Origin: a virus
Length of the DNA: 40,786 nucleotides
IMG/VR virus record: IMGVR_UViG_3300031965_000073
Coordinates: 1-40,786 of that record
Reading direction: 5' to 3' (one strand)
In this document: positions 1 to 40,786 of the stretch, piece after piece
How positions within the stretch are numbered: position 1 is the first letter of the stretch
How the letters are laid out: each line of letters starts with the position of its first letter
Position numbers and translations under genes: made by a program
The notes under the pieces: model-generated
What the model saw: the letters and a program-made list of their open reading frames with translations, nothing else
Database searches by the model: none
Told to the model about the DNA's origin: nothing

Positions 1-127
1 ATCGTGGTGAGGCAAGGAAGTACAACATCAACTGCTCGATTTGAGTTTGTGACATTAAGTTCATTGCGAGTACCCGCTTCAAGTGCATGGTTTCTTTCGG
101 CGACCATGTTGGTGTTACTTTTCTCAC
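1..127. repeat. Left copy of a 127-bp terminal direct repeat identical to 40660-40786. It indicates a circularly closed or terminally redundant genome of 40659 unique bp.
   Basis: Read directly. Both copies run ATCGTGGTGAGGCAAGGAAGTACAACATC...GGTGTTACTTTTCTCAC. Confidence 0.9.
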
Positions 128-514
128 GCGCACAGTTGTGTCATGAAAAAAGCGCACTAACGAATGATGCGTAGATTGCGCTTTTGTCGGCTTTGGTATT
201 CTGACTTCTTTTACTGGAAGCAATGTGTAGAGATTGCTTGTCCCATCACGGCGATCAACACGTACAAGCTCACACTGCTCTAAGAGCTTCATGGCTCGTA
301 CCACCGTACTTTTTGAAGACCTCACTCGCTCCGCGATGGTAATCATCGACGGCCACGACCTCTGATCTTCATTCCCTGCAAACGCGGCGAGAGCCGAATA
401 CACCCGAAAGGCCGAATCCGGTAAGTCGGAAAACAGGACAGCTTTATGTGTCCATAACCAGTCTCCGCTTCGCAGATCCCGCACTTCTATTTTTGGATGT
501 ATGTTGTTACTCAT
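1..514 (-). CDS. N-terminal part of a winged-helix DNA-binding protein, possibly a replication initiator. The ORF runs off the left edge and continues in frame at 40786..40418 across the circular junction (251 aa in total).
   Basis: ATG at 514-512, translated by hand: MSNNIHPKIEVRDLRSGDWLWTHKAVLFSDLPDSAFRVYSALAAFAGNEDQRSWPSMITIAERVRSSKSTVVRAMKLLEQCELVRVDRRDGTSNLYTLLP... 129 codons precede the GTG AGA AAA that opens the track ORF 40418..40786. The HTH-like segment is ITIAERVRSSKSTVVRAMKLL. The ORF is absent from the track because it has no stop inside the window. Confidence 0.75.
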   Translation of the reverse strand, partial: MSNNIHPKIEVRDLRSGDWLWTHKAVLFSDLPDSAFRVYSALAAFAGNEDQRSWPSMITIAERVRSSKSTVVRAMKLLEQCELVRVDRRDGTSNLYTLLPVKEVRIPKPTKAQSTHHSLVRFFHDTTVRVRKVTPTWSPKETMHLKRVLAMNLMSQTQIEQLMLYFLASPR

Positions 515-588
515 GACCTCGTCAACTTCAAGTATGGCACCGGCGACAGGAAACGCCAAGAGTTGATTAGTGGGTAACTGGTGCATAA

Positions 589-1254
589 CTAAAACAATTT
601 ACCTTCGTGCATGCTGAACTCGTACCACTGTGCGGGATTGTACTCATTCGCAAGGTCACGGAAGTCCTGTTTTGGCTCACGACCTTTCTTCACTGTCTTT
701 GTTACAAAATCAACGTGCGACTGTAGTGCCTTCGTGATGGTGATAGTTTCATCAAAGCGCTCCTCGATGCGACCACGCCATACCTTCACTTTCGCCGGAA
801 CCGGATTACCGGCGAGGGCTTCCCACCCTCGCTTAGTAATCACCCATACTCCGGCCACTCGCTTGTCTCCTTTCGTGCGTAGCTGTGCCACGAGTCCGAG
901 CTTCGATGCCTGTGTCGTGCGGCATTTTACCGCGTGTGACACCGGCAATTCCGGCACTCTGACCTGATTTGCTACCGTGAACTCTAGCCCTTTGTGTCGT
1001 CTGTGCTGAACCTCCTGTGCCATCTTCAAGAGCAGAATTGCATCCCATGCATCAAAGTTGAATGTGTACTCAACCATGCTCGCGTCACAGTTCGGACATA
1101 CATCTTTGCGGGCCAATTCCGGCATTACCATCTTCATTTGTGCTTTCAGAAAATCAGGGTTATCAAGTACCTGTGGATTCTTCTTCACAATCGAGATCAT
1201 CAGATTGACCATCGCACCGAGTTTGCCACTGTGGTACTCAGTGCGCTCGCTCAT
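589..1254 (-). CDS. Hypothetical protein (221 aa) with a single CPNC motif
   Basis: Long minus-strand ORF with an ATG start, tightly packed with its neighbours (4-nt overlap with the upstream gene). No family recognised. Confidence 0.7.
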   Translation of the reverse strand: MSERTEYHSGKLGAMVNLMISIVKKNPQVLDNPDFLKAQMKMVMPELARKDVCPNCDASMVEYTFNFDAWDAILLLKMAQEVQHRRHKGLEFTVANQVRVPELPVSHAVKCRTTQASKLGLVAQLRTKGDKRVAGVWVITKRGWEALAGNPVPAKVKVWRGRIEERFDETITITKALQSHVDFVTKTVKKGREPKQDFRDLANEYNPAQWYEFSMHEGKLF

Positions 1255-1535
1255 ACGATGAAGTAAAGAGCAGCACCAATAATTGCAGTAGCGAGAATCA
1301 TGCCGAACAATTCACCGAATGTGAAACCGTTGCGGCTCGTCACCAACTTGCGAACCACTGTGAGTGTGATTACACCGGCATCAATTTCCTTACTCGTCAC
1401 CGGTATCTTCTTTCCGACTTTGCCACCGCCGCCCGTAGGTAGTGCATTCTTTTTTCGCAAACGGTACTTCGCCATGCGCTCACGATTCAACTTCTTTCGC
1501 GCTTCCTCCTTCGCCTTTGATAGTTTCTTTTCCAT
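1251..1535 (-). CDS. Hypothetical tail-anchored membrane protein (basic N-terminus, C-terminal TM helix)
   Basis: 94-aa ORF. It has a Lys/Arg-rich N-terminus, a GGGG linker and the C-terminal hydrophobic segment FGMILATAIIGAALYFIV. ATG start. Confidence 0.6.
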   Translation of the reverse strand: MEKKLSKAKEEARKKLNRERMAKYRLRKKNALPTGGGGKVGKKIPVTSKEIDAGVITLTVVRKLVTSRNGFTFGELFGMILATAIIGAALYFIV

Positions 1536-1536
1536 A

Positions 1537-1770
1537 TTAGTTTGTTGTTTTTTCTACACTCTTAATCGTCGGGTTCGCGTTCGCCGGTTTCTTTATATCG
1601 CGGCGCATTGCGCGAGCGATGAAGTCACCCTCTCCGAACGTCTGATAAATCCACCACGCCATTTTTGCTCTGTCACAATCTTCGGTGAGGTCAAGATGCT
1701 TGCATTCCTTCAAGAGTGCATCATCAATCGCTGCCACCACTTCCAGTGCCTTGTTGTTTGTTGATGTCAT
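1537..1770 (-). CDS. Hypothetical protein (77 aa)
   Basis: ORF with an ATG start. Its stop lies 1 nt from the next start and it is co-oriented with the operon. Confidence 0.55.
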   Translation of the reverse strand: MTSTNNKALEVVAAIDDALLKECKHLDLTEDCDRAKMAWWIYQTFGEGDFIARAMRRDIKKPANANPTIKSVEKTTN

Positions 1771-1771
1771 G

Positions 1772-1903
1772 TTAGCGCTTCACTGTTTCCTTCACCGTGG
1801 TTTTCGGGTATCTCACGGCGAACTTTTTAGTAACGAATCGACCTGTCTTTGCACTACGGAACACCTTTTGCGTTGCCACCTTTTTTTGCTTTTTTGTTTT
1901 CAT
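1772..1903 (-). CDS. Small basic protein (43 aa)
   Basis: Translated by hand because it is below the track cutoff: MKTKKQKKVATQKVFRSAKTGRFVTKKFAVRYPKTTVKETVKR. It exactly fills the gap between two genes. The KTGRFV...HP.TTVKE pattern recalls a widespread small-protein family; this is from memory and unverified. Confidence 0.45.
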   Translation of the reverse strand: MKTKKQKKVATQKVFRSAKTGRFVTKKFAVRYPKTTVKETVKR

Positions 1904-1913
1904 GATTATTTTG

Positions 1914-2117
1914 TTACTGCATCATTTCTAATGCACCTAATATCTTCTCGTCGTGGTCATGCATGAACTGCAAGTAATCGACTGCATTCACGCTGCATGT
2001 CACCGCCTCTACCTCCTGACCGTCTGTACCGATGTACGAACCCTTGTGGCAAAACTGCTCCTTAAACACCGCATCCCGTTCTGCCATGAGTTGTTTTATG
2101 TAGTCGTATCTGCCCAT
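1914..2117 (-). CDS. Hypothetical protein (67 aa)
   Basis: The track ORF 1914..2177 starts on GTG inside the upstream gene. The ATG at 2117 (MGRYDYIKQL...) lies 1 nt after the upstream TAG stop. Confidence 0.55.
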   Translation of the reverse strand: MGRYDYIKQLMAERDAVFKEQFCHKGSYIGTDGQEVEAVTCSVNAVDYLQFMHDHDEKILGALEMMQ

Positions 2118-2118
2118 A

Positions 2119-4263
2119 CTAAGCCATATAACCTTGTAATCTTTCAATGCCGTGGTCGCCCGCGAATAGCATGTCACCCTTGCCCGCTAGACGTTCGGCC
2201 CCTGCATCGTCGAGCACCACCTGTGAGTCAGTGATCTTCGCTGTCTTGAACACCACCTTTGTAGGGAAGTTCGCTTTGATAGTTCCCTTAATGACATCAA
2301 CTGATGGTCGCTGTGTCGCGATGATAACGTGTATGCCCGCGGCTCGTGCCTTCTGTGCGAGCAAGAGAATCGAGCGCTCAATTTCTGCTGAAATATCTGT
2401 CTCCTCAATTCTTGTTTCCTCCTCACCTTTGCGCGGGCCTTGTGCGAATACCTTGCCGGTGAGTATGGTCTTCTTCTCGATATGTCGTGCGGCAATTAGA
2501 TCGCCGAACTCATCAATGACCACAAACTTTGTCGGCATGTTCTTCATCTCTGCACTGCTTCGCTTCTTTGCTTTCGCCATCTGCTTGTACCGGTGATTCA
2601 TTTCATCGACCAATGCCCGCAACGATGTATGAATCGGCATGATGTCACACTGGTACTCGACCACATTCGCATCGTCCTGATGCTGTGAGAGTTCCACCAT
2701 TTTCGGGTCATATAAATGAATCTGCACCCCACTGATTCGAGAGAGTTGTGTAATCACACTCGAAAGGAATACCGACTTGCCGCTACCGGAAGCACCGGCG
2801 ACAAGCATGTGCGGTGCATTCCTGATGTCGAACCGTCGTGCATTCCCCATCACGTCCTCACCTATTGCAAGGTCAAAGCCGTTACCGGAAGGCAATGCAG
2901 GGAAGGTGCGCTCGAATCGTGGCACCTCGAATCCAATGAGCGAGCTATCGGGAATCGGTGCAAGCACCCGCACTCCTGAAACTCCAAGCACCTGAGAAAT
3001 ATCATCGGCAAAGTTTCGTACCTTGCTCATCTTGATACCGATGCTAGGTGCGAACCGGTATAGGTCTACCGTTGCCCCATGCACCAATGAATCGAACGAA
3101 AGCATCATGCCGTGTTCCATCATCTTCGTTTGTATTTTTTCTTCGTTTTTCATTTTTGAATAATCTATATTTTTAGCAGCTACAAATTGCTCCTCAACTG
3201 CCTTCATGAGTTTCCTCATGTTGCCCGCACTTTGTATCTCTCTTTTAAGTAACTCTGTGATGTTATCGACTTTGTGTTTCTTCATCAGTGCCGCGGTTTC
3301 CTCCGGCATATCGAGCCGGTGAATGTATGCGACGATAGCAACTTCATTGTCGAACATTGCATCGACGTTCGGTACGAATATCGCCTCACCATTGAGCGCT
3401 CGCGTGATGTCCTCATAGAATCGAAAGAAGAAGTCGAAAAACAAATCATTGTCTTTGAACACCATCTCGTACTCACGAACCTGTGGCGAGCCGTCACTAT
3501 TCTTTGTGTACTTCGCTTCCTGAAACGTCACGCTGTACGGCTCCTCACCATGCTTTGCATACGTCAGTAGGTAGTAAATCACCGCCTGCAGAATCTTTGC
3601 ACCATCAATTTTCTCCGGATTGCTGTATGCGTAGCACGTTTTATAGTCAACGATTTTCAGCTTCCCATCGACACGGTCAGTCCGGTCAATGTACCCTTTG
3701 AGTGCCACCGGTAGACGTAGCTCGCGCCCGCGCCACTCGACATCAATAATCTCTTTGATTTCATCCTCGACTGATACCAGAGTTTCTTTGTTGTATGGCA
3801 TCTGCTTCACATACGAGTTGTAGGTGAACGTGAATACCTCAAAGAGTTTTTGCTTGTTCGGTATCGTCTTCGAGTAATTGATGAACCCGTCATTGTGCTT
3901 TTCGATATAGTCCATGCCTGAGGTAAGGCCGTACTCGATTGCCTCTGCCTCGTTTGTTGGTATGAGGGTATCACTGCCACCGTAGTACACTTCCATCGCA
4001 TGATGAAAGGCATTTCCGAGAACCCCTGATACATTGCGGGCCGTATCGAACCGGTCACCATTCATGTACTCAATCTTGAATAGAATCGGATTCGTCGAGA
4101 ACCTTCGCATCGAACTCGCACTGTAGTGCGGAACCGGAAAGTCAGTTTTTATCGGCGTCGATGGCTGCCTCTCCTTCAACTGTGCTTTGATCGCCTTCGG
4201 CATTTGTAGCCCCATGCGTACTTTGGTCTTCCGCACCGACTTTGTCTTGTTTGGTTTTTTCAT
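2119..4263 (-). CDS. Fusion protein: N-terminal PD-(D/E)XK (RecB/Cas4-like) nuclease domain plus C-terminal FtsK/SpoIIIE-type DNA translocase ATPase. It has no TM segments and no gamma domain.
   Basis: Nuclease motifs: GNAFHHAME, VEDEIKE, GYIDRTDRVDGKLKIVDYKT, QAVIYY. FtsK motifs: LVAGASGSGKSV (Walker A), FVVIDEFGDL (Walker B), IIATQRPSVDVIKGTIKANFPTKVVFKT, GKGDMLF. The start is uncertain: ATGs at 4263, 4215 and 4203 all overlap the RecT 3' end. Confidence 0.8.
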   Translation of the reverse strand: MKKPNKTKSVRKTKVRMGLQMPKAIKAQLKERQPSTPIKTDFPVPHYSASSMRRFSTNPILFKIEYMNGDRFDTARNVSGVLGNAFHHAMEVYYGGSDTLIPTNEAEAIEYGLTSGMDYIEKHNDGFINYSKTIPNKQKLFEVFTFTYNSYVKQMPYNKETLVSVEDEIKEIIDVEWRGRELRLPVALKGYIDRTDRVDGKLKIVDYKTCYAYSNPEKIDGAKILQAVIYYLLTYAKHGEEPYSVTFQEAKYTKNSDGSPQVREYEMVFKDNDLFFDFFFRFYEDITRALNGEAIFVPNVDAMFDNEVAIVAYIHRLDMPEETAALMKKHKVDNITELLKREIQSAGNMRKLMKAVEEQFVAAKNIDYSKMKNEEKIQTKMMEHGMMLSFDSLVHGATVDLYRFAPSIGIKMSKVRNFADDISQVLGVSGVRVLAPIPDSSLIGFEVPRFERTFPALPSGNGFDLAIGEDVMGNARRFDIRNAPHMLVAGASGSGKSVFLSSVITQLSRISGVQIHLYDPKMVELSQHQDDANVVEYQCDIMPIHTSLRALVDEMNHRYKQMAKAKKRSSAEMKNMPTKFVVIDEFGDLIAARHIEKKTILTGKVFAQGPRKGEEETRIEETDISAEIERSILLLAQKARAAGIHVIIATQRPSVDVIKGTIKANFPTKVVFKTAKITDSQVVLDDAGAERLAGKGDMLFAGDHGIERLQGYMA

Positions 4264-5059
4264 CTTTCAAAAGATTACCCATGGCAATACCGCTCGACTC
4301 TTTCTGTGCGGCTTCCATACGGTCACTGATAATTGAATCTCGATTGTCCTCCGCGATTGCATTCACGATGGTTTCATTCTTCGGTACGAGCTTCGCCACT
4401 TGCTTCAATACGGTCTTCTTCCACATCCAAAGTTGCGGGTCATTGTTTTCATTCCATGGTGAAAAGTCGCCTCCGAAACTCTTGCTGAACTTCTTACCCA
4501 TTGCCAATATATCTTTAGCACTCATCACCTCACTCACCTCGCCACCGGAACCCAATCGCACAATCACATACGCACCGATTGCCTCACCTCTATCACTAAA
4601 GTGGTCAGGCCGGTGTGTGATTTTCTTATTCTCAACTTCAAAGAAGTCGTTTTTGCGAACCACATCAGCGACGATCTCGATTGCTCCGGCTCGATAAAAC
4701 AAAGTCACCAGACCTTGATAGCCTAGTTGGAACTGTGCTTCGAGCACTCCTTTATTCTTGTATGGCAGTACATACGCTTCACCACTCACACCCGACGGCA
4801 TGAATCCAAGCTGTGCCATGGTCATGAAACTATTTATGACCGACGGCGCTGTGCAGTTCAGCAGTTCAGGAAGTCGCTGCGTTGCCGCGACCACCGCACT
4901 GAGGAATGCCATTGCTTTCTTGTCGTCACCAAAATAGTTTTGTATCTGCCTCATGTAGTTCTTTGCAATGACATCTTTCAATATCAACTCGCTCCCGAAC
5001 TTCGTAGGAATAACCACCGGCTTTGACGCTGTGGGTTTGTTTTGCATGTCGTTACTCAT
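4142..5059 (-). CDS. recT: RecT-family single-strand annealing recombinase
   Basis: RecT-like core: APSVINSFMTMAQLGFMPSGVSGEAYVLPYKNKG...QFQLGYQGLVTLFYRAG...PWNENNDPQLWMWKKTVLKQVAKLVP. The C-terminal tail is acidic and looks disordered. Confidence 0.8.
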   Translation of the reverse strand: MSNDMQNKPTASKPVVIPTKFGSELILKDVIAKNYMRQIQNYFGDDKKAMAFLSAVVAATQRLPELLNCTAPSVINSFMTMAQLGFMPSGVSGEAYVLPYKNKGVLEAQFQLGYQGLVTLFYRAGAIEIVADVVRKNDFFEVENKKITHRPDHFSDRGEAIGAYVIVRLGSGGEVSEVMSAKDILAMGKKFSKSFGGDFSPWNENNDPQLWMWKKTVLKQVAKLVPKNETIVNAIAEDNRDSIISDRMEAAQKESSGIAMGNLLKDEKTKQDKVGAEDQSTHGATNAEGDQSTVEGEAAIDADKN

Positions 5060-5081
5060 GACGCTATTTTCTTATTCCGGC

Positions 5082-5336
5082 CTAGAGCTTCACTTTGCCG
5101 CTCTCGACACTCTTGATAAACTTCAACACGTTTTCACCTTTGAAGGTGTACCGCATCCCCATTCCGTGACCTCGTATGACAGTCCGTAAAATATCAGCAC
5201 CCATCTTGTCGGCTTTCACCGCACTCCGATACCTCCGAATGTCATTGCCACAAAAGGGAAACGCATCTGCATTCACCAAGTCCGTGAGTGTATACCACTC
5301 GTCCGGCTTGAGTTGCTGTTTTGATTTCGTACCCAT
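5082..5336 (-). CDS. Hypothetical protein (84 aa)
   Basis: The track ORF starts on TTG at 5366. The first ATG is at 5336 (MGTKSKQQLKPDEWYTL...). It is the first gene after the 5367-5504 intergenic region. Confidence 0.55.
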   Translation of the reverse strand: MGTKSKQQLKPDEWYTLTDLVNADAFPFCGNDIRRYRSAVKADKMGADILRTVIRGHGMGMRYTFKGENVLKFIKSVESGKVKL

Positions 5337-5504
5337 GACTTTTTTCTCTATTAGTAATACCTCCAATTATGCATGCTTCGCTATGTTACGACAAGCTGTG
5401 ACAAGTGGGTAACTCAAAAGAAAACGGCGTAGATTTTGTAACCCCCACCGTGTTCCTATTTTTTGCGCCCACCCATGACCGGCTTCCCGTTTTGCCGTAA
5501 ATCC

Positions 5505-6227
5505 TTAGAACTGTTTGACGTAGTACTTGTTTATCATCGCGAGGTGCGTTTCGATGTTCTCTGTCCAATCAGGACACTCACCACTGCCGCGCTCCTCATC
5601 GACACAGTAGATGCCATTCATTTCCGCAATGGAAAGGTTCACATACCGTGGCTTTTGCAATAGATATGCAATGTCTTCGATACCCTCGAATGCTGTCCGG
5701 TATGCTTTGAATGTACCATCGGGCCGCTTGATTCCTCCACAGTTGTTTTGTCGCCCCACACCGGTAGTGCAAAGCTGTGTCTCTTGCGCCGCAATCGCGA
5801 CGGCCTCTTGCCATCGCGGTAGCTTCACAATTTCATCTGAGAAAGAAACCAATGCAGGATTGTGTTCACCGAAGAACTCACGTAGAGCTTGCTCTTTCTT
5901 CGCATCAGGGAAGAACCCTTTTGCATCTAACTCCTCGAGCTTTTCTGTCGCCTCTTTGAAAGTGCGCTCCCAATAAATTGTTTCGGCTTCCTCTCGCGCC
6001 CGCTGTTTGAATGATTCCTCATTCATGATGGTTTCGATTTCTTCTGTGAGTGGGTCTAGGCGCTCTGGTGTCGTCGTAGCGTTGTTTTCGTAAGTCGTCA
6101 CACCGATCTCGCGAAGCTCCTCACGGTAGATATATCCTAGGCCCGCTGCGCCTACAAAGGCCGCGAGCATACACCACCAAAGTACTCGTTTCATCAGGTC
6201 AAAGAACTGTCCAATAATGCGTTTCAT
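5505..6227 (-). CDS. Membrane-anchored peptidoglycan hydrolase-like protein (glucosaminidase/FlgJ-type domain)
   Basis: N-terminal TM helix VLWWCMLAAFVGAAGLGYIY. The C-terminal segment AIAAQETQLCTTGVGRQNNCGGIKRPDGTFKAYRTAFEGIEDIAYLLQK resembles the glucosaminidase A.ESGWG...NN.FGIK...F..Y.S.E.SI.DY..LL pattern. Confidence 0.5.
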   Translation of the reverse strand: MKRIIGQFFDLMKRVLWWCMLAAFVGAAGLGYIYREELREIGVTTYENNATTTPERLDPLTEEIETIMNEESFKQRAREEAETIYWERTFKEATEKLEELDAKGFFPDAKKEQALREFFGEHNPALVSFSDEIVKLPRWQEAVAIAAQETQLCTTGVGRQNNCGGIKRPDGTFKAYRTAFEGIEDIAYLLQKPRYVNLSIAEMNGIYCVDEERGSGECPDWTENIETHLAMINKYYVKQF

Positions 6228-6245
6228 GCTTAATTGTTATGTTGT

Positions 6246-6446
6246 TTAATAGCTTTGCTTCTTCTCGTATTCACATTCGACACTGTGCAAGGTACAGAGT
6301 TGAAAGTCCCGTACCTGCAGTTCCAGTGCCGCATTTTGCTCCCGCAAGTCCATGAAGGCCACCCGAATCGGTATGACCACCATGGCTGTAATCGCGGCTG
6401 CGAGGATAATCGCTACCAAGATTGATAATGCTGTTGCTCTTTGCAT
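6246..6446 (-). CDS. Small membrane protein (66 aa)
   Basis: ATG start and one TM helix (ALSILVAIILAAAITAMVVIPI). Preferred over the overlapping ORF 6271..6543, which has an unconvincing composition. Confidence 0.45.
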   Translation of the reverse strand: MQRATALSILVAIILAAAITAMVVIPIRVAFMDLREQNAALELQVRDFQLCTLHSVECEYEKKQSY

Positions 6447-6587
6447 GTCTTAATTGCTTAGATTTGCCCCGTAGGGCCGCGATACCCCTTGTATCGCTAC
6501 TTCTTATAATAACTCGCTTTACGCTCGATTTTGACCGGCTCATGCCTCTGTCCTAGCATTCTGCGTGGTCGAGCGCCTAACTGAACC

Positions 6588-6815
6588 CTATTCTTGTTCC
6601 ACTTGACAGATACACTTTTCTGTACCGACACCATGCATCATGTGTCCTTCTCCATCATCGACATCGGTACTCACTTCCCCTGTTCCGAGACAGTAGGCGC
6701 ACACTTCCTCTGTGGCACATACCTTCTTGCATCGTAAGCATCTGCGCCCGATACCTCCACTGAGTTCCCAAGTTTCAGCCTCACAGCATTTTGAGATTAG
6801 TGTTGTTTCGCTCAT
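6588..6815 (-). CDS. Cys-rich zinc-finger protein (DnaJ-type CxxCxGxG motif)
   Basis: Motifs CLRCKKVC, CAYCLGTGEV and CICQ. The ATG start overlaps the next gene by 4 nt. Confidence 0.6.
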   Translation of the reverse strand: MSETTLISKCCEAETWELSGGIGRRCLRCKKVCATEEVCAYCLGTGEVSTDVDDGEGHMMHGVGTEKCICQVEQE

Positions 6816-7105
6816 ACCTTCGTGCTGTCTAATGCTGTTAAATACACGTCACCTTCGATGTAGGTGACACTCACCTCATTGTTTTGAACCTTCCAGTGAT
6901 ACGGCGCTCGATACTCTACATCGCGGAACCCTCGTGCATGCAACTCGTAGTAAAAGTCCATGCACTCATTGTCCCAACTCTCGAAGAAGTAAACCGCATT
7001 CGCTCCCATGAGTGGTGCGGCTGAATCCCCTTTGTGGTAGAACCTTCCTCCGAACTTCGTGGCTATCGCGGCTGCCTCCTCAACGTGTTTTCTAGTCGCT
7101 ATCAT
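6812..7105 (-). CDS. Hypothetical protein (97 aa)
   Basis: ATG start with operon-style overlaps at both ends. Confidence 0.6.
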   Translation of the reverse strand: MIATRKHVEEAAAIATKFGGRFYHKGDSAAPLMGANAVYFFESWDNECMDFYYELHARGFRDVEYRAPYHWKVQNNEVSVTYIEGDVYLTALDSTKV

Positions 7106-7466
7106 GTTTGTTTTTTAGATGAACGTGTAAGTTGAAGCAGTCGCGTGGGATATTTCCTACACCATCATCTGAGTAAAAGGTGCTGAACTCTGCATCTGCA
7201 AAGTCCATCGCTGCGTATACCCTGTCTCGTGCCTCCTTCGCCGCGAGATTCAATTCCTCGCGGCATCGCATGCAGTACGGCATTCCTTCGAGGCAATAGC
7301 AACCCTTTGGCCTTTGAATCTCAATGGTCGCACTCACCCAACCGGAAGCCGTACCTCTGCCCTTTTGTACTGATACATTTTTGCGCCCGTATCTTTCAGC
7401 GAGCGCCACCTTCACAATCTTCGTGATCTCATTTGCACTTACATACTCTTTATGTATTTGTGTCAT
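7092..7466 (-). CDS. Hypothetical protein (124 aa)
   Basis: ATG start with a protein-like composition. No family recognised. Confidence 0.6.
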   Translation of the reverse strand: MTQIHKEYVSANEITKIVKVALAERYGRKNVSVQKGRGTASGWVSATIEIQRPKGCYCLEGMPYCMRCREELNLAAKEARDRVYAAMDFADAEFSTFYSDDGVGNIPRDCFNLHVHLKNKHDSD

Positions 7467-7477
7467 GACGTTTGGTC

Positions 7478-7906
7478 TTACCGATACTTTTTAAGAATGT
7501 CCTCTATCGCACTGAACACCTCCGGCAACACTATTTCATTGATGCGTTTTGTTTCCGCTTCATTTTTGATAGTCAATGCAACTGGATTTGTGGTGCAGTG
7601 ACTTCCTCCCCTTCCGAGTACTTCTGCCGCCTCTCGCAATGAGTAAGCGGTCAGCACCAATTCCGTGAAAGTCCACACATCGTTCTCATCAGTGACGGTG
7701 AAACTTTCTCCGAAGTGTTTAAGAATCGCGTCGCGTAGGTGAATGTTCTCTGTGCGATTCAGGCCGTCTAAATGGTAGTGAGTATTTTTGTTTCCGAGAT
7801 ACCCGAATCCCCAATACCATCCGCAACTCCACTCCGGTGCGGAAAGGTAGATCACTTCATCATCTACCTTTCCCATCTTGAACTTTTCAGTGAATGTTGT
7901 TTTCAT
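7478..7906 (-). CDS. Hypothetical protein (142 aa)
   Basis: The track ORF begins on TTG at 7945. The first ATG is at 7906 (MKTTFTEKFKMGK...). It contains a Trp-rich motif, PEWSCGWYWGFGYLG. Confidence 0.6.
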   Translation of the reverse strand: MKTTFTEKFKMGKVDDEVIYLSAPEWSCGWYWGFGYLGNKNTHYHLDGLNRTENIHLRDAILKHFGESFTVTDENDVWTFTELVLTAYSLREAAEVLGRGGSHCTTNPVALTIKNEAETKRINEIVLPEVFSAIEDILKKYR

Positions 7907-8066
7907 TTTTTTCCAAGAAACTTTGTTTGTGTAATGCGACTCCAAGCGCGTCGATGATTTTCTGTGCGGCTCCCGTCACTTCGACTTCGACCATCTCACC
8001 ATCTTCCTCGAATGTGTATGCCGTGTAATCTTCACCCACATGAACCTTCTGAATGTTTTTTATCAT
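7887..8066 (-). CDS. Small hypothetical protein (59 aa)
   Basis: Translated by hand because it is below the track cutoff: MIKNIQKVHVGEDYTAYTFEEDGEMVEVEVTGAAQKIIDALGVALHKQSFLEKNENNIH. It starts 5 nt after the upstream stop and fills an otherwise empty gap. Confidence 0.45.
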   Translation of the reverse strand: MIKNIQKVHVGEDYTAYTFEEDGEMVEVEVTGAAQKIIDALGVALHKQSFLEKNENNIH

Positions 8067-8071
8067 GATGC

Positions 8072-8278
8072 TTATGCGATTACTCCTGACTCAAACTTCT
8101 TTGCGATTGCATTTGCAAGTCGCGCATTTGACTGTTCAGGATTTACTTTGATGTGCTTCGCTACATATCGTGCGAGTACTTCGAGCTTCACATTTACTGG
8201 ACGACACTTTTCAAGACGAACGTAATCAATGAAGTTGTATGCTACTGCGCGGTCTTCCTTATGGAGTTTTTTACACAT
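8072..8278 (-). CDS. Hypothetical protein (68 aa), first gene of the early block downstream of the lysis terminator
   Basis: ORF with an ATG start. It is preceded by 329 nt of non-coding sequence. Confidence 0.55.
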   Translation of the reverse strand: MCKKLHKEDRAVAYNFIDYVRLEKCRPVNVKLEVLARYVAKHIKVNPEQSNARLANAIAKKFESGVIA

Positions 8279-8439
8279 ATAGTTTTTATTATCTTTGTAA
8301 TGATTCCCGAACTCTCCGGCGTGTCGTTACCACGCCGGTGTTCAGGTATTTGATTGTCAATGTACTGCTTCCCTCCTCACTCTATTATCTCGTACCTAGC
8401 GTTTCTTAGCAATGCCTAACAGTGCATAACTTTTACACG

Positions 8440-8468
8440 AAAAAACCCCTATATTCAATAGAGGTTTT
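8440..8468 (-). terminator. Rho-independent terminator ending the late (structural plus lysis) transcript. It is potentially bidirectional.
   Basis: The minus strand reads CCTCTAT-TGAAT-ATAGGGG followed by TTTTTT. The plus strand also has TTTT after the stem. It lies about 140 nt downstream of the holin stop. Confidence 0.65.
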
Positions 8469-8607
8469 CCGGCTCCGGCCCATTAGAGGAAGCTCAGAGT
8501 TGGAGAATAGCGTCATGAGTAACGACACGAGCGACTATGCTTTGGTTTTCATGCTCTCACAGAAAACCATCTCTGAACTTCCTTAATGAGCCTGAACTGA
8601 TTTTTTA

Positions 8608-8853
8608 TTACCCTGCGCGTAGAGCTTTCACACCCGAGTACAACCCTGATGATGAAAGTCCGACTACGATGCCACCGATGATGATGGCCGGTAGTCCTGT
8701 CACAACAAGTGCAGACAATCCGATACCCATAATAATCGCGGCAATCGGTGCAAACTGTGACGGCACACCGACTCCCTTCACGATCTCAACAAGTCCTGTC
8801 ACTACAGGAATGAGTGCGAGTGTAAGTGGTGTGATGAATGTAAGTGCTTCCAT
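8608..8853 (-). CDS. Holin
   Basis: The 81-aa protein is almost entirely hydrophobic (2-3 TM helices) with a short charged C-terminus. It lies immediately downstream of the endolysin. Confidence 0.7.
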   Translation of the reverse strand: MEALTFITPLTLALIPVVTGLVEIVKGVGVPSQFAPIAAIIMGIGLSALVVTGLPAIIIGGIVVGLSSSGLYSGVKALRAG

Positions 8854-8864
8854 GATATTTTTTA

Positions 8865-10025
8865 TTAAGCGAACTTTTTATTAAGTACCTCCCTCGTCAG
8901 TTGATACACGTATCGACCTCCGTTTTGATCTAACTGCCAATCCGGTAGCAAACGGTTATCTTTCTGCAGTCGCAATACCGCTGCTGCAGTTTTCGGCCCG
9001 TAGATACCGTACTCGTCAATCTTCACATCGAGGTAGCCAAGAATTGAAAGTGCTACGTGCAACTTTTTCACTTCATCATTCTGCATGCCGTACTCAATGT
9101 TTGTCTCATAGCGATGTCGGAAGTTTTTTGCTTCCGGTAAGTCCTTCACCGTCTTTATGATGGCTTCCGGTATCTCAGAAACTACCCATGCCTCAGTGAA
9201 GTAGTAAGGCGCGAGCGTTCCAAAAACAAAATTGTAGTAACCGGCCTCCTGTTCATTGTTGTCGAAGCACCAATCTCTACCCCATGAGTTCGGGCCTGCC
9301 AAGAGCATGCCGTTATCGAGTCCATCATACTCATTCATTGCCATGATGTGACCGCCGGTAATCGGTGACGGTACTCTCAGTGGCAGTAAGTCCTTTGCCT
9401 TCTTTGTGGGTTTATTATCTTTCGTGCGGAACATGTTCGTACCCGTTGCGAATCGCGCAATGACCACACGGCCCGCGGTGATCTCTTTCGCGATTGTGAT
9501 AGGGTCGAGCTTCAACTTGTAGTAGCCCGCAATTTTGTGGTTTGCCGCATCTGCAAGTACTTCTGCCGGAATCACACCGCCATAGGTACTCTTGAAGTCA
9601 GCAATGAACTCTGCATAGGTTCCTGTCGTCTTGAGTGGGAACTTCGCGCGGATTTCCTTCGTCGGCATACCGTATTTGTTTGCCGCCTTGAGCATCGTGA
9701 GGGCAGAACTACCCTCGAAGTGCCGCCCATAGAGCAAATCATCGAAAAGGGTCTTGCCGATAAGGTAGCCCCAATACTCATCGAGGCGCACCCCATCTTT
9801 GAAGTATTCCTCCACTGCCATACGAACGCCGCATTTAGTGCAGATTCCGAGCTTCCTCTGGTCACAGAGTTCATTGACCGTAGGATAGTTGAGCTTCACT
9901 TCCCCGCGCTCTGGAACCTCGCCCGCGGTGTCCGGCATCATTTCCGATGTCACTGTTCGATAATCATCAGCCGATGGCTCCCCGCCGAATGAGATTTCTA
10001 ACTCGTCCTGTTCATTGTTTTCCAT
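8865..10025 (-). CDS. Endolysin: papain-like (C1-type) cysteine peptidase domain plus a C-terminal peptidoglycan-binding (PG_binding_1-like) domain
   Basis: GGHIMAMNEYDG and NSWGRDWC...GYY resemble the His and Asn-Ser-Trp-Gly blocks of C1 peptidases. The C-terminal KLHVALSILGYLDVKIDEYGIYGPKTAAAVLRLQKDNRL is a typical PG-binding repeat. It is adjacent to the holin. Confidence 0.7.
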   Translation of the reverse strand: MENNEQDELEISFGGEPSADDYRTVTSEMMPDTAGEVPERGEVKLNYPTVNELCDQRKLGICTKCGVRMAVEEYFKDGVRLDEYWGYLIGKTLFDDLLYGRHFEGSSALTMLKAANKYGMPTKEIRAKFPLKTTGTYAEFIADFKSTYGGVIPAEVLADAANHKIAGYYKLKLDPITIAKEITAGRVVIARFATGTNMFRTKDNKPTKKAKDLLPLRVPSPITGGHIMAMNEYDGLDNGMLLAGPNSWGRDWCFDNNEQEAGYYNFVFGTLAPYYFTEAWVVSEIPEAIIKTVKDLPEAKNFRHRYETNIEYGMQNDEVKKLHVALSILGYLDVKIDEYGIYGPKTAAAVLRLQKDNRLLPDWQLDQNGGRYVYQLTREVLNKKFA

Positions 10026-10244
10026 ATATATTTGTCGTTACTCTAATACCCACACAGTATACCAATTTTTCAATTCTTTTTATGTATCTAAGTTTAGTTA
10101 ATGGGTATAGTTACTGAGTATAGTTATGGACTCAAAATAGCACCGGTGTGCGGTGTCAAAAAGACACCGGTGTGGTTTCTTTATGAAACCAGTTTCAAAT
10201 TGAAACCACTTTACCCACTCCACTGGTGTTGATGCAAACCGGCA

Positions 10245-10628
10245 ATGAGGCATACTTGTGGTATGAATGAATCTGAAAGATTTTGTGAAGAATGCACCAC
10301 CTTGTTTTTTAGCAACCACCCACTGAAAAGGTTTTGTTCAGAACGGTGTAAGGTTCGTGCAGAAGACAGAAGGCGCTCACATGCCTCAAAAAAAGAGGCT
10401 TACGAACTACTAGGAAATAAATGCGCTCATTGTGGATTTGATGATGCTCGCGCTCTGCAAATAGATCATGTTGATGGCGGCGGCAAGAAAGAACTAACGA
10501 ACATCGGCAACCGTCGTGTGTATTATAAGCGCATCATTGCTTTGATAAAGAGTGGTTCAAAAAAGAAATACCAACTGCTCTGTGCAAACTGCAACTGGAT
10601 TAAGCGCCACGTAGATAATGAAAAGTAG
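10245..10628 (+). CDS. HNH endonuclease (probably a free-standing homing-type nuclease). This is the only plus-strand gene.
   Basis: CAHCGFDDARALQIDHVDGGG...LLCANCNWIKRH is the HNH/Zn-finger signature, and there are N-terminal CxxC pairs. It is inserted between the tail-fibre and lysis modules on the opposite strand. Confidence 0.8.
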   Translation: MRHTCGMNESERFCEECTTLFFSNHPLKRFCSERCKVRAEDRRRSHASKKEAYELLGNKCAHCGFDDARALQIDHVDGGGKKELTNIGNRRVYYKRIIALIKSGSKKKYQLLCANCNWIKRHVDNEK

Positions 10629-11039
10629 TTAGGTTTGCTCCTTCAAGACAGCAATCAAGTTGCGCATATCGTCCGAAAGAGCCATAACGATTTGATTCGT
10701 TTGCTTTGAAAGTGCCATACTCTCTGCAGACTGTGTATAGAACTTTTCGGCGCGATCGTCACGACCTTGCAACACTTTCATAAGAGTATCGTTTTCGGTC
10801 TTCACGGTACGGATTTCAGTGCGTAGTGTGATGATTTCTTTTTCCTGCGCATTGACCTTTTTTATGAGCTCGCCGACTTCGGTCTGCAAAAGCAAAATGA
10901 TGCGGTCTTCGGTGCCGTCCACGACTTTGCGACGACTTCTGAATTGAGTATCAAATACACCAAAAATCGCGACGATGCCGATTACGACAGCCGTCCCGAT
11001 TCCAACCCATACACCGAACTGATTGAAAAATGCTTCCAT
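10629..11039 (-). CDS. Membrane-anchored coiled-coil protein (136 aa), function unknown
   Basis: N-terminal TM helix VWVGIGTAVVIGIVAIFGVF followed by heptad-like sequence. ATG start. Confidence 0.6.
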   Translation of the reverse strand: MEAFFNQFGVWVGIGTAVVIGIVAIFGVFDTQFRSRRKVVDGTEDRIILLLQTEVGELIKKVNAQEKEIITLRTEIRTVKTENDTLMKVLQGRDDRAEKFYTQSAESMALSKQTNQIVMALSDDMRNLIAVLKEQT

Positions 11040-11042
11040 ATT

Positions 11043-11960
11043 TTAATAGTATTCCTTCACAATGATTATTCCGGGTGAACTCGATCCACCAGAGAAACTG
11101 TTTGAGGAACCTGTATTCAAAGCACCCCCACCACCGGCACCATAACCGCTTGCAGAAACACCGGCACCTGAACTTCCTCTACCACCGCCACCAATACCCA
11201 AGGGGCTACTTGCTCCCGATCCACAAATCTCTTCACCGGCACCAGACTTACCATAGGCACCACTATTGCCTGCAATATTCACATCACCTCCACTTGCAGA
11301 TCCCCCAGTTCCAGGAGTAGTCGTTGACGCATTGCCACCAGAAGTACATGAAACATCCGTACCCACAAGTGTAAAAGATGTTGTTGCTCCAATTGTAACT
11401 GTCTCTGTTGCAGCTAGGTCTGCCGGATATGCTCGCTTTCTCGCATAACCACCACTACCCCCACCAGCTGCTCCCCAGTTTGATCCCGAACCTCCACCAC
11501 CCGTACCTCCTGGCGCCTGACACTCAATATCAATAAAAAGAAGACCACCTGGTTTTGTCCACGTATCACTGCTTGTATACACTCTGATTCTTTCTGTTGG
11601 TGCTTGCCAAATATGAATTGCAGTTGCAGAAATTGCCTTTGCAACAATCTTAAAGTTCGCTGGTTTAGTAACAGTAATTGCTCCAGCTGTTGCCGAGAGA
11701 TAGTACAAAGCATTCGGTGTGAGAGAAGAAAAACCTCCCATCACACCCCACGGCAAAATATTTACTGTCGCAGCAGCACTCACACCCAACACAACAAAAC
11801 CCACAAAGCCAATTTTTGTGAGATCATCCTGGTCTGTCTTGTACGCCTTTCCATCCGCGTCACTAATATATACAGCATCACGTGTCGCAAGAGTTTCACC
11901 AGCAACAACCTGAATGATGTAGTCTGTCGCTAAAATGTCTTCGCCATCAAGAAAGCTCAT
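11043..11960 (-). CDS. Glycine-rich tail fibre / receptor-binding protein candidate
   Basis: It sits at the distal end of the tail module. The C-terminal half is Gly/Ser-rich (GGTGGGGSGSNWGAAGGGSGGYA...GGGGRGSSGAGVSASGYGAGGGGA), as in glycine-rich phage fibre domains. Confidence 0.55.
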   Translation of the reverse strand: MSFLDGEDILATDYIIQVVAGETLATRDAVYISDADGKAYKTDQDDLTKIGFVGFVVLGVSAAATVNILPWGVMGGFSSLTPNALYYLSATAGAITVTKPANFKIVAKAISATAIHIWQAPTERIRVYTSSDTWTKPGGLLFIDIECQAPGGTGGGGSGSNWGAAGGGSGGYARKRAYPADLAATETVTIGATTSFTLVGTDVSCTSGGNASTTTPGTGGSASGGDVNIAGNSGAYGKSGAGEEICGSGASSPLGIGGGGRGSSGAGVSASGYGAGGGGALNTGSSNSFSGGSSSPGIIIVKEYY

Positions 11961-11961
11961 A

Positions 11962-12537
11962 TTATGGGTTTACGCTTATAGTCACACTCACGGTCATGGC
12001 TTCCGTATCTGATTTTGTCCAACCACCGGTGAGCGCCCTGTTGAATAATACTCCTGTATCGACTGAACTTGTGCCGTCGATGAACATCCCGAACTCCTCA
12101 TACGTGCCGTCGGTATCTGCCTGAGAGTAAAAAAAGTCGAACGCAACTGAGTGGTTCGTGCGAACTCGACGGGCATGAAGTTTTCGCGCAACTTCTGTAT
12201 CGAGAACCGTGTCGGCGGCATCCACGGCAGTGCTACCGGTTCCGAGCGCTCCATAGTTTATTTCACCGCTGTAGGTAGTATCACCGGCAAGAATGCGAGC
12301 AAGTACAGAACGGCCCGAAAGCACCACAAGATTATTCACCTGAAAGGTGCGGCGTCGGCAAAGATTCGAGAGTTCCTTCACATAGCTTTCATACAAACCC
12401 GAGGCCATATCTTGTGCCTTCGAGAGTATAGAAACGATCTCGCGAGCGCGAGGTGTAGTGATTTCAAAGTTGGTGAAGACGAGTTCGCCCTTCATGCCAC
12501 TTGCATCTTTTAGGTTTTTGTTGAGCGTTGTTTTCAT
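11962..12537 (-). CDS. Tail-associated protein (191 aa), paralogous to 22843..23484
   Basis: The shared block YGALGTGSTAVDAADTVLDTE matches YIAVGTGTTAFNAADTTLQTE in the other gene. It is located in the tail module. Confidence 0.6.
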   Translation of the reverse strand: MKTTLNKNLKDASGMKGELVFTNFEITTPRAREIVSILSKAQDMASGLYESYVKELSNLCRRRTFQVNNLVVLSGRSVLARILAGDTTYSGEINYGALGTGSTAVDAADTVLDTEVARKLHARRVRTNHSVAFDFFYSQADTDGTYEEFGMFIDGTSSVDTGVLFNRALTGGWTKSDTEAMTVSVTISVNP

Positions 12538-12549
12538 ACCTTGATTTTA

Positions 12550-14037
12550 TCATGAATACTCTGCCATGTTATACCTCCCCTGTGGTGAACCTGACGGCCC
12601 ATACTCGAAAGGCGGTGAAACGGTGTCCTCTGTGGGTGCATCGTCGTCGGCAATAAAAGCATCAGTAAGTGACTCAATCGTGATAATCACGTCGGCCTCT
12701 GTCACGTCTCCTTCCTCTGCCGCGAGGGATTCCAAGAACTCCTGAACGCCCACCATCTTGCCGCCAAAGCGTACATCATAGAAGTATTCCGTAGTCGCGT
12801 TTTCCTTATCCTCTACCATCGAGATATTGACCTCCTGAATAAGAAAAGCGGTATCGGTATTGATGCCGTGTGTAGGAAGATTCACAGTGAGGTATTGCCC
12901 CGCGGTGAAAATACTTGCAGGGTTTCCGAGCAAAGTGGTACGGGTTTTGAACTCACCATTTACCAATGCCATAGCAAACTCCTCCAATTCTTGCAGTGCT
13001 CGCGCACTCGCTTCTTCTTTCGAGGTGATGCTAGGTTCCTTAATCGTGTACTCATACACACCATCGCCACCATCGAGGGCCGCAAAGAATGCAACACTAG
13101 CAGCGTCAATCTCTTGCGCGATAATCGGAATCGAACCGTAGTACACAATTTCAATATCATCCGGTGTGCCACCTCCTACCGGTGTCGTCTGAGCATCAGT
13201 GACACGGAAACTTGAACTCGCAAATGAATACACAAAGTAGTCGGTATCGCGCTCATTGAGGTCGAGGCTGAATTGCTGTGGTGAACCATTGAGACTGATT
13301 GAAACTACCTGTGCCGGATTCGTTGCCACTTCCCATGAACGGGTTTCACCATCACCGGCAAAGTTCTCTGTCGTGGTATTGCTGTCTTGCTCACCTTCTG
13401 TGCGGCCAATTACAATCACTGAGTTGCGTACCTGTGACGTGTCATATGCAATAGAGATTTCAGAAAAGTTATCTGTGGCCTCTGTAATAGTTTCTGGTGC
13501 GGCATCAGCACTAGGCGCTTGAAAGTAGAGATTTTTTTCATAGTCCACGAACCACACATAGCCGGTGAGCTTTTGCAATTTCTCAAAGCACTTTCTGATA
13601 CTGATATGGTCGAACGTAATAGATTCAATCGTCGGGCCTGTTGCCACATTCGTCGTGGTATAGCCATACGATGCATCGACATACTCACTAAGAAGATCCT
13701 CGACAATGTATTCGAGGGTTTGATTGCTGTACGCGCGGCGAGCAATTTTATTATTGAAAATATAGCTGTAGTCGGAAACCTCTGTATCGAAAATGTAGAG
13801 TTGCCCTGCACCTACTTCAAACGGTTTCACCTGTGAGATATAGCCACCAAACAGAAAGCGAGCACCATCTTTGAATACAAGCTCTGAACCTTCCAGTGGC
13901 TTATCGGCAATGTCTTTCACCGCAAACTGCATCGTCATTACGTTCGATTTGTTCTGCACAATCTCACGAATCTTTGCCGTGTTGGTTTTATAGAAAGGCA
14001 AGAAGTTGTCCCCCGCTACTGTGAGAGTTTTTGCCAT
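12550..14037 (-). CDS. Distal tail / baseplate protein (495 aa)
   Basis: It follows the tape measure gene directly (stop-to-start gap of 1 nt), the usual position of Dit/Tal-type proteins in siphoviruses. Confidence 0.55.
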   Translation of the reverse strand: MAKTLTVAGDNFLPFYKTNTAKIREIVQNKSNVMTMQFAVKDIADKPLEGSELVFKDGARFLFGGYISQVKPFEVGAGQLYIFDTEVSDYSYIFNNKIARRAYSNQTLEYIVEDLLSEYVDASYGYTTTNVATGPTIESITFDHISIRKCFEKLQKLTGYVWFVDYEKNLYFQAPSADAAPETITEATDNFSEISIAYDTSQVRNSVIVIGRTEGEQDSNTTTENFAGDGETRSWEVATNPAQVVSISLNGSPQQFSLDLNERDTDYFVYSFASSSFRVTDAQTTPVGGGTPDDIEIVYYGSIPIIAQEIDAASVAFFAALDGGDGVYEYTIKEPSITSKEEASARALQELEEFAMALVNGEFKTRTTLLGNPASIFTAGQYLTVNLPTHGINTDTAFLIQEVNISMVEDKENATTEYFYDVRFGGKMVGVQEFLESLAAEEGDVTEADVIITIESLTDAFIADDDAPTEDTVSPPFEYGPSGSPQGRYNMAEYS

Positions 14038-14038
14038 A

Positions 14039-15679
14039 CTAGATAGTAGTTAGTTTATGGCCGCGGGTAACATCGCGCCACGCCGCCTCCATTTGCTTTC
14101 GCATTTCGCGCACATCGTCATTGCTTCGTACCTGTGGATTGTTGATTACCACACTAAAGTTGCCACCTCCATTACCACCGGCTGAATGGCCCGCCGGTAT
14201 GATGCGCTCCTGACCGTGAGCAATGATAGGTACTGCAGTCCCGCGTGGTGCATTGATAAGACCACCATGCTCGAATCCCAAAATGCTAGAGATACCACTG
14301 ATAGCTTTCTTTCCGAGGTTCTTCACACCAATGTCACCCATTTTATTTATGAGTTTAGAAACCCACTCGACGGCTTTCTTCACGACATCAATAAATGATT
14401 CAATCGGCTTCACAAAGTAATTGATGATGGCCGCACTGAACTCTGCCGCCGCCGCAATGATGGCAGTGATTATCTGAATCCAACCGGTAATAGCAAGCGT
14501 GATGCCGTATACCGCACCAAGCAAAAGACCGCCTATAACTTTCGCTATGAGCGAGAGTAACGGTTCCAGTGGCTTCAATGCCTCCCAAAGTTGTGACAGT
14601 GCCGGTAGCAGAGTTTCATTGAAGGTAGTGACGATATTATCCCACGCCCACTTAAACAGTGTGACGAGTCCGGTCTTCTGGTCAATGAAGTTAAGAATCT
14701 CTGTGATTCTGTCACGGAAAATAATTGCCGCCGCTGCGAGGGCTGTGATTGCAAGTACCACAAGTGTCACCGGTGAAGCGAGAATCGCAAAGCCGGAAAT
14801 GACTACCGGTAGAAGTAGGCCAAGTGTACCAATGACGGTAACGAGTGCCGCAATAGCAACTGTAGTGATGATGATATTTTTTGCAAGTTCTGGATTCGCC
14901 TGAACCCATGCAATGATTGCATCGACTACGGGCCGCACCTTTGCAGTAAATTGCTGTACCCATGGAATCAGTACCATACCGATTTCCTCACCAATATCTC
15001 CGAGACTGTTTTTCAACTGCTCAAGTTGACCGCCGAAAGTTTGTGCCGCTGCCGCTGCTGAACCACCGAACTCACTATTGAGTTCTGCAAGAATGATTCG
15101 TTGTGCCGCCGCAACATCACCGGTTTCCACGAGCTTTGCGATAACGTCTTGCTGATCTTGTGAGAACGTCACACCCACACGAGAAAGAGCGCTGATGCCC
15201 GCAATCGGGTCATTGAGCGCCTTACCTACCTGAATGGCTGATGATTTCAAGTCCGTACCCATCGCGGTACTCATGTCCAAGAGTGCCGGTAGTGCCTCTT
15301 GAAAAACTGCACCTTTGATATTCTTAAACGTCAAGAGTAGGTTTGCCCCACTCGTCACTGCTTCATCTGAAAATGTCGTCTGCTTCTGTAGGGCCGCGGC
15401 CTGATCTAAAATGTCCTGAGCGTATAATCCCGCCGCATTACCGGTAGATTTGAGCACAGCGCCTAATTGCGCCTGTACCTTCATACTTTCATCTGCCGCC
15501 TTCAAAGACACCACAGCGGCCCCTCCAATAGCCGTAAGCGCTGCTGTACCGGCTTTCGCCATAGTACCAAATACAGGCCCCATATCTTTGATAGTGCCTT
15601 CAATGCCCTTTATGACCTTCGTGGCTTCATCCTTTGCAGAAATGATGATTTGAAGGGATTGATCGTCGAGGAATGCCAT
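14039..15679 (-). CDS. Tail tape measure protein (546 aa)
   Basis: Ala/Gly-rich helical N-terminus, a central block of hydrophobic helices (IIITTVAIAALVTVIGTLGLLLPVVISGFAILA...), and a position directly after the G/GT chaperone pair. Confidence 0.8.
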   Translation of the reverse strand: MAFLDDQSLQIIISAKDEATKVIKGIEGTIKDMGPVFGTMAKAGTAALTAIGGAAVVSLKAADESMKVQAQLGAVLKSTGNAAGLYAQDILDQAAALQKQTTFSDEAVTSGANLLLTFKNIKGAVFQEALPALLDMSTAMGTDLKSSAIQVGKALNDPIAGISALSRVGVTFSQDQQDVIAKLVETGDVAAAQRIILAELNSEFGGSAAAAAQTFGGQLEQLKNSLGDIGEEIGMVLIPWVQQFTAKVRPVVDAIIAWVQANPELAKNIIITTVAIAALVTVIGTLGLLLPVVISGFAILASPVTLVVLAITALAAAAIIFRDRITEILNFIDQKTGLVTLFKWAWDNIVTTFNETLLPALSQLWEALKPLEPLLSLIAKVIGGLLLGAVYGITLAITGWIQIITAIIAAAAEFSAAIINYFVKPIESFIDVVKKAVEWVSKLINKMGDIGVKNLGKKAISGISSILGFEHGGLINAPRGTAVPIIAHGQERIIPAGHSAGGNGGGNFSVVINNPQVRSNDDVREMRKQMEAAWRDVTRGHKLTTI

Positions 15680-15682
15680 ATA

Positions 15683-16251
15683 TTAGGGATGCTTATTTTT
15701 GGCCGCTTCATGCTTTGCCTTTTTCGCATCTATCTCCATTCTACGATACATCAGGTCATGAATCCATGACGGCTGTTGCATGAACGTGAAGTAGTCCATA
15801 TGGTACTCACGCATCATTTCGAGGGTAAGCATTTCGTCCCGCAGATTCCCGTCAATGTATGCTATGACGGCTCTGTTGATTTTTTTTTACTTGCGGCTCC
15901 TGTAGTGTATTCCTCAAGTTCTTTCAAAATCACAGTAAGGTCTTCTGGTCGCAATGCCATTGCTCGCTCGTATGCCTGTTCGGGTTCACACCCGTCGATA
16001 GAACGCAACATCAATTTGAGCACCATTTCCTGTGCCTCGAAAATAACTGAGGCATCAAGATTCTTGAGTGCTTCCTTTCCTACTTCCTCCGGTGAAGCCC
16101 CTGCAACTTCTGCAAGGTCTCCCGCTTTCATGCCACGCATGTAAAGTGCCTGAACCTTTCTAAGTTCACCACCTGAAATATAATCGAAAATGACTGCTTT
16201 ACTTCCGCAAGGAAGTGTAATCTCTTTTGTTGATCTGTCCATGTTACTCAT
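15683..16251 (-). CDS. Tail assembly chaperone -1 frameshift product (gpGT analogue)
   Basis: A -1 slip on AGT AAA AAA AAA TCA opens a frame reading KINRAVIAYIDGNLRDEMLTLEMMREYHMDYFTFMQQPSWIHDLMYRRMEIDAKKAKHEAAKNKHP. It ends at TAA 15683-15685, 3 nt before the tape measure ATG. Confidence 0.6.
15862..16251 (-). CDS. Tail assembly chaperone (gpG analogue, zero-frame product)
   Basis: 129-aa ORF between the major tail protein and the tape measure. It ends just after an A9 slippery run. Confidence 0.7.
   Translation of the reverse strand: MSNMDRSTKEITLPCGSKAVIFDYISGGELRKVQALYMRGMKAGDLAEVAGASPEEVGKEALKNLDASVIFEAQEMVLKLMLRSIDGCEPEQAYERAMALRPEDLTVILKELEEYTTGAASKKKSTEPS
15880..15888 (-). other. 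Slippery sequence (A9) for programmed -1 ribosomal frameshifting
   Basis: A run of 9 T on the plus strand, which is A AAA AAA AA on the coding strand. It lies 5 codons before the zero-frame stop. Confidence 0.6.
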
Positions 16252-16272
16252 GACTTATCGCTTTTAAATGTT

Positions 16273-17277
16273 TTACGCCTTGTCGTAGACGCGAGTCGAT
16301 GCATTGTTCACGTTGTTTATAACAACAATCTGACAATCGAGGTCTGTTGCCTCGTACTCTACAGTGAACTCCTGATTAAGAATCAAGATGCCGTCGATGT
16401 TGTACTCTACCGGCGGCGCTGTAAGAATAATGCGACCAAGTTTGAACTGGATTGTTTCAAGTGAAGATGAACCAATGAGTGAACCGGTGAAGGTCACAAT
16501 GAGTGCATTCTTTGTGTTTGCCTGATACTTCGCAAGCTCAGTGGTGTTCTCGAATGCAAGTGAGTATGAGCCGGTGACTTCAAGACGTCCGAACACAAGA
16601 TTGCCTGCAGTGATAGTGTTCGCACCAGAAAGAAATGCCTCGTCAAGCAGTACGTTGTTATTGATGTTGAGTGTGAATGATTTGAGTGGCGTTGCAGAGT
16701 TGCCGGCTGCTGCTGAAAGTGATGTACCGAACTTTGCTGTGTAGTTGTGATATGCGAACTCAGTCTCATTTGCATATGATTCTGAAACTGTATCAGTACC
16801 GGCAAACGCACCAATCATTTCAGCGGTGCATTTTGCATAGCCGTCACTTACTTCAAAGTTGAGGCTGTTGCAAACGGCATTGAGATATTGAACGGTCTGT
16901 ACACCACCTTCCTCAATCGTGAGCGTCGCAGTGCGCGGTGTTGCATTCGTGTTGTTGACGATGAATGTGTGAGTGTATGCAGAGTCAGAGACACCGGAAG
17001 AAGAAACACCACCCAAGGCAAGAGCAGCGAAGTACGGGAAGGTCTTCACGTTCGGTACGAAACCAATCGAACCTTGTGAGTACCGGCGGCGTATCATCGA
17101 GTTCGATGACATGTTGCGTAGGCCGCGGGCAGAAGTGAAATGCTCCTTTTCCGAAACTGACTGGTACGAGAAGTCAGCCCATGGAATGAAAACTGTTTCA
17201 GCAACCGCAACTCCGGGTGCTGCATAGCTCTCGACTCCTAGTCCTACATGCACTTGTGTACCTCCTGTTTTTGCCAT
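16273..17277 (-). CDS. Major tail (tube) protein
   Basis: 334-aa ORF immediately upstream of the chaperone pair, with a beta-rich composition and an ATG start. Assigned by synteny. Confidence 0.6.
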   Translation of the reverse strand: MAKTGGTQVHVGLGVESYAAPGVAVAETVFIPWADFSYQSVSEKEHFTSARGLRNMSSNSMIRRRYSQGSIGFVPNVKTFPYFAALALGGVSSSGVSDSAYTHTFIVNNTNATPRTATLTIEEGGVQTVQYLNAVCNSLNFEVSDGYAKCTAEMIGAFAGTDTVSESYANETEFAYHNYTAKFGTSLSAAAGNSATPLKSFTLNINNNVLLDEAFLSGANTITAGNLVFGRLEVTGSYSLAFENTTELAKYQANTKNALIVTFTGSLIGSSSLETIQFKLGRIILTAPPVEYNIDGILILNQEFTVEYEATDLDCQIVVINNVNNASTRVYDKA

Positions 17278-17298
17278 GGTAATAAATGTTAGCTAATA

Positions 17299-17466
17299 TT
17301 ATTTTTTGGTTTCTCCGACTGCCTTTTCATCGACAACGGTGATGTTCGGTTCTTGCATAATGCGAGCCGCATCATCCTTGTTTGATGGCAATTCCTTCAC
17401 CTCACCGGCACTGATCGCCCACCCGATTTTCGGAAAAGATACTGATGTTTTACTGGTGACTTTCAT
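17299..17466 (-). CDS. Small hypothetical protein (55 aa)
   Basis: Translated by hand: MKVTSKTSVSFPKIGWAISAGEVKELPSNKDDAARIMQEPNITVVDEKAVGETKK. It fills the gap between neck and tail genes. Confidence 0.45.
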   Translation of the reverse strand: MKVTSKTSVSFPKIGWAISAGEVKELPSNKDDAARIMQEPNITVVDEKAVGETKK

Positions 17467-17475
17467 AGATATATT

Positions 17476-17979
17476 TTACCTTACCTGAATAAAGTTGGCT
17501 ACGAACTCAATGCGTGCTTCTACCGTCCAAAGCTCCGGTGTACGGTCACGTAGATTCTCCCCGTAGTCCACGCGGGTAAGAGAACCGAGGTCAGTGCGTA
17601 GGTTCGTGGCACTGTCTACGTGCTCATTTGCCCTTAGAATGTCCAGTATTGAACTCGCTTTAAGCGTGTAGTCTGCCTCACGGCCCTCACAGATGTCATA
17701 GAGTCGAGCGATACCTTCAACGATTTTGGCATCGTTTTCAGATGTGGATAAGTCGGCCCGAATGTCGGTTATGACCGTGATTCGAATACCAAGAGCATAC
17801 TCATCTTCCGCATTAGAAAACTTCCCCACGCGCGTGTCAAACTTTGAAATAAGCACCGCGGGCAACACAGAACTCCCTACTCGAATCGGGTCGCCCTGAT
17901 AGTACGCTTTAATATCAGGATTGTTGGCCTTAATGAGTTCGATGTATTTATTTAAAATAGGGTCTGCGTAGTTGCTCAT
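17476..17979 (-). CDS. Neck / tail-terminator candidate (167 aa)
   Basis: Assigned only from its position between the virion-morphogenesis-like gene and the major tail gene. Confidence 0.4.
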   Translation of the reverse strand: MSNYADPILNKYIELIKANNPDIKAYYQGDPIRVGSSVLPAVLISKFDTRVGKFSNAEDEYALGIRITVITDIRADLSTSENDAKIVEGIARLYDICEGREADYTLKASSILDILRANEHVDSATNLRTDLGSLTRVDYGENLRDRTPELWTVEARIEFVANFIQVR

Positions 17980-17980
17980 A

Positions 17981-18442
17981 TTACTTTTTCATTTTAGCGC
18001 GAAAGTATTCTTGAAACTGTTTTATAATCATTTCCCTCTGATTGTTTCCTAGCCTCATCATAACACGTCGCGGAATCTTCCGGCGTGGTTTATTGCTCTG
18101 GTGATACTTGAAATACTCTGCCGTGTTCGTCACTACTGCCTGATCGCTCGACACAATGTATTTGAAACTTCTTTGCATTGCACCGGTAGCCACAAGCGGG
18201 TCAGGCGGGTAGCCTTGCCGCGCCTTCGTCGCAAGTGTGTATGGTGAAAGCGGCTTCCATGTGGTGTTGATTATCGAACCCCGCGTACTGAATACATCAC
18301 CTTCAAAGATTGAGGTGAGTTCTTTTGCCGCACTCTCTAGCGGCTTTTTTAGTTCGCCTTGCTCAAGTTGTATACCACGCAAAACGCGAGAAAGTTGTTT
18401 CTCGCCTTCAATGCTCCATGCAATTTTTAAGCCTGATGCCAT
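17981..18442 (-). CDS. Virion morphogenesis / tail completion protein (Mu gpG / Phage_tail_S-like)
   Basis: TWKPLSPYTLATKARQGYPPDPLVATGAMQRSF...TAEYFKYHQSNKPRRKIPRR matches the W.PL...T...K...L..TG.L..S...YA..HQ.G pattern of this family. Confidence 0.55.
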   Translation of the reverse strand: MASGLKIAWSIEGEKQLSRVLRGIQLEQGELKKPLESAAKELTSIFEGDVFSTRGSIINTTWKPLSPYTLATKARQGYPPDPLVATGAMQRSFKYIVSSDQAVVTNTAEYFKYHQSNKPRRKIPRRVMMRLGNNQREMIIKQFQEYFRAKMKK

Positions 18443-18447
18443 ACATA

Positions 18448-19359
18448 CTAAAACTTTTCATCAATAGTGAAGATTCTTTTTTCTGCTGTTTCTGCCTGTG
18501 CCTCTGTGGGATAACCTTCGAGCCGGTCAGTGTTTTCGAGGCGTGGAAGTTCTGCACTATCCGCACCGATAAGAATCTGTCGGCCATCCTTAATAGATTT
18601 CAAAAGGCCGCGTGCCTCACCGAGCCACTTCACACCTTCGCCATCACCTCCGAACTCCTCAAAGTCGATATACCCTGCAGCAAGAAGCTCACAGATTTGA
18701 CCGAGCAATGCCGGCACTTCCGTAAGTGGCAACACATATCGTGAAGCAAGAATCGAATTGATCTCATTCTCTGCCTGCTTTCGCTTTACCTCAATTCTCC
18801 CATCGGAATAAAGTGGATTACCGGCAAGCCCTGCATGCTTTCGGATTGCATAGATGGTCGTGTACCGCAACGACTCATCACCATTCGCCGCGGCTGAATC
18901 TGCAATATCAGTTTCCGTGGTGTCGTTCGAGTTGTAGTATGTCGCTTTGAAATAGCTGTATACGGAATCAGAGTACTCGAGCAGAGTGCCTTGCGGGTCG
19001 TCTACCTGAATATCTACCGGTGAACCATCACTTGTGAGCTCAGTATACGAGCCGGTTTCTGTGGTCGCACCATAAAACTTTCGCTTATTGAAACGGTACT
19101 TTACCCACGGCTCGCCTTTGAGGTGATTAAACTTCACTGTGGCAAATCGTACGGAAGTACTACCCGTCACCACATCGTTGATCTCACAGAGTTCTGCAAG
19201 CTCATTCCCTTCATGGCCCAAGACCACAAACTCATTATCGGCAAGGCCGTTATTGTTTCCGAGATTGACCGTGACGTTAGAACCCGCCGTCACTGCCGCC
19301 GCGAGAACACCACGCTCGACCTTTACAAAATCCTCTGTAGGTGCATAGAGACTTTTCAT
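18448..19359 (-). CDS. Head-tail adaptor (DUF1320 / Mu gp36-like C-terminal half) with a ~170-aa N-terminal extension
   Basis: The C-terminal AENEINSILASRYVLPLTEVPALLGQICELLAAGYI...LLKSIKDGRQIL matches the DUF1320 pattern A..eI.s.L..RY.lPL...p..L... Confidence 0.55.
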   Translation of the reverse strand: MKSLYAPTEDFVKVERGVLAAAVTAGSNVTVNLGNNNGLADNEFVVLGHEGNELAELCEINDVVTGSTSVRFATVKFNHLKGEPWVKYRFNKRKFYGATTETGSYTELTSDGSPVDIQVDDPQGTLLEYSDSVYSYFKATYYNSNDTTETDIADSAAANGDESLRYTTIYAIRKHAGLAGNPLYSDGRIEVKRKQAENEINSILASRYVLPLTEVPALLGQICELLAAGYIDFEEFGGDGEGVKWLGEARGLLKSIKDGRQILIGADSAELPRLENTDRLEGYPTEAQAETAEKRIFTIDEKF

Positions 19360-19363
19360 ACGA

Positions 19364-22273
19364 TTATTCTAGCATTGTTTTATCCTTCTGTTCACTCTCC
19401 AACTGGTGACTTTCCTTGCGGGTGAATAGGGTTACTTTCTCGATTATCGAAGTGAGGAATATCGCTGTTTTTCCCACTATAACGCTCCCCTGCTGATGAA
19501 TGTACGCAAAGACGTCTTCGAGGCTAATCGACTCTGTGAGGGTGCGCCCTGCTTGTTTTAGGACGGTATCTACCAAAGTCACAACCTCGTCAAACGTGCG
19601 CGTGAAGCTCCTCGTGATGGTATCTACGGGTGTGACCACATCAGTGAGCACCTTGCCTATCGAGCGCAGTATGGAATCAACTACCGTCACTGTCTCTGTG
19701 AGCGTTCGGGAACCCTGCTTCAATACCGTGTCTACGAGGGTCACAGTTTCCGTGAGCATCTTCATGCCTTGCTTTAGTAGCGTATCAACAAGGGCCACAG
19801 CCTCACTCAAAGTTCGGCTCGTACTCTTGAGAACCGTATCTACCAAAGTAACTACATCAGTGAAGGTACGGCTCACCTGCCGAATAATAGTATCGACGAT
19901 TGTGATTGTTTCCTCAAATACAGCAATCGCCACTTTTGCTCCTGTAAAAGTATCGACCATCGTGACCACATCTGAAAGGGTGCGTGCGCATTGTTTTAAA
20001 ACACTATCGACTGCCGTGACTGTTTCAGTGAGCATACGCGATGGTTCACGAATAATTGAATCAACAAGTGTGACCACATCTGTCAAAGTTTTTGAACCTT
20101 GCTTTAGTAGCGTATCTACGATGGTCACGATGTCTGTGAGAGTGCGCGAGCATTGCTTCAAAACGGTATCAACAATAGTAATAGCATCAGCAAAAGTGCG
20201 CGCCGTTTGCTTTTCCACATTATCAACAATCGTAGCGACATCAGTAAGTACGCGCGAAGACCCTTTGAGAATGGTATCGACTATAGTCACGACTTCTGCA
20301 TACTCTTCTTCGTAATCTGTACCGCCACCGCCTGTTGAGGTATACGTGACATACACAGAGTACTTGCGGTCTTCATCTGTACCGTCACTCGGATTTGTTG
20401 GAGTAGCGAAACTGTTTGTTGTGTCATTAAGCCCCTGACCTGTAGTACCAGAATCATAATAGAGCGTCCACGATATGTCGCTACTTACAACCATTATATA
20501 AAACTCGTTGCCGTTAGTGATTTGTGGTGAAGATGAATAGGTACACGTTAATGTTTGATTACCGTTACTTCCAGTTCCAGATTGAGGACTTGTACCATTC
20601 GTGACGATATTTTTTGAACTGTTTGATACGACTATTTTTATTCTTGCCTTCGTACCAACAAGGGTTAAGATTGCACTACCTGAGGTAATATCACCATTTT
20701 CGCTTGCAGTGAACTTTGAGCCAAGTAACCGGTTTGAACCTATTGAGGTCTGACTCGAGCCACCTTGCGAAGTAAATCCAAGAGTGGGGTCAATCACGAC
20801 AGGGTACTGAGCTTCATCGAGAAAATCTTGCGGCACTACCACTTGCAAAATGCCGTTCTCTATATCGAGATTCAGTTCACCCCACACTTCCCGATTGTCG
20901 GCGTCCTTAATCTTTGGTCTGTATATGTGAAGAAACTTGCCATTTTTATAGTCCTTCGCATGCTCCTTCGATGATGCGCCTGATTTTTCTTCATGATACA
21001 CCGCATAGCTCCCTACTACATTTTCAGGCCGAAAACAACCGTCGTCTATCTCTTTTTGCGTGAGTTCAGGCTGATAGTAAAAAACCAATCCTTTAGTTTC
21101 AATACTAAAATCAACGATATTCGAAGTCGGTTTTTTATTGAAGATAACTTCTATTTCAAGACCCCCCTTAGAACTTTCTGCGGGTTCGAGCAATTCAGAA
21201 TCCTCAATATCATTGCGTACAGCGTCTAGAGTCCATTCACGAGAAACATGCACAGTCTCTACCCCATCGAGTATGGTTTCTTCTTCTTTTGTGAAAGCTC
21301 CTGCACTGAAAGTCAAACCTATATTTTGAGCAATCCTTTCTGCAAGTGATTCCTCGAACTGAGACACATCTATATCCTGCAACTCACGCAAACCACCAAA
21401 GTAATCCAAACGCTCCGGTGAAACATTGTATATGCTGTAATGCTCGAGTGGCGTTTTCTCGACATTCACAAACCAAGCAGAACTGCTACTGCCATTAAAA
21501 GAGTTTAAATAACTGATTCCAAAGAACTTTTTCTTTTTCCCATCAACCAAAATAAACAAGTCGGTAGTAGATTCATCTTTCAATACTTCGATACCATACT
21601 GTGCACATGTTTCTACTACGGCGTTCGCAACAGCGCTTTCGTAACGTTCTTGCCCGCCACGCGGGTATATCAACGACTGTAGAATGACTCCTTTGCCGAC
21701 AGTAAGCCCTCCAATGAGGTCAAAATCATTTTTGAAAAGACGTATTACATTATAGTTTTCAATCTCTGCTGTAATGGCAAAATTGCTCACAGCACTTTTA
21801 CCGGCAAACAAAGCAATCGCGTCTTTATAATCCTGTGAAAACAATAGCACTTCTTCTGGTTTTACGAATCGATGCATTTCAGAAAACGCAGCAATGCGAG
21901 TATGCGCCATTCTATCCTTTACAAATCGAAGCACAGTAGGGCTAACTGTTTCCTCATTCTTCACTTCACCTAGTTCGTATATGTGAGTCTCAACATCATC
22001 GGTCTTGTACTTTATAACCTCTCCTTCAATTTCAACAGTTGCACCGTCATACTCTGCTGAACGAATCGAAAAATTGACCTCATTATCCCACTTCATTATC
22101 TTCGCCTGAGGTTTGAAGTCGGTTTGTTTGCTGTCTCCAATTTCAAGCTGTAATCGTTCTTTCGGGTCTTCCACAACATCTCGTATGAGTGTTTCACCTT
22201 CCACAGTGAACTTGCCACCGATCTCTGTCGGGATTATCTCTGGTAACTTAGTTTTGATTTTAGTATCAGGCAT
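19364..22273 (-). CDS. Large virion-associated protein (969 aa) with a C-terminal array of 14 tandem 18-aa repeats
   Basis: The track ORF starts on GTG at 22306. The first ATG is at 22273 (MPDTKIKTKL...). The repeats have the consensus D-V-V-T-I-V-D-T-V-L-K-Q-G-S-R-T-L-T. A beta-rich Ser/Thr/Asn central region lies upstream of them. Confidence 0.8.
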   Translation of the reverse strand: MPDTKIKTKLPEIIPTEIGGKFTVEGETLIRDVVEDPKERLQLEIGDSKQTDFKPQAKIMKWDNEVNFSIRSAEYDGATVEIEGEVIKYKTDDVETHIYELGEVKNEETVSPTVLRFVKDRMAHTRIAAFSEMHRFVKPEEVLLFSQDYKDAIALFAGKSAVSNFAITAEIENYNVIRLFKNDFDLIGGLTVGKGVILQSLIYPRGGQERYESAVANAVVETCAQYGIEVLKDESTTDLFILVDGKKKKFFGISYLNSFNGSSSSAWFVNVEKTPLEHYSIYNVSPERLDYFGGLRELQDIDVSQFEESLAERIAQNIGLTFSAGAFTKEEETILDGVETVHVSREWTLDAVRNDIEDSELLEPAESSKGGLEIEVIFNKKPTSNIVDFSIETKGLVFYYQPELTQKEIDDGCFRPENVVGSYAVYHEEKSGASSKEHAKDYKNGKFLHIYRPKIKDADNREVWGELNLDIENGILQVVVPQDFLDEAQYPVVIDPTLGFTSQGGSSQTSIGSNRLLGSKFTASENGDITSGSAILTLVGTKARIKIVVSNSSKNIVTNGTSPQSGTGSNGNQTLTCTYSSSPQITNGNEFYIMVVSSDISWTLYYDSGTTGQGLNDTTNSFATPTNPSDGTDEDRKYSVYVTYTSTGGGGTDYEEEYAEVVTIVDTILKGSSRVLTDVATIVDNVEKQTARTFADAITIVDTVLKQCSRTLTDIVTIVDTLLKQGSKTLTDVVTLVDSIIREPSRMLTETVTAVDSVLKQCARTLSDVVTMVDTFTGAKVAIAVFEETITIVDTIIRQVSRTFTDVVTLVDTVLKSTSRTLSEAVALVDTLLKQGMKMLTETVTLVDTVLKQGSRTLTETVTVVDSILRSIGKVLTDVVTPVDTITRSFTRTFDEVVTLVDTVLKQAGRTLTESISLEDVFAYIHQQGSVIVGKTAIFLTSIIEKVTLFTRKESHQLESEQKDKTMLE
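19535..20296 (-). repeat. In-frame tandem repeat array, 14 units of 54 nt (one unit is 60 nt)
   Basis: Units read EVVTIVDTILKGSSRVLT / DVATIVDNVEKQTARTFA / DAITIVDTVLKQCSRTLT / DIVTIVDTLLKQGSKTLT ... EVVTLVDTVLKQAGRTLT. The antisense track ORF 19500..20315 is itself periodic. Confidence 0.85.
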
Positions 22274-22276
22274 TTT

Positions 22277-22306
22277 AAAAAAAGAGTGGGCACATTTTAT
22301 GCCCAC
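22277..22306 (-). terminator. Intrinsic terminator/attenuator hairpin immediately upstream of the 969-aa gene start
   Basis: The minus strand reads GTGGGCA-TAAAATG-TGCCCAC-TC-TTTTTTT-AAA-ATG. The loop contains the TAA stop of the upstream gene. Confidence 0.55.
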
Positions 22307-22752
22307 CCTCCGTAGTTGTACATGACGTGAGCAACGAGTTCATGCACAAGGTTCTTCTGTGGCACGCACTTCTTCGTCTTCACGATGCGGTACTCACTTT
22401 CGTTTTCCCTGTAACCCGCTTCTGGATTTTCCAGCCGCGGCAGTTCCGCAAACGTAATTGCAACGATGCGAAGTGAGCAAGCCCACAGTGGTTCGTCGTC
22501 GTTCGACTCTATGGCGAGACCATCTTTCACTAGAGCTTCGCGAACCCGCACAAGCATCCCGAATACTCTGTCGATGTATTCGTGCCGGTCAATACGGCCC
22601 CGCCAGTACGCTGATTCCGTAGGCCGGAACTCTCGATATATGCGGTCTTCGATAACGCGGATACGCTCTTCAATCTGGTCTTTGGCAAGACCTGTCGAGC
22701 CTTTCATTTCGTTCTCCTTTCTCAGTGTTGCGCTAACATTTTCCATATCCAT
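22297..22752 (-). CDS. Hypothetical protein (151 aa)
   Basis: ORF with an ATG start, following a double hairpin. No family recognised. Confidence 0.6.
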   Translation of the reverse strand: MDMENVSATLRKENEMKGSTGLAKDQIEERIRVIEDRIYREFRPTESAYWRGRIDRHEYIDRVFGMLVRVREALVKDGLAIESNDDEPLWACSLRIVAITFAELPRLENPEAGYRENESEYRIVKTKKCVPQKNLVHELVAHVMYNYGGWA

Positions 22753-22788
22753 TGTAGCATAACGATATTTGCAATTCTTTTATAATAC

Positions 22789-22844
22789 AAACAAGAGTAC
22801 TGTTTGTAGCAGTACTCTTGTTTTAAAGAGTAGCGCTACTCTTT
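22789..22844 (-). terminator. Two adjacent perfect hairpins (probably a terminator) after gene 22843..23484
   Basis: AACAAGAGTACTG-TTTGTAG-CAGTACTCTTGTT spans 22789-22823. The palindrome AAAGAGTAGC/GCTACTCTTT spans 22825-22844 and overlaps the stop codon. Confidence 0.55.
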
Positions 22845-23484
22845 AATCTACGTCGATTTTCCAAGTGATTTGAAGCGAGTCGCCGTTTACCACGTTGATA
22901 GCCGAGAAAGTCTGTCGGCAAAGCAGTGTACCTGTAGACGCCGCATTGAGCACTCCTGATTCAGTGACGGCTACTGTACCGGTGACTGTGAAGGTCACCA
23001 CCAACTGTGCAGTATCGTTTGTCGTATCAGTAGTCACGAGTGATGCTGATGCCGCCGCACGATCTAGCCCTGAACCTGATGTCTCTGTTTGCAGAGTAGT
23101 ATCAGCGGCATTGAAAGCCGTTGTACCAGTACCCACAGCGATGTAGGTAGCTGCTGCCGGTGCTCCTGATGCGTTTATGCGCCCCGCAACAAGTGCCTTA
23201 CCAACTGTGGTGACACCGTTACTGACTTGCATTTCACTCATCCAAGAACCCGTGAGGAATGGAATCCGAAGACCGTAGAGTGCGAGACTAGCCCGCAATT
23301 CGTTCTTCACACTACCGTCTGCATGGTATGGCGTATAGCCCTCGCGAGCAGCCTCCATGATGGCACGACCAACTTTGTTGAGAGCGAACATCTTCTTGAA
23401 GTTGCCCTGTGCATCTTTAAGACGATAGGTGACATTCTCTTTCAAAGTCATTCGGCCACGTCCTCCTAGAAAGTTTTTAGTCAT
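22843..23484 (-). CDS. Structural protein candidate (213 aa), paralogous to 11962..12537
   Basis: Shared GTGTTA..AADT.L.TE block and a C-terminal beta-rich region. It is followed by strong hairpins, which would be consistent with a highly expressed gene. Confidence 0.6.
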   Translation of the reverse strand: MTKNFLGGRGRMTLKENVTYRLKDAQGNFKKMFALNKVGRAIMEAAREGYTPYHADGSVKNELRASLALYGLRIPFLTGSWMSEMQVSNGVTTVGKALVAGRINASGAPAAATYIAVGTGTTAFNAADTTLQTETSGSGLDRAAASASLVTTDTTNDTAQLVVTFTVTGTVAVTESGVLNAASTGTLLCRQTFSAINVVNGDSLQITWKIDVD

Positions 23485-23498
23485 ATGTTAATTGTATA

Positions 23499-23915
23499 TT
23501 ATCCTTTTTTATCTTCGACCTTAGTTTCCACACCTATTTCTTTGCCGACGAGTTCGGCCTGTAGATCGTACACGTTTTCATTCACCGCATTTTCTTCCGC
23601 ATTCGCCTCCTTCTGTTCTTGCTCCAAGACATATCCCGCGAGAATCGCTTCAACTTTCGCTGTTAGTTCTTCCTTTGAGATAGTCGGGTCAAACGCATGC
23701 TTTTGAGTTGATACTACCACCGGTAGCGTCACCTCATCGCCCACTTTCACTTCCTCAGAAAGTCCCTCATTTCTGTCGAGATCTTCTTGAGTGATGGTGT
23801 GTGGCTGTTCTTCAAATATGTGAACCTCAACATCGAGGAAGTCAGCACCAGTTGCCTGATGTCGTACTTTCTGAATGTCTGCTATTTTTATTTTCGACAT
23901 ACTTTTATTTTGCAT
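23499..23915 (-). CDS. Hypothetical acidic protein (138 aa, or 133 aa from the ATG at 23900)
   Basis: ORF with an ATG start. The alternative ATG at 23900 avoids an 11-nt overlap with the upstream gene. Confidence 0.55.
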   Translation of the reverse strand: MQNKSMSKIKIADIQKVRHQATGADFLDVEVHIFEEQPHTITQEDLDRNEGLSEEVKVGDEVTLPVVVSTQKHAFDPTISKEELTAKVEAILAGYVLEQEQKEANAEENAVNENVYDLQAELVGKEIGVETKVEDKKG

Positions 23916-24579
23916 GAATCTTCAATGAGAAGGTGCATGAGTTATTTACGGTACTTGAGTTTGCTGTCGTTGCACGATAGCGAACTCTGTCACCGAAACC
24001 AATCTGCAATGCGGCTGATGCGGCCTGATTTGCAGTCGCATCTACTGAGTTAGCCGCGGCAATAGGTGCGGCCCTGAATGACATGATGAAGCGCTTCGCA
24101 CCACCGTTTCCGGCGATTTGTGTGAAGTGACCAATGTTCACCCATGTGATACCACCATCGAAGGAAGTATCAAGATAAGCATCCATTGTGTCGGCGGCAT
24201 CTGTCGCTGCTGCTGTGACATCGAGAATCGCAACCAGTTCGCTATAGCTCTTTTGGAACTTGTAGCCGTGGTTAGTGTATATCTCGTATTCCTCCTCATC
24301 AGCCATTATGTCTGCAGAGATAGAGAGTGCAGTAGCACTATCAATCGCTGTAATCAGAGCATATGTGCCGTCTGTGGTGTTTTTGAGAATATCACCTACC
24401 GCAATGAGTCCATTCGCACCCGCTGTGGTAAACGCTCCCGCGCTATCAGTGAGTTTGTTTGAAGTCGTAGCAGTAGCCACTCCCGCCTTACGCAAATCCT
24501 CATACGAGGTTCCGTATTCAGTGGTGATTGCAGTGAGAGCAGATGATGCTCGCAATTCAACTATTTTTTCTGATGGCAT
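23905..24579 (-). CDS. Hypothetical head-proximal protein (224 aa)
   Basis: ATG start with an Ala/Thr-rich, beta-like composition. No family recognised. Confidence 0.6.
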   Translation of the reverse strand: MPSEKIVELRASSALTAITTEYGTSYEDLRKAGVATATTSNKLTDSAGAFTTAGANGLIAVGDILKNTTDGTYALITAIDSATALSISADIMADEEEYEIYTNHGYKFQKSYSELVAILDVTAAATDAADTMDAYLDTSFDGGITWVNIGHFTQIAGNGGAKRFIMSFRAAPIAAANSVDATANQAASAALQIGFGDRVRYRATTANSSTVNNSCTFSLKIHAK

Positions 24580-24619
24580 AAGAGTTTGGTTTGTTGCTGA
24601 TAAACTATTCGACCTTTGT

Positions 24620-25069
24620 TTAGAGTCCTACTGACGGGTCATTCACGGGTGCAGTAGATGAAGTATCAGTTACCACCGGTGCTGATGTCTCTGTACCAGT
24701 AGGCACAACGGCATCGCCTGTAGTTGCTTCCTCATCCTTCTTACCTCCGAAGATGCGGCCAAGTATGCTGCCTTCTTTCTTTTCTCCTCCGGTAAGCTCT
24801 GTCCCTTCACTACCCGCTTTAGTTTCATTTCCATCGAGTGACGGTTCACCGGTTTCCACGGGTGCTGTACCACCACCATCGAGTGATGCTTTCACATCCT
24901 CTGGTGCCGGTGCCACTTCCGTAGCCACCTCATTTACCACCGGTGATTCCGAAACCACTCCTGAATTGAGCAGCCGTGAAGCTGTGTTCTCATCAAGATT
25001 TATTTCCTCACCACGTTCGTATTGACGACCATCGTGGTTCACTCGCTCCTTTACAAAGTATGTACTCAT
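24620..25069 (-). CDS. Hypothetical protein with a low-complexity acidic Thr/Pro/Gly-rich tail (149 aa)
   Basis: ATG start. A compact N-terminal segment (HDGRQYERGEEINLDENTASRLLNSGVV) is followed by low-complexity sequence. Confidence 0.55.
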   Translation of the reverse strand: MSTYFVKERVNHDGRQYERGEEINLDENTASRLLNSGVVSESPVVNEVATEVAPAPEDVKASLDGGGTAPVETGEPSLDGNETKAGSEGTELTGGEKKEGSILGRIFGGKKDEEATTGDAVVPTGTETSAPVVTDTSSTAPVNDPSVGL

Positions 25070-25098
25070 GACTTTATTTGTTATCGCTCTGTTAATGT

Positions 25099-25626
25099 TT
25101 ATTCTCCGACAACGTACTCGACGTAGACGTTGAACTTTCCTGCAGTTACCGCCTGACCACCGATTACGAGTGAAACTTCACGAACCGCTGTCATTTTGAG
25201 CTTGTTCGCCGCCGCTGCTGCCGTTGCAACAAGTGCTGTTTCTGCATCTCCTGAAATGGCAATAACGCCAATCTTAGAACCTCGAATACCGGCATCCCAC
25301 ACGTTCGATGCATCTGACACCGCGATAGCGGCAACAACATCGTTCGCCGCCTGAATCTGCAGTGCGAGCGTACCCGCGTCTGCTGATGCAGTTGTGACGG
25401 TAGTAATGACGTCAATCCAAACATTTGTAACTATCGCATTGTCTGGAATGAACACACCAAGTCCGATAGTACCGACTGCGCCACCATGTACGGCAAAGCT
25501 GTACGGTGCAACTGCAATTTCCCGAACCACTGTACCTTTTCGCAAAGTTCTTGTGACACCAGTTTTGTTTGCAACATGGAACTCAGGCGCAACAATCGGT
25601 ATTTCTTTTCTATATACTTCTCCCAT
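25099..25626 (-). CDS. Hypothetical head-associated protein (175 aa)
   Basis: ATG start, directly downstream of the major capsid gene, with a beta-rich composition. Confidence 0.6.
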   Translation of the reverse strand: MGEVYRKEIPIVAPEFHVANKTGVTRTLRKGTVVREIAVAPYSFAVHGGAVGTIGLGVFIPDNAIVTNVWIDVITTVTTASADAGTLALQIQAANDVVAAIAVSDASNVWDAGIRGSKIGVIAISGDAETALVATAAAAANKLKMTAVREVSLVIGGQAVTAGKFNVYVEYVVGE

Positions 25627-25689
25627 AAAGAGTTTGAAGTTATGCGTAATGCCCTTGCTTTCGCAAGGGCCATTCCGCGCTTATAAATG

Positions 25690-33915: not shown

Positions 33916-34259
33916 TGGACTAGAAGGGAATTGAACCCTTGTCCGGTAATGGTCTTCAACGATTTCTACGAGATATATGCGAGAGTTTCAGTGCCGCCCA
34001 CTGTTCGGGTAATCTCCACGATCACCGAATGCTTCAAACCTATCTCCACCAGTGGCCCTTTATATAACAACAAGCAAAGCGACGACCACGAACCTATTTG
34101 CTTGCCGACCTTACGCGTATTGTGGTTCCTGTAGGAACGCTGCGTATGGTGATGGTATAGAAGTTTTTGCAACTATGCCTTGCCACTCTTTTAAGAATGT
34201 GTGGCCGTTTCTATCTCGCCTCGTATCGAACGGTATCACCGTCGAAGCCTGACTAGCCC
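33916..34259 (-). ncRNA. ssrA: Full-length one-piece tmRNA (344 nt, CCA not encoded)
   Basis: The 5' end is GGGCTAGTCAGGCTTCGACGG and the 3' end is CCGGACAAGGGTTCAATTCCCTTCTAGTCCA. The acceptor stem GGGCTAG/CTAGTCC carries a G3:U70 pair. The T arm is AAGGG-TTCAATT-CCCTT. A tag ORF begins at nt 90. Confidence 0.85.
34111..34170 (-). other. tmRNA tag reading frame: AKTSIPSPYAAFLQEPQYA followed by a stop
   Basis: ATAGTT-GCA AAA ACT TCT ATA CCA TCA CCA TAC GCA GCG TTC CTA CAG GAA CCA CAA TAC GCG TAA. The GCA resume codon sits at the same distance from the 5' end (nt 90) as in E. coli tmRNA. Confidence 0.6.
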
Positions 34260-34349
34260 TTGTGCCGGTTAATCACCGGCCTACCTACCTCCCACCGCTT
34301 TCAAGTATGCACTATACGCTAGGTAGCGACAAGTACAGTTACCCACTGC

Positions 34350-34625
34350 TTACATTCTGTCACCCTCACTTTTTGCTTTGAGGTTTGAACGATGCTGACC
34401 ATTCACCTCTACAAGAAACTCACCCACCATCGTCATGAAGTCACTGTCATAGAGCGAGCCATCTGTAGGGTAAAAACAATATTTCCTGAAACCACCATAC
34501 CACTGAATGTAGCCACAAAGAGCACTATGTTTCACGTCGAACACTTCCCACACCCGCGTCCTTCCTGTCTTCGATACGCCGTGAGGTCGAATCTTTATAT
34601 ATTCCTCAACAGTTTTCTTGCTCAT
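34350..34625 (-). CDS. Hypothetical protein (91 aa)
   Basis: ATG start, overlapping the upstream gene stop by 4 nt. Confidence 0.6.
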   Translation of the reverse strand: MSKKTVEEYIKIRPHGVSKTGRTRVWEVFDVKHSALCGYIQWYGGFRKYCFYPTDGSLYDSDFMTMVGEFLVEVNGQHRSNLKAKSEGDRM

Positions 34626-34810
34626 GTTGTAGGAACTATCCTAATCCATATGCCTTCTTCAACAGCGACCTCATGACCTGTTTCACGAGTATGCTTGTGC
34701 GCCGCCGGTATCGCTGCTGTCATGCCTTCCTCAATCCAGTCACACTTTGTACAGTGAGCGATGCAATGAATCCTCCCACCCCTCACCTTCTTTGAGTGAA
34801 ACTTAATCAT
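34622..34810 (-). CDS. Small Cys/His-rich protein (62 aa)
   Basis: HCIAHCTKCDW...HKH..ETGH is a possible Zn site. There is an ATGA overlap with the upstream gene. Confidence 0.55.
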   Translation of the reverse strand: MIKFHSKKVRGGRIHCIAHCTKCDWIEEGMTAAIPAAHKHTRETGHEVAVEEGIWIRIVPTT

Positions 34811-34974
34811 GATATTTTCTTGCCATCGGCATCAACTCTGTCGGCATTCAGTACTTCGACTCCGAGTACATTGCCATCTTTATCGAGATCAACCATCACT
34901 CCCATTGCAACCGAACGTGTCTGCACCACCTTTTCACCCTTCTTTGCACCATTCATGTATACATAAATATCCAT
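34807..34974 (-). CDS. DUF2283-like small protein (55 aa)
   Basis: Translated by hand: MDIYVYMNGAKKGEKVVQTRSVAMGVMVDLDKDGNVLGVEVLNADRVDADGKKIS. The VDLDKDG.V.G.E.L.A pattern is characteristic of DUF2283. Confidence 0.5.
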   Translation of the reverse strand: MDIYVYMNGAKKGEKVVQTRSVAMGVMVDLDKDGNVLGVEVLNADRVDADGKKIS

Positions 34975-34977
34975 ATT

Positions 34978-35385
34978 CTAAGCCGTTACTTGTAGCTTTG
35001 CCGCTGCGAATGAGATGCAATTCCCATACATCGGCCCTGATAATGTCGCGGCGATTCTATGCGCCTGAACCGCCAATTTATTCCTGTCCTTCATTGTTCC
35101 ACGCAAGAAGTTGTACTGCACCCGATACGCCTCGATTTCCTGTGAGAGTCGGAACTTCTCATCTACGAGATACCGCTGCCACCACGCATCCGAGCCGCCT
35201 TCATACGCTGTCTGCTGTTTCACGTGAACCAATTCATGCTCCAAAAGGTCTGCAGTAAGGGCATATTTCGTATGAATCTTATTACCTACCGTCACCACCA
35301 CATCATCAAAGCTCACTCCGAACTGCTCAATGAGTGTCGGCATGATTGCCGGTTCCTCTGAGGTAAGCACGTAGTCGGGTTTCAT
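34978..35385 (-). CDS. HExxH zinc-metallopeptidase-like protein (DUF4157-like)
   Basis: LLEHELVHVKQQ matches the LLaHEL.HV.QQ signature of DUF4157. Confidence 0.55.
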   Translation of the reverse strand: MKPDYVLTSEEPAIMPTLIEQFGVSFDDVVVTVGNKIHTKYALTADLLEHELVHVKQQTAYEGGSDAWWQRYLVDEKFRLSQEIEAYRVQYNFLRGTMKDRNKLAVQAHRIAATLSGPMYGNCISFAAAKLQVTA

Positions 35386-35624
35386 AACAAAATATAGAAC
35401 TTGTAAATATCTCTTTCCTTCAAAGTGTGAGTTATCTTGCCCCTGCTATCACTCTGAAAATGCACCATGAATGAGTTGTTTTTCTTCGTGGCAAAGACCT
35501 CCATGGTGCGGCCTGTGTCCCGTTTCTTCCATCGCTGCCCCTTGCGAATAGGCCCGAAAAGCATCTTGCCCTCATGCCAGTTTATCGGCACTCGCTCCTC
35601 ACTGATGAAGTTTCCTGACGTCAT
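35382..35624 (-). CDS. Hypothetical protein (80 aa)
   Basis: ATG start with a 4-nt overlap with the next gene. Confidence 0.55.
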   Translation of the reverse strand: MTSGNFISEERVPINWHEGKMLFGPIRKGQRWKKRDTGRTMEVFATKKNNSFMVHFQSDSRGKITHTLKERDIYKFYILL

Positions 35625-35871
35625 GGGTTATAGAATCCTCATCAATCTCGAATCCACAGTGGCAATGTTCCGCGTGAAACAATTCGATTTCACCCGTTGC
35701 ATTCCACAATTTGAATCCCTGAATAAACTGCCACCAGTGCAAATCCGCAAGCCTGTAATACAGTTCTGCCAATATCGCCTGTACATCGAAGTCATGGTGC
35801 TCACGCTTCCTTAGCAACTTCTCCTGTTCCAAGAGAGCGCGGTAGTACGTCTTTCCCTTTATTTTTTTCAT
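35599..35871 (-). CDS. Hypothetical protein (90 aa)
   Basis: ATG start. It overlaps the upstream ORF by 71 nt and has no alternative internal start. Confidence 0.5.
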   Translation of the reverse strand: MKKIKGKTYYRALLEQEKLLRKREHHDFDVQAILAELYYRLADLHWWQFIQGFKLWNATGEIELFHAEHCHCGFEIDEDSITHDVRKLHQ

Positions 35872-36064
35872 TGTTTTTAATGATTATTTCCTCGACTTTC
35901 CCATCACCGATTTTCTGAATCGCTGCCTCTGCCTCCTCACGTGTCTCAAAGACCGCGAACGCAATCGGTGAATCATTCTTCTCCATCTTCACTTTAGTGA
36001 GTGCAAGGCGCTCACCATTTGCGATTTCATGCACCACTGCAAAGCATTTTCGATATATTCTCAT
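35801..36064 (-). CDS. Hypothetical protein (87 aa)
   Basis: The ATG start lies 3 nt after the methyltransferase stop. Confidence 0.5.
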   Translation of the reverse strand: MRIYRKCFAVVHEIANGERLALTKVKMEKNDSPIAFAVFETREEAEAAIQKIGDGKVEEIIIKNNEKNKGKDVLPRSLGTGEVAKEA

Positions 36065-36067
36065 AAG

Positions 36068-36805
36068 TTATTTTTTACAATACAACGTCTTGCATGGCGG
36101 AAACCAAGATGCGGGCCACGATGCTGTACCGGCGTAATCGTTCGGCGGCATGACGTCCTTAAAGGCATCTTTCAGTTGATACAGCACCTTTCGGAACCGT
36201 TCTAAATCAGGGTCTACATCGAAGCTCCACTCGAAAGTAAGTTTGTTGATGCGATCTAGGATAGCCCGATTTGAGGCAATTTGCTCCAAGATAGGCATTT
36301 CCGTACCCTCTATGTCCATTTTGATGTTCAGTGGCCCTACCACTGCGCCTAGGGCATCCAGTACGTTCACACACGGTACTGTGGTGCTCTGCCCGCCTTG
36401 CCATGGCCGTTCGATGCTATTGCGCCATACATTGCCGTGAGCCGTGTTCTGATGCAGTGTCGCGGTCTTGCGCTCATCTGCCACTACTGCCGCCTTGTGT
36501 AGCTCGTAGCGACTGTGGTCATGCATACGCATGTTCAGGCTCAATACCTCGAAGTTTTCAGGGTCAGGCTCGTATGCAATCACTTTCGCTGCGCCCTTAT
36601 GCACCGCCCACGAACTGAACCCGCCCACATTTGCCCCAAAGTCAAACCATGTCTCACCGGCCTCCACAGTGAAACGTACAGGCCGGAATCGCTCATACCC
36701 TTTATCGACCACCACTTCATCAATACTTTTCTTGTCGCTCGTGCCTTCGCGAATGAAGAATGTGATGTCCTTCACGCGGTACTCCTTCAAGTTATTTTGG
36801 CTCAT
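36068..36805 (-). CDS. FkbM-family SAM-dependent methyltransferase
   Basis: WFDFGANVGGFSSWAVHKGAAKVIAYEPDPENF is the SAM-binding motif of the FkbM type. LNIKMDIEGTEMPILE matches the conserved ...K.D.EG.E..+L block. Confidence 0.75.
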   Translation of the reverse strand: MSQNNLKEYRVKDITFFIREGTSDKKSIDEVVVDKGYERFRPVRFTVEAGETWFDFGANVGGFSSWAVHKGAAKVIAYEPDPENFEVLSLNMRMHDHSRYELHKAAVVADERKTATLHQNTAHGNVWRNSIERPWQGGQSTTVPCVNVLDALGAVVGPLNIKMDIEGTEMPILEQIASNRAILDRINKLTFEWSFDVDPDLERFRKVLYQLKDAFKDVMPPNDYAGTASWPASWFPPCKTLYCKK

Positions 36806-37613
36806 TTGATTTCACGCGCTTTCGCTCGCGCTGCGTTTTAATGTTTCTAATACGAGCAATCTCATCATCGACGGTAAGACACTCCCACATGCCACGTAGC
36901 GAGTAGAACACTGCCGTGAACCGATACCCCTCATCGGAAAGCAACTTGAATGGTGTCACTCCATGCAAAATCTCTTGCCCGTCGAAAAGCAAAATCGAAT
37001 TGTCGGCAATCTCTAGCCCCATATCGTACTCCGGTAAGGAAAGATGCCCGCCCTCACAGTCGTGTTTGAAAGCGACCATGCATGAGAACACCTTCTTGAA
37101 GTTACCGGTATCGAAGTGATATTTGAGTGGATTGTTTTTGTTGATGATGCCGGAAGTGAATGGCGTGTTTGGAATCACCCACTGATCTTCTTTCATGTTT
37201 TCGCGCAATGTCTCACTGTGCTTTTGAAAGACCTCCGGTGCGCGTTGCAAGTAAATGCCCGCAATCTTTTGACCGAGTTCCACGATAGCAGCATGTGCCT
37301 CAGGGTCTTCGGTAGAAAGTGATGTCGCACTGCAGAAGTCCTTACGCATTGTTACCCGCGGCGCAAAGCCAAAGATGCGCGAAACTGTTTTCAGGCCCGC
37401 GGTGCGCTCTGTCTTCTGATACTTGATTTTCTTGAATGCCTCTTTGTACGGTGTAGTATCAAACGGCAAGTGGTCATACACCACCTTCACTTCACCATCG
37501 TGCATCAGTGTCACAGGGTCTTTCACGAGCGTCGTGAAGTCACTCACATTTGCACCGCGCAACTTGTAATCCTTATAGTCAAGTTCGCGTAGTTTAGCTT
37601 CGATTATTTTCAT
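36792..37613 (-). CDS. 2OG-Fe(II) dioxygenase of TET/JBP-like type
   Basis: HxDxxN appears in PLKYHFDTGNF. GGHLSLPEYDMGLEIADNSILLFDGQEILHGVTP supplies the distal His, and RFTAVFYS the 2OG-binding Arg. The spacing parallels the Naegleria Tet PHKDNLD...GYLEL...GDVLFFKGNEYKHVV...RIGLVYF. The track start at 37622 is GTG and the first ATG is at 37613. Confidence 0.6.
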   Translation of the reverse strand: MKIIEAKLRELDYKDYKLRGANVSDFTTLVKDPVTLMHDGEVKVVYDHLPFDTTPYKEAFKKIKYQKTERTAGLKTVSRIFGFAPRVTMRKDFCSATSLSTEDPEAHAAIVELGQKIAGIYLQRAPEVFQKHSETLRENMKEDQWVIPNTPFTSGIINKNNPLKYHFDTGNFKKVFSCMVAFKHDCEGGHLSLPEYDMGLEIADNSILLFDGQEILHGVTPFKLLSDEGYRFTAVFYSLRGMWECLTVDDEIARIRNIKTQRERKRVKSNEPK

Positions 37614-38361
37614 AGTATTCACGTAGTTTAATGACGGCCTCTGTGTTGCTTTCTACTCCATGCTCCTCCATCACAGTCGCCAAAAACTCGAGCATATCTT
37701 CGTACTCAGCCGTCGGGAAGTACAGCACGATTTGCTTGATGCTTGCGTTGTCGTAAATCTCTTTCGCATCCTTCACCCGATTGCGATCTACCTCCTCACC
37801 TTTTTGTGGCCCGCGAGCGCGCACATCTGCCATATCGTAGCGCTCAATGAGTGTTTCCAAGCCGGTAGAGTATGCTGTCTCGACGTTGTACATGCCTAAA
37901 TCGAGGCCACCGATAGAGCGTAGGTCACTCACGAGTGCATCTTCCACATAGAAACCGGCGCGGTCATTGTGTGAAAGTGCATACGACATCATGCCCGCTT
38001 CCTTCGATTCGTAGGTGACGGTCTTCCACTTCTTTGTCTCAGGGTCGAGCATTTTCTGCAATTCCCCATTGAGGTAGACAGTCCATACTCCATCATTTTC
38101 TTTGAACTCAACAAGCGATACCCACACTTTTTTGAATGTCTCGTACCCCTCTGCAATAAGCTCATGCATAATCAGCAATCGCATGTTGCCTCCGAGCACC
38201 ACTTTGAAACCATCGTCGTGTGTAATCAAAAGCGGGGTATGCTGTCCGAGCTTCCGCATTTGCTCCTTCAAACGGTCTTTCCCTTTATCGTCAATCGAGC
38301 GCGGGTTCTTTTTCCAAGATACCAAGTCGCCGATTGATTCTGTGACACGCTCTGCTGACAT
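37594..38361 (-). CDS. ParB/Srx N-terminal-domain protein with a C-terminal domain of unknown function
   Basis: DLVSWKKNPRSIDDKGKDRLKEQMRKLGQHTPLLITHDDGFKVVLGGNMRL fits the ParB-like nuclease-domain pattern (NPR...L..S....G...P+.....++.G..R). Confidence 0.65.
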   Translation of the reverse strand: MSAERVTESIGDLVSWKKNPRSIDDKGKDRLKEQMRKLGQHTPLLITHDDGFKVVLGGNMRLLIMHELIAEGYETFKKVWVSLVEFKENDGVWTVYLNGELQKMLDPETKKWKTVTYESKEAGMMSYALSHNDRAGFYVEDALVSDLRSIGGLDLGMYNVETAYSTGLETLIERYDMADVRARGPQKGEEVDRNRVKDAKEIYDNASIKQIVLYFPTAEYEDMLEFLATVMEEHGVESNTEAVIKLREYYENNRS

Positions 38362-38362
38362 A

Positions 38363-38791
38363 TTACGATTTCTTACCTACCGGCACTCGCTGCCCGCCTC
38401 CGAGGTCTGCACCACCCATATCAGGGAACACTTCAAGTGGTTCGGTGAGTGCTTCCGCATTCCAGTTTTCTTCAATCGTACCGGCCTTTGCCATGGCAAT
38501 AAGGTTCTCGATGTGTCGCATGTTATCGACTGCATTGCGAACTTCTTCCATAGAATCCTTCACGAGTTTCGTGATAGTGATTTGCTCCTTCGCACCGGTT
38601 TGTGGATTCGTACCATCAATGACGCGCTGCGGTGTTTCCTTCCGGCGCTGCTTCCAGAGATTCAAGTTGATGGTAATGCGCGAAACATAGTCACGCTGCT
38701 GATTCAGGCGACGGGTGAGCAATTCTATAAAGCTCATTTCCGTTACCGGATATTCGAATATCTCTGCTCGTTGTTGTGGCTGTGGGAACAT
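38363..38791 (-). CDS. Hypothetical protein (142 aa)
   Basis: The track start at 38836 is TTG. The ATG at 38791 (MFPQPQQRAEIF...) follows the upstream stop by 4 nt. Confidence 0.55.
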   Translation of the reverse strand: MFPQPQQRAEIFEYPVTEMSFIELLTRRLNQQRDYVSRITINLNLWKQRRKETPQRVIDGTNPQTGAKEQITITKLVKDSMEEVRNAVDNMRHIENLIAMAKAGTIEENWNAEALTEPLEVFPDMGGADLGGGQRVPVGKKS

Positions 38792-38795
38792 ATAT

Positions 38796-39116
38796 TTATT
38801 TTTTAGTTGTAAACTTTCTTTTCTTCGGGTACGCAATCATGCCAATGTCACGATTGTCTTCATCCTTCAAACCTTTGTGCGGTATACCTTTTACGTGATT
38901 GCGATAGTGTGGCTTCTTCACGATGATATTTTTATATCCTACGTGAATCTTTTCTGCCATCCCTTCCTTAATCACTCCGGTGTTTTTGAATAACTCTTTG
39001 CGCTCCACGAACTTGTCTGTAGGTACATTGTTGTTGATGTTCCTCCGGCGCTCGTAGTCCTTCCGCATCCGCTTCGCTTTCGCCATCTTCTTTCTCCTCA
39101 GTACTTGATTGAGCAT
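38796..39116 (-). CDS. Highly basic hypothetical protein (106 aa)
   Basis: ATG start. The protein is Lys/Arg-rich throughout. Confidence 0.5.
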   Translation of the reverse strand: MLNQVLRRKKMAKAKRMRKDYERRRNINNNVPTDKFVERKELFKNTGVIKEGMAEKIHVGYKNIIVKKPHYRNHVKGIPHKGLKDEDNRDIGMIAYPKKRKFTTKK

Positions 39117-39123
39117 TGCAATT

Positions 39124-39378
39124 TCATTTTAAATAACTTTTAAGATTCACCAACCCATTGAGTACCACTTCACAATCGTTTTGCGTCATGCGAGTGAAGT
39201 GTGAGAGCAATATGAGAACCGTCTTGTGTTTCAATCGACTGTTCTCAAGTGCCTTCATCGCGGCATTCAATTTTTCGATGCCCTCGACAATCTCCGACAC
39301 TGTCATGACGAGGTCTTCGGTAAACTCATCCCCTTTCTTCAACACAATTTTATCATCACCTTTTTTCTTTTTCCCCAT
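39124..39378 (-). CDS. Hypothetical protein (84 aa)
   Basis: The ATG start lies 1 nt after the upstream stop. Confidence 0.55.
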   Translation of the reverse strand: MGKKKKGDDKIVLKKGDEFTEDLVMTVSEIVEGIEKLNAAMKALENSRLKHKTVLILLSHFTRMTQNDCEVVLNGLVNLKSYLK

Positions 39379-39379
39379 G

Positions 39380-39616
39380 TTACCAGTTTGCTATCCGATA
39401 ATTGTCTGCGTCTCGAAACTGCCCGCTGATCGCAACGATAAGGTCAATGAGCGCCCATATGCCACTCACAATCGCACCGATGATGGTGCATGTGAGAATG
39501 AGCATGACAATGCCGCTGCCGACCTTCCCTACATAGAACCGGTGAACTCCGAACCCACCGAGAAACAATGCAAGCAATGTAGTGGCGAGTCGAGATTTAC
39601 TTGATGTTCTTTCCAT
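39380..39616 (-). CDS. TM2-domain membrane protein
   Basis: TTLLALFLGGFGVHRFYVGKVGSGIVMLIL...GIWALIDLI is the TM2 domain signature. Confidence 0.7.
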   Translation of the reverse strand: MERTSSKSRLATTLLALFLGGFGVHRFYVGKVGSGIVMLILTCTIIGAIVSGIWALIDLIVAISGQFRDADNYRIANW

Positions 39617-39618
39617 AA

Positions 39619-39795
39619 CTATTCAACGTCGATTGATGCTAGTAATCCCACATGAGTGATGCCCTTGTCATTCACCGGTACATCCTTCGTGTGGTTTTGC
39701 GCTTTCTTTAGTGCCTCCTCAAAGGTGAGGGCCACTACCGTGAAGCTATGCTCATTTGCGAGCGTGACACGGTATAGATTCTTTGATGGTGTCAT
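39619..39795 (-). CDS. Small hypothetical protein (58 aa)
   Basis: Translated by hand: MTPSKNLYRVTLANEHSFTVVALTFEEALKKAQNHTKDVPVNDKGITHVGLLASIDVE. It has an ATGA overlap with the upstream gene and ends 2 nt before the TM2 gene start. Confidence 0.45.
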   Translation of the reverse strand: MTPSKNLYRVTLANEHSFTVVALTFEEALKKAQNHTKDVPVNDKGITHVGLLASIDVE

Positions 39796-40199
39796 AATGT
39801 AATTGTTACTTCTACTCCCACAAACTCACCGCCATCTTTGAAGTCGAATGAGCCTGCGAGATACTTGTCCTGTTTGAATAATGCATCTGCGATTGAACCG
39901 AATATATTTTCAGGGTCGCCGTGGTTTCCGCTTCCCCAATGTATCAATAAGTCCATACGCATCGGTCTTTCTTTCTTCGTGCTGAATGGTTTACCGGTCA
40001 GTCCGATGTTCCTTAAAATCATCGGCCATGCTTCTGTGTTTCGTGCGGTGTCGATAAGTGTTGCTATCACGTACTCTTTCCAACTCACGTAGCGTTTCGC
40101 CTCCGGTGTCCACTGCTGACCTTTTGTTTTTTTCAGCTTCGGCAAAGGATTTCCGTCTATGGAACTGTGATTGCCGCGAATCAGGAAATGCAAGCTCAT
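39792..40199 (-). CDS. rusA: RusA-like Holliday junction resolvase. The ORF is open up to the ATG at 40331; the ATG at 40199 gives a typical 135-aa RusA.
   Basis: MSLHFLIRGN...PLPKLKKTKGQQWTPEAKRYVSWKEYV...RMDLLIHW...GDPENIFGSIADALFKQDKYL follows the RusA pattern (basic loop, then D.DN..K...DAL). Confidence 0.5.
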   Translation of the reverse strand: MSLHFLIRGNHSSIDGNPLPKLKKTKGQQWTPEAKRYVSWKEYVIATLIDTARNTEAWPMILRNIGLTGKPFSTKKERPMRMDLLIHWGSGNHGDPENIFGSIADALFKQDKYLAGSFDFKDGGEFVGVEVTITL

Positions 40200-40443
40200 G
40201 TGTTCGCCGTTTGAATGCTTCAAAAGCCCCATCGGTATCGGGTATCCAGTTTTCGGGATTTCTTTTGAGTTTTCGGAAACAGTTTTCATTGAGACAATCG
40301 TTGATTCTACAATGCGTTTTAGTCGGTTCATGGTAGCCGTCGTTGTTTATGCGTATGAGTATACGGCCCTGCTCACCACATGCGAAGCAATACTCAGTGA
40401 GCATCAGTTCGCCGTCCTCAGTTCGTCGCGCCGGTTTCCTCAT
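39991..40443 (-). CDS. Cys-rich ORF whose 3' half overlaps the RusA-like gene out of frame. Only the N-terminal ~80 codons look protein-like.
   Basis: ATG at 40443: MRKPARRTEDGELMLTEYCFACGEQGRILIRINNDGYHEPTKTHCRINDCLNENCFRKLKR... Beyond about 40200 the sequence becomes Arg-rich and looks like out-of-frame translation. Confidence 0.4.
   Translation of the reverse strand: MRKPARRTEDGELMLTEYCFACGEQGRILIRINNDGYHEPTKTHCRINDCLNENCFRKLKRNPENWIPDTDGAFEAFKRRTHELAFPDSRQSQFHRRKSFAEAEKNKRSAVDTGGETLRELERVRDSNTYRHRTKHRSMADDFKEHRTDR

Positions 40444-40786: not shown

Follow-up and report, generated by a model that had tools for sequence, protein, structure and literature searches.

Phage exonuclease/annealing-protein systems form the basis of recombineering, and all of those characterized to our knowledge use ATP-independent exonucleases. 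In these SynExo pairs (lambda Exo-Beta, RecE-RecT, YqaJ-RecT, and SPP1 G34.1P-G35P), the exonuclease gene adjoins a co-oriented gene for a single-strand annealing protein (SSAP) within an early operon, and the pairing is partner-specific. The characterized partner exonucleases known to us all owe their processivity to the toroidal oligomers that they form.

The combination of a nuclease with a HerA/FtsK-type pump is an established theme that is represented by at least HerA-NurA, DUF4297-HerA, and DndH. In the HerA-NurA system of archaea and Deinococcus, the N-terminal barrel of HerA forms the exit of the pump and binds NurA, such that HerA feeds DNA into NurA and end resection leaves a recombinogenic 3' tail (PMC9960219). 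DUF4297-HerA has nuclease layers stacked on a HerA hexamer, with mutual activation of the nuclease and the ATPase (PMC11291478). DndH is a covalent REase-FtsK-alpha-FtsK fusion whose FtsK portion was captured from cellular FtsK (PMC10853773).

Here we describe a gene from IMG/VR virus record IMGVR_UViG_3300031965_000073, a 40.8-kb phage whose entire 40,786 nt were analyzed and are referred to below as the window. An earlier note on this DNA had described a PD-(D/E)XK nuclease fused to an FtsK motor beside recT, and had proposed that the protein could be an end-resection machine. Our analysis suggests that the fusion is probably an ATP-driven end-resection enzyme of a kind so far undescribed for phage recombination.

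RESULTS

The fusion gene overlaps recT

The fusion gene spans positions 2119..4263 on the minus strand and was defined by the ORF list, three Pfam domains, more than 120 full-length homologues, and a family alignment (A1). Counted from the first ATG, this longest ORF encodes 714 amino acids (aa) and ends with a stop codon at 2119-2121. The start codon is ambiguous because homologues in alignment A1 back M1, M17, or M21, which correspond to probable starts at 4263, 4215, and 4203. In contrast, the database gene call for this protein (P0001) has 648 aa and begins at M67, a start that would cut into the nuclease domain.

The recT gene (4142..5059, minus strand) encodes a 305-aa SSAP that was identified by matches to PF03837 (2e-34), phrog_148 (3.9e-59), and NF007351 (3.7e-42). 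The 3' end of recT extends into the fusion gene by 122 nt if the latter begins at the first ATG, by 74 nt if it begins at M17, or by 62 nt if it begins at M21. A small ORF recognized from the sequence (1914..2116, minus strand; 67 aa from the ATG at 2116) begins 2 nt past the fusion stop codon in the same operon, and a PHROG search with it gave no match. The other recombination gene of the phage encodes a RusA-like Holliday-junction resolvase (39792..40331, minus strand; phrog_6537, 9e-6), and several related loci likewise have a RusA homologue downstream of the fusion. Promoter and terminator scans of positions 1-6500 gave no signal above that of shuffled sequence.

A RecB/Cas4-family nuclease forms the N-terminal half

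The protein begins with a lysine-rich tail that is followed by a RecB/Cas4-family PD-(D/E)XK nuclease domain (aa 47-293; 3385..4125, minus strand), which was assigned by Pfam (PDDEXK_1, PF12705, E 2.8e-15) and an AF2 model. Conservation was evaluated by using 57 diverged representatives (at most 50% identity, down to ~27%) plus the window protein, for a total of 58 rows. Motifs I-IV of RecB/Cas4-family exonucleases (E ... D ... (D/E)xK ... QxxxY) are present, and the catalytic residues are H87, E166, D193, D206-x-K208, and Q226xxxY230. Each of these named residues occurs in all 58 sequences except for Y230, which is kept in 35 of the 58.

The AF2 model of the nuclease domain has a pLDDT of ~90 across its core. 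When this model was used for a Foldseek search, matches were obtained to Cas4 (SSO0001; 4ic1, 8.6e-6), MGME1 (5zyt, 5e-5), AddAB/RecB at ~1e-4 (4ceh, 1.2e-4; 5mbv, 1.4e-4), and RecE (3h4r, 1.2e-3). The modeled fold resembles those of end-processing RecB-family exonucleases (RecB, AddAB, Cas4, MGME1, and RecE). This similarity emerged only by structure-based search, as PDB sequence searches with the domain, conducted with either the single sequence or a profile, yielded nothing significant (best profile match, MGME1 at E 0.83).

No cysteine in the nuclease is invariant or nearly so in alignments A1 and A2, and therefore the domain is not an Fe-S Cas4 with its four-cysteine cluster. Two stand-alone homologues of the nuclease, P0158 and P0187, are carried on contigs of 1-2 kb that are too short to provide gene context, and there is no FtsK gene downstream of P0158 on its short contig.

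A complete FtsK motor follows a conserved linker

Downstream of the nuclease, the FtsK alpha domain (aa 369-448; 2920..3159, minus strand) matches PF17854 (E 2.4e-14) and aligns with the alpha domain of P. aeruginosa FtsK. The FtsK beta domain, which is a RecA-like ATPase (aa 465-714; 2122..2871, minus strand), matches PF01580 (FtsK_SpoIIIE, aa 465-655, E 2.6e-24). This domain carries Walker A (GASGSGKS, 2773-2796, minus strand) and Walker B (VVIDEFGDL, 2497-2523, minus strand) motifs, an arginine finger (R640), and a sensor residue (Q651), with a variable insert of ~35 aa directly after Walker B. K496, E585, R640, and Q651 are found in 57 of the 58 sequences, and the remaining row has a gap. 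The Walker B residue D584 is D in 53 sequences and E in four, with a gap in one.

The fusion matches P. aeruginosa FtsK at 6.9e-49 by phmmer, with 31-33% identity across the alpha and beta domains. Foldseek likewise matched the motor to structures of FtsK bound to dsDNA (2iut and 6t8b, ~1e-21, target TM 0.64-0.68). The arginine finger and DNA-contact pore-loop residues of P. aeruginosa FtsK have been named previously (PMC7321959). In our alignment, the finger (R620) is conserved, as are six of the seven DNA-contact residues (R632, S634, V635, G640, K643, and K657), and the sole change is the replacement of R661 by Q. A packaging role for the FtsK portion is ruled out because the phage encodes its own small and large terminase subunits and a portal.

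No transmembrane segment was found in the protein by hydropathy, as the highest 19-residue Kyte-Doolittle mean, 1.39, falls within a core strand of the ATPase. The protein also has no Pfam match to the gamma domain (PF09397) and ends (...RLQGYMA) where FtsK beta ends, whereas a bacterial FtsK scanned in the same manner gave FtsK_gamma at 1.9e-27.

A helical linker recognized by its conservation (aa 297-368; 3160..3375, minus strand) joins the nuclease to FtsK alpha. Its mean top-residue frequency of 0.78 matches that of the catalytic domains, and its pLDDT in the AF2 model is below 50. Because the full-length model has a pTM of only 0.47, the arrangement of the domains is unreliable and inter-domain geometry was not used.

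These findings uphold the structural description given in the earlier note. Three Pfam domains reside in one 714-aa ORF, confirming a complete FtsK alpha/beta motor fused covalently to a nuclease, and the RecB-family assignment of the N-terminal half is supported by the domain search together with the essentially invariant motifs. The motifs quoted in that description are all present and are essentially invariant among the 57 homologues and the window protein. Likewise, a membrane anchor is absent by the hydropathy scan and a gamma/KOPS domain by Pfam, and the overlap with the recT 3' end is real (62-122 nt, depending on the start codon).

The fusion is linked to SSAP genes

Approximately 60 distinct fusion loci were examined, and all but one carry a gene for a RecT-family SSAP upstream on the same strand. 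The SSAP gene is directly adjacent in ~56 loci and within ~1.3 kb in the rest, and overlap with the fusion gene is usual (~30-90 nt). The upstream SSAPs belong to at least four RecT-family subgroups; the SSAP partner has been swapped between loci while its linkage to the fusion has been retained. At the exceptional locus, L011, the upstream gene encodes an uncharacterized phrog_3657 protein. When this protein was compared with RecT, hhalign found no homology except for a common C-terminal tail motif.

Another locus (L099), which lacks the fusion, encodes a RecT that is 61% identical to the window RecT, and the next gene there is for a stand-alone YqaJ exonuclease (PF09588, 1.8e-17). Judging from gene order in this single example, YqaJ takes the same position as the fusion beside a close RecT relative. 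Furthermore, in temperate prophages the fusion adjoins a CI/Cro-like switch, which is the classic place of a recombination module. These genomic comparisons lend strong support to both the architecture and a functional link to RecT.

The tail motif of the window RecT (I-A-M-G-N-L-L-K, aa 258-265; 4265..4288, minus strand) is encoded immediately ahead of the first fusion-gene ATG and was recognized by amino-acid conservation with synonymous codon changes. Within one IMG/VR sample, the motif occurs in nine of 11 fusion-linked RecTs versus none of 69 RecTs without the fusion downstream, an association that is partly confounded by phylogeny. It is common to three SSAP types that precede the fusion, including the divergent L022 type and the non-homologous L011 type. 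The motif is a candidate peptide for docking RecT to the fusion.

DISCUSSION

A proposed mechanism for motor-driven end resection

We predict that the fusion is a motor-driven exonuclease that partners with RecT to form a two-component exonuclease and annealing-protein module, and we assign a probability of roughly 0.55 to this reading. The FtsK alpha and beta domains would form a hexameric ring on dsDNA at or near an end, and ATP hydrolysis by this ring would pump the duplex from the beta face to the alpha face. In cellular FtsK, DNA is pumped from the beta to the alpha ring (PMC7321959), and this direction would place the N-terminal nuclease at the DNA exit. The RecB-family nucleases would hang from this alpha face via the conserved linker and, with their action coupled to ATP hydrolysis, would degrade the strand fed to them, most likely in the 5'->3' direction. 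RecT would coat the remaining 3' single strand, may dock through its short C-terminal tail motif (L-x-M-G-N-L-L-K), and would anneal the coated strand to a homologous partner, after which RusA would resolve the junctions.

The earlier proposal of an end-resection machine that feeds RecT is favored by the RecT linkage, the conserved catalytic sites, the YqaJ swap, and the predicted exit-face nuclease, from which we infer the activity itself. Some considerations count against end resection. FtsK is a duplex translocase rather than a helicase, and the substrates of RecB-family nuclease domains are single-stranded tails. No strand-separating wedge or pin was identified in the fusion, and the conserved linker is the only candidate for such a feature. 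Six nucleases per ring could also destroy both strands and leave RecT with nothing to bind. Moreover, the partner exonucleases of RecT or Red-beta that are known to us (lambda Exo, RecE, and YqaJ) need no ATP, which counts against a requirement for a motor.

Alternative roles for the fusion

The foremost alternative, which we regard as unlikely, is that the fusion serves in host takeover or the killing of competitors. The motor would reel in host or rival DNA that the nuclease shreds for nucleotides or shutdown, and the fusion would lie beside recT only because both belong to one early operon. A fast dsDNA pump that bears six nucleases would degrade DNA efficiently, and the PHROGs class of phage FtsK-like proteins is “moron, auxiliary metabolic gene and host takeover.” Many phages (Mycobacterium cluster J and Bacillus phages) also carry stand-alone FtsK-like genes without RecT, and so phage FtsK motors have other roles as well. 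However, host takeover is difficult to reconcile with an SSAP gene that remains linked in ~60 loci despite swaps of SSAP family, with the replacement of the fusion by YqaJ beside a close RecT, and with a tail motif that correlates with the presence of the fusion. The location beside a CI/Cro-like switch in temperate prophages likewise argues for recombination.

It is less probable still that the fusion acts only after annealing, with the FtsK ring branch-migrating RecT joints and the MGME1/Cas4-like nuclease trimming flaps in the absence of resection. RuvB is an established precedent for a ring-shaped dsDNA pump that drives branch migration, and MGME1, which acts on flaps and ssDNA ends, is among the closest structural neighbors of the nuclease. 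Such a role would remove the problem of how FtsK unwinds DNA, and RusA would be available for resolution. Yet the fusion sits exactly in the slot of YqaJ, which is a resection exonuclease, and resection would have to fall to the host, as the module showed no further exonuclease candidate.

We consider it improbable that the fusion is a phage-borne system for defense or superinfection exclusion of the “HerA/FtsK capture” kind, which would intercept and cut incoming or replicating foreign DNA. REase-FtsK-alpha-FtsK fusions are indeed found in DndH (PMC10853773) and HerA-nuclease complexes function in defense (PMC11291478), and PADLOC matches the fusion to SspH (4e-30) and mad8 (2e-24). These PADLOC matches, however, are confined to the FtsK half (aa 402-710), and the other DndH domains and partner genes are absent. 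The nuclease domain has the QxxxY motif of the exonuclease-type RecB family and is not a type II REase, and the fusion is always linked to an SSAP gene rather than to defense islands.

Integrity and distribution of the fusion family

The idea that a frameshift or misassembly joined two genes can be dismissed, since we found no support for it beyond the related point of the late database gene call (648 aa), whereas the ORF is uninterrupted and its architecture is the same in more than 120 full-length homologues (54-75% identity), in the 57 representatives (to ~27%), and in over 1,000 clusters of a second branch, with a highly conserved linker joining the halves. This conservation indicates that the fusion is a genuine single protein and not an assembly artifact.

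In total, the family comprises over 1,000 clusters at 90% identity in two branches, and the uncultured phages and prophages that conserve the fusion number well over a thousand. Its members, all uncultured, are labeled in databases only as “FtsK” or “RecB family exonuclease.” The fusion seems common in prophages on contigs of ~0.8-1 Mb and in Patescibacteria-labeled bins. It appears widespread among phages and prophages whose hosts are bacteria with small genomes (probably Patescibacteria/CPR) or other uncultured bacteria. Patescibacteria are organisms with reduced repair repertoires.

A tblastn search for the fusion in 50,697 GenBank phage records gave 356 matches, which cover the FtsK half only and none of which reaches 80% query coverage. 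A megablast search with window positions 1-20000 gave no match. Contigs named “Bacteriophage sp.” were considered as carriers of a split version, but the best one inspected (MT835804) proved to be a bacterial FtsK with a gamma domain beside BacA, not a phage gene.

Comparison with known systems

RecBCD and AddAB, which the earlier note had offered as functional analogues, also place a RecB-family nuclease behind a motor that uses ATP to advance from a DNA end. However, their motors are SF1 helicases, which move along single strands and unwind DNA. Both complexes are controlled by Chi, and the protein that they load is RecA instead of an SSAP. The fusion has no Pfam match to SF1/UvrD, and the AAA_19 P-loop appears only weakly (E 0.009), below its cut-off. 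HerA-NurA is the closer analogue, as it too has a hexameric dsDNA pump of the HerA/FtsK superfamily that feeds a nuclease on its N-terminal exit face, as proposed for the fusion. Unlike the fusion, HerA-NurA consists of two separate proteins (6:2), with a HAS barrel on HerA in place of FtsK alpha and an RNase-H-like fold in NurA in place of PD-(D/E)XK. HerA-NurA is also cellular and works with Mre11-Rad50 and RadA/RecA, with no SSAP linkage. Searches of the fusion for a HerA HAS barrel or helix bundle and for a NurA-type nuclease found neither, and HerA models match only its P-loop weakly. Thus, the fusion is an analogue of HerA-NurA and not a homologue beyond the common ATPase superfamily.

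Similarities to other nuclease-pump systems are also partial. Like DndH, DptH, and SspH, the fusion carries a PD-(D/E)XK-fold nuclease upstream of FtsK alpha and the ATPase. However, DndH functions in defense together with DndF and DndG. It has ~1,700 aa, compared to ~700 aa for the fusion, and it carries a type II REase as well as six further domains. The DndH/SspH domain set (SWI2/SNF2-C, TRD, inactive methylase, and REase) and DndF/DndG are missing from the fusion locus, where the neighbors are RecT and small phage ORFs. DUF4297-HerA differs in that it consists of separate proteins, uses HerA instead of FtsK, and serves abortive-infection host defense without an SSAP. Relative to cellular FtsK/SpoIIIE, the fusion conserves Walker A and B, the arginine finger, and most DNA-contact loops, but it lacks the membrane domain, the long linker, and the gamma domain (KOPS/XerD) and has in addition the post-Walker B insert and the nuclease. 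The earlier statement that no characterized example was known does not extend to the general nuclease-pump theme. For a RecT-linked phage fusion, text searches of an open-access subset found no paper, although such searches provide weak evidence.

In gene arrangement, the fusion matches the SynExo pairs, but their exonucleases are not RecB/Cas4-family nucleases covalently joined to an ATP-driven FtsK ring. FtsK is one of the fastest known dsDNA motors, and a RecT partner that carries its own motor would represent a new mechanistic class of end-resection enzyme. If so, the fusion could be ported as a compact, self-contained recombineering module. The conserved linker, whose AF2 confidence is low, and the RecT tail motif provide specific new leads. 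The fusion would also show that the HerA-NurA design, with a nuclease fed by a ring pump, evolved once more, in this case from FtsK. We tentatively propose, at slightly less than even odds, that this ~700-aa polypeptide of a captured FtsK pump and a RecB-type exonuclease, recruited to RecT through a docking peptide, is a third independently evolved DNA-end processor after RecBCD/AddAB and HerA-NurA, and the first ATP-driven enzyme among phage exonuclease/SSAP systems.

Architecture and conservation of the nuclease-FtsK fusion

The open reading frame at 2119-4263 (minus strand) is uninterrupted for 714 aa and encodes three Pfam domains: PDDEXK_1 (aa 47-293, 2.8e-15), FtsK_alpha (aa 369-448, 2.4e-14), and FtsK_SpoIIIE (aa 465-655, 2.6e-24). 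An earlier note had described this product as a RecB-family nuclease joined to an FtsK motor that lacks a membrane anchor and a gamma domain and whose gene start overlaps the 3' end of recT (4142-5059, minus strand; PF03837, 2e-34; phrog_148, 3.9e-59), and all of the elements that it described are present. The protein has no hydrophobic segment able to span a membrane, and its C-terminus, ...RLQGYMA, coincides with that of the FtsK beta domain; the same scan of a bacterial FtsK did yield FtsK_gamma. The exact start is ambiguous: recT, whose stop codon occupies 4142-4144, is overlapped by 122, 74, or 62 nt if the fusion begins at the candidate ATG at 4263, 4215, or 4203, respectively. Many homologues begin with MPKV(L/I)K, which aligns with M21 of the fusion, and others carry a lysine-rich extension resembling the first 20 residues of the window protein. 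The database gene call (P0001, 648 aa) starts at M67 and is probably too short, because this start would truncate the nuclease domain.

Searched against 5.8 billion proteins, the fusion had 569 matches. The best 120 of these share 54-75% identity with the query across 87-100% of its length, and their contigs are mostly 30-48 kb. Nearly all of the 120 carry the same three Pfam domains, which rules out the frameshift or assembly error that the earlier note had raised as a possible source of the joined reading frame. When the nuclease domain alone was used in an exhaustive HMMER search, only 191 clusters (50% identity) were recovered among 1.84 billion proteins. Most of these are 600-720 aa long, and Pfam confirmed the fusion architecture even where the nuclease domains are only 27-31% identical. 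Two homologues from this search are longer: P0244 (967 aa) carries an intein with an HNH endonuclease placed within the FtsK ATPase domain, and P0123 (984 aa) has a large insert in the same domain. A second branch of more compact relatives (~600-665 aa, 28-31% identical) forms over 1,000 clusters when grouped at 90% identity, and some of these have hundreds of members.

Conservation was assessed by aligning 57 fusion-length representatives with the window protein (n=58). The nuclease residues H87, E166, D193, D206, K208, and Q226 are invariant, whereas the motor residues K496 (Walker A), E585 (Walker B), R640, and Q651 are each found in 57 of the 58 sequences, and Walker B position 584 carries D in 53 sequences and E in another 4. 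Because both catalytic sites are near-invariant, this alignment indicates that both enzymatic activities are under purifying selection across the whole family.

By sequence, the nuclease half gave no significant match to the PDB. An AlphaFold model built on 16 homologues (core pLDDT ~90) matched Cas4 SSO0001 (8.6e-6), MGME1 (5e-5), the nuclease domains of AddA, AddB, and RecB (~1e-4), and RecE (1.2e-3), all of which are RecB-family enzymes that act on DNA ends. No cysteine is conserved, and thus the enzyme does not have the Fe-S cluster that Cas4 and AddB carry. The linker of ~70 residues that leads to the FtsK alpha domain (3160-3375, minus strand; fusion aa 297-368) is as conserved as the catalytic domains (mean top-residue frequency 0.78) despite an AlphaFold pLDDT below 50. 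In all likelihood this segment is functional, with a structure set by oligomerisation or by a partner; candidate roles are those of an oligomerisation collar, a partner-binding element, and a DNA wedge.

The motor half shares 31-33% identity with the alpha-beta motor of Pseudomonas aeruginosa FtsK (phmmer 6.9e-49), and Foldseek matched it to 2iut, 6t8b, and 6t8o at ~1e-21. The arginine finger (R620 in P. aeruginosa) is kept. Among seven DNA-backbone contacts taken from the structure of translocating FtsK (PMC7321959), six are retained (R632, S634, V635, G640, K643, and K657, P. aeruginosa numbering), and the sole change is R661 to Q. Directly after Walker B, homologues carry an insert of 0 to ~80 aa. 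The ~35-aa version in the window (about 2390-2495, minus strand; fusion aa 590-625) is predicted to form a beta-hairpin, which has no counterpart in P. aeruginosa FtsK.

Linkage to annealing proteins

Related loci were drawn from GTDB genomes, IMG/VR, and assemblies. In ~60 distinct loci with upstream sequence, a same-strand gene for an annealing protein precedes the fusion gene, and the two overlap by ~30-90 nt in most cases. For three loci (L003, L051, and L055), automatic selection of the nearest upstream ORF missed the RecT gene, which tblastn placed directly beside the fusion in L051 and, in L003 and L055, ~0.65-1.2 kb upstream of it. These annealing proteins are not all orthologues. Most resemble the window RecT, but six loci encode a divergent, Bet-like member of the RecT family (phrog_2449, phrog_252), four encode another type of single-strand annealing protein (SSAP; phrog_252; Pfam RecT 6.5e-17), and one encodes a phrog_561 RecT-like protein. 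The exception is L011, where RecT is replaced by a 274-aa phrog_3657 protein (5157-5981 of that locus, plus strand) for which no homology to RecT could be detected and which may represent an unrecognised family of annealing proteins. Linkage that outlasts a swap of partner is typical of functionally coupled modules.

The related locus L099 lacks the fusion. Here, a RecT 61% identical to that of the window is followed by a small zinc-ribbon ORF and then by a stand-alone YqaJ exonuclease (PF09588, 1.8e-17). Therefore, the fusion fills the slot of a canonical recombination exonuclease. A gene for a TIR-domain protein (PF13676, 7e-13) lies just downstream of this RecT-YqaJ module (L099 4397-5143, plus strand).

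The annealing proteins that precede main-branch (window-type) fusions also share a C-terminal tail motif, L-x-M-G-N-L-L-K, which in the window RecT spans aa 258-265 (4265-4288, minus strand), just before the first ATG of the fusion. The motif is kept at the amino acid level while its codons differ synonymously, and it occurs in window-type RecTs, in the divergent type represented by L022, and in the L011 protein, where it is the only part shared with RecT. The L099 RecT lacks the motif and splits from the window RecT exactly at this point. Among 80 RecT homologues sampled from IMG/VR, 9 of the 11 followed by a fusion carry the motif or a near variant of it, as against 0 of 69 without a fusion, an association partly confounded by relatedness. 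The distribution of the tail motif suggests that it is a candidate docking peptide for the partner. Lambda Exo and RecE are each known to contact their SSAP specifically (Beta and RecT, respectively).

Genome context and hosts

The window (~40.8 kb, from a source contig of 40,800 bp) is essentially one complete phage genome, with nearly all genes on the minus strand. It encodes small (32665-33294) and large (31137-32762) terminase subunits, a portal (28650-31088), a head protease (27065-28405), a major head protein (25690-26622), two tape-measure-like proteins (19364-22306 and 14039-15679), a tail fibre (11043-11960), and an endolysin-like protein (8865-10025). Because this phage has its own terminase and portal, a role for the FtsK part as packaging ATPase is ruled out.

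The recT and fusion genes lie within the early region. Among the early genes scanned (589-8800 and 33300-40786, minus strand), most lack a Pfam or PHROG match, and none was recognised as a replicative polymerase, helicase, primase, or initiator. A probable DNA base-modification module (36068-38361, minus strand) consists of a TET/JBP-family 2OG-Fe dioxygenase gene (36792-37622; PF12851, 49.6 bits versus a cut-off of 34.9) with an FkbM-family methyltransferase-like gene (36068-36805) on one side and a ParB-like gene (37594-38361) on the other. PHROGs names the dioxygenase family "queuine tRNA-ribosyltransferase." This module aside, the recognisable DNA-metabolism genes are only those for RecT, the nuclease-FtsK fusion, and a RusA-like resolvase (39792-40331).

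Between the small terminase gene and early genes lies a full-length tmRNA gene (33913-34259, minus strand; RF00023, 75.2 bits, E 1.4e-27, model positions 1-374 of 374), for which ARAGORN gives the tag peptide AKTSIPSPYAAFLQEPQYA*. A tRNA gene is found at 33483-33558 (minus strand; RF00005, 42.4 bits). ARAGORN assigns it no identity and a four-base anticodon, "caca"; the gene may encode a tRNA of the frameshift-suppressor type, or the predicted fold may simply be wrong.

Relatives of the fusion (L004-L013 among them) occur in metagenome bins labelled Paceibacterota, Saccharibacteria, Collierbacteria, Moraniibacteriota, and Patescibacteria, plus a few proteobacterial and other bins, although bins can hold mis-assigned phage contigs. 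Two second-branch members, L186 and L188, are prophages in contigs of 0.82 Mb (819 kb; GCA_964440835.1) and 1.0 Mb, beside housekeeping genes. These records suggest, short of proof, small-genome (CPR) hosts. Cpn10 and Cpn60 are also encoded in the prophage region of L188. The record MT835804.1 (L016, "UNVERIFIED: Bacteriophage sp.") matches the FtsK half through an 897-aa bacterial FtsK with a gamma domain, next to BacA and a cell-wall hydrolase, and is probably bacterial DNA or a prophage flank.

Proposed function and alternatives

We favor, with a probability of roughly 0.55, a motorised exonuclease that partners RecT. The earlier note had proposed end resection that feeds RecT. This interpretation is partly supported: the link of the fusion to recombination is strong, whereas the mechanism is one that we infer. 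The strict SSAP linkage, the YqaJ replacement, and the tail motif are left unexplained if the fusion instead shreds host or competitor DNA, and we consider this role unlikely even though its PHROG category fits and stand-alone phage FtsK genes exist without RecT.

For a motorised exonuclease, the geometry is as follows: FtsK drives DNA from its beta to its alpha face (PMC7321959), and the nuclease lies N-terminal to the alpha domain, so that the nuclease domains of a hexameric ring would cover the DNA exit. Because this geometry matches that of HerA-NurA, we propose by analogy that the ring would load at a DNA end and pump duplex into its own nuclease domains, leaving a 3' single strand for RecT, with RusA resolving the resulting junctions. 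This proposal has weak points: FtsK does not separate the strands of a duplex and no wedge was recognised in the protein, and six nucleases might destroy both strands. The unwinding problem would be sidestepped if the fusion acted after annealing, in branch migration and flap trimming, a role that also agrees with the MGME1-like fold. However, resection would then fall to the host, and the YqaJ replacement is at odds with this reading, which we regard as slightly less probable still than DNA shredding. A defence role is the least credible, as the PADLOC matches to SspH and mad8 are confined to the FtsK half, and DndH-type domains and partner genes are absent (PMC10853773).

Comparison with known systems

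The combination of a nuclease with a HerA/FtsK pump is an established theme, as in HerA-NurA (PMC9960219) and DUF4297-HerA (PMC11291478). In HerA, the exit is formed by the N-terminal HAS barrel, to which NurA binds, and dsDNA that HerA drives into this nuclease is left with a 3' tail (PMC9960219); the nuclease thus lies at the DNA exit of the motor, as it would in the fusion. DndH and other "HerA/FtsK capture" systems likewise unite nuclease and pump, covalently, as REase-FtsK-alpha-FtsK (PMC10853773). According to the same study, only some DndH proteins carry the FtsK alpha domain outside cellular FtsK.

The phage fusion family is a further capture of the cellular motor, apparently one not reported before. 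Text searches of the open-access literature subset found no mention of a RecT-linked nuclease-FtsK fusion, tblastn against GenBank phage records found none in cultured phages, and databases know the family only as "RecB family exonuclease," "DNA segregation ATPase FtsK/SpoIIIE," or "DNA translocase FtsK [Caudoviricetes sp.]." We therefore class this module as a phage exonuclease/annealing-protein pair whose putative exonuclease carries a motor.

Follow-up and report, generated by a model that had tools for sequence, protein, structure and literature searches.

We report that the 40,786-nt stretch of DNA analyzed here (the window) carries a complete, one-piece tmRNA (ssrA) gene on its minus strand, within the genome of a 40.7-kb tailed phage, and that homologous genes recur in related phages. 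As judged from an alignment of seven of these tmRNAs, the defining tmRNA structure is conserved despite divergence, and the encoded tags bear the pattern of selection on the translated peptide, rather than on the RNA sequence. The gene is probably a functional, phage-borne accessory tmRNA that would work with host AlaRS and SmpB in ribosome rescue during infection, with the tag sequence itself under selection.

A complete tmRNA gene in a circular tailed-phage genome

ARAGORN called a one-piece tmRNA at 33915-34259 on the minus strand, with a coding part at nt 90-149, a resume codon at nt 90 and the tag AKTSIPSPYAAFLQEPQYA followed by a stop. The Rfam tmRNA model, RF00023, matched 33913-34259 on the same strand over model positions 1-374 with 75.2 bits (E 1.4e-27), compared to a gathering score of 47 bits. 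The score is approximately half that of chromosomal tmRNAs (75 vs 116-157 bits for the 5 chromosomal tmRNAs tested). Since ARAGORN gives a standard, non-permuted gene, a permuted two-piece organization, as represented by the permuted tmRNA L001, was rejected for this locus, and an Rfam scan of the locus found no riboswitch. Together, these results confirm the earlier observation of a tmRNA at 33916-34259 and establish the identity of the gene. Its parts are as follows.

33916..34259, minus strand: one-piece tmRNA (ssrA) gene, 344 nt to the discriminator A; ARAGORN and Rfam; identical in 2 other assemblies
34264..34280, minus strand: hairpin GCCGG-TGATTAA-CCGGC, 4 nt upstream of the mature 5' end; read from the sequence
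34253..34259, minus strand: 5' strand of the acceptor stem, GGGCTAG, which holds G3 of the alanine identity pair G3:U70; from the sequence, with pairing in 7 of 7 homologues
34235..34241, minus strand: 5' strand of helix 2a, CGGTGAT, whose partner ATTACCG lies at 33944-33950
34182..34212, minus strand: pseudoknot 1 (PK1), stem 1 AGAA/TTCT interleaved with stem 2 GCCACAC/GAGTGGC, ending 11 nt before the resume codon
34174, minus strand: A at -4 from the resume codon, the equivalent of the frame-setting A86 of E. coli; an invariant alignment column
34111..34170, minus strand: tag frame, with GCA at 34168-34170, 19 codons (AKTSIPSPYAAFLQEPQYA) and the stop TAA at 34111-34113; ARAGORN and tag homology
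34052..34104, minus strand: pseudoknot 2 (PK2), stem 1 CAAGCAAA/TTTGCTTG, with the loop GTGGTC pairing with a downstream GGCCAC; RNAfold of the segment and manual pairing
33924..33940, minus strand: T arm AAGGG-TTCAATT-CCCTT; from the sequence, with the 2 outer pairs covarying and all cells paired in 7 sequences
33917..33923, minus strand: 3' strand of the acceptor stem, CTAGTCC, followed by the discriminator A at 33916; from the sequence and the 7-sequence alignment

The first-pass annotation had described this locus as a full-length ssrA rather than an attP fragment, and had proposed that it be examined with the covariance model or ARAGORN and by folding of the pseudoknots. The full-length RF00023 match was strong and ARAGORN agreed with it; PK1 and PK2 both fold, and PK1 is backed by covariation. 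All of its statements on the sequence hold. The acceptor stem with G3:U70 and the discriminator A, the T arm, and the conserved block GGCTTCGACGG near the 5' end can each be read directly from the sequence; the resume codon lies at nt 90, where CATAGTT is followed by GCA; the tag frame is 19 residues long and ends in TAA, as ARAGORN also reports. CCA is not encoded, as had likewise been claimed, because the bases following the discriminator A are CAT.

The interior of the molecule was resolved to varying degrees. The Rfam match and the fold together place the tag stop codon in helix 5. With RNAfold of the segment and manual pairing of the loop, PK2 takes the form of an H-type pseudoknot, and an equivalent pairing, UUGGUC/GAUCAA, was recognized in the homologue L135, by eye only. 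The ~90 nt beyond PK2 fold into 2 hairpins, and the Rfam alignment shows a deletion in PK4; the PK3/PK4 region is short or reduced and aligns poorly to the Rfam model. In E. coli, A86 is the main determinant of frame choice in tmRNA, and the downstream pseudoknots of tmRNA are replaceable (PMC2481249). The hairpin at 34264-34280 may represent the end of an upstream transcript or part of the precursor leader.

The genome that carries the gene is complete. Its first 127 bases are repeated exactly at the end of the window, indicating a circular assembly of 40,659 bp. Two further assemblies contained this genome, as an ENA k141 contig of 40,800 bp and a Logan contig of 40,689 bp. As inferred from these sizes, the excess over the 40,659-bp circle (141 nt for ENA, 30 nt for Logan) corresponds approximately to assembler overlap. 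The break points of the circle differ among the 3 assemblies, and the tmRNA together with its adjoining tRNA-like gene is identical in the other two (L132 and L133).

All convincing genes lie on the minus strand. Matches in PHROG and Pfam identified TerS, TerL, a Mu-type portal fused to a Mu F-like domain, a Mu-like protease, the major head protein, a tail tube protein and a tape-measure protein, in addition to a RecT that adjoins a PDDEXK-nuclease/FtsK fusion and a TET/JBP dioxygenase with an FkbM-type methyltransferase. A putative endolysin was recognized by weak PHROG matches and a peptidoglycan-binding domain, and a RusA-like match was weak. Neither SmpB nor an integrase was found in the PHROG and Pfam scans or the precomputed Pfam hits, which cover all but a few ORFs of <100 aa; the first-pass annotation had also seen no integrase. 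At E 1e-5, tblastn matched TerL to none of 50,697 deposited phage genomes and to no plasmid in PLSDB, and TerL had no relative in IMG/VR. Hundreds of metagenomic homologues of TerL were found, many on contigs of ~40 kb. Homologues at ~50% identity occur in Bradyrhizobium, a Rhodospirillales MAG and a Planctomycetota MAG; since ~50% identity is too distant, no host can be assigned from them. Taken together, these findings place the tmRNA in a real phage genome, that of a complete circular tailed phage.

The tmRNA is located in an accessory, variable RNA island that separates the early/replication genes from terS. The overlap at the end of the window and the remaining features of the island are listed below.

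40660..40786, no strand: exact copy of bases 1-127, the assembly overlap of the circular contig; true length 40,659 bp
33816..33837, minus strand: terminator-like hairpin GCACC-TCGGAAG-GGTGC followed by TTTTT, ~80 nt downstream of the tmRNA; read from the sequence
33480..33558, minus strand: aberrant tRNA-like gene in the same intergenic island, with CCA encoded and an anticodon arm 3 nt too long
33457..33480, minus strand: intrinsic terminator closing the RNA island; consensus scan
33327-33356: promoter-like site ahead of terS, beyond the island terminator; consensus scan

The hairpin at 33816-33837 was not flagged by the consensus scan, and a consensus scan directly upstream of the tmRNA found no sigma-70-like promoter. 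ARAGORN reported the tRNA-like gene at 33480-33558 as 'tRNA-???' with the anticodon caca, and it scored 42.4 bits against the Rfam tRNA model; its MFE fold contains an 8-bp stem with a CACA tetraloop.

Recurrence and structural constraint among related phages

We used ARAGORN, Rfam and an nhmmer profile to scan the DNA flanking TerL homologues, 7-10 kb in each direction from TerL. The nhmmer profile, built from 5 sequences, was weak on divergent members, and ARAGORN missed the tmRNAs of L136 and L217; negative results rest on Rfam where possible. Six further full-length tmRNAs and one partial tmRNA were found in TerL-related phage contigs of ~40 kb, the partial one being a 5' fragment at the cut end of contig L149. 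The full-length tmRNAs are as follows.

L135: Rfam 102.8 bits; tag ANASIPSPYSAFINEPALV
L136: Rfam 82.7 bits; tag ANAIKSPYAQHLGSLKLQLV
L154: Rfam 72.2 bits; tag ANKAIVSPFFATIDDLQRSLIPA
L156: Rfam 78.4 bits; tag ANKQSIVSPYFSISELMSGFAFV
L217, only 304 nt: Rfam 61.0 bits; tag AASIPSPFYATSDALLGEAVPV
L219 (also L220 and L221, from other samples): ARAGORN only; tag AKSIVSPFYSDVGALQRELVLA

A tmRNA was present in 5 of the 9 relatives whose TerL is at least 55% identical to that of the 40.7-kb phage. The closest of these relatives (82% TerL identity; a single contig, labelled both L134 and L002) has none, nor was one found in ~30 more distant relatives in the 7-10 kb to either side of TerL. Because the closest relative and ~30 others are without the gene, the tmRNA is dispensable for this kind of phage. 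In the 40.7-kb phage, L135, L136, L217 and L219, it occupies a cargo position just upstream of terS, where the tmRNA of L136 abuts a tRNA-Met and that of L219 abuts a tRNA-Thr, followed by a tRNA-Met. The tmRNA of L154 sits between the portal and protease genes, and that of L156 points away from terS. No linked gene, such as an adaptor or SmpB-like gene, travels with the tmRNA: neighboring ORFs are either unique to the 40.7-kb phage or also found in relatives without a tmRNA. The tmRNA thus behaves as a small mobile accessory cassette, and its recurrence in related phages makes it a lineage trait, not a one-off.

Mean column identity among the 7 tmRNAs is 54-60%. The acceptor stem, helix 2a, stem 1 of PK1 and the T stem were tested in an alignment of 5 of these sequences, in which 94.8% of cells were paired and 16 of the 23 pairs displayed double changes. 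None of 500 shuffles reached any of the observed pairing measures, and slid controls paired at 37-54%. Across all 7 sequences the acceptor and T stems were 100% paired, G3:U70 and the discriminator A were invariant, and each of the 7 positions of the acceptor stem paired in 7 of 7 homologues, with compensatory changes at 3 pairs. Helix 2a, part of the long-range helix that connects the tRNA-like domain (TLD) with the rest of the molecule where a tRNA has its anticodon arm, exhibited double changes at 7 of 7 pairs, with 83% of cells paired (5 homologues), and stem 1 of PK1 exhibited double changes at 4 of 4 pairs, with 100% of cells paired (5-sequence alignment). PK1 was found as 2 interleaved stems in all 7 tmRNAs, ending 10-12 nt before GCA, and its base pairs differ among them (for stem 1, AGAA/TTCT, CGAA/TTCG, GGAA/TTCC, CTCTTT/AAAGAG, CGGA/TCCG and AGTC/GACT). 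A86, T89, G90, C91 and A92 are invariant alignment columns. The covariation in this alignment argues that the defining tmRNA structure is conserved despite divergence.

Searches for the source of the gene were carried out with both phage and cellular sequences. A blastn search of the locus against 50,697 phage records found nothing at E 1e-5; a match of 30 nt at E 0.3 was all that it returned. In IMG/VR, a 3' TLD pattern matched once, in the unrelated permuted tmRNA L001, and a 5' pattern matched 7 times, with only L127 being a tmRNA, again an unrelated one; a tag-motif pattern and a PK1-resume pattern each gave zero matches. A scan of cellular genome contigs with one 3' acceptor/T-arm pattern retrieved 120 loci, almost all of them Lachnospiraceae tmRNAs. 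By blastn these share only the 30-nt bait with the phage tmRNA, and their global identity to it is ~65%, a figure that is uncalibrated against unrelated tmRNAs; because of this, a Lachnospiraceae origin was not inferred. No close cellular or cultured-phage tmRNA was found in the one 3'-pattern genome scan and the blastn search of 50,697 phage records, and the Rfam scores of the phage family (61-103 bits) fall below those of 5 chromosomal tmRNAs (116-157 bits). These findings would fit a gene that has long resided and diverged in phages, and not one captured recently.

Tag peptide and proposed function

The 7 tags align on the motif A-x-x-[S/A]-I-x-S-P-[Y/F] and are encoded by ORFs of 19-23 codons. 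All finish in A or V: the tag of the 40.7-kb phage ends in YA, and those of its homologues end in LV, LV, PA, FV, PV and LA. The 7 tag frames encode their invariant Ile, Ser and Pro with 3, 4 and 4 different codons, respectively, both TCN and AGT being used for serine. Between the 40.7-kb phage and L135, 11 of 19 tag residues are identical; at the codon level, 7 are identical, 4 carry synonymous sense changes and 8 are non-synonymous. Synonymous codon turnover beneath a conserved tag motif indicates that the frame is read and that the peptide sequence matters, and is the pattern of what appears to be selection on the translated tag, rather than on the RNA sequence. The conserved I-x-S-P-[Y/F] core, together with the hydrophobic end, further suggests that the fate of the tagged proteins may also matter to the phage.

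The tags of cyanobacteria begin ANNIV-S/P-F, which resembles the AN-K-x-IVSP-F/Y of the phage tags; a literature search with cyanobacterial-type tag strings gave no relevant match. The first-pass annotation had called the tag of the 40.7-kb phage non-canonical, a description that stands only in part. While AKTSIPSPYAAFLQEPQYA is without the canonical ...YALAA or ALAA degron for ClpXP, it possesses a hydrophobic end, a trait common to the 7 phage tmRNAs and the rule for nearly all tmRNA tags (PMC4131195).

In the reading that we favor, namely that of a functional accessory tmRNA, host RNase P would cut the 5' end of the precursor, the 3' end would be trimmed, and the host nucleotidyltransferase would add CCA. 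Host AlaRS would then charge the molecule with alanine by way of G3:U70 and A73, and host SmpB together with EF-Tu would deliver it to stalled ribosomes; SmpB and the other factors are presumed to be those of the host because the phage encodes no SmpB. With the A at -4 fixing the frame on GCA, the ribosome would append the 19-residue tag, stop at TAA and be recycled. The phage would gain extra rescue capacity while host mRNA decays or is cut by host nucleases or toxins, and the conserved tag may provide a second, tag-dependent benefit. We infer expression of the tmRNA, its charging, its use of host SmpB and the physiological benefit. A precedent for such a benefit is provided by lambda-immP22, whose plating drops ~10,000-fold without tmRNA or SmpB, mainly through lost ribosome rescue, tagging being secondary (PMC2862035).

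We also considered whether the phage molecule may act as a dominant interfering tmRNA, which would compete for SmpB and stalled ribosomes, add a non-degron or re-addressed tag, and thereby blunt or re-route host trans-translation instead of merely adding to it, an effect on which the first-pass annotation had speculated. The tag lacks ...ALAA and its conserved N-proximal I-x-S-P-[Y/F] is unlike the tags known to us, a phage that encodes no SmpB must draw on the host pool, and the TLD-only molecule of mycobacteriophage DS6A has been proposed to titrate SmpB (PMC4131195). However, a molecule that served purely as an SmpB sponge could do without the tag frame, PK1 and the frame-setting A, and all 3 of these are conserved; likewise, the hydrophobic A/V C-termini match ordinary degradation tags. 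Interference of this kind, which we regard as unlikely, differs from an accessory role only in the fate of the tagged proteins, a point that the sequence cannot decide.

A further reading, which we hold with little confidence, is that these small phages retain the tmRNA chiefly because of its tag. The conserved A-x-x-S-I-x-S-P-[Y/F] might then serve as a phage-specific address for an adaptor or protease of the host or the phage other than ClpX-LAA, or might be deliberately unreadable by ClpX-LAA, such that truncated proteins would be handled in the favor of the phage. If the tag were such an address, examples of its use would be to evade or disarm mRNA-cleaving abortive-infection toxins, or to spare phage proteins from degradation, and the adjoining aberrant tRNA-like gene could be part of the same counter-defense RNA island.

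Each of 3 other explanations is contradicted by the data. The first, that the locus is a neutral passenger or decaying pseudogene, a functionless cellular ssrA gained by illegitimate recombination, would account for its patchy occurrence among relatives, its variable position and strand, and Rfam scores of 61-103 bits, below the 116-157 bits of the 5 chromosomal tmRNAs. It is nevertheless improbable, as the tmRNAs have kept every TLD pair, G3:U70, PK1 and the A at -4 at ~54-60% column identity, all 7 copies have an open tag frame in which the motif is conserved amid synonymous codon turnover, and one 3'-pattern genome scan found no near-identical cellular donor. The second is that the ssrA sequence forms the attP core of an integration module for insertion into the host tmRNA gene. 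Although ssrA is a frequent integration target (PMC3146451, PMC9004378) and distant TerL relatives lie inside bacterial chromosomes (e.g., Bradyrhizobium and Rhodospirillales), we judge this highly improbable: attP copies hold only the 3' part of ssrA, whereas the whole gene is found here, including the 5' acceptor strand, PK1 and the tag; the PHROG/Pfam scans found no integrase; and beyond the 30-nt bait the gene is unlike any cellular tmRNA retrieved. The third, an assembly chimera or host contamination inserted in the phage contig, which the first-pass annotation had named as a possible refutation, has a negligible probability and fails because 3 independent assemblies, each opened at another point, gave one and the same circle and an identical tmRNA locus, the window has an even GC content without a step in base composition at the tmRNA, and homologous tmRNAs occupy the syntenic pre-terS site in L135, L136, L217 and L219.

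Relation to known tmRNAs and significance

Like E. coli SsrA, the phage tmRNA possesses a G3:U70/A73 acceptor, a T arm, helix 2, PK1, an A at -4, GCA at nt 90, a short tag ORF that stops in helix 5, predicted pseudoknots beyond the tag, and a tag with a hydrophobic end. In contrast to E. coli SsrA, it resides in a 40.7-kb phage without a linked smpB, its tag is without ...YALAA, CCA is not encoded and PK3/PK4 are reduced.

Phage tmRNAs are already established, and the gene described here represents a real but rare new lineage. A list published in 2014 named mycobacteriophages and Bacillus phage G as tmRNA carriers (PMC4131195), and tmRNA has since been found in 402 of 18,146 phage genomes, or 2.3% (PMC9004378). 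Most carriers in Table S1 of Buchholz et al. 2022 have genomes of 78-600 kb, and few fall at 34-61 kb (PMC9004378), in agreement with the remark of the first-pass annotation that phage tmRNAs come mainly from large phages. In large and huge phages, tmRNA genes often lie in tRNA clusters (PMC4131195, PMC9004378 Table S1, PMC7162821), and some huge phages carry SmpB along with tmRNA (PMC7162821). The present gene resembles the tmRNAs of such phages (Bxz1, Wildcat, Bacillus phage G, Streptomyces phages of ~130 kb, Lak) in being a complete, one-piece and apparently functional ssrA in a genome of lytic type. It differs from these carriers, mostly of 78-600 kb and with large translation gene sets, in that it sits in a 40.7-kb genome with one aberrant tRNA-like gene.

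Two-piece permuted tmRNAs are found in marine phages (Melnitz, HTVC008M and cyanophages), including 17 of 47 Melnitz-like contigs (PMC9004378). These likewise are phage-encoded accessories that are patchy within a phage group; unlike them, some of which are linked to a glutamine riboswitch, the gene described here is of the standard one-piece form with no riboswitch found. As with the TLD-only ssrA of DS6A and the ssrA 3' fragments of attP sites, an ssrA-derived sequence lies in a small or temperate phage genome; however, those sequences have no mRNA-like domain, whereas the present gene is full length with a conserved tag frame. Although phage tmRNA genes have been catalogued, we found no functional tests of them in the literature searched.

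The features that set this case apart are the small genome, the recurrence of the gene across an uncultured lineage, and a distinctive conserved tag that appears to be under peptide-level selection. Phage tmRNAs are usually viewed as belonging to the large sets of translation genes that jumbo phages carry; here, a complete tmRNA is retained by a genome of 40 kb, which can hardly afford luxury genes, and by at least 6 of its relatives. The lineage also shows tmRNA genes to be mobile, as small cassettes, between uncultured phages without cultured relatives. That the tag is conserved in its amino acids while its codons drift points to selection on tagging, and not only on ribosome recycling. As such, the gene offers a good experimental handle, not a new category: the 7 natural tag variants provide a ready set for asking which protease or adaptor reads the tags, and may also bear on whether phages use trans-translation against mRNA damage and mRNA-cleaving host defenses.

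Phage lineage and large terminase

The window encodes a large terminase (TerL) at the following position:

31137-32762, minus strand: large terminase

A tblastn search (E 1e-5) with this terminase across 50,697 INPHARED phage records and the PLSDB plasmids returned no match. Metagenomic homologues numbered in the hundreds, and prophage copies with ~50% identity were present in Bradyrhizobium and Rhodospirillales genomes. The window phage belongs to a widespread lineage without a deposited cultured member. Among its relatives, L135, a contig with a full-length tmRNA, encodes the following form of the enzyme:

L135 14760-17234: large terminase, 824 aa

The length of this protein, together with weak to faint Pfam matches to Hint and LAGLIDADG, suggests that it probably contains an intein. 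L165, a distant relative of the group, carries a LOOT RNA (Rfam RF03000) immediately downstream of its TerL gene:

L165 8984-9102, minus strand: LOOT RNA, 89.5 bits

Recombination, probable DNA-modification and tail-associated genes

Three further regions of the window, all on the minus strand, were characterized:

2119-5059, minus strand: 714-aa fusion of a PDDEXK exonuclease and an FtsK/SpoIIIE translocase ATPase, adjoining a RecT-like annealing protein
36068-37622, minus strand: overlapping genes for a TET/JBP-family dioxygenase (Pfam PF12851) and an FkbM-type methyltransferase (PF05050)
19364-22306, minus strand: 980-aa ORF, a large tail-associated gene

The fusion and the RecT-like protein constitute an unusual recombination/replication module. 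The fusion is also found in the relatives L004, L134, L136 and L217, and is replaced in L135 by a YqaJ-type exonuclease. The dioxygenase and methyltransferase probably form a DNA base-hypermodification module, and the pair is kept in most close relatives of the phage. In L217, the corresponding region had no recorded TET/JBP or FkbM match and encodes a C5 DNA methylase in place of the pair. The PHROGs label for the window dioxygenase, queuine tRNA-ribosyltransferase, is wrong. Finally, a 32-nt unit occurs five times within the 980-aa ORF (19551-20182, plus-strand coordinates), with copies 66-100% identical and spaced by 162, 54, 330 and 54 nt, and probably reflects a repeat at the protein level.

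tRNA and tRNA-like genes beside the tmRNA

The window tmRNA is followed ~360 nt downstream by an aberrant tRNA-like gene:

33480-33558, minus strand: tRNA-like gene, Rfam tRNA 42.4 bits

It encodes ACCA, and its anticodon arm exceeds normal length by 3 nt. ARAGORN drew this arm as a 6-bp stem capped by CUCACAAG, a loop of 8 nt ('anticodon caca'); in the MFE fold, the stem has 8 bp and carries a CACA tetraloop. The anticodon loop resembles the CUCAUAA loop of tRNA-Met genes found at the same site in relatives; blastn among the related loci, a search set exclusive of L217-L221, detected no copy of the gene itself. Possible identities of the gene are a tRNA that has decayed, one of the quadruplet-decoding or frameshift type, and a decoy.

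L001 (IMGVR_UViG_3300027685_000002), an unrelated viral contig, is a further small (36-kb) contig, perhaps a partial genome, bearing a tmRNA, here within a cluster of four tRNA genes:

L001 1349-1761: permuted two-piece tmRNA, tag ANDDVYEGYALAA

In two relatives, tmRNA and tRNA genes are contiguous, with zero spacer:

L219 8620-9172: tmRNA, tRNA-Thr(GGU), then tRNA-Met 13 nt beyond tRNA-Thr
L136 14004-14436: tRNA-Met, then tmRNA

The tRNA-Thr(GGU) of L219 is unusually long (92 nt). The zero-spacer arrangement implies that the tmRNA and adjoining tRNAs of L219 and L136 would be co-transcribed and processed by RNase P and 3' nucleases.

Follow-up and report, generated by a model that had tools for sequence, protein, structure and literature searches.

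A phage gene cassette joining a ParB-like protein, a TET/JBP-type dioxygenase and an FkbM-family methyltransferase: a candidate route to a hypermodified thymine

Introduction

What chemistry might a bacteriophage carry out when it encodes, side by side, a ParB-like protein, a TET/JBP-type dioxygenase and an FkbM-type methyltransferase? This question is raised by a complete phage genome of 40.7 kb (the window, i.e., the whole stretch of 40,786 nucleotides analysed here), in which the three proteins are encoded by overlapping open reading frames that lie on the minus strand and run in the same direction. The trio may well constitute a post-replicative thymine hypermodification cassette, in which a ParB-activated TET enzyme would convert thymine to 5-hydroxymethyluracil (5hmU) and FkbM would convert the latter to 5-methoxymethyluracil. 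The initial annotation had described the enzyme combination as uncharacterised. This holds for the FkbM partner; the ParB and TET pair, on the other hand, has been characterised (O’Toole et al., PMC13229309). What is new here is thus the FkbM partner of a known pair, and not the module as a whole.

The Three-Gene Cassette and Its Genomic Context

Reading of the DNA bore out the coordinates of the three genes and both overlaps between them. The features of the locus are as follows.

37594-38361, minus strand: ParB-like gene, 255 amino acids
36792-37613, minus strand: TET/JBP gene, 273 amino acids from the ATG at 37613, which is the start of the public gene calls (P0108)
37622, minus strand: first GTG, an alternative start of the TET/JBP gene (open reading frame 36792-37622)
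36068-36805, minus strand: FkbM gene, 245 amino acids, ATG at 36805
37594-37613, minus strand: ParB/TET overlap of 20 nt, seen in the DNA (ParB stop codon 37596-37594, TET ATG 37613)
36792-36805, minus strand: TET/FkbM overlap of 14 nt, seen in the DNA (TET stop codon 36794-36792, FkbM ATG 36805)
31137..33294, minus strand: terminase genes downstream of the cassette (PHROG terminase matches; Pfam HTH)
32665-33294, minus strand: small terminase (the large terminase occupies 31137-32762)

The flanking reading frames are equally close, as the upstream one ends 1 nt short of the ParB ATG and the downstream one begins 3 nt past the FkbM stop codon; therefore, the tight packing is not peculiar to the trio. 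Since the terminase genes lie downstream, the cassette forms part of a ‘ParB-terminase’ locus, a concept introduced previously (PMC4738411).

Further modification genes were sought by Pfam searches of 30 further, mostly large, reading frames and by local HMM and phmmer searches of all reading frames. In agreement with the initial annotation, these scans revealed no C5-methyltransferase and no glycosyltransferase in the genome, and likewise no thymidylate-synthase-like enzyme, kinase or amino-acid:DNA transferase. The PF00145 profile (C5-cytosine DNA methylase) matched none of the reading frames scanned with Pfam.

The TET/JBP Dioxygenase

The second protein of the cassette is predicted from its sequence to be an Fe(II)/2-oxoglutarate enzyme of the TET/JBP family (5-methylpyrimidine dioxygenase, 5mYOX). 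It matches PF12851 over residues 97-241 with 49.6 bits (gathering score 34.9), which places it in a nucleic-acid family, and not with PhyH, prolyl hydroxylases or AlkB. Alignment located the following elements.

37101..37121, minus strand: YHFDTGN, with the HxD iron ligands H166 and D168
36951..36971, minus strand: ILHGVTP, with the distal iron-binding histidine H217
36900..36926, minus strand: YRFTAVFYS, with R231, the presumed 2-oxoglutarate-binding arginine
36795..36878, minus strand: basic, conserved C-terminal extension of 28 residues, following the conserved W243-x-C245 (LTVDDEIARIRNIKTQRERKR...)

The HxD, distal His and Arg motifs recognised in the initial annotation proved to be invariant (H166, D168, H217 and R231) across 29 homologues, including a distant protein of phage MED4-184. 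Homologues of the enzyme form 980 clusters, and the best 120 of these 980 all bear PF12851. When the family profile was compared with PDB sequences, four distinct sequences were obtained at E<=1, three of them TET/JBP enzymes (CMD1 at E=0.01, NgTET1 and TET2), all of these matches being weak.

ParB-associated phage 5mYOXs expressed in E. coli yield 5hmU at about 0.5-1% on their own and at up to 25-35% together with the cognate ParB, although several of them are nearly inactive in this host (O’Toole et al., PNAS 2026, PMC13229309). One of them, 5mYOX176, requires ParB176 for activity in vitro on double-stranded DNA (PMC13229309). The window shares with the 5mYOX176/ParB176 systems an adjoining, co-oriented ParB that lacks a DNA-binding domain and consists of a nucleotide-binding and a C-terminal domain. 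Also in common are a dioxygenase of PF12851 with the HxD...H/Arg arrangement, the lack of a neighbouring C5-methyltransferase, terminase genes alongside and, judged by description, probably a C-terminal extension of the dioxygenase. It differs from them in its tailoring enzyme, which is FkbM instead of a GATase, a P-loop kinase or an amino-acid:DNA transferase, and in the ParB protein, which, compared by published description, reads GGNMR at the GERR box and contains a beta insert of about 35 residues. With features compared by description, the window TET can probably be assigned to the ParB-dependent 5mYOX subclass (Clade C1 of O’Toole et al.). Its C-terminal extension resembles, as far as that paper’s description of the element goes, an extension reported there only in ParB-dependent 5mYOXs, and going by this description rather than by an alignment, the W243-x-C245 element that it follows may include the equivalent of residue C280 of 5mYOX176.

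Homology and genomic context thus point to hydroxylation of the thymine C5-methyl group as the probable activity of the window enzyme, and 5hmU is a much more likely product than 5hmC. A host-installed 5-methylcytosine could in principle be the substrate, with 5hmC and 5-methoxymethylcytosine as products; 5mYOX176 handles thymine and 5-methylcytosine comparably on XP12 DNA (PMC13229309), and a C5-methyltransferase gene lies between two ParB genes at the locus of one relative (L093/L094). This reading is very unlikely, however, as no C5-methyltransferase occurs in the window genome or at any of 83 loci carrying the FkbM subfamily (surveyed below), and the ParB-associated enzymes have been shown to make 5hmU. 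Moreover, among mined phage TET pathways, a C5-methyltransferase is found in about 6% and ParB in 27% (PMC13229309), which supersedes the earlier notion that phage TET loci pair the dioxygenase with a C5-methyltransferase and often with glycosyltransferases. Such a pathway, in which a C5-methyltransferase, a TET enzyme and a glycosyltransferase modify cytosine in a GpC-specific and ParB-independent manner, was described by Burke et al. (PNAS 2021, PMC8256090). It resembles the window in that a TET/JBP enzyme equips polymerised phage DNA with a hydroxymethyl handle, whereas the C5-cytosine methyltransferase required there is absent from the window genome.

The ParB-like Protein

The first protein of the cassette belongs to the ParB/Srx N-terminal domain superfamily (PF02195). 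By itself, it has no Pfam match; it matches PHROG 723 (E=7.6e-9) and, at its N-terminus, TIGR03764 (1.6e-5), and PF02195 is present in 8 of the 21 clusters of its homologues. The family profile retrieves M. xanthus ParB from the PDB (E=1.3e-6). For an AF2 model with a pLDDT of 83.8, the best Foldseek matches were N-domains of ParB, Noc and KorB only, over about 85 residues at an rmsd of 2.3; the first was 7bnr, M. xanthus ParB with CTP-gamma-S (rmsd 2.3, 84 columns). The architecture of the protein is summarised below.

Residues ~1-135: N-terminal nucleotide-binding-type domain with a lineage-specific beta insert at ~78-114 (roughly 35 residues)
Residues 140-182 and 183-209: helices and a disordered linker, respectively, followed by a conserved C-terminal helical domain (AF2 model)
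38299..38307, minus strand: ParB box NPR (N19-P20-R21), aligning with QPR (Q52/R54) of M. xanthus ParB
38179..38193, minus strand: GGNMR motif, aligning with the GERR box
37597..37740, minus strand: conserved C-terminal domain (IKQIVLYF...NTEAV...YEN; alignments, AF2 helices 217-253), presumed to serve in dimerisation

N19 and R21 of the ParB box are invariant across the aligned family. Where M. xanthus ParB has its catalytic glutamate for CTP hydrolysis (E93), the window protein has asparagine; the phosphate-binding arginine (R61) is retained. Because of this asparagine, nucleotide hydrolysis is probably outside the cycle of the window protein. Neither Foldseek nor Pfam aligned an HTH DNA-binding domain. 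A canonical segregation ParB, acting as a CTPase clamp, was consequently rejected on the basis of both the Glu-to-Asn change in the GERR box and the lack of an aligned HTH parS-binding domain.

The ParBs associated with 5mYOXs share their architecture with the window protein, and their nearest solved structures (M. xanthus and C. crescentus ParB) are also those of the latter (PMC13229309). The suggestion in the initial annotation that the ParB-like protein assists the dioxygenase has accordingly been demonstrated by experiment in these homologous systems; for the window enzyme, ParB dependence is an extrapolation because of the GGNMR motif and the unique insert.

The FkbM Methyltransferase

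The third protein is an FkbM-family SAM-dependent methyltransferase of a TET-linked, virus-restricted subfamily. It matches PF05050 (E=6.7e-10, 39.8 bits, cut-off 22.7), TIGR01444 (E=1.7e-18, 67.5 bits, cut-off 37.7) and PHROG 28597 (E=2e-40), its best PDB sequence match is the FkbM protein 2py6, and its AF2 model (pLDDT 94.7) has as its best BFVD match a phage FkbM methyltransferase (TM 0.80, E=6e-16). Profile, motif and structure matches thus uphold the identities first proposed for all three genes. The motifs of the methyltransferase are listed below.

36617..36646, minus strand: motif I FDFGANVGGF, the SAM-binding glycine-rich loop
36563-36574, minus strand: YEPD, source of acidic residues
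36416-36433, minus strand: NVWRNS
36299-36322, minus strand: subfamily signature KMDIEGTE
36212-36235, minus strand: subfamily signature FEWSFDVD
36092-36106, minus strand: WFPPC

Residues D55, G57, N59, G61 and F63 (DxGxNxGxF motif) are invariant, as are E79 and D81. The protein shares with FkbM of FK506 biosynthesis, NoeI and RfbT the family match (PF05050/TIGR01444; 2py6), SAM motif I and K-x-D-x-E-G-x-E. It differs from these known enzymes in that its subfamily is short (about 225-260 amino acids), virus-restricted and linked or fused to a DNA dioxygenase, and has invariant motifs of its own, namely TSDxK, NVWRNS, FEWSFDxD and WFPPC, the cysteine of the last, near the C-terminus, being only ~90% conserved.

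Members of the FkbM family methylate aliphatic hydroxyls, as in the 31-O-methylation carried out by FkbM and the methylation of sugar 2-O positions by NoeI and RfbT. We infer hydroxyl O-methylation for the window enzyme as well, its acceptor being deduced purely from genomic context. A role as a C5-cytosine DNA methyltransferase was rejected, as Pfam gave no PF00145 match. For the same reason, and because thymine already bears a methyl group, the order of methylation followed by oxidation, which the initial annotation had left open, is disfavoured. Within the PDB, Foldseek places the model beside generic Rossmann methyltransferases (TM 0.4-0.53), so the acceptor atom is not fixed by structure. 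Many of these neighbours are RNA C5-pyrimidine or N-methyltransferases, and Pfam indicates weak similarity to TRM5/TYW2 and FtsJ.

Distribution of the Gene Trio

Whether the trio recurs in other phage contigs, a survey proposed at the outset, was examined at 83 independent viral loci chosen solely for this FkbM subfamily. ParB, TET and FkbM were all present, adjacent and co-oriented in 79 of the 83, with a median intergenic gap of -4 nt at the 78 loci measured; this repetition makes the arrangement more than a matter of chance. Single polypeptides that fuse TET to FkbM, in both orders, account for at least 18 of the best 148 cluster representatives of this subfamily. Its distribution is essentially confined to viruses: it occurs on at least 218 IMG/VR contigs, whereas 185,579 species genomes yielded 2 short MAG contigs. 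The trio is also found in cultured phages, namely Prochlorococcus phages MED4-117, MED4-184 and P-HS2 and SAR11 phage HTVC112P.

A second set of 80 loci was selected by TET similarity, and ParB was present in 75 of them. Among 70 clustered genes from the slot beside the ParB-TET pair, 47 encode a TET-associated glycosyltransferase (TAGT) and 7 encode FkbM; other occupants of this slot are a P-loop kinase (5hmU kinase), an amino-acid:DNA transferase and a GATase. Where the chemistry of these slot enzymes is known, their target is the 5-hydroxymethyl group. As separate genes, FkbM and the glycosyltransferase exclude each other, the latter being present at 50 of the 80 TET-selected loci and, within ~6 kb of FkbM, at none of the 83 FkbM loci. 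In the TET tree, FkbM-associated enzymes are dispersed among glycosyltransferase-associated ones, and a close relative (L089, TET 70% identical) has a ParB-TET-TerS-TerL locus that lacks FkbM.

These data bear on the possibility that ParB and TET make 5hmU while FkbM methylates something else, such as a small molecule, another position in nucleic acid, or a protein, be it ParB, TET or one involved in packaging or belonging to the host. This would fit the generic structural neighbours of FkbM with their many RNA methyltransferases, the faint resemblance to TRM5/TYW2 and FtsJ, and the close relative just mentioned (L089), which does without FkbM. We nevertheless consider it unlikely, since the fusions in both orders, the strict adjacency in 79 of 83 loci and the mutual exclusion with the glycosyltransferase of the same slot are hard to explain unless TET and FkbM share a substrate or pathway.

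Rare TET-glycosyltransferase-FkbM, FkbM-glycosyltransferase and glycosyltransferase-FkbM fusions (P0233, P0267, P0323) indicate that FkbM and glycosylation can coexist, and in these proteins a sugar could accept the methyl group. That FkbM O-methylates a sugar placed on 5hmU by a glycosyltransferase, much as its family does on polysaccharides, is most improbable for the window, given that no glycosyltransferase was detected there or within ~6 kb of FkbM at the 83 loci.

Proposed Pathway and Its Product

Of the two orders initially considered, oxidation followed by O-methylation is best supported, because of the co-occurrence of the genes, their fusions, the interchange of slot enzymes and the virus-restricted distribution. 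The cassette would act on the phage’s own double-stranded DNA before packaging. In the first step, the dioxygenase would act on polymerised DNA and hydroxylate thymine at its C5-methyl group, yielding 5hmU. The adjacent ParB-like protein would activate this enzyme on double-stranded DNA, probably by forming a dimeric clamp or chaperone that keeps the dioxygenase there or sets its configuration. Finally, FkbM would transfer a methyl group from SAM to the oxygen of the new hydroxymethyl group, and 5-methoxymethyluracil would result. Such an ether would fix the base at the alcohol oxidation state, so that neither further rounds of oxidation to 5fU and 5caU nor attack by repair glycosylases could proceed. 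The non-canonical major-groove group would also hinder host restriction or CRISPR nucleases.

FkbM might instead act on a more oxidised product, for example by esterifying 5-carboxyuracil to 5-methoxycarbonyluracil. Characterised phage T-dioxygenases do reach 5fU and 5caU by iterative oxidation in vitro (PMC13229309), and a methyl ester would protect 5caU against excision. Nevertheless, 5hmU is the main product of 5mYOX176, with 5fU and 5caU below 3% each (PMC13229309), and the interchangeable slot enzymes (glycosyltransferase, kinase) all work on an alcohol. This alternative therefore appears quite unlikely. It also sits poorly with the FkbM family, whose members are, to our knowledge, hydroxyl and not carboxyl methyltransferases.

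Returning to O-methylation of 5hmU, we tentatively propose that the cassette writes an undescribed natural base, 5-methoxymethyluracil (O-methyl-5hmU), through a ParB-activated thymine dioxygenase and a dedicated, virus-restricted FkbM DNA O-methyltransferase. This modification would be widespread among marine phages, the cultured ones that infect Prochlorococcus and SAR11 among them. The searchable literature reports no natural 5-methoxymethyluracil and, as far as it was searched, describes no nucleic-acid substrate for the FkbM family. The idea of O-methylation itself is not new: O-methyltransferases including PF05050 have been listed, solely as co-occurring genes (O’Toole et al., PMC13229309), and possible ‘O-methylation’ was already raised by the same (NEB) authors in the bioRxiv version.

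If the proposal is true, no earlier case is known, as far as we found, of an FkbM-family enzyme that acts on DNA or of a SAM-dependent O-methylation on a substituent of a DNA base. The natural DNA bases would gain a member, and SAM-dependent O-methylation of 5hmU in DNA would be added to the known enzyme activities. A modified thymine would then occur in abundant ocean phages of Prochlorococcus and SAR11, which would matter for how phages evade restriction and CRISPR, for bias in virome sequencing and for the reading of nanopore signals. An enzyme that methylates DNA specifically at 5hmU could, moreover, serve as a labelling tool for mapping 5hmU.

Relation to Other 5hmU Pathways

If the proposal is true, the ParB-TET pair would be a ‘primer’ that supplies interchangeable capping enzymes, adding a sugar, a phosphate or amine, or a methyl group. 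Close parallels are the phage ParB-TET-TAGT cassettes and the kinetoplastid pathway to base J (JBP1/2 and a glucosyltransferase), in which a TET/JBP enzyme converts thymine to 5hmU and a transferase then caps the hydroxyl. In the phage cassettes, the glycosyltransferase takes exactly the slot of the window FkbM (L087/L088; the 47 slot genes mentioned above). The cap in these systems is the sugar of an NDP-sugar, whereas here it would be the methyl group of SAM, and the folds of FkbM and the glycosyltransferase are unrelated.

Another route employs a 5hmU kinase together with an aGPT-Pplase or an amino-acid:DNA transferase. It likewise derivatises 5hmU after replication, but there the hydroxyl is activated as a phosphate leaving group and replaced to give an amine, while O-methylation would be terminal and non-activating. 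In actinophages, this route is fed by ParB and TET, as in Rhodococcus phage Tonitrus, where gp1 is ParB, gp3 TET, gp6 aGPT-Pplase2 and gp7 the kinase.

Genome and gene layout

The window ends in an exact 127-nt direct repeat (1-127 = 40660-40786), and it is therefore a complete, circularly assembled phage genome with a unique length of 40,659 bp. A TET protein identical to the one encoded here occurs in two other public assemblies (Logan SRR9008719 and ENA ERZ27256875), on contigs 40.7-40.8 kb long. The minus strand carries almost all genes, among them the trio that the initial annotation had put forward as a DNA base-hypermodification module, whose open reading frames were found where it had placed them:

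37594-38361, minus strand: ParB-like ORF, 255 aa
36792-37622, minus strand: TET/JBP dioxygenase ORF, counted from the first GTG; the ATG at 37613, used in public gene calls, gives 273 aa
36068-36805, minus strand: FkbM methyltransferase ORF, 245 aa

Read directly in the DNA, the junctions are a 20-nt overlap between the ParB stop (37596-37594) and the TET ATG (37613), and a 14-nt overlap between the TET stop (36794-36792) and the FkbM ATG (36805). Since the flanking ORFs are packed equally tightly against the trio (1 nt upstream, 3 nt downstream), these overlaps represent ordinary phage compaction and nothing unique to the three genes. No fourth gene is kept with the trio, the flanking ORFs being conserved in close relatives only. 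A promoter and terminator scan found neither within the trio, and promoter-like sites were fewer than in shuffled sequence; the scan is uninformative.

Pfam and PHROG searches of about 40 further ORFs identified an FtsK/PD-(D/E)XK fusion, RecT, a RusA-like resolvase, a Mu-like head module (portal, protease, F protein), tail and lysis genes, and the small and large terminase subunits; they returned no C5-methyltransferase, glycosyltransferase, thymidylate-synthase homologue, kinase or amino-acid:DNA transferase. When the tailoring enzymes of relatives were compared with all six frames of the window in a local HMM/phmmer scan, FkbM alone matched. A PADLOC scan for defence systems gave nothing meaningful. 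Downstream of the trio, which stands at the end of the replication and recombination block, are some small ORFs, the genes for a tmRNA and a tRNA, and those for the terminase. This placement is that of the 'ParB-terminase locus', which the Aravind group proposed as a DNA-modification site coupled to packaging (PMC4738411). Against 50,697 phage records, neither megablast of the trio locus nor tblastn of the large terminase protein yielded a match, and thus neither a cultured relative nor a host can be assigned.

The dioxygenase and the ParB-like protein

The TET/JBP protein matches PF12851 with 49.6 bits (gathering score 34.9) and contains the YHFDTGN, ILHGVTP and YRFTAVFYS motifs, with H166, D168, H217 and R231 invariant in an alignment of 29 homologues. 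Only four distinct PDB sequences match its profile at E<=1; TET/JBP enzymes account for three of them (CMD1, NgTET1, TET2), all weak matches. Neither the Pfam search nor the PDB profile search returned the PhyH, prolyl hydroxylase or AlkB families, and the enzyme thus keeps the place that the initial annotation gave it, outside such non-nucleic-acid families.

Homologues of this protein in many actinophages, for instance those of cluster-B mycobacteriophages (e.g. NC_011044 887-1585), are labelled 'queuine tRNA-ribosyltransferase' in PHROG 6059 and RefSeq, and 'hypothetical', 'oxidoreductase' or 'Tet-like J-binding protein' in their GenBank versions. The queuine label on this family is probably a propagated mis-annotation.

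The ParB-like protein itself has no Pfam match, and it matches PHROG 723, 'ParB-like partition protein' (7.6e-9). PF02195 is found in 8 of its 21 homologue clusters, and the family profile retrieves Myxococcus xanthus ParB from the PDB (E=1.3e-6). Foldseek searches with its AF2 model (pLDDT 83.8) place M. xanthus ParB-CTP-gamma-S, Noc, the B. subtilis and C. crescentus ParB proteins and KorB at the top, with alignments covering the N-terminal ~85 residues only. The protein consists of an N-domain, two helices, a disordered linker (183-209) and a conserved C-terminal domain, and an HTH domain is absent. The QPR box reads NPR, the GERR box reads GGNMR (38179-38193, minus strand), a form common to the whole family, and the CTP-hydrolysing Glu of M. 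xanthus ParB is replaced by Asn here and by His in the most distant family members. Reading the C-terminal domain as a ribbon-helix-helix DNA-binding domain, suggested by a beta-alpha-alpha pattern seen by eye, is unsupported: matched by profile to PDB sequences and Pfam, it returned noise only.

These features were compared with the ParB-dependent phage thymine dioxygenases (5mYOX) described by O'Toole et al. (PNAS 2026; PMC13229309). The ParBs associated with those enzymes retain the nucleotide-binding and C-terminal domains, lack the DNA-binding domain and have M. xanthus and C. crescentus ParB as their closest solved structures, while the dioxygenases carry a C-terminal extension (PMC13229309). 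In E. coli, 5hmU reaches ~0.5-1% when such an enzyme acts alone and as much as 25-35% when the cognate ParB is present, and 5mYOX176 requires ParB176 on double-stranded DNA in vitro; in the mined phage pathways, C5-methyltransferase stands at ~6%, ParB at 27% and terminases at 19% (PMC13229309). The ParB-TET pair of the window agrees with this subclass in every sequence-level feature tested, the conserved 28-residue basic tail of its dioxygenase being a putative counterpart of the extension. The published ParBs are described as largely conserving the NTP residues, whereas the GERR Glu is replaced in the family of the window protein. A pathway acting instead on 5mC installed by the host is improbable; this genome encodes no C5-methyltransferase, and the subclass that the pair resembles was shown to make 5hmU.

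The FkbM methyltransferase

The third protein exceeds the cut-offs of both PF05050 (E=6.7e-10) and TIGR01444 (E=1.7e-18), and its closest PDB sequence match is 2py6, 'Methyltransferase FkbM'. The closest viral structure match to its AF2 model (pLDDT 94.7) is a phage FkbM methyltransferase (TM 0.80, E=6e-16). Against the PDB, Foldseek returned generic Rossmann methyltransferases only (TM 0.4-0.53); neighbours this generic do not identify the acceptor, and rival substrates are not separated by structure. The C-terminal cysteine of a WFPPC motif was considered as a mark of C5-pyrimidine methyltransferases and rejected: it is not invariant, and PF00145 is unmatched.

The protein belongs to a sharply bounded subfamily with invariant motifs of its own, comprising 85 clusters at E<=3e-31 with the next match at 6.6e-8, or 261 representatives at E<=1e-30 versus 88,209 in the wider superfamily. 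Among 185,579 species-representative genomes, it has only two matches, both on short MAG contigs. This near absence, and the virus restriction that it reveals, speaks against FkbM being a prophage 'moron' for methylating sugars on the host surface. That FkbM methylates some substrate other than the oxidised base is unlikely; the generic structural neighbours would allow it.

Association of FkbM with the ParB-TET pair

IMG/VR contigs were selected by FkbM similarity only (the best 80 of at least 218, plus three loci found earlier), and 79 of these 83 loci carry ParB, TET and FkbM adjacent and co-oriented. Of these 79, 70 have the gene order ParB-FkbM-TET and nine share that of the window, ParB-TET-FkbM, with a median gap between trio genes of -4 nt (78 loci measured). 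Additionally, 28 of the best 148 subfamily representatives are at least 300 aa long, and at least 18 of these 28 join TET and FkbM in a single polypeptide, in both domain orders. Examples are the database proteins P0288 (TET-FkbM; PF12851 5e-27 plus PF05050) and P0286 and P0261 (FkbM-TET). These fusions are known from database protein calls; a search of IMG/VR with P0288 for a fusion gene in DNA found only one distant TET without FkbM.

Further multi-domain fusions, likewise known from protein calls, occur among other database proteins (P0233, P0267, P0323, P0266), in the forms TET-glycosyltransferase-FkbM (715 aa), FkbM-glycosyltransferase, glycosyltransferase-FkbM and radical SAM-FkbM (779 aa). 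They hint that more elaborate methylated hypermodifications may exist.

Selection by TET similarity (the best 80 of 373 relatives) recovered ParB in 75 of 80 loci. The slot beside the pair, where tailoring enzymes stand, is most commonly filled by the TET-associated glycosyltransferase PF20691 (47 of 70 clustered slot genes), and by FkbM in seven loci. Other occupants are a P-loop kinase, the amino-acid:DNA transferase PF18724, GATase, an FAD oxidoreductase and, in one lineage, a C5-methyltransferase; Rhodococcus phage Tonitrus has ParB, TET, aGPT-Pplase2 and a kinase. The TET-associated glycosyltransferase is present in 50 of the 80 TET-selected versus none of the 83 FkbM-selected loci; as separate genes, FkbM and glycosyltransferase are mutually exclusive and do not co-occur. 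Methylation of a sugar on a glycosylated base, suggested by the rare TET-glycosyltransferase-FkbM fusions, is very improbable for the window, from which a glycosyltransferase is absent.

Among 164 TETs placed in a neighbour-joining tree, FkbM accompanies one large marine clade and at least five small groups that lie between glycosyltransferase-associated ones. In L089 (IMGVR_UViG_3300007074_000425), a close relative whose TET is 70% identical to that of the window phage and whose large terminase matches at E=1.5e-178, TerS-TerL come immediately after ParB-TET, and FkbM, the small ORFs and the tmRNA region are absent. This scattered distribution, together with the relative lacking FkbM, marks FkbM as an exchangeable add-on to a ParB-TET core.

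The trio is also present in cultured phages. Prochlorococcus phages MED4-117, MED4-184 and P-HS2 carry it in the order ParB-FkbM-TET-TerS-TerL, and in Pelagibacter phage HTVC112P (MN698246.1 6973-9195) it corresponds to gp17 (ParB-like), gp18 and gp19 (FkbM). HTVC112P gp18 matches the TET profile (E=5e-32), and its label 'DnaJ chaperone/SNF2 DNA repair' is, judged by sequence, a mis-annotation.

Proposed pathway

By analogy with characterised homologues, the ParB-like protein would activate the dioxygenase on double-stranded DNA, and thymine would be converted to 5hmU after replication. Since FkbM-family enzymes methylate aliphatic hydroxyls, and the slot partners of known chemistry all act on the same 5-hydroxymethyl hydroxyl as proposed for FkbM, this enzyme would be expected to move a methyl group from SAM onto the 5-hydroxymethyl oxygen, giving 5-methoxymethyluracil. 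Such a stable ether would end the stepwise oxidation to 5fU and 5caU, two bases that repair glycosylases excise (PMC13229309), and its methoxymethyl would introduce a non-canonical substituent into the major groove. The generic structural neighbours do not distinguish this ether from a methyl ester made by FkbM on 5caU; the hydroxyl preference of the family speaks for the ether, and we consider the ester unlikely, slightly more so than methylation of some other substrate. The ParB/TET half of the pathway is, taken alone, highly probable, and the full route through O-methylation to 5-methoxymethyluracil has about an even chance of being correct.

The initial annotation described the trio correctly, with gene identities, catalytic residues, ParB architecture and genomic coupling established here, and its idea that a DNA base is oxidised and then O-methylated is the best-supported reading. 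Its view of the module as new does not hold for the ParB-TET pair, which was characterised already, and co-occurrence with O-methyltransferases is already in print; there, 'O-methyltransferases' appear only as a bar-chart entry (PMC13229309). The literature search found no paper tying FkbM to TET, 5hmU or phage hypermodification, and no report of natural 5-methoxymethyluracil or any natural methoxymethyl pyrimidine. Titles and abstracts of papers naming the cultured trio-carrying phages hold nothing on DNA modification.

Other features of the genome

A full-length tmRNA gene (33913-34259, minus strand; Rfam RF00023, 75.2 bits versus a gathering score of 47, E=1.4e-27) separates the trio from the terminase genes, and its tag, predicted by ARAGORN as AKTSIPSPYAAFLQEPQYA*, is unusual. 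A tRNA gene lies at 33483-33558 (minus strand; Rfam 42.4 bits), to which ARAGORN assigns no identity, reading a four-base 'caca' anticodon. It is directly followed by a terminator-like hairpin (33480-33457), and a promoter-like site with 10/12 matches (33356-33327) is located just ahead of the small terminase gene.

An unusual recombination module, kept in the sister phage L171, is formed by a 714-aa ORF (2119-4263, minus strand), in which PD-(D/E)XK nuclease, FtsK-alpha and FtsK/SpoIIIE ATPase domains are fused, and a RecT gene (4142-5059, minus strand) that overlaps it by 122 nt. Finally, a 980-aa ORF (19364-22306, minus strand) between the head and tail modules contains five imperfect direct repeats of 32 nt (19551-20182) at spacings of 54-330 nt, which probably encode a repeated peptide motif.
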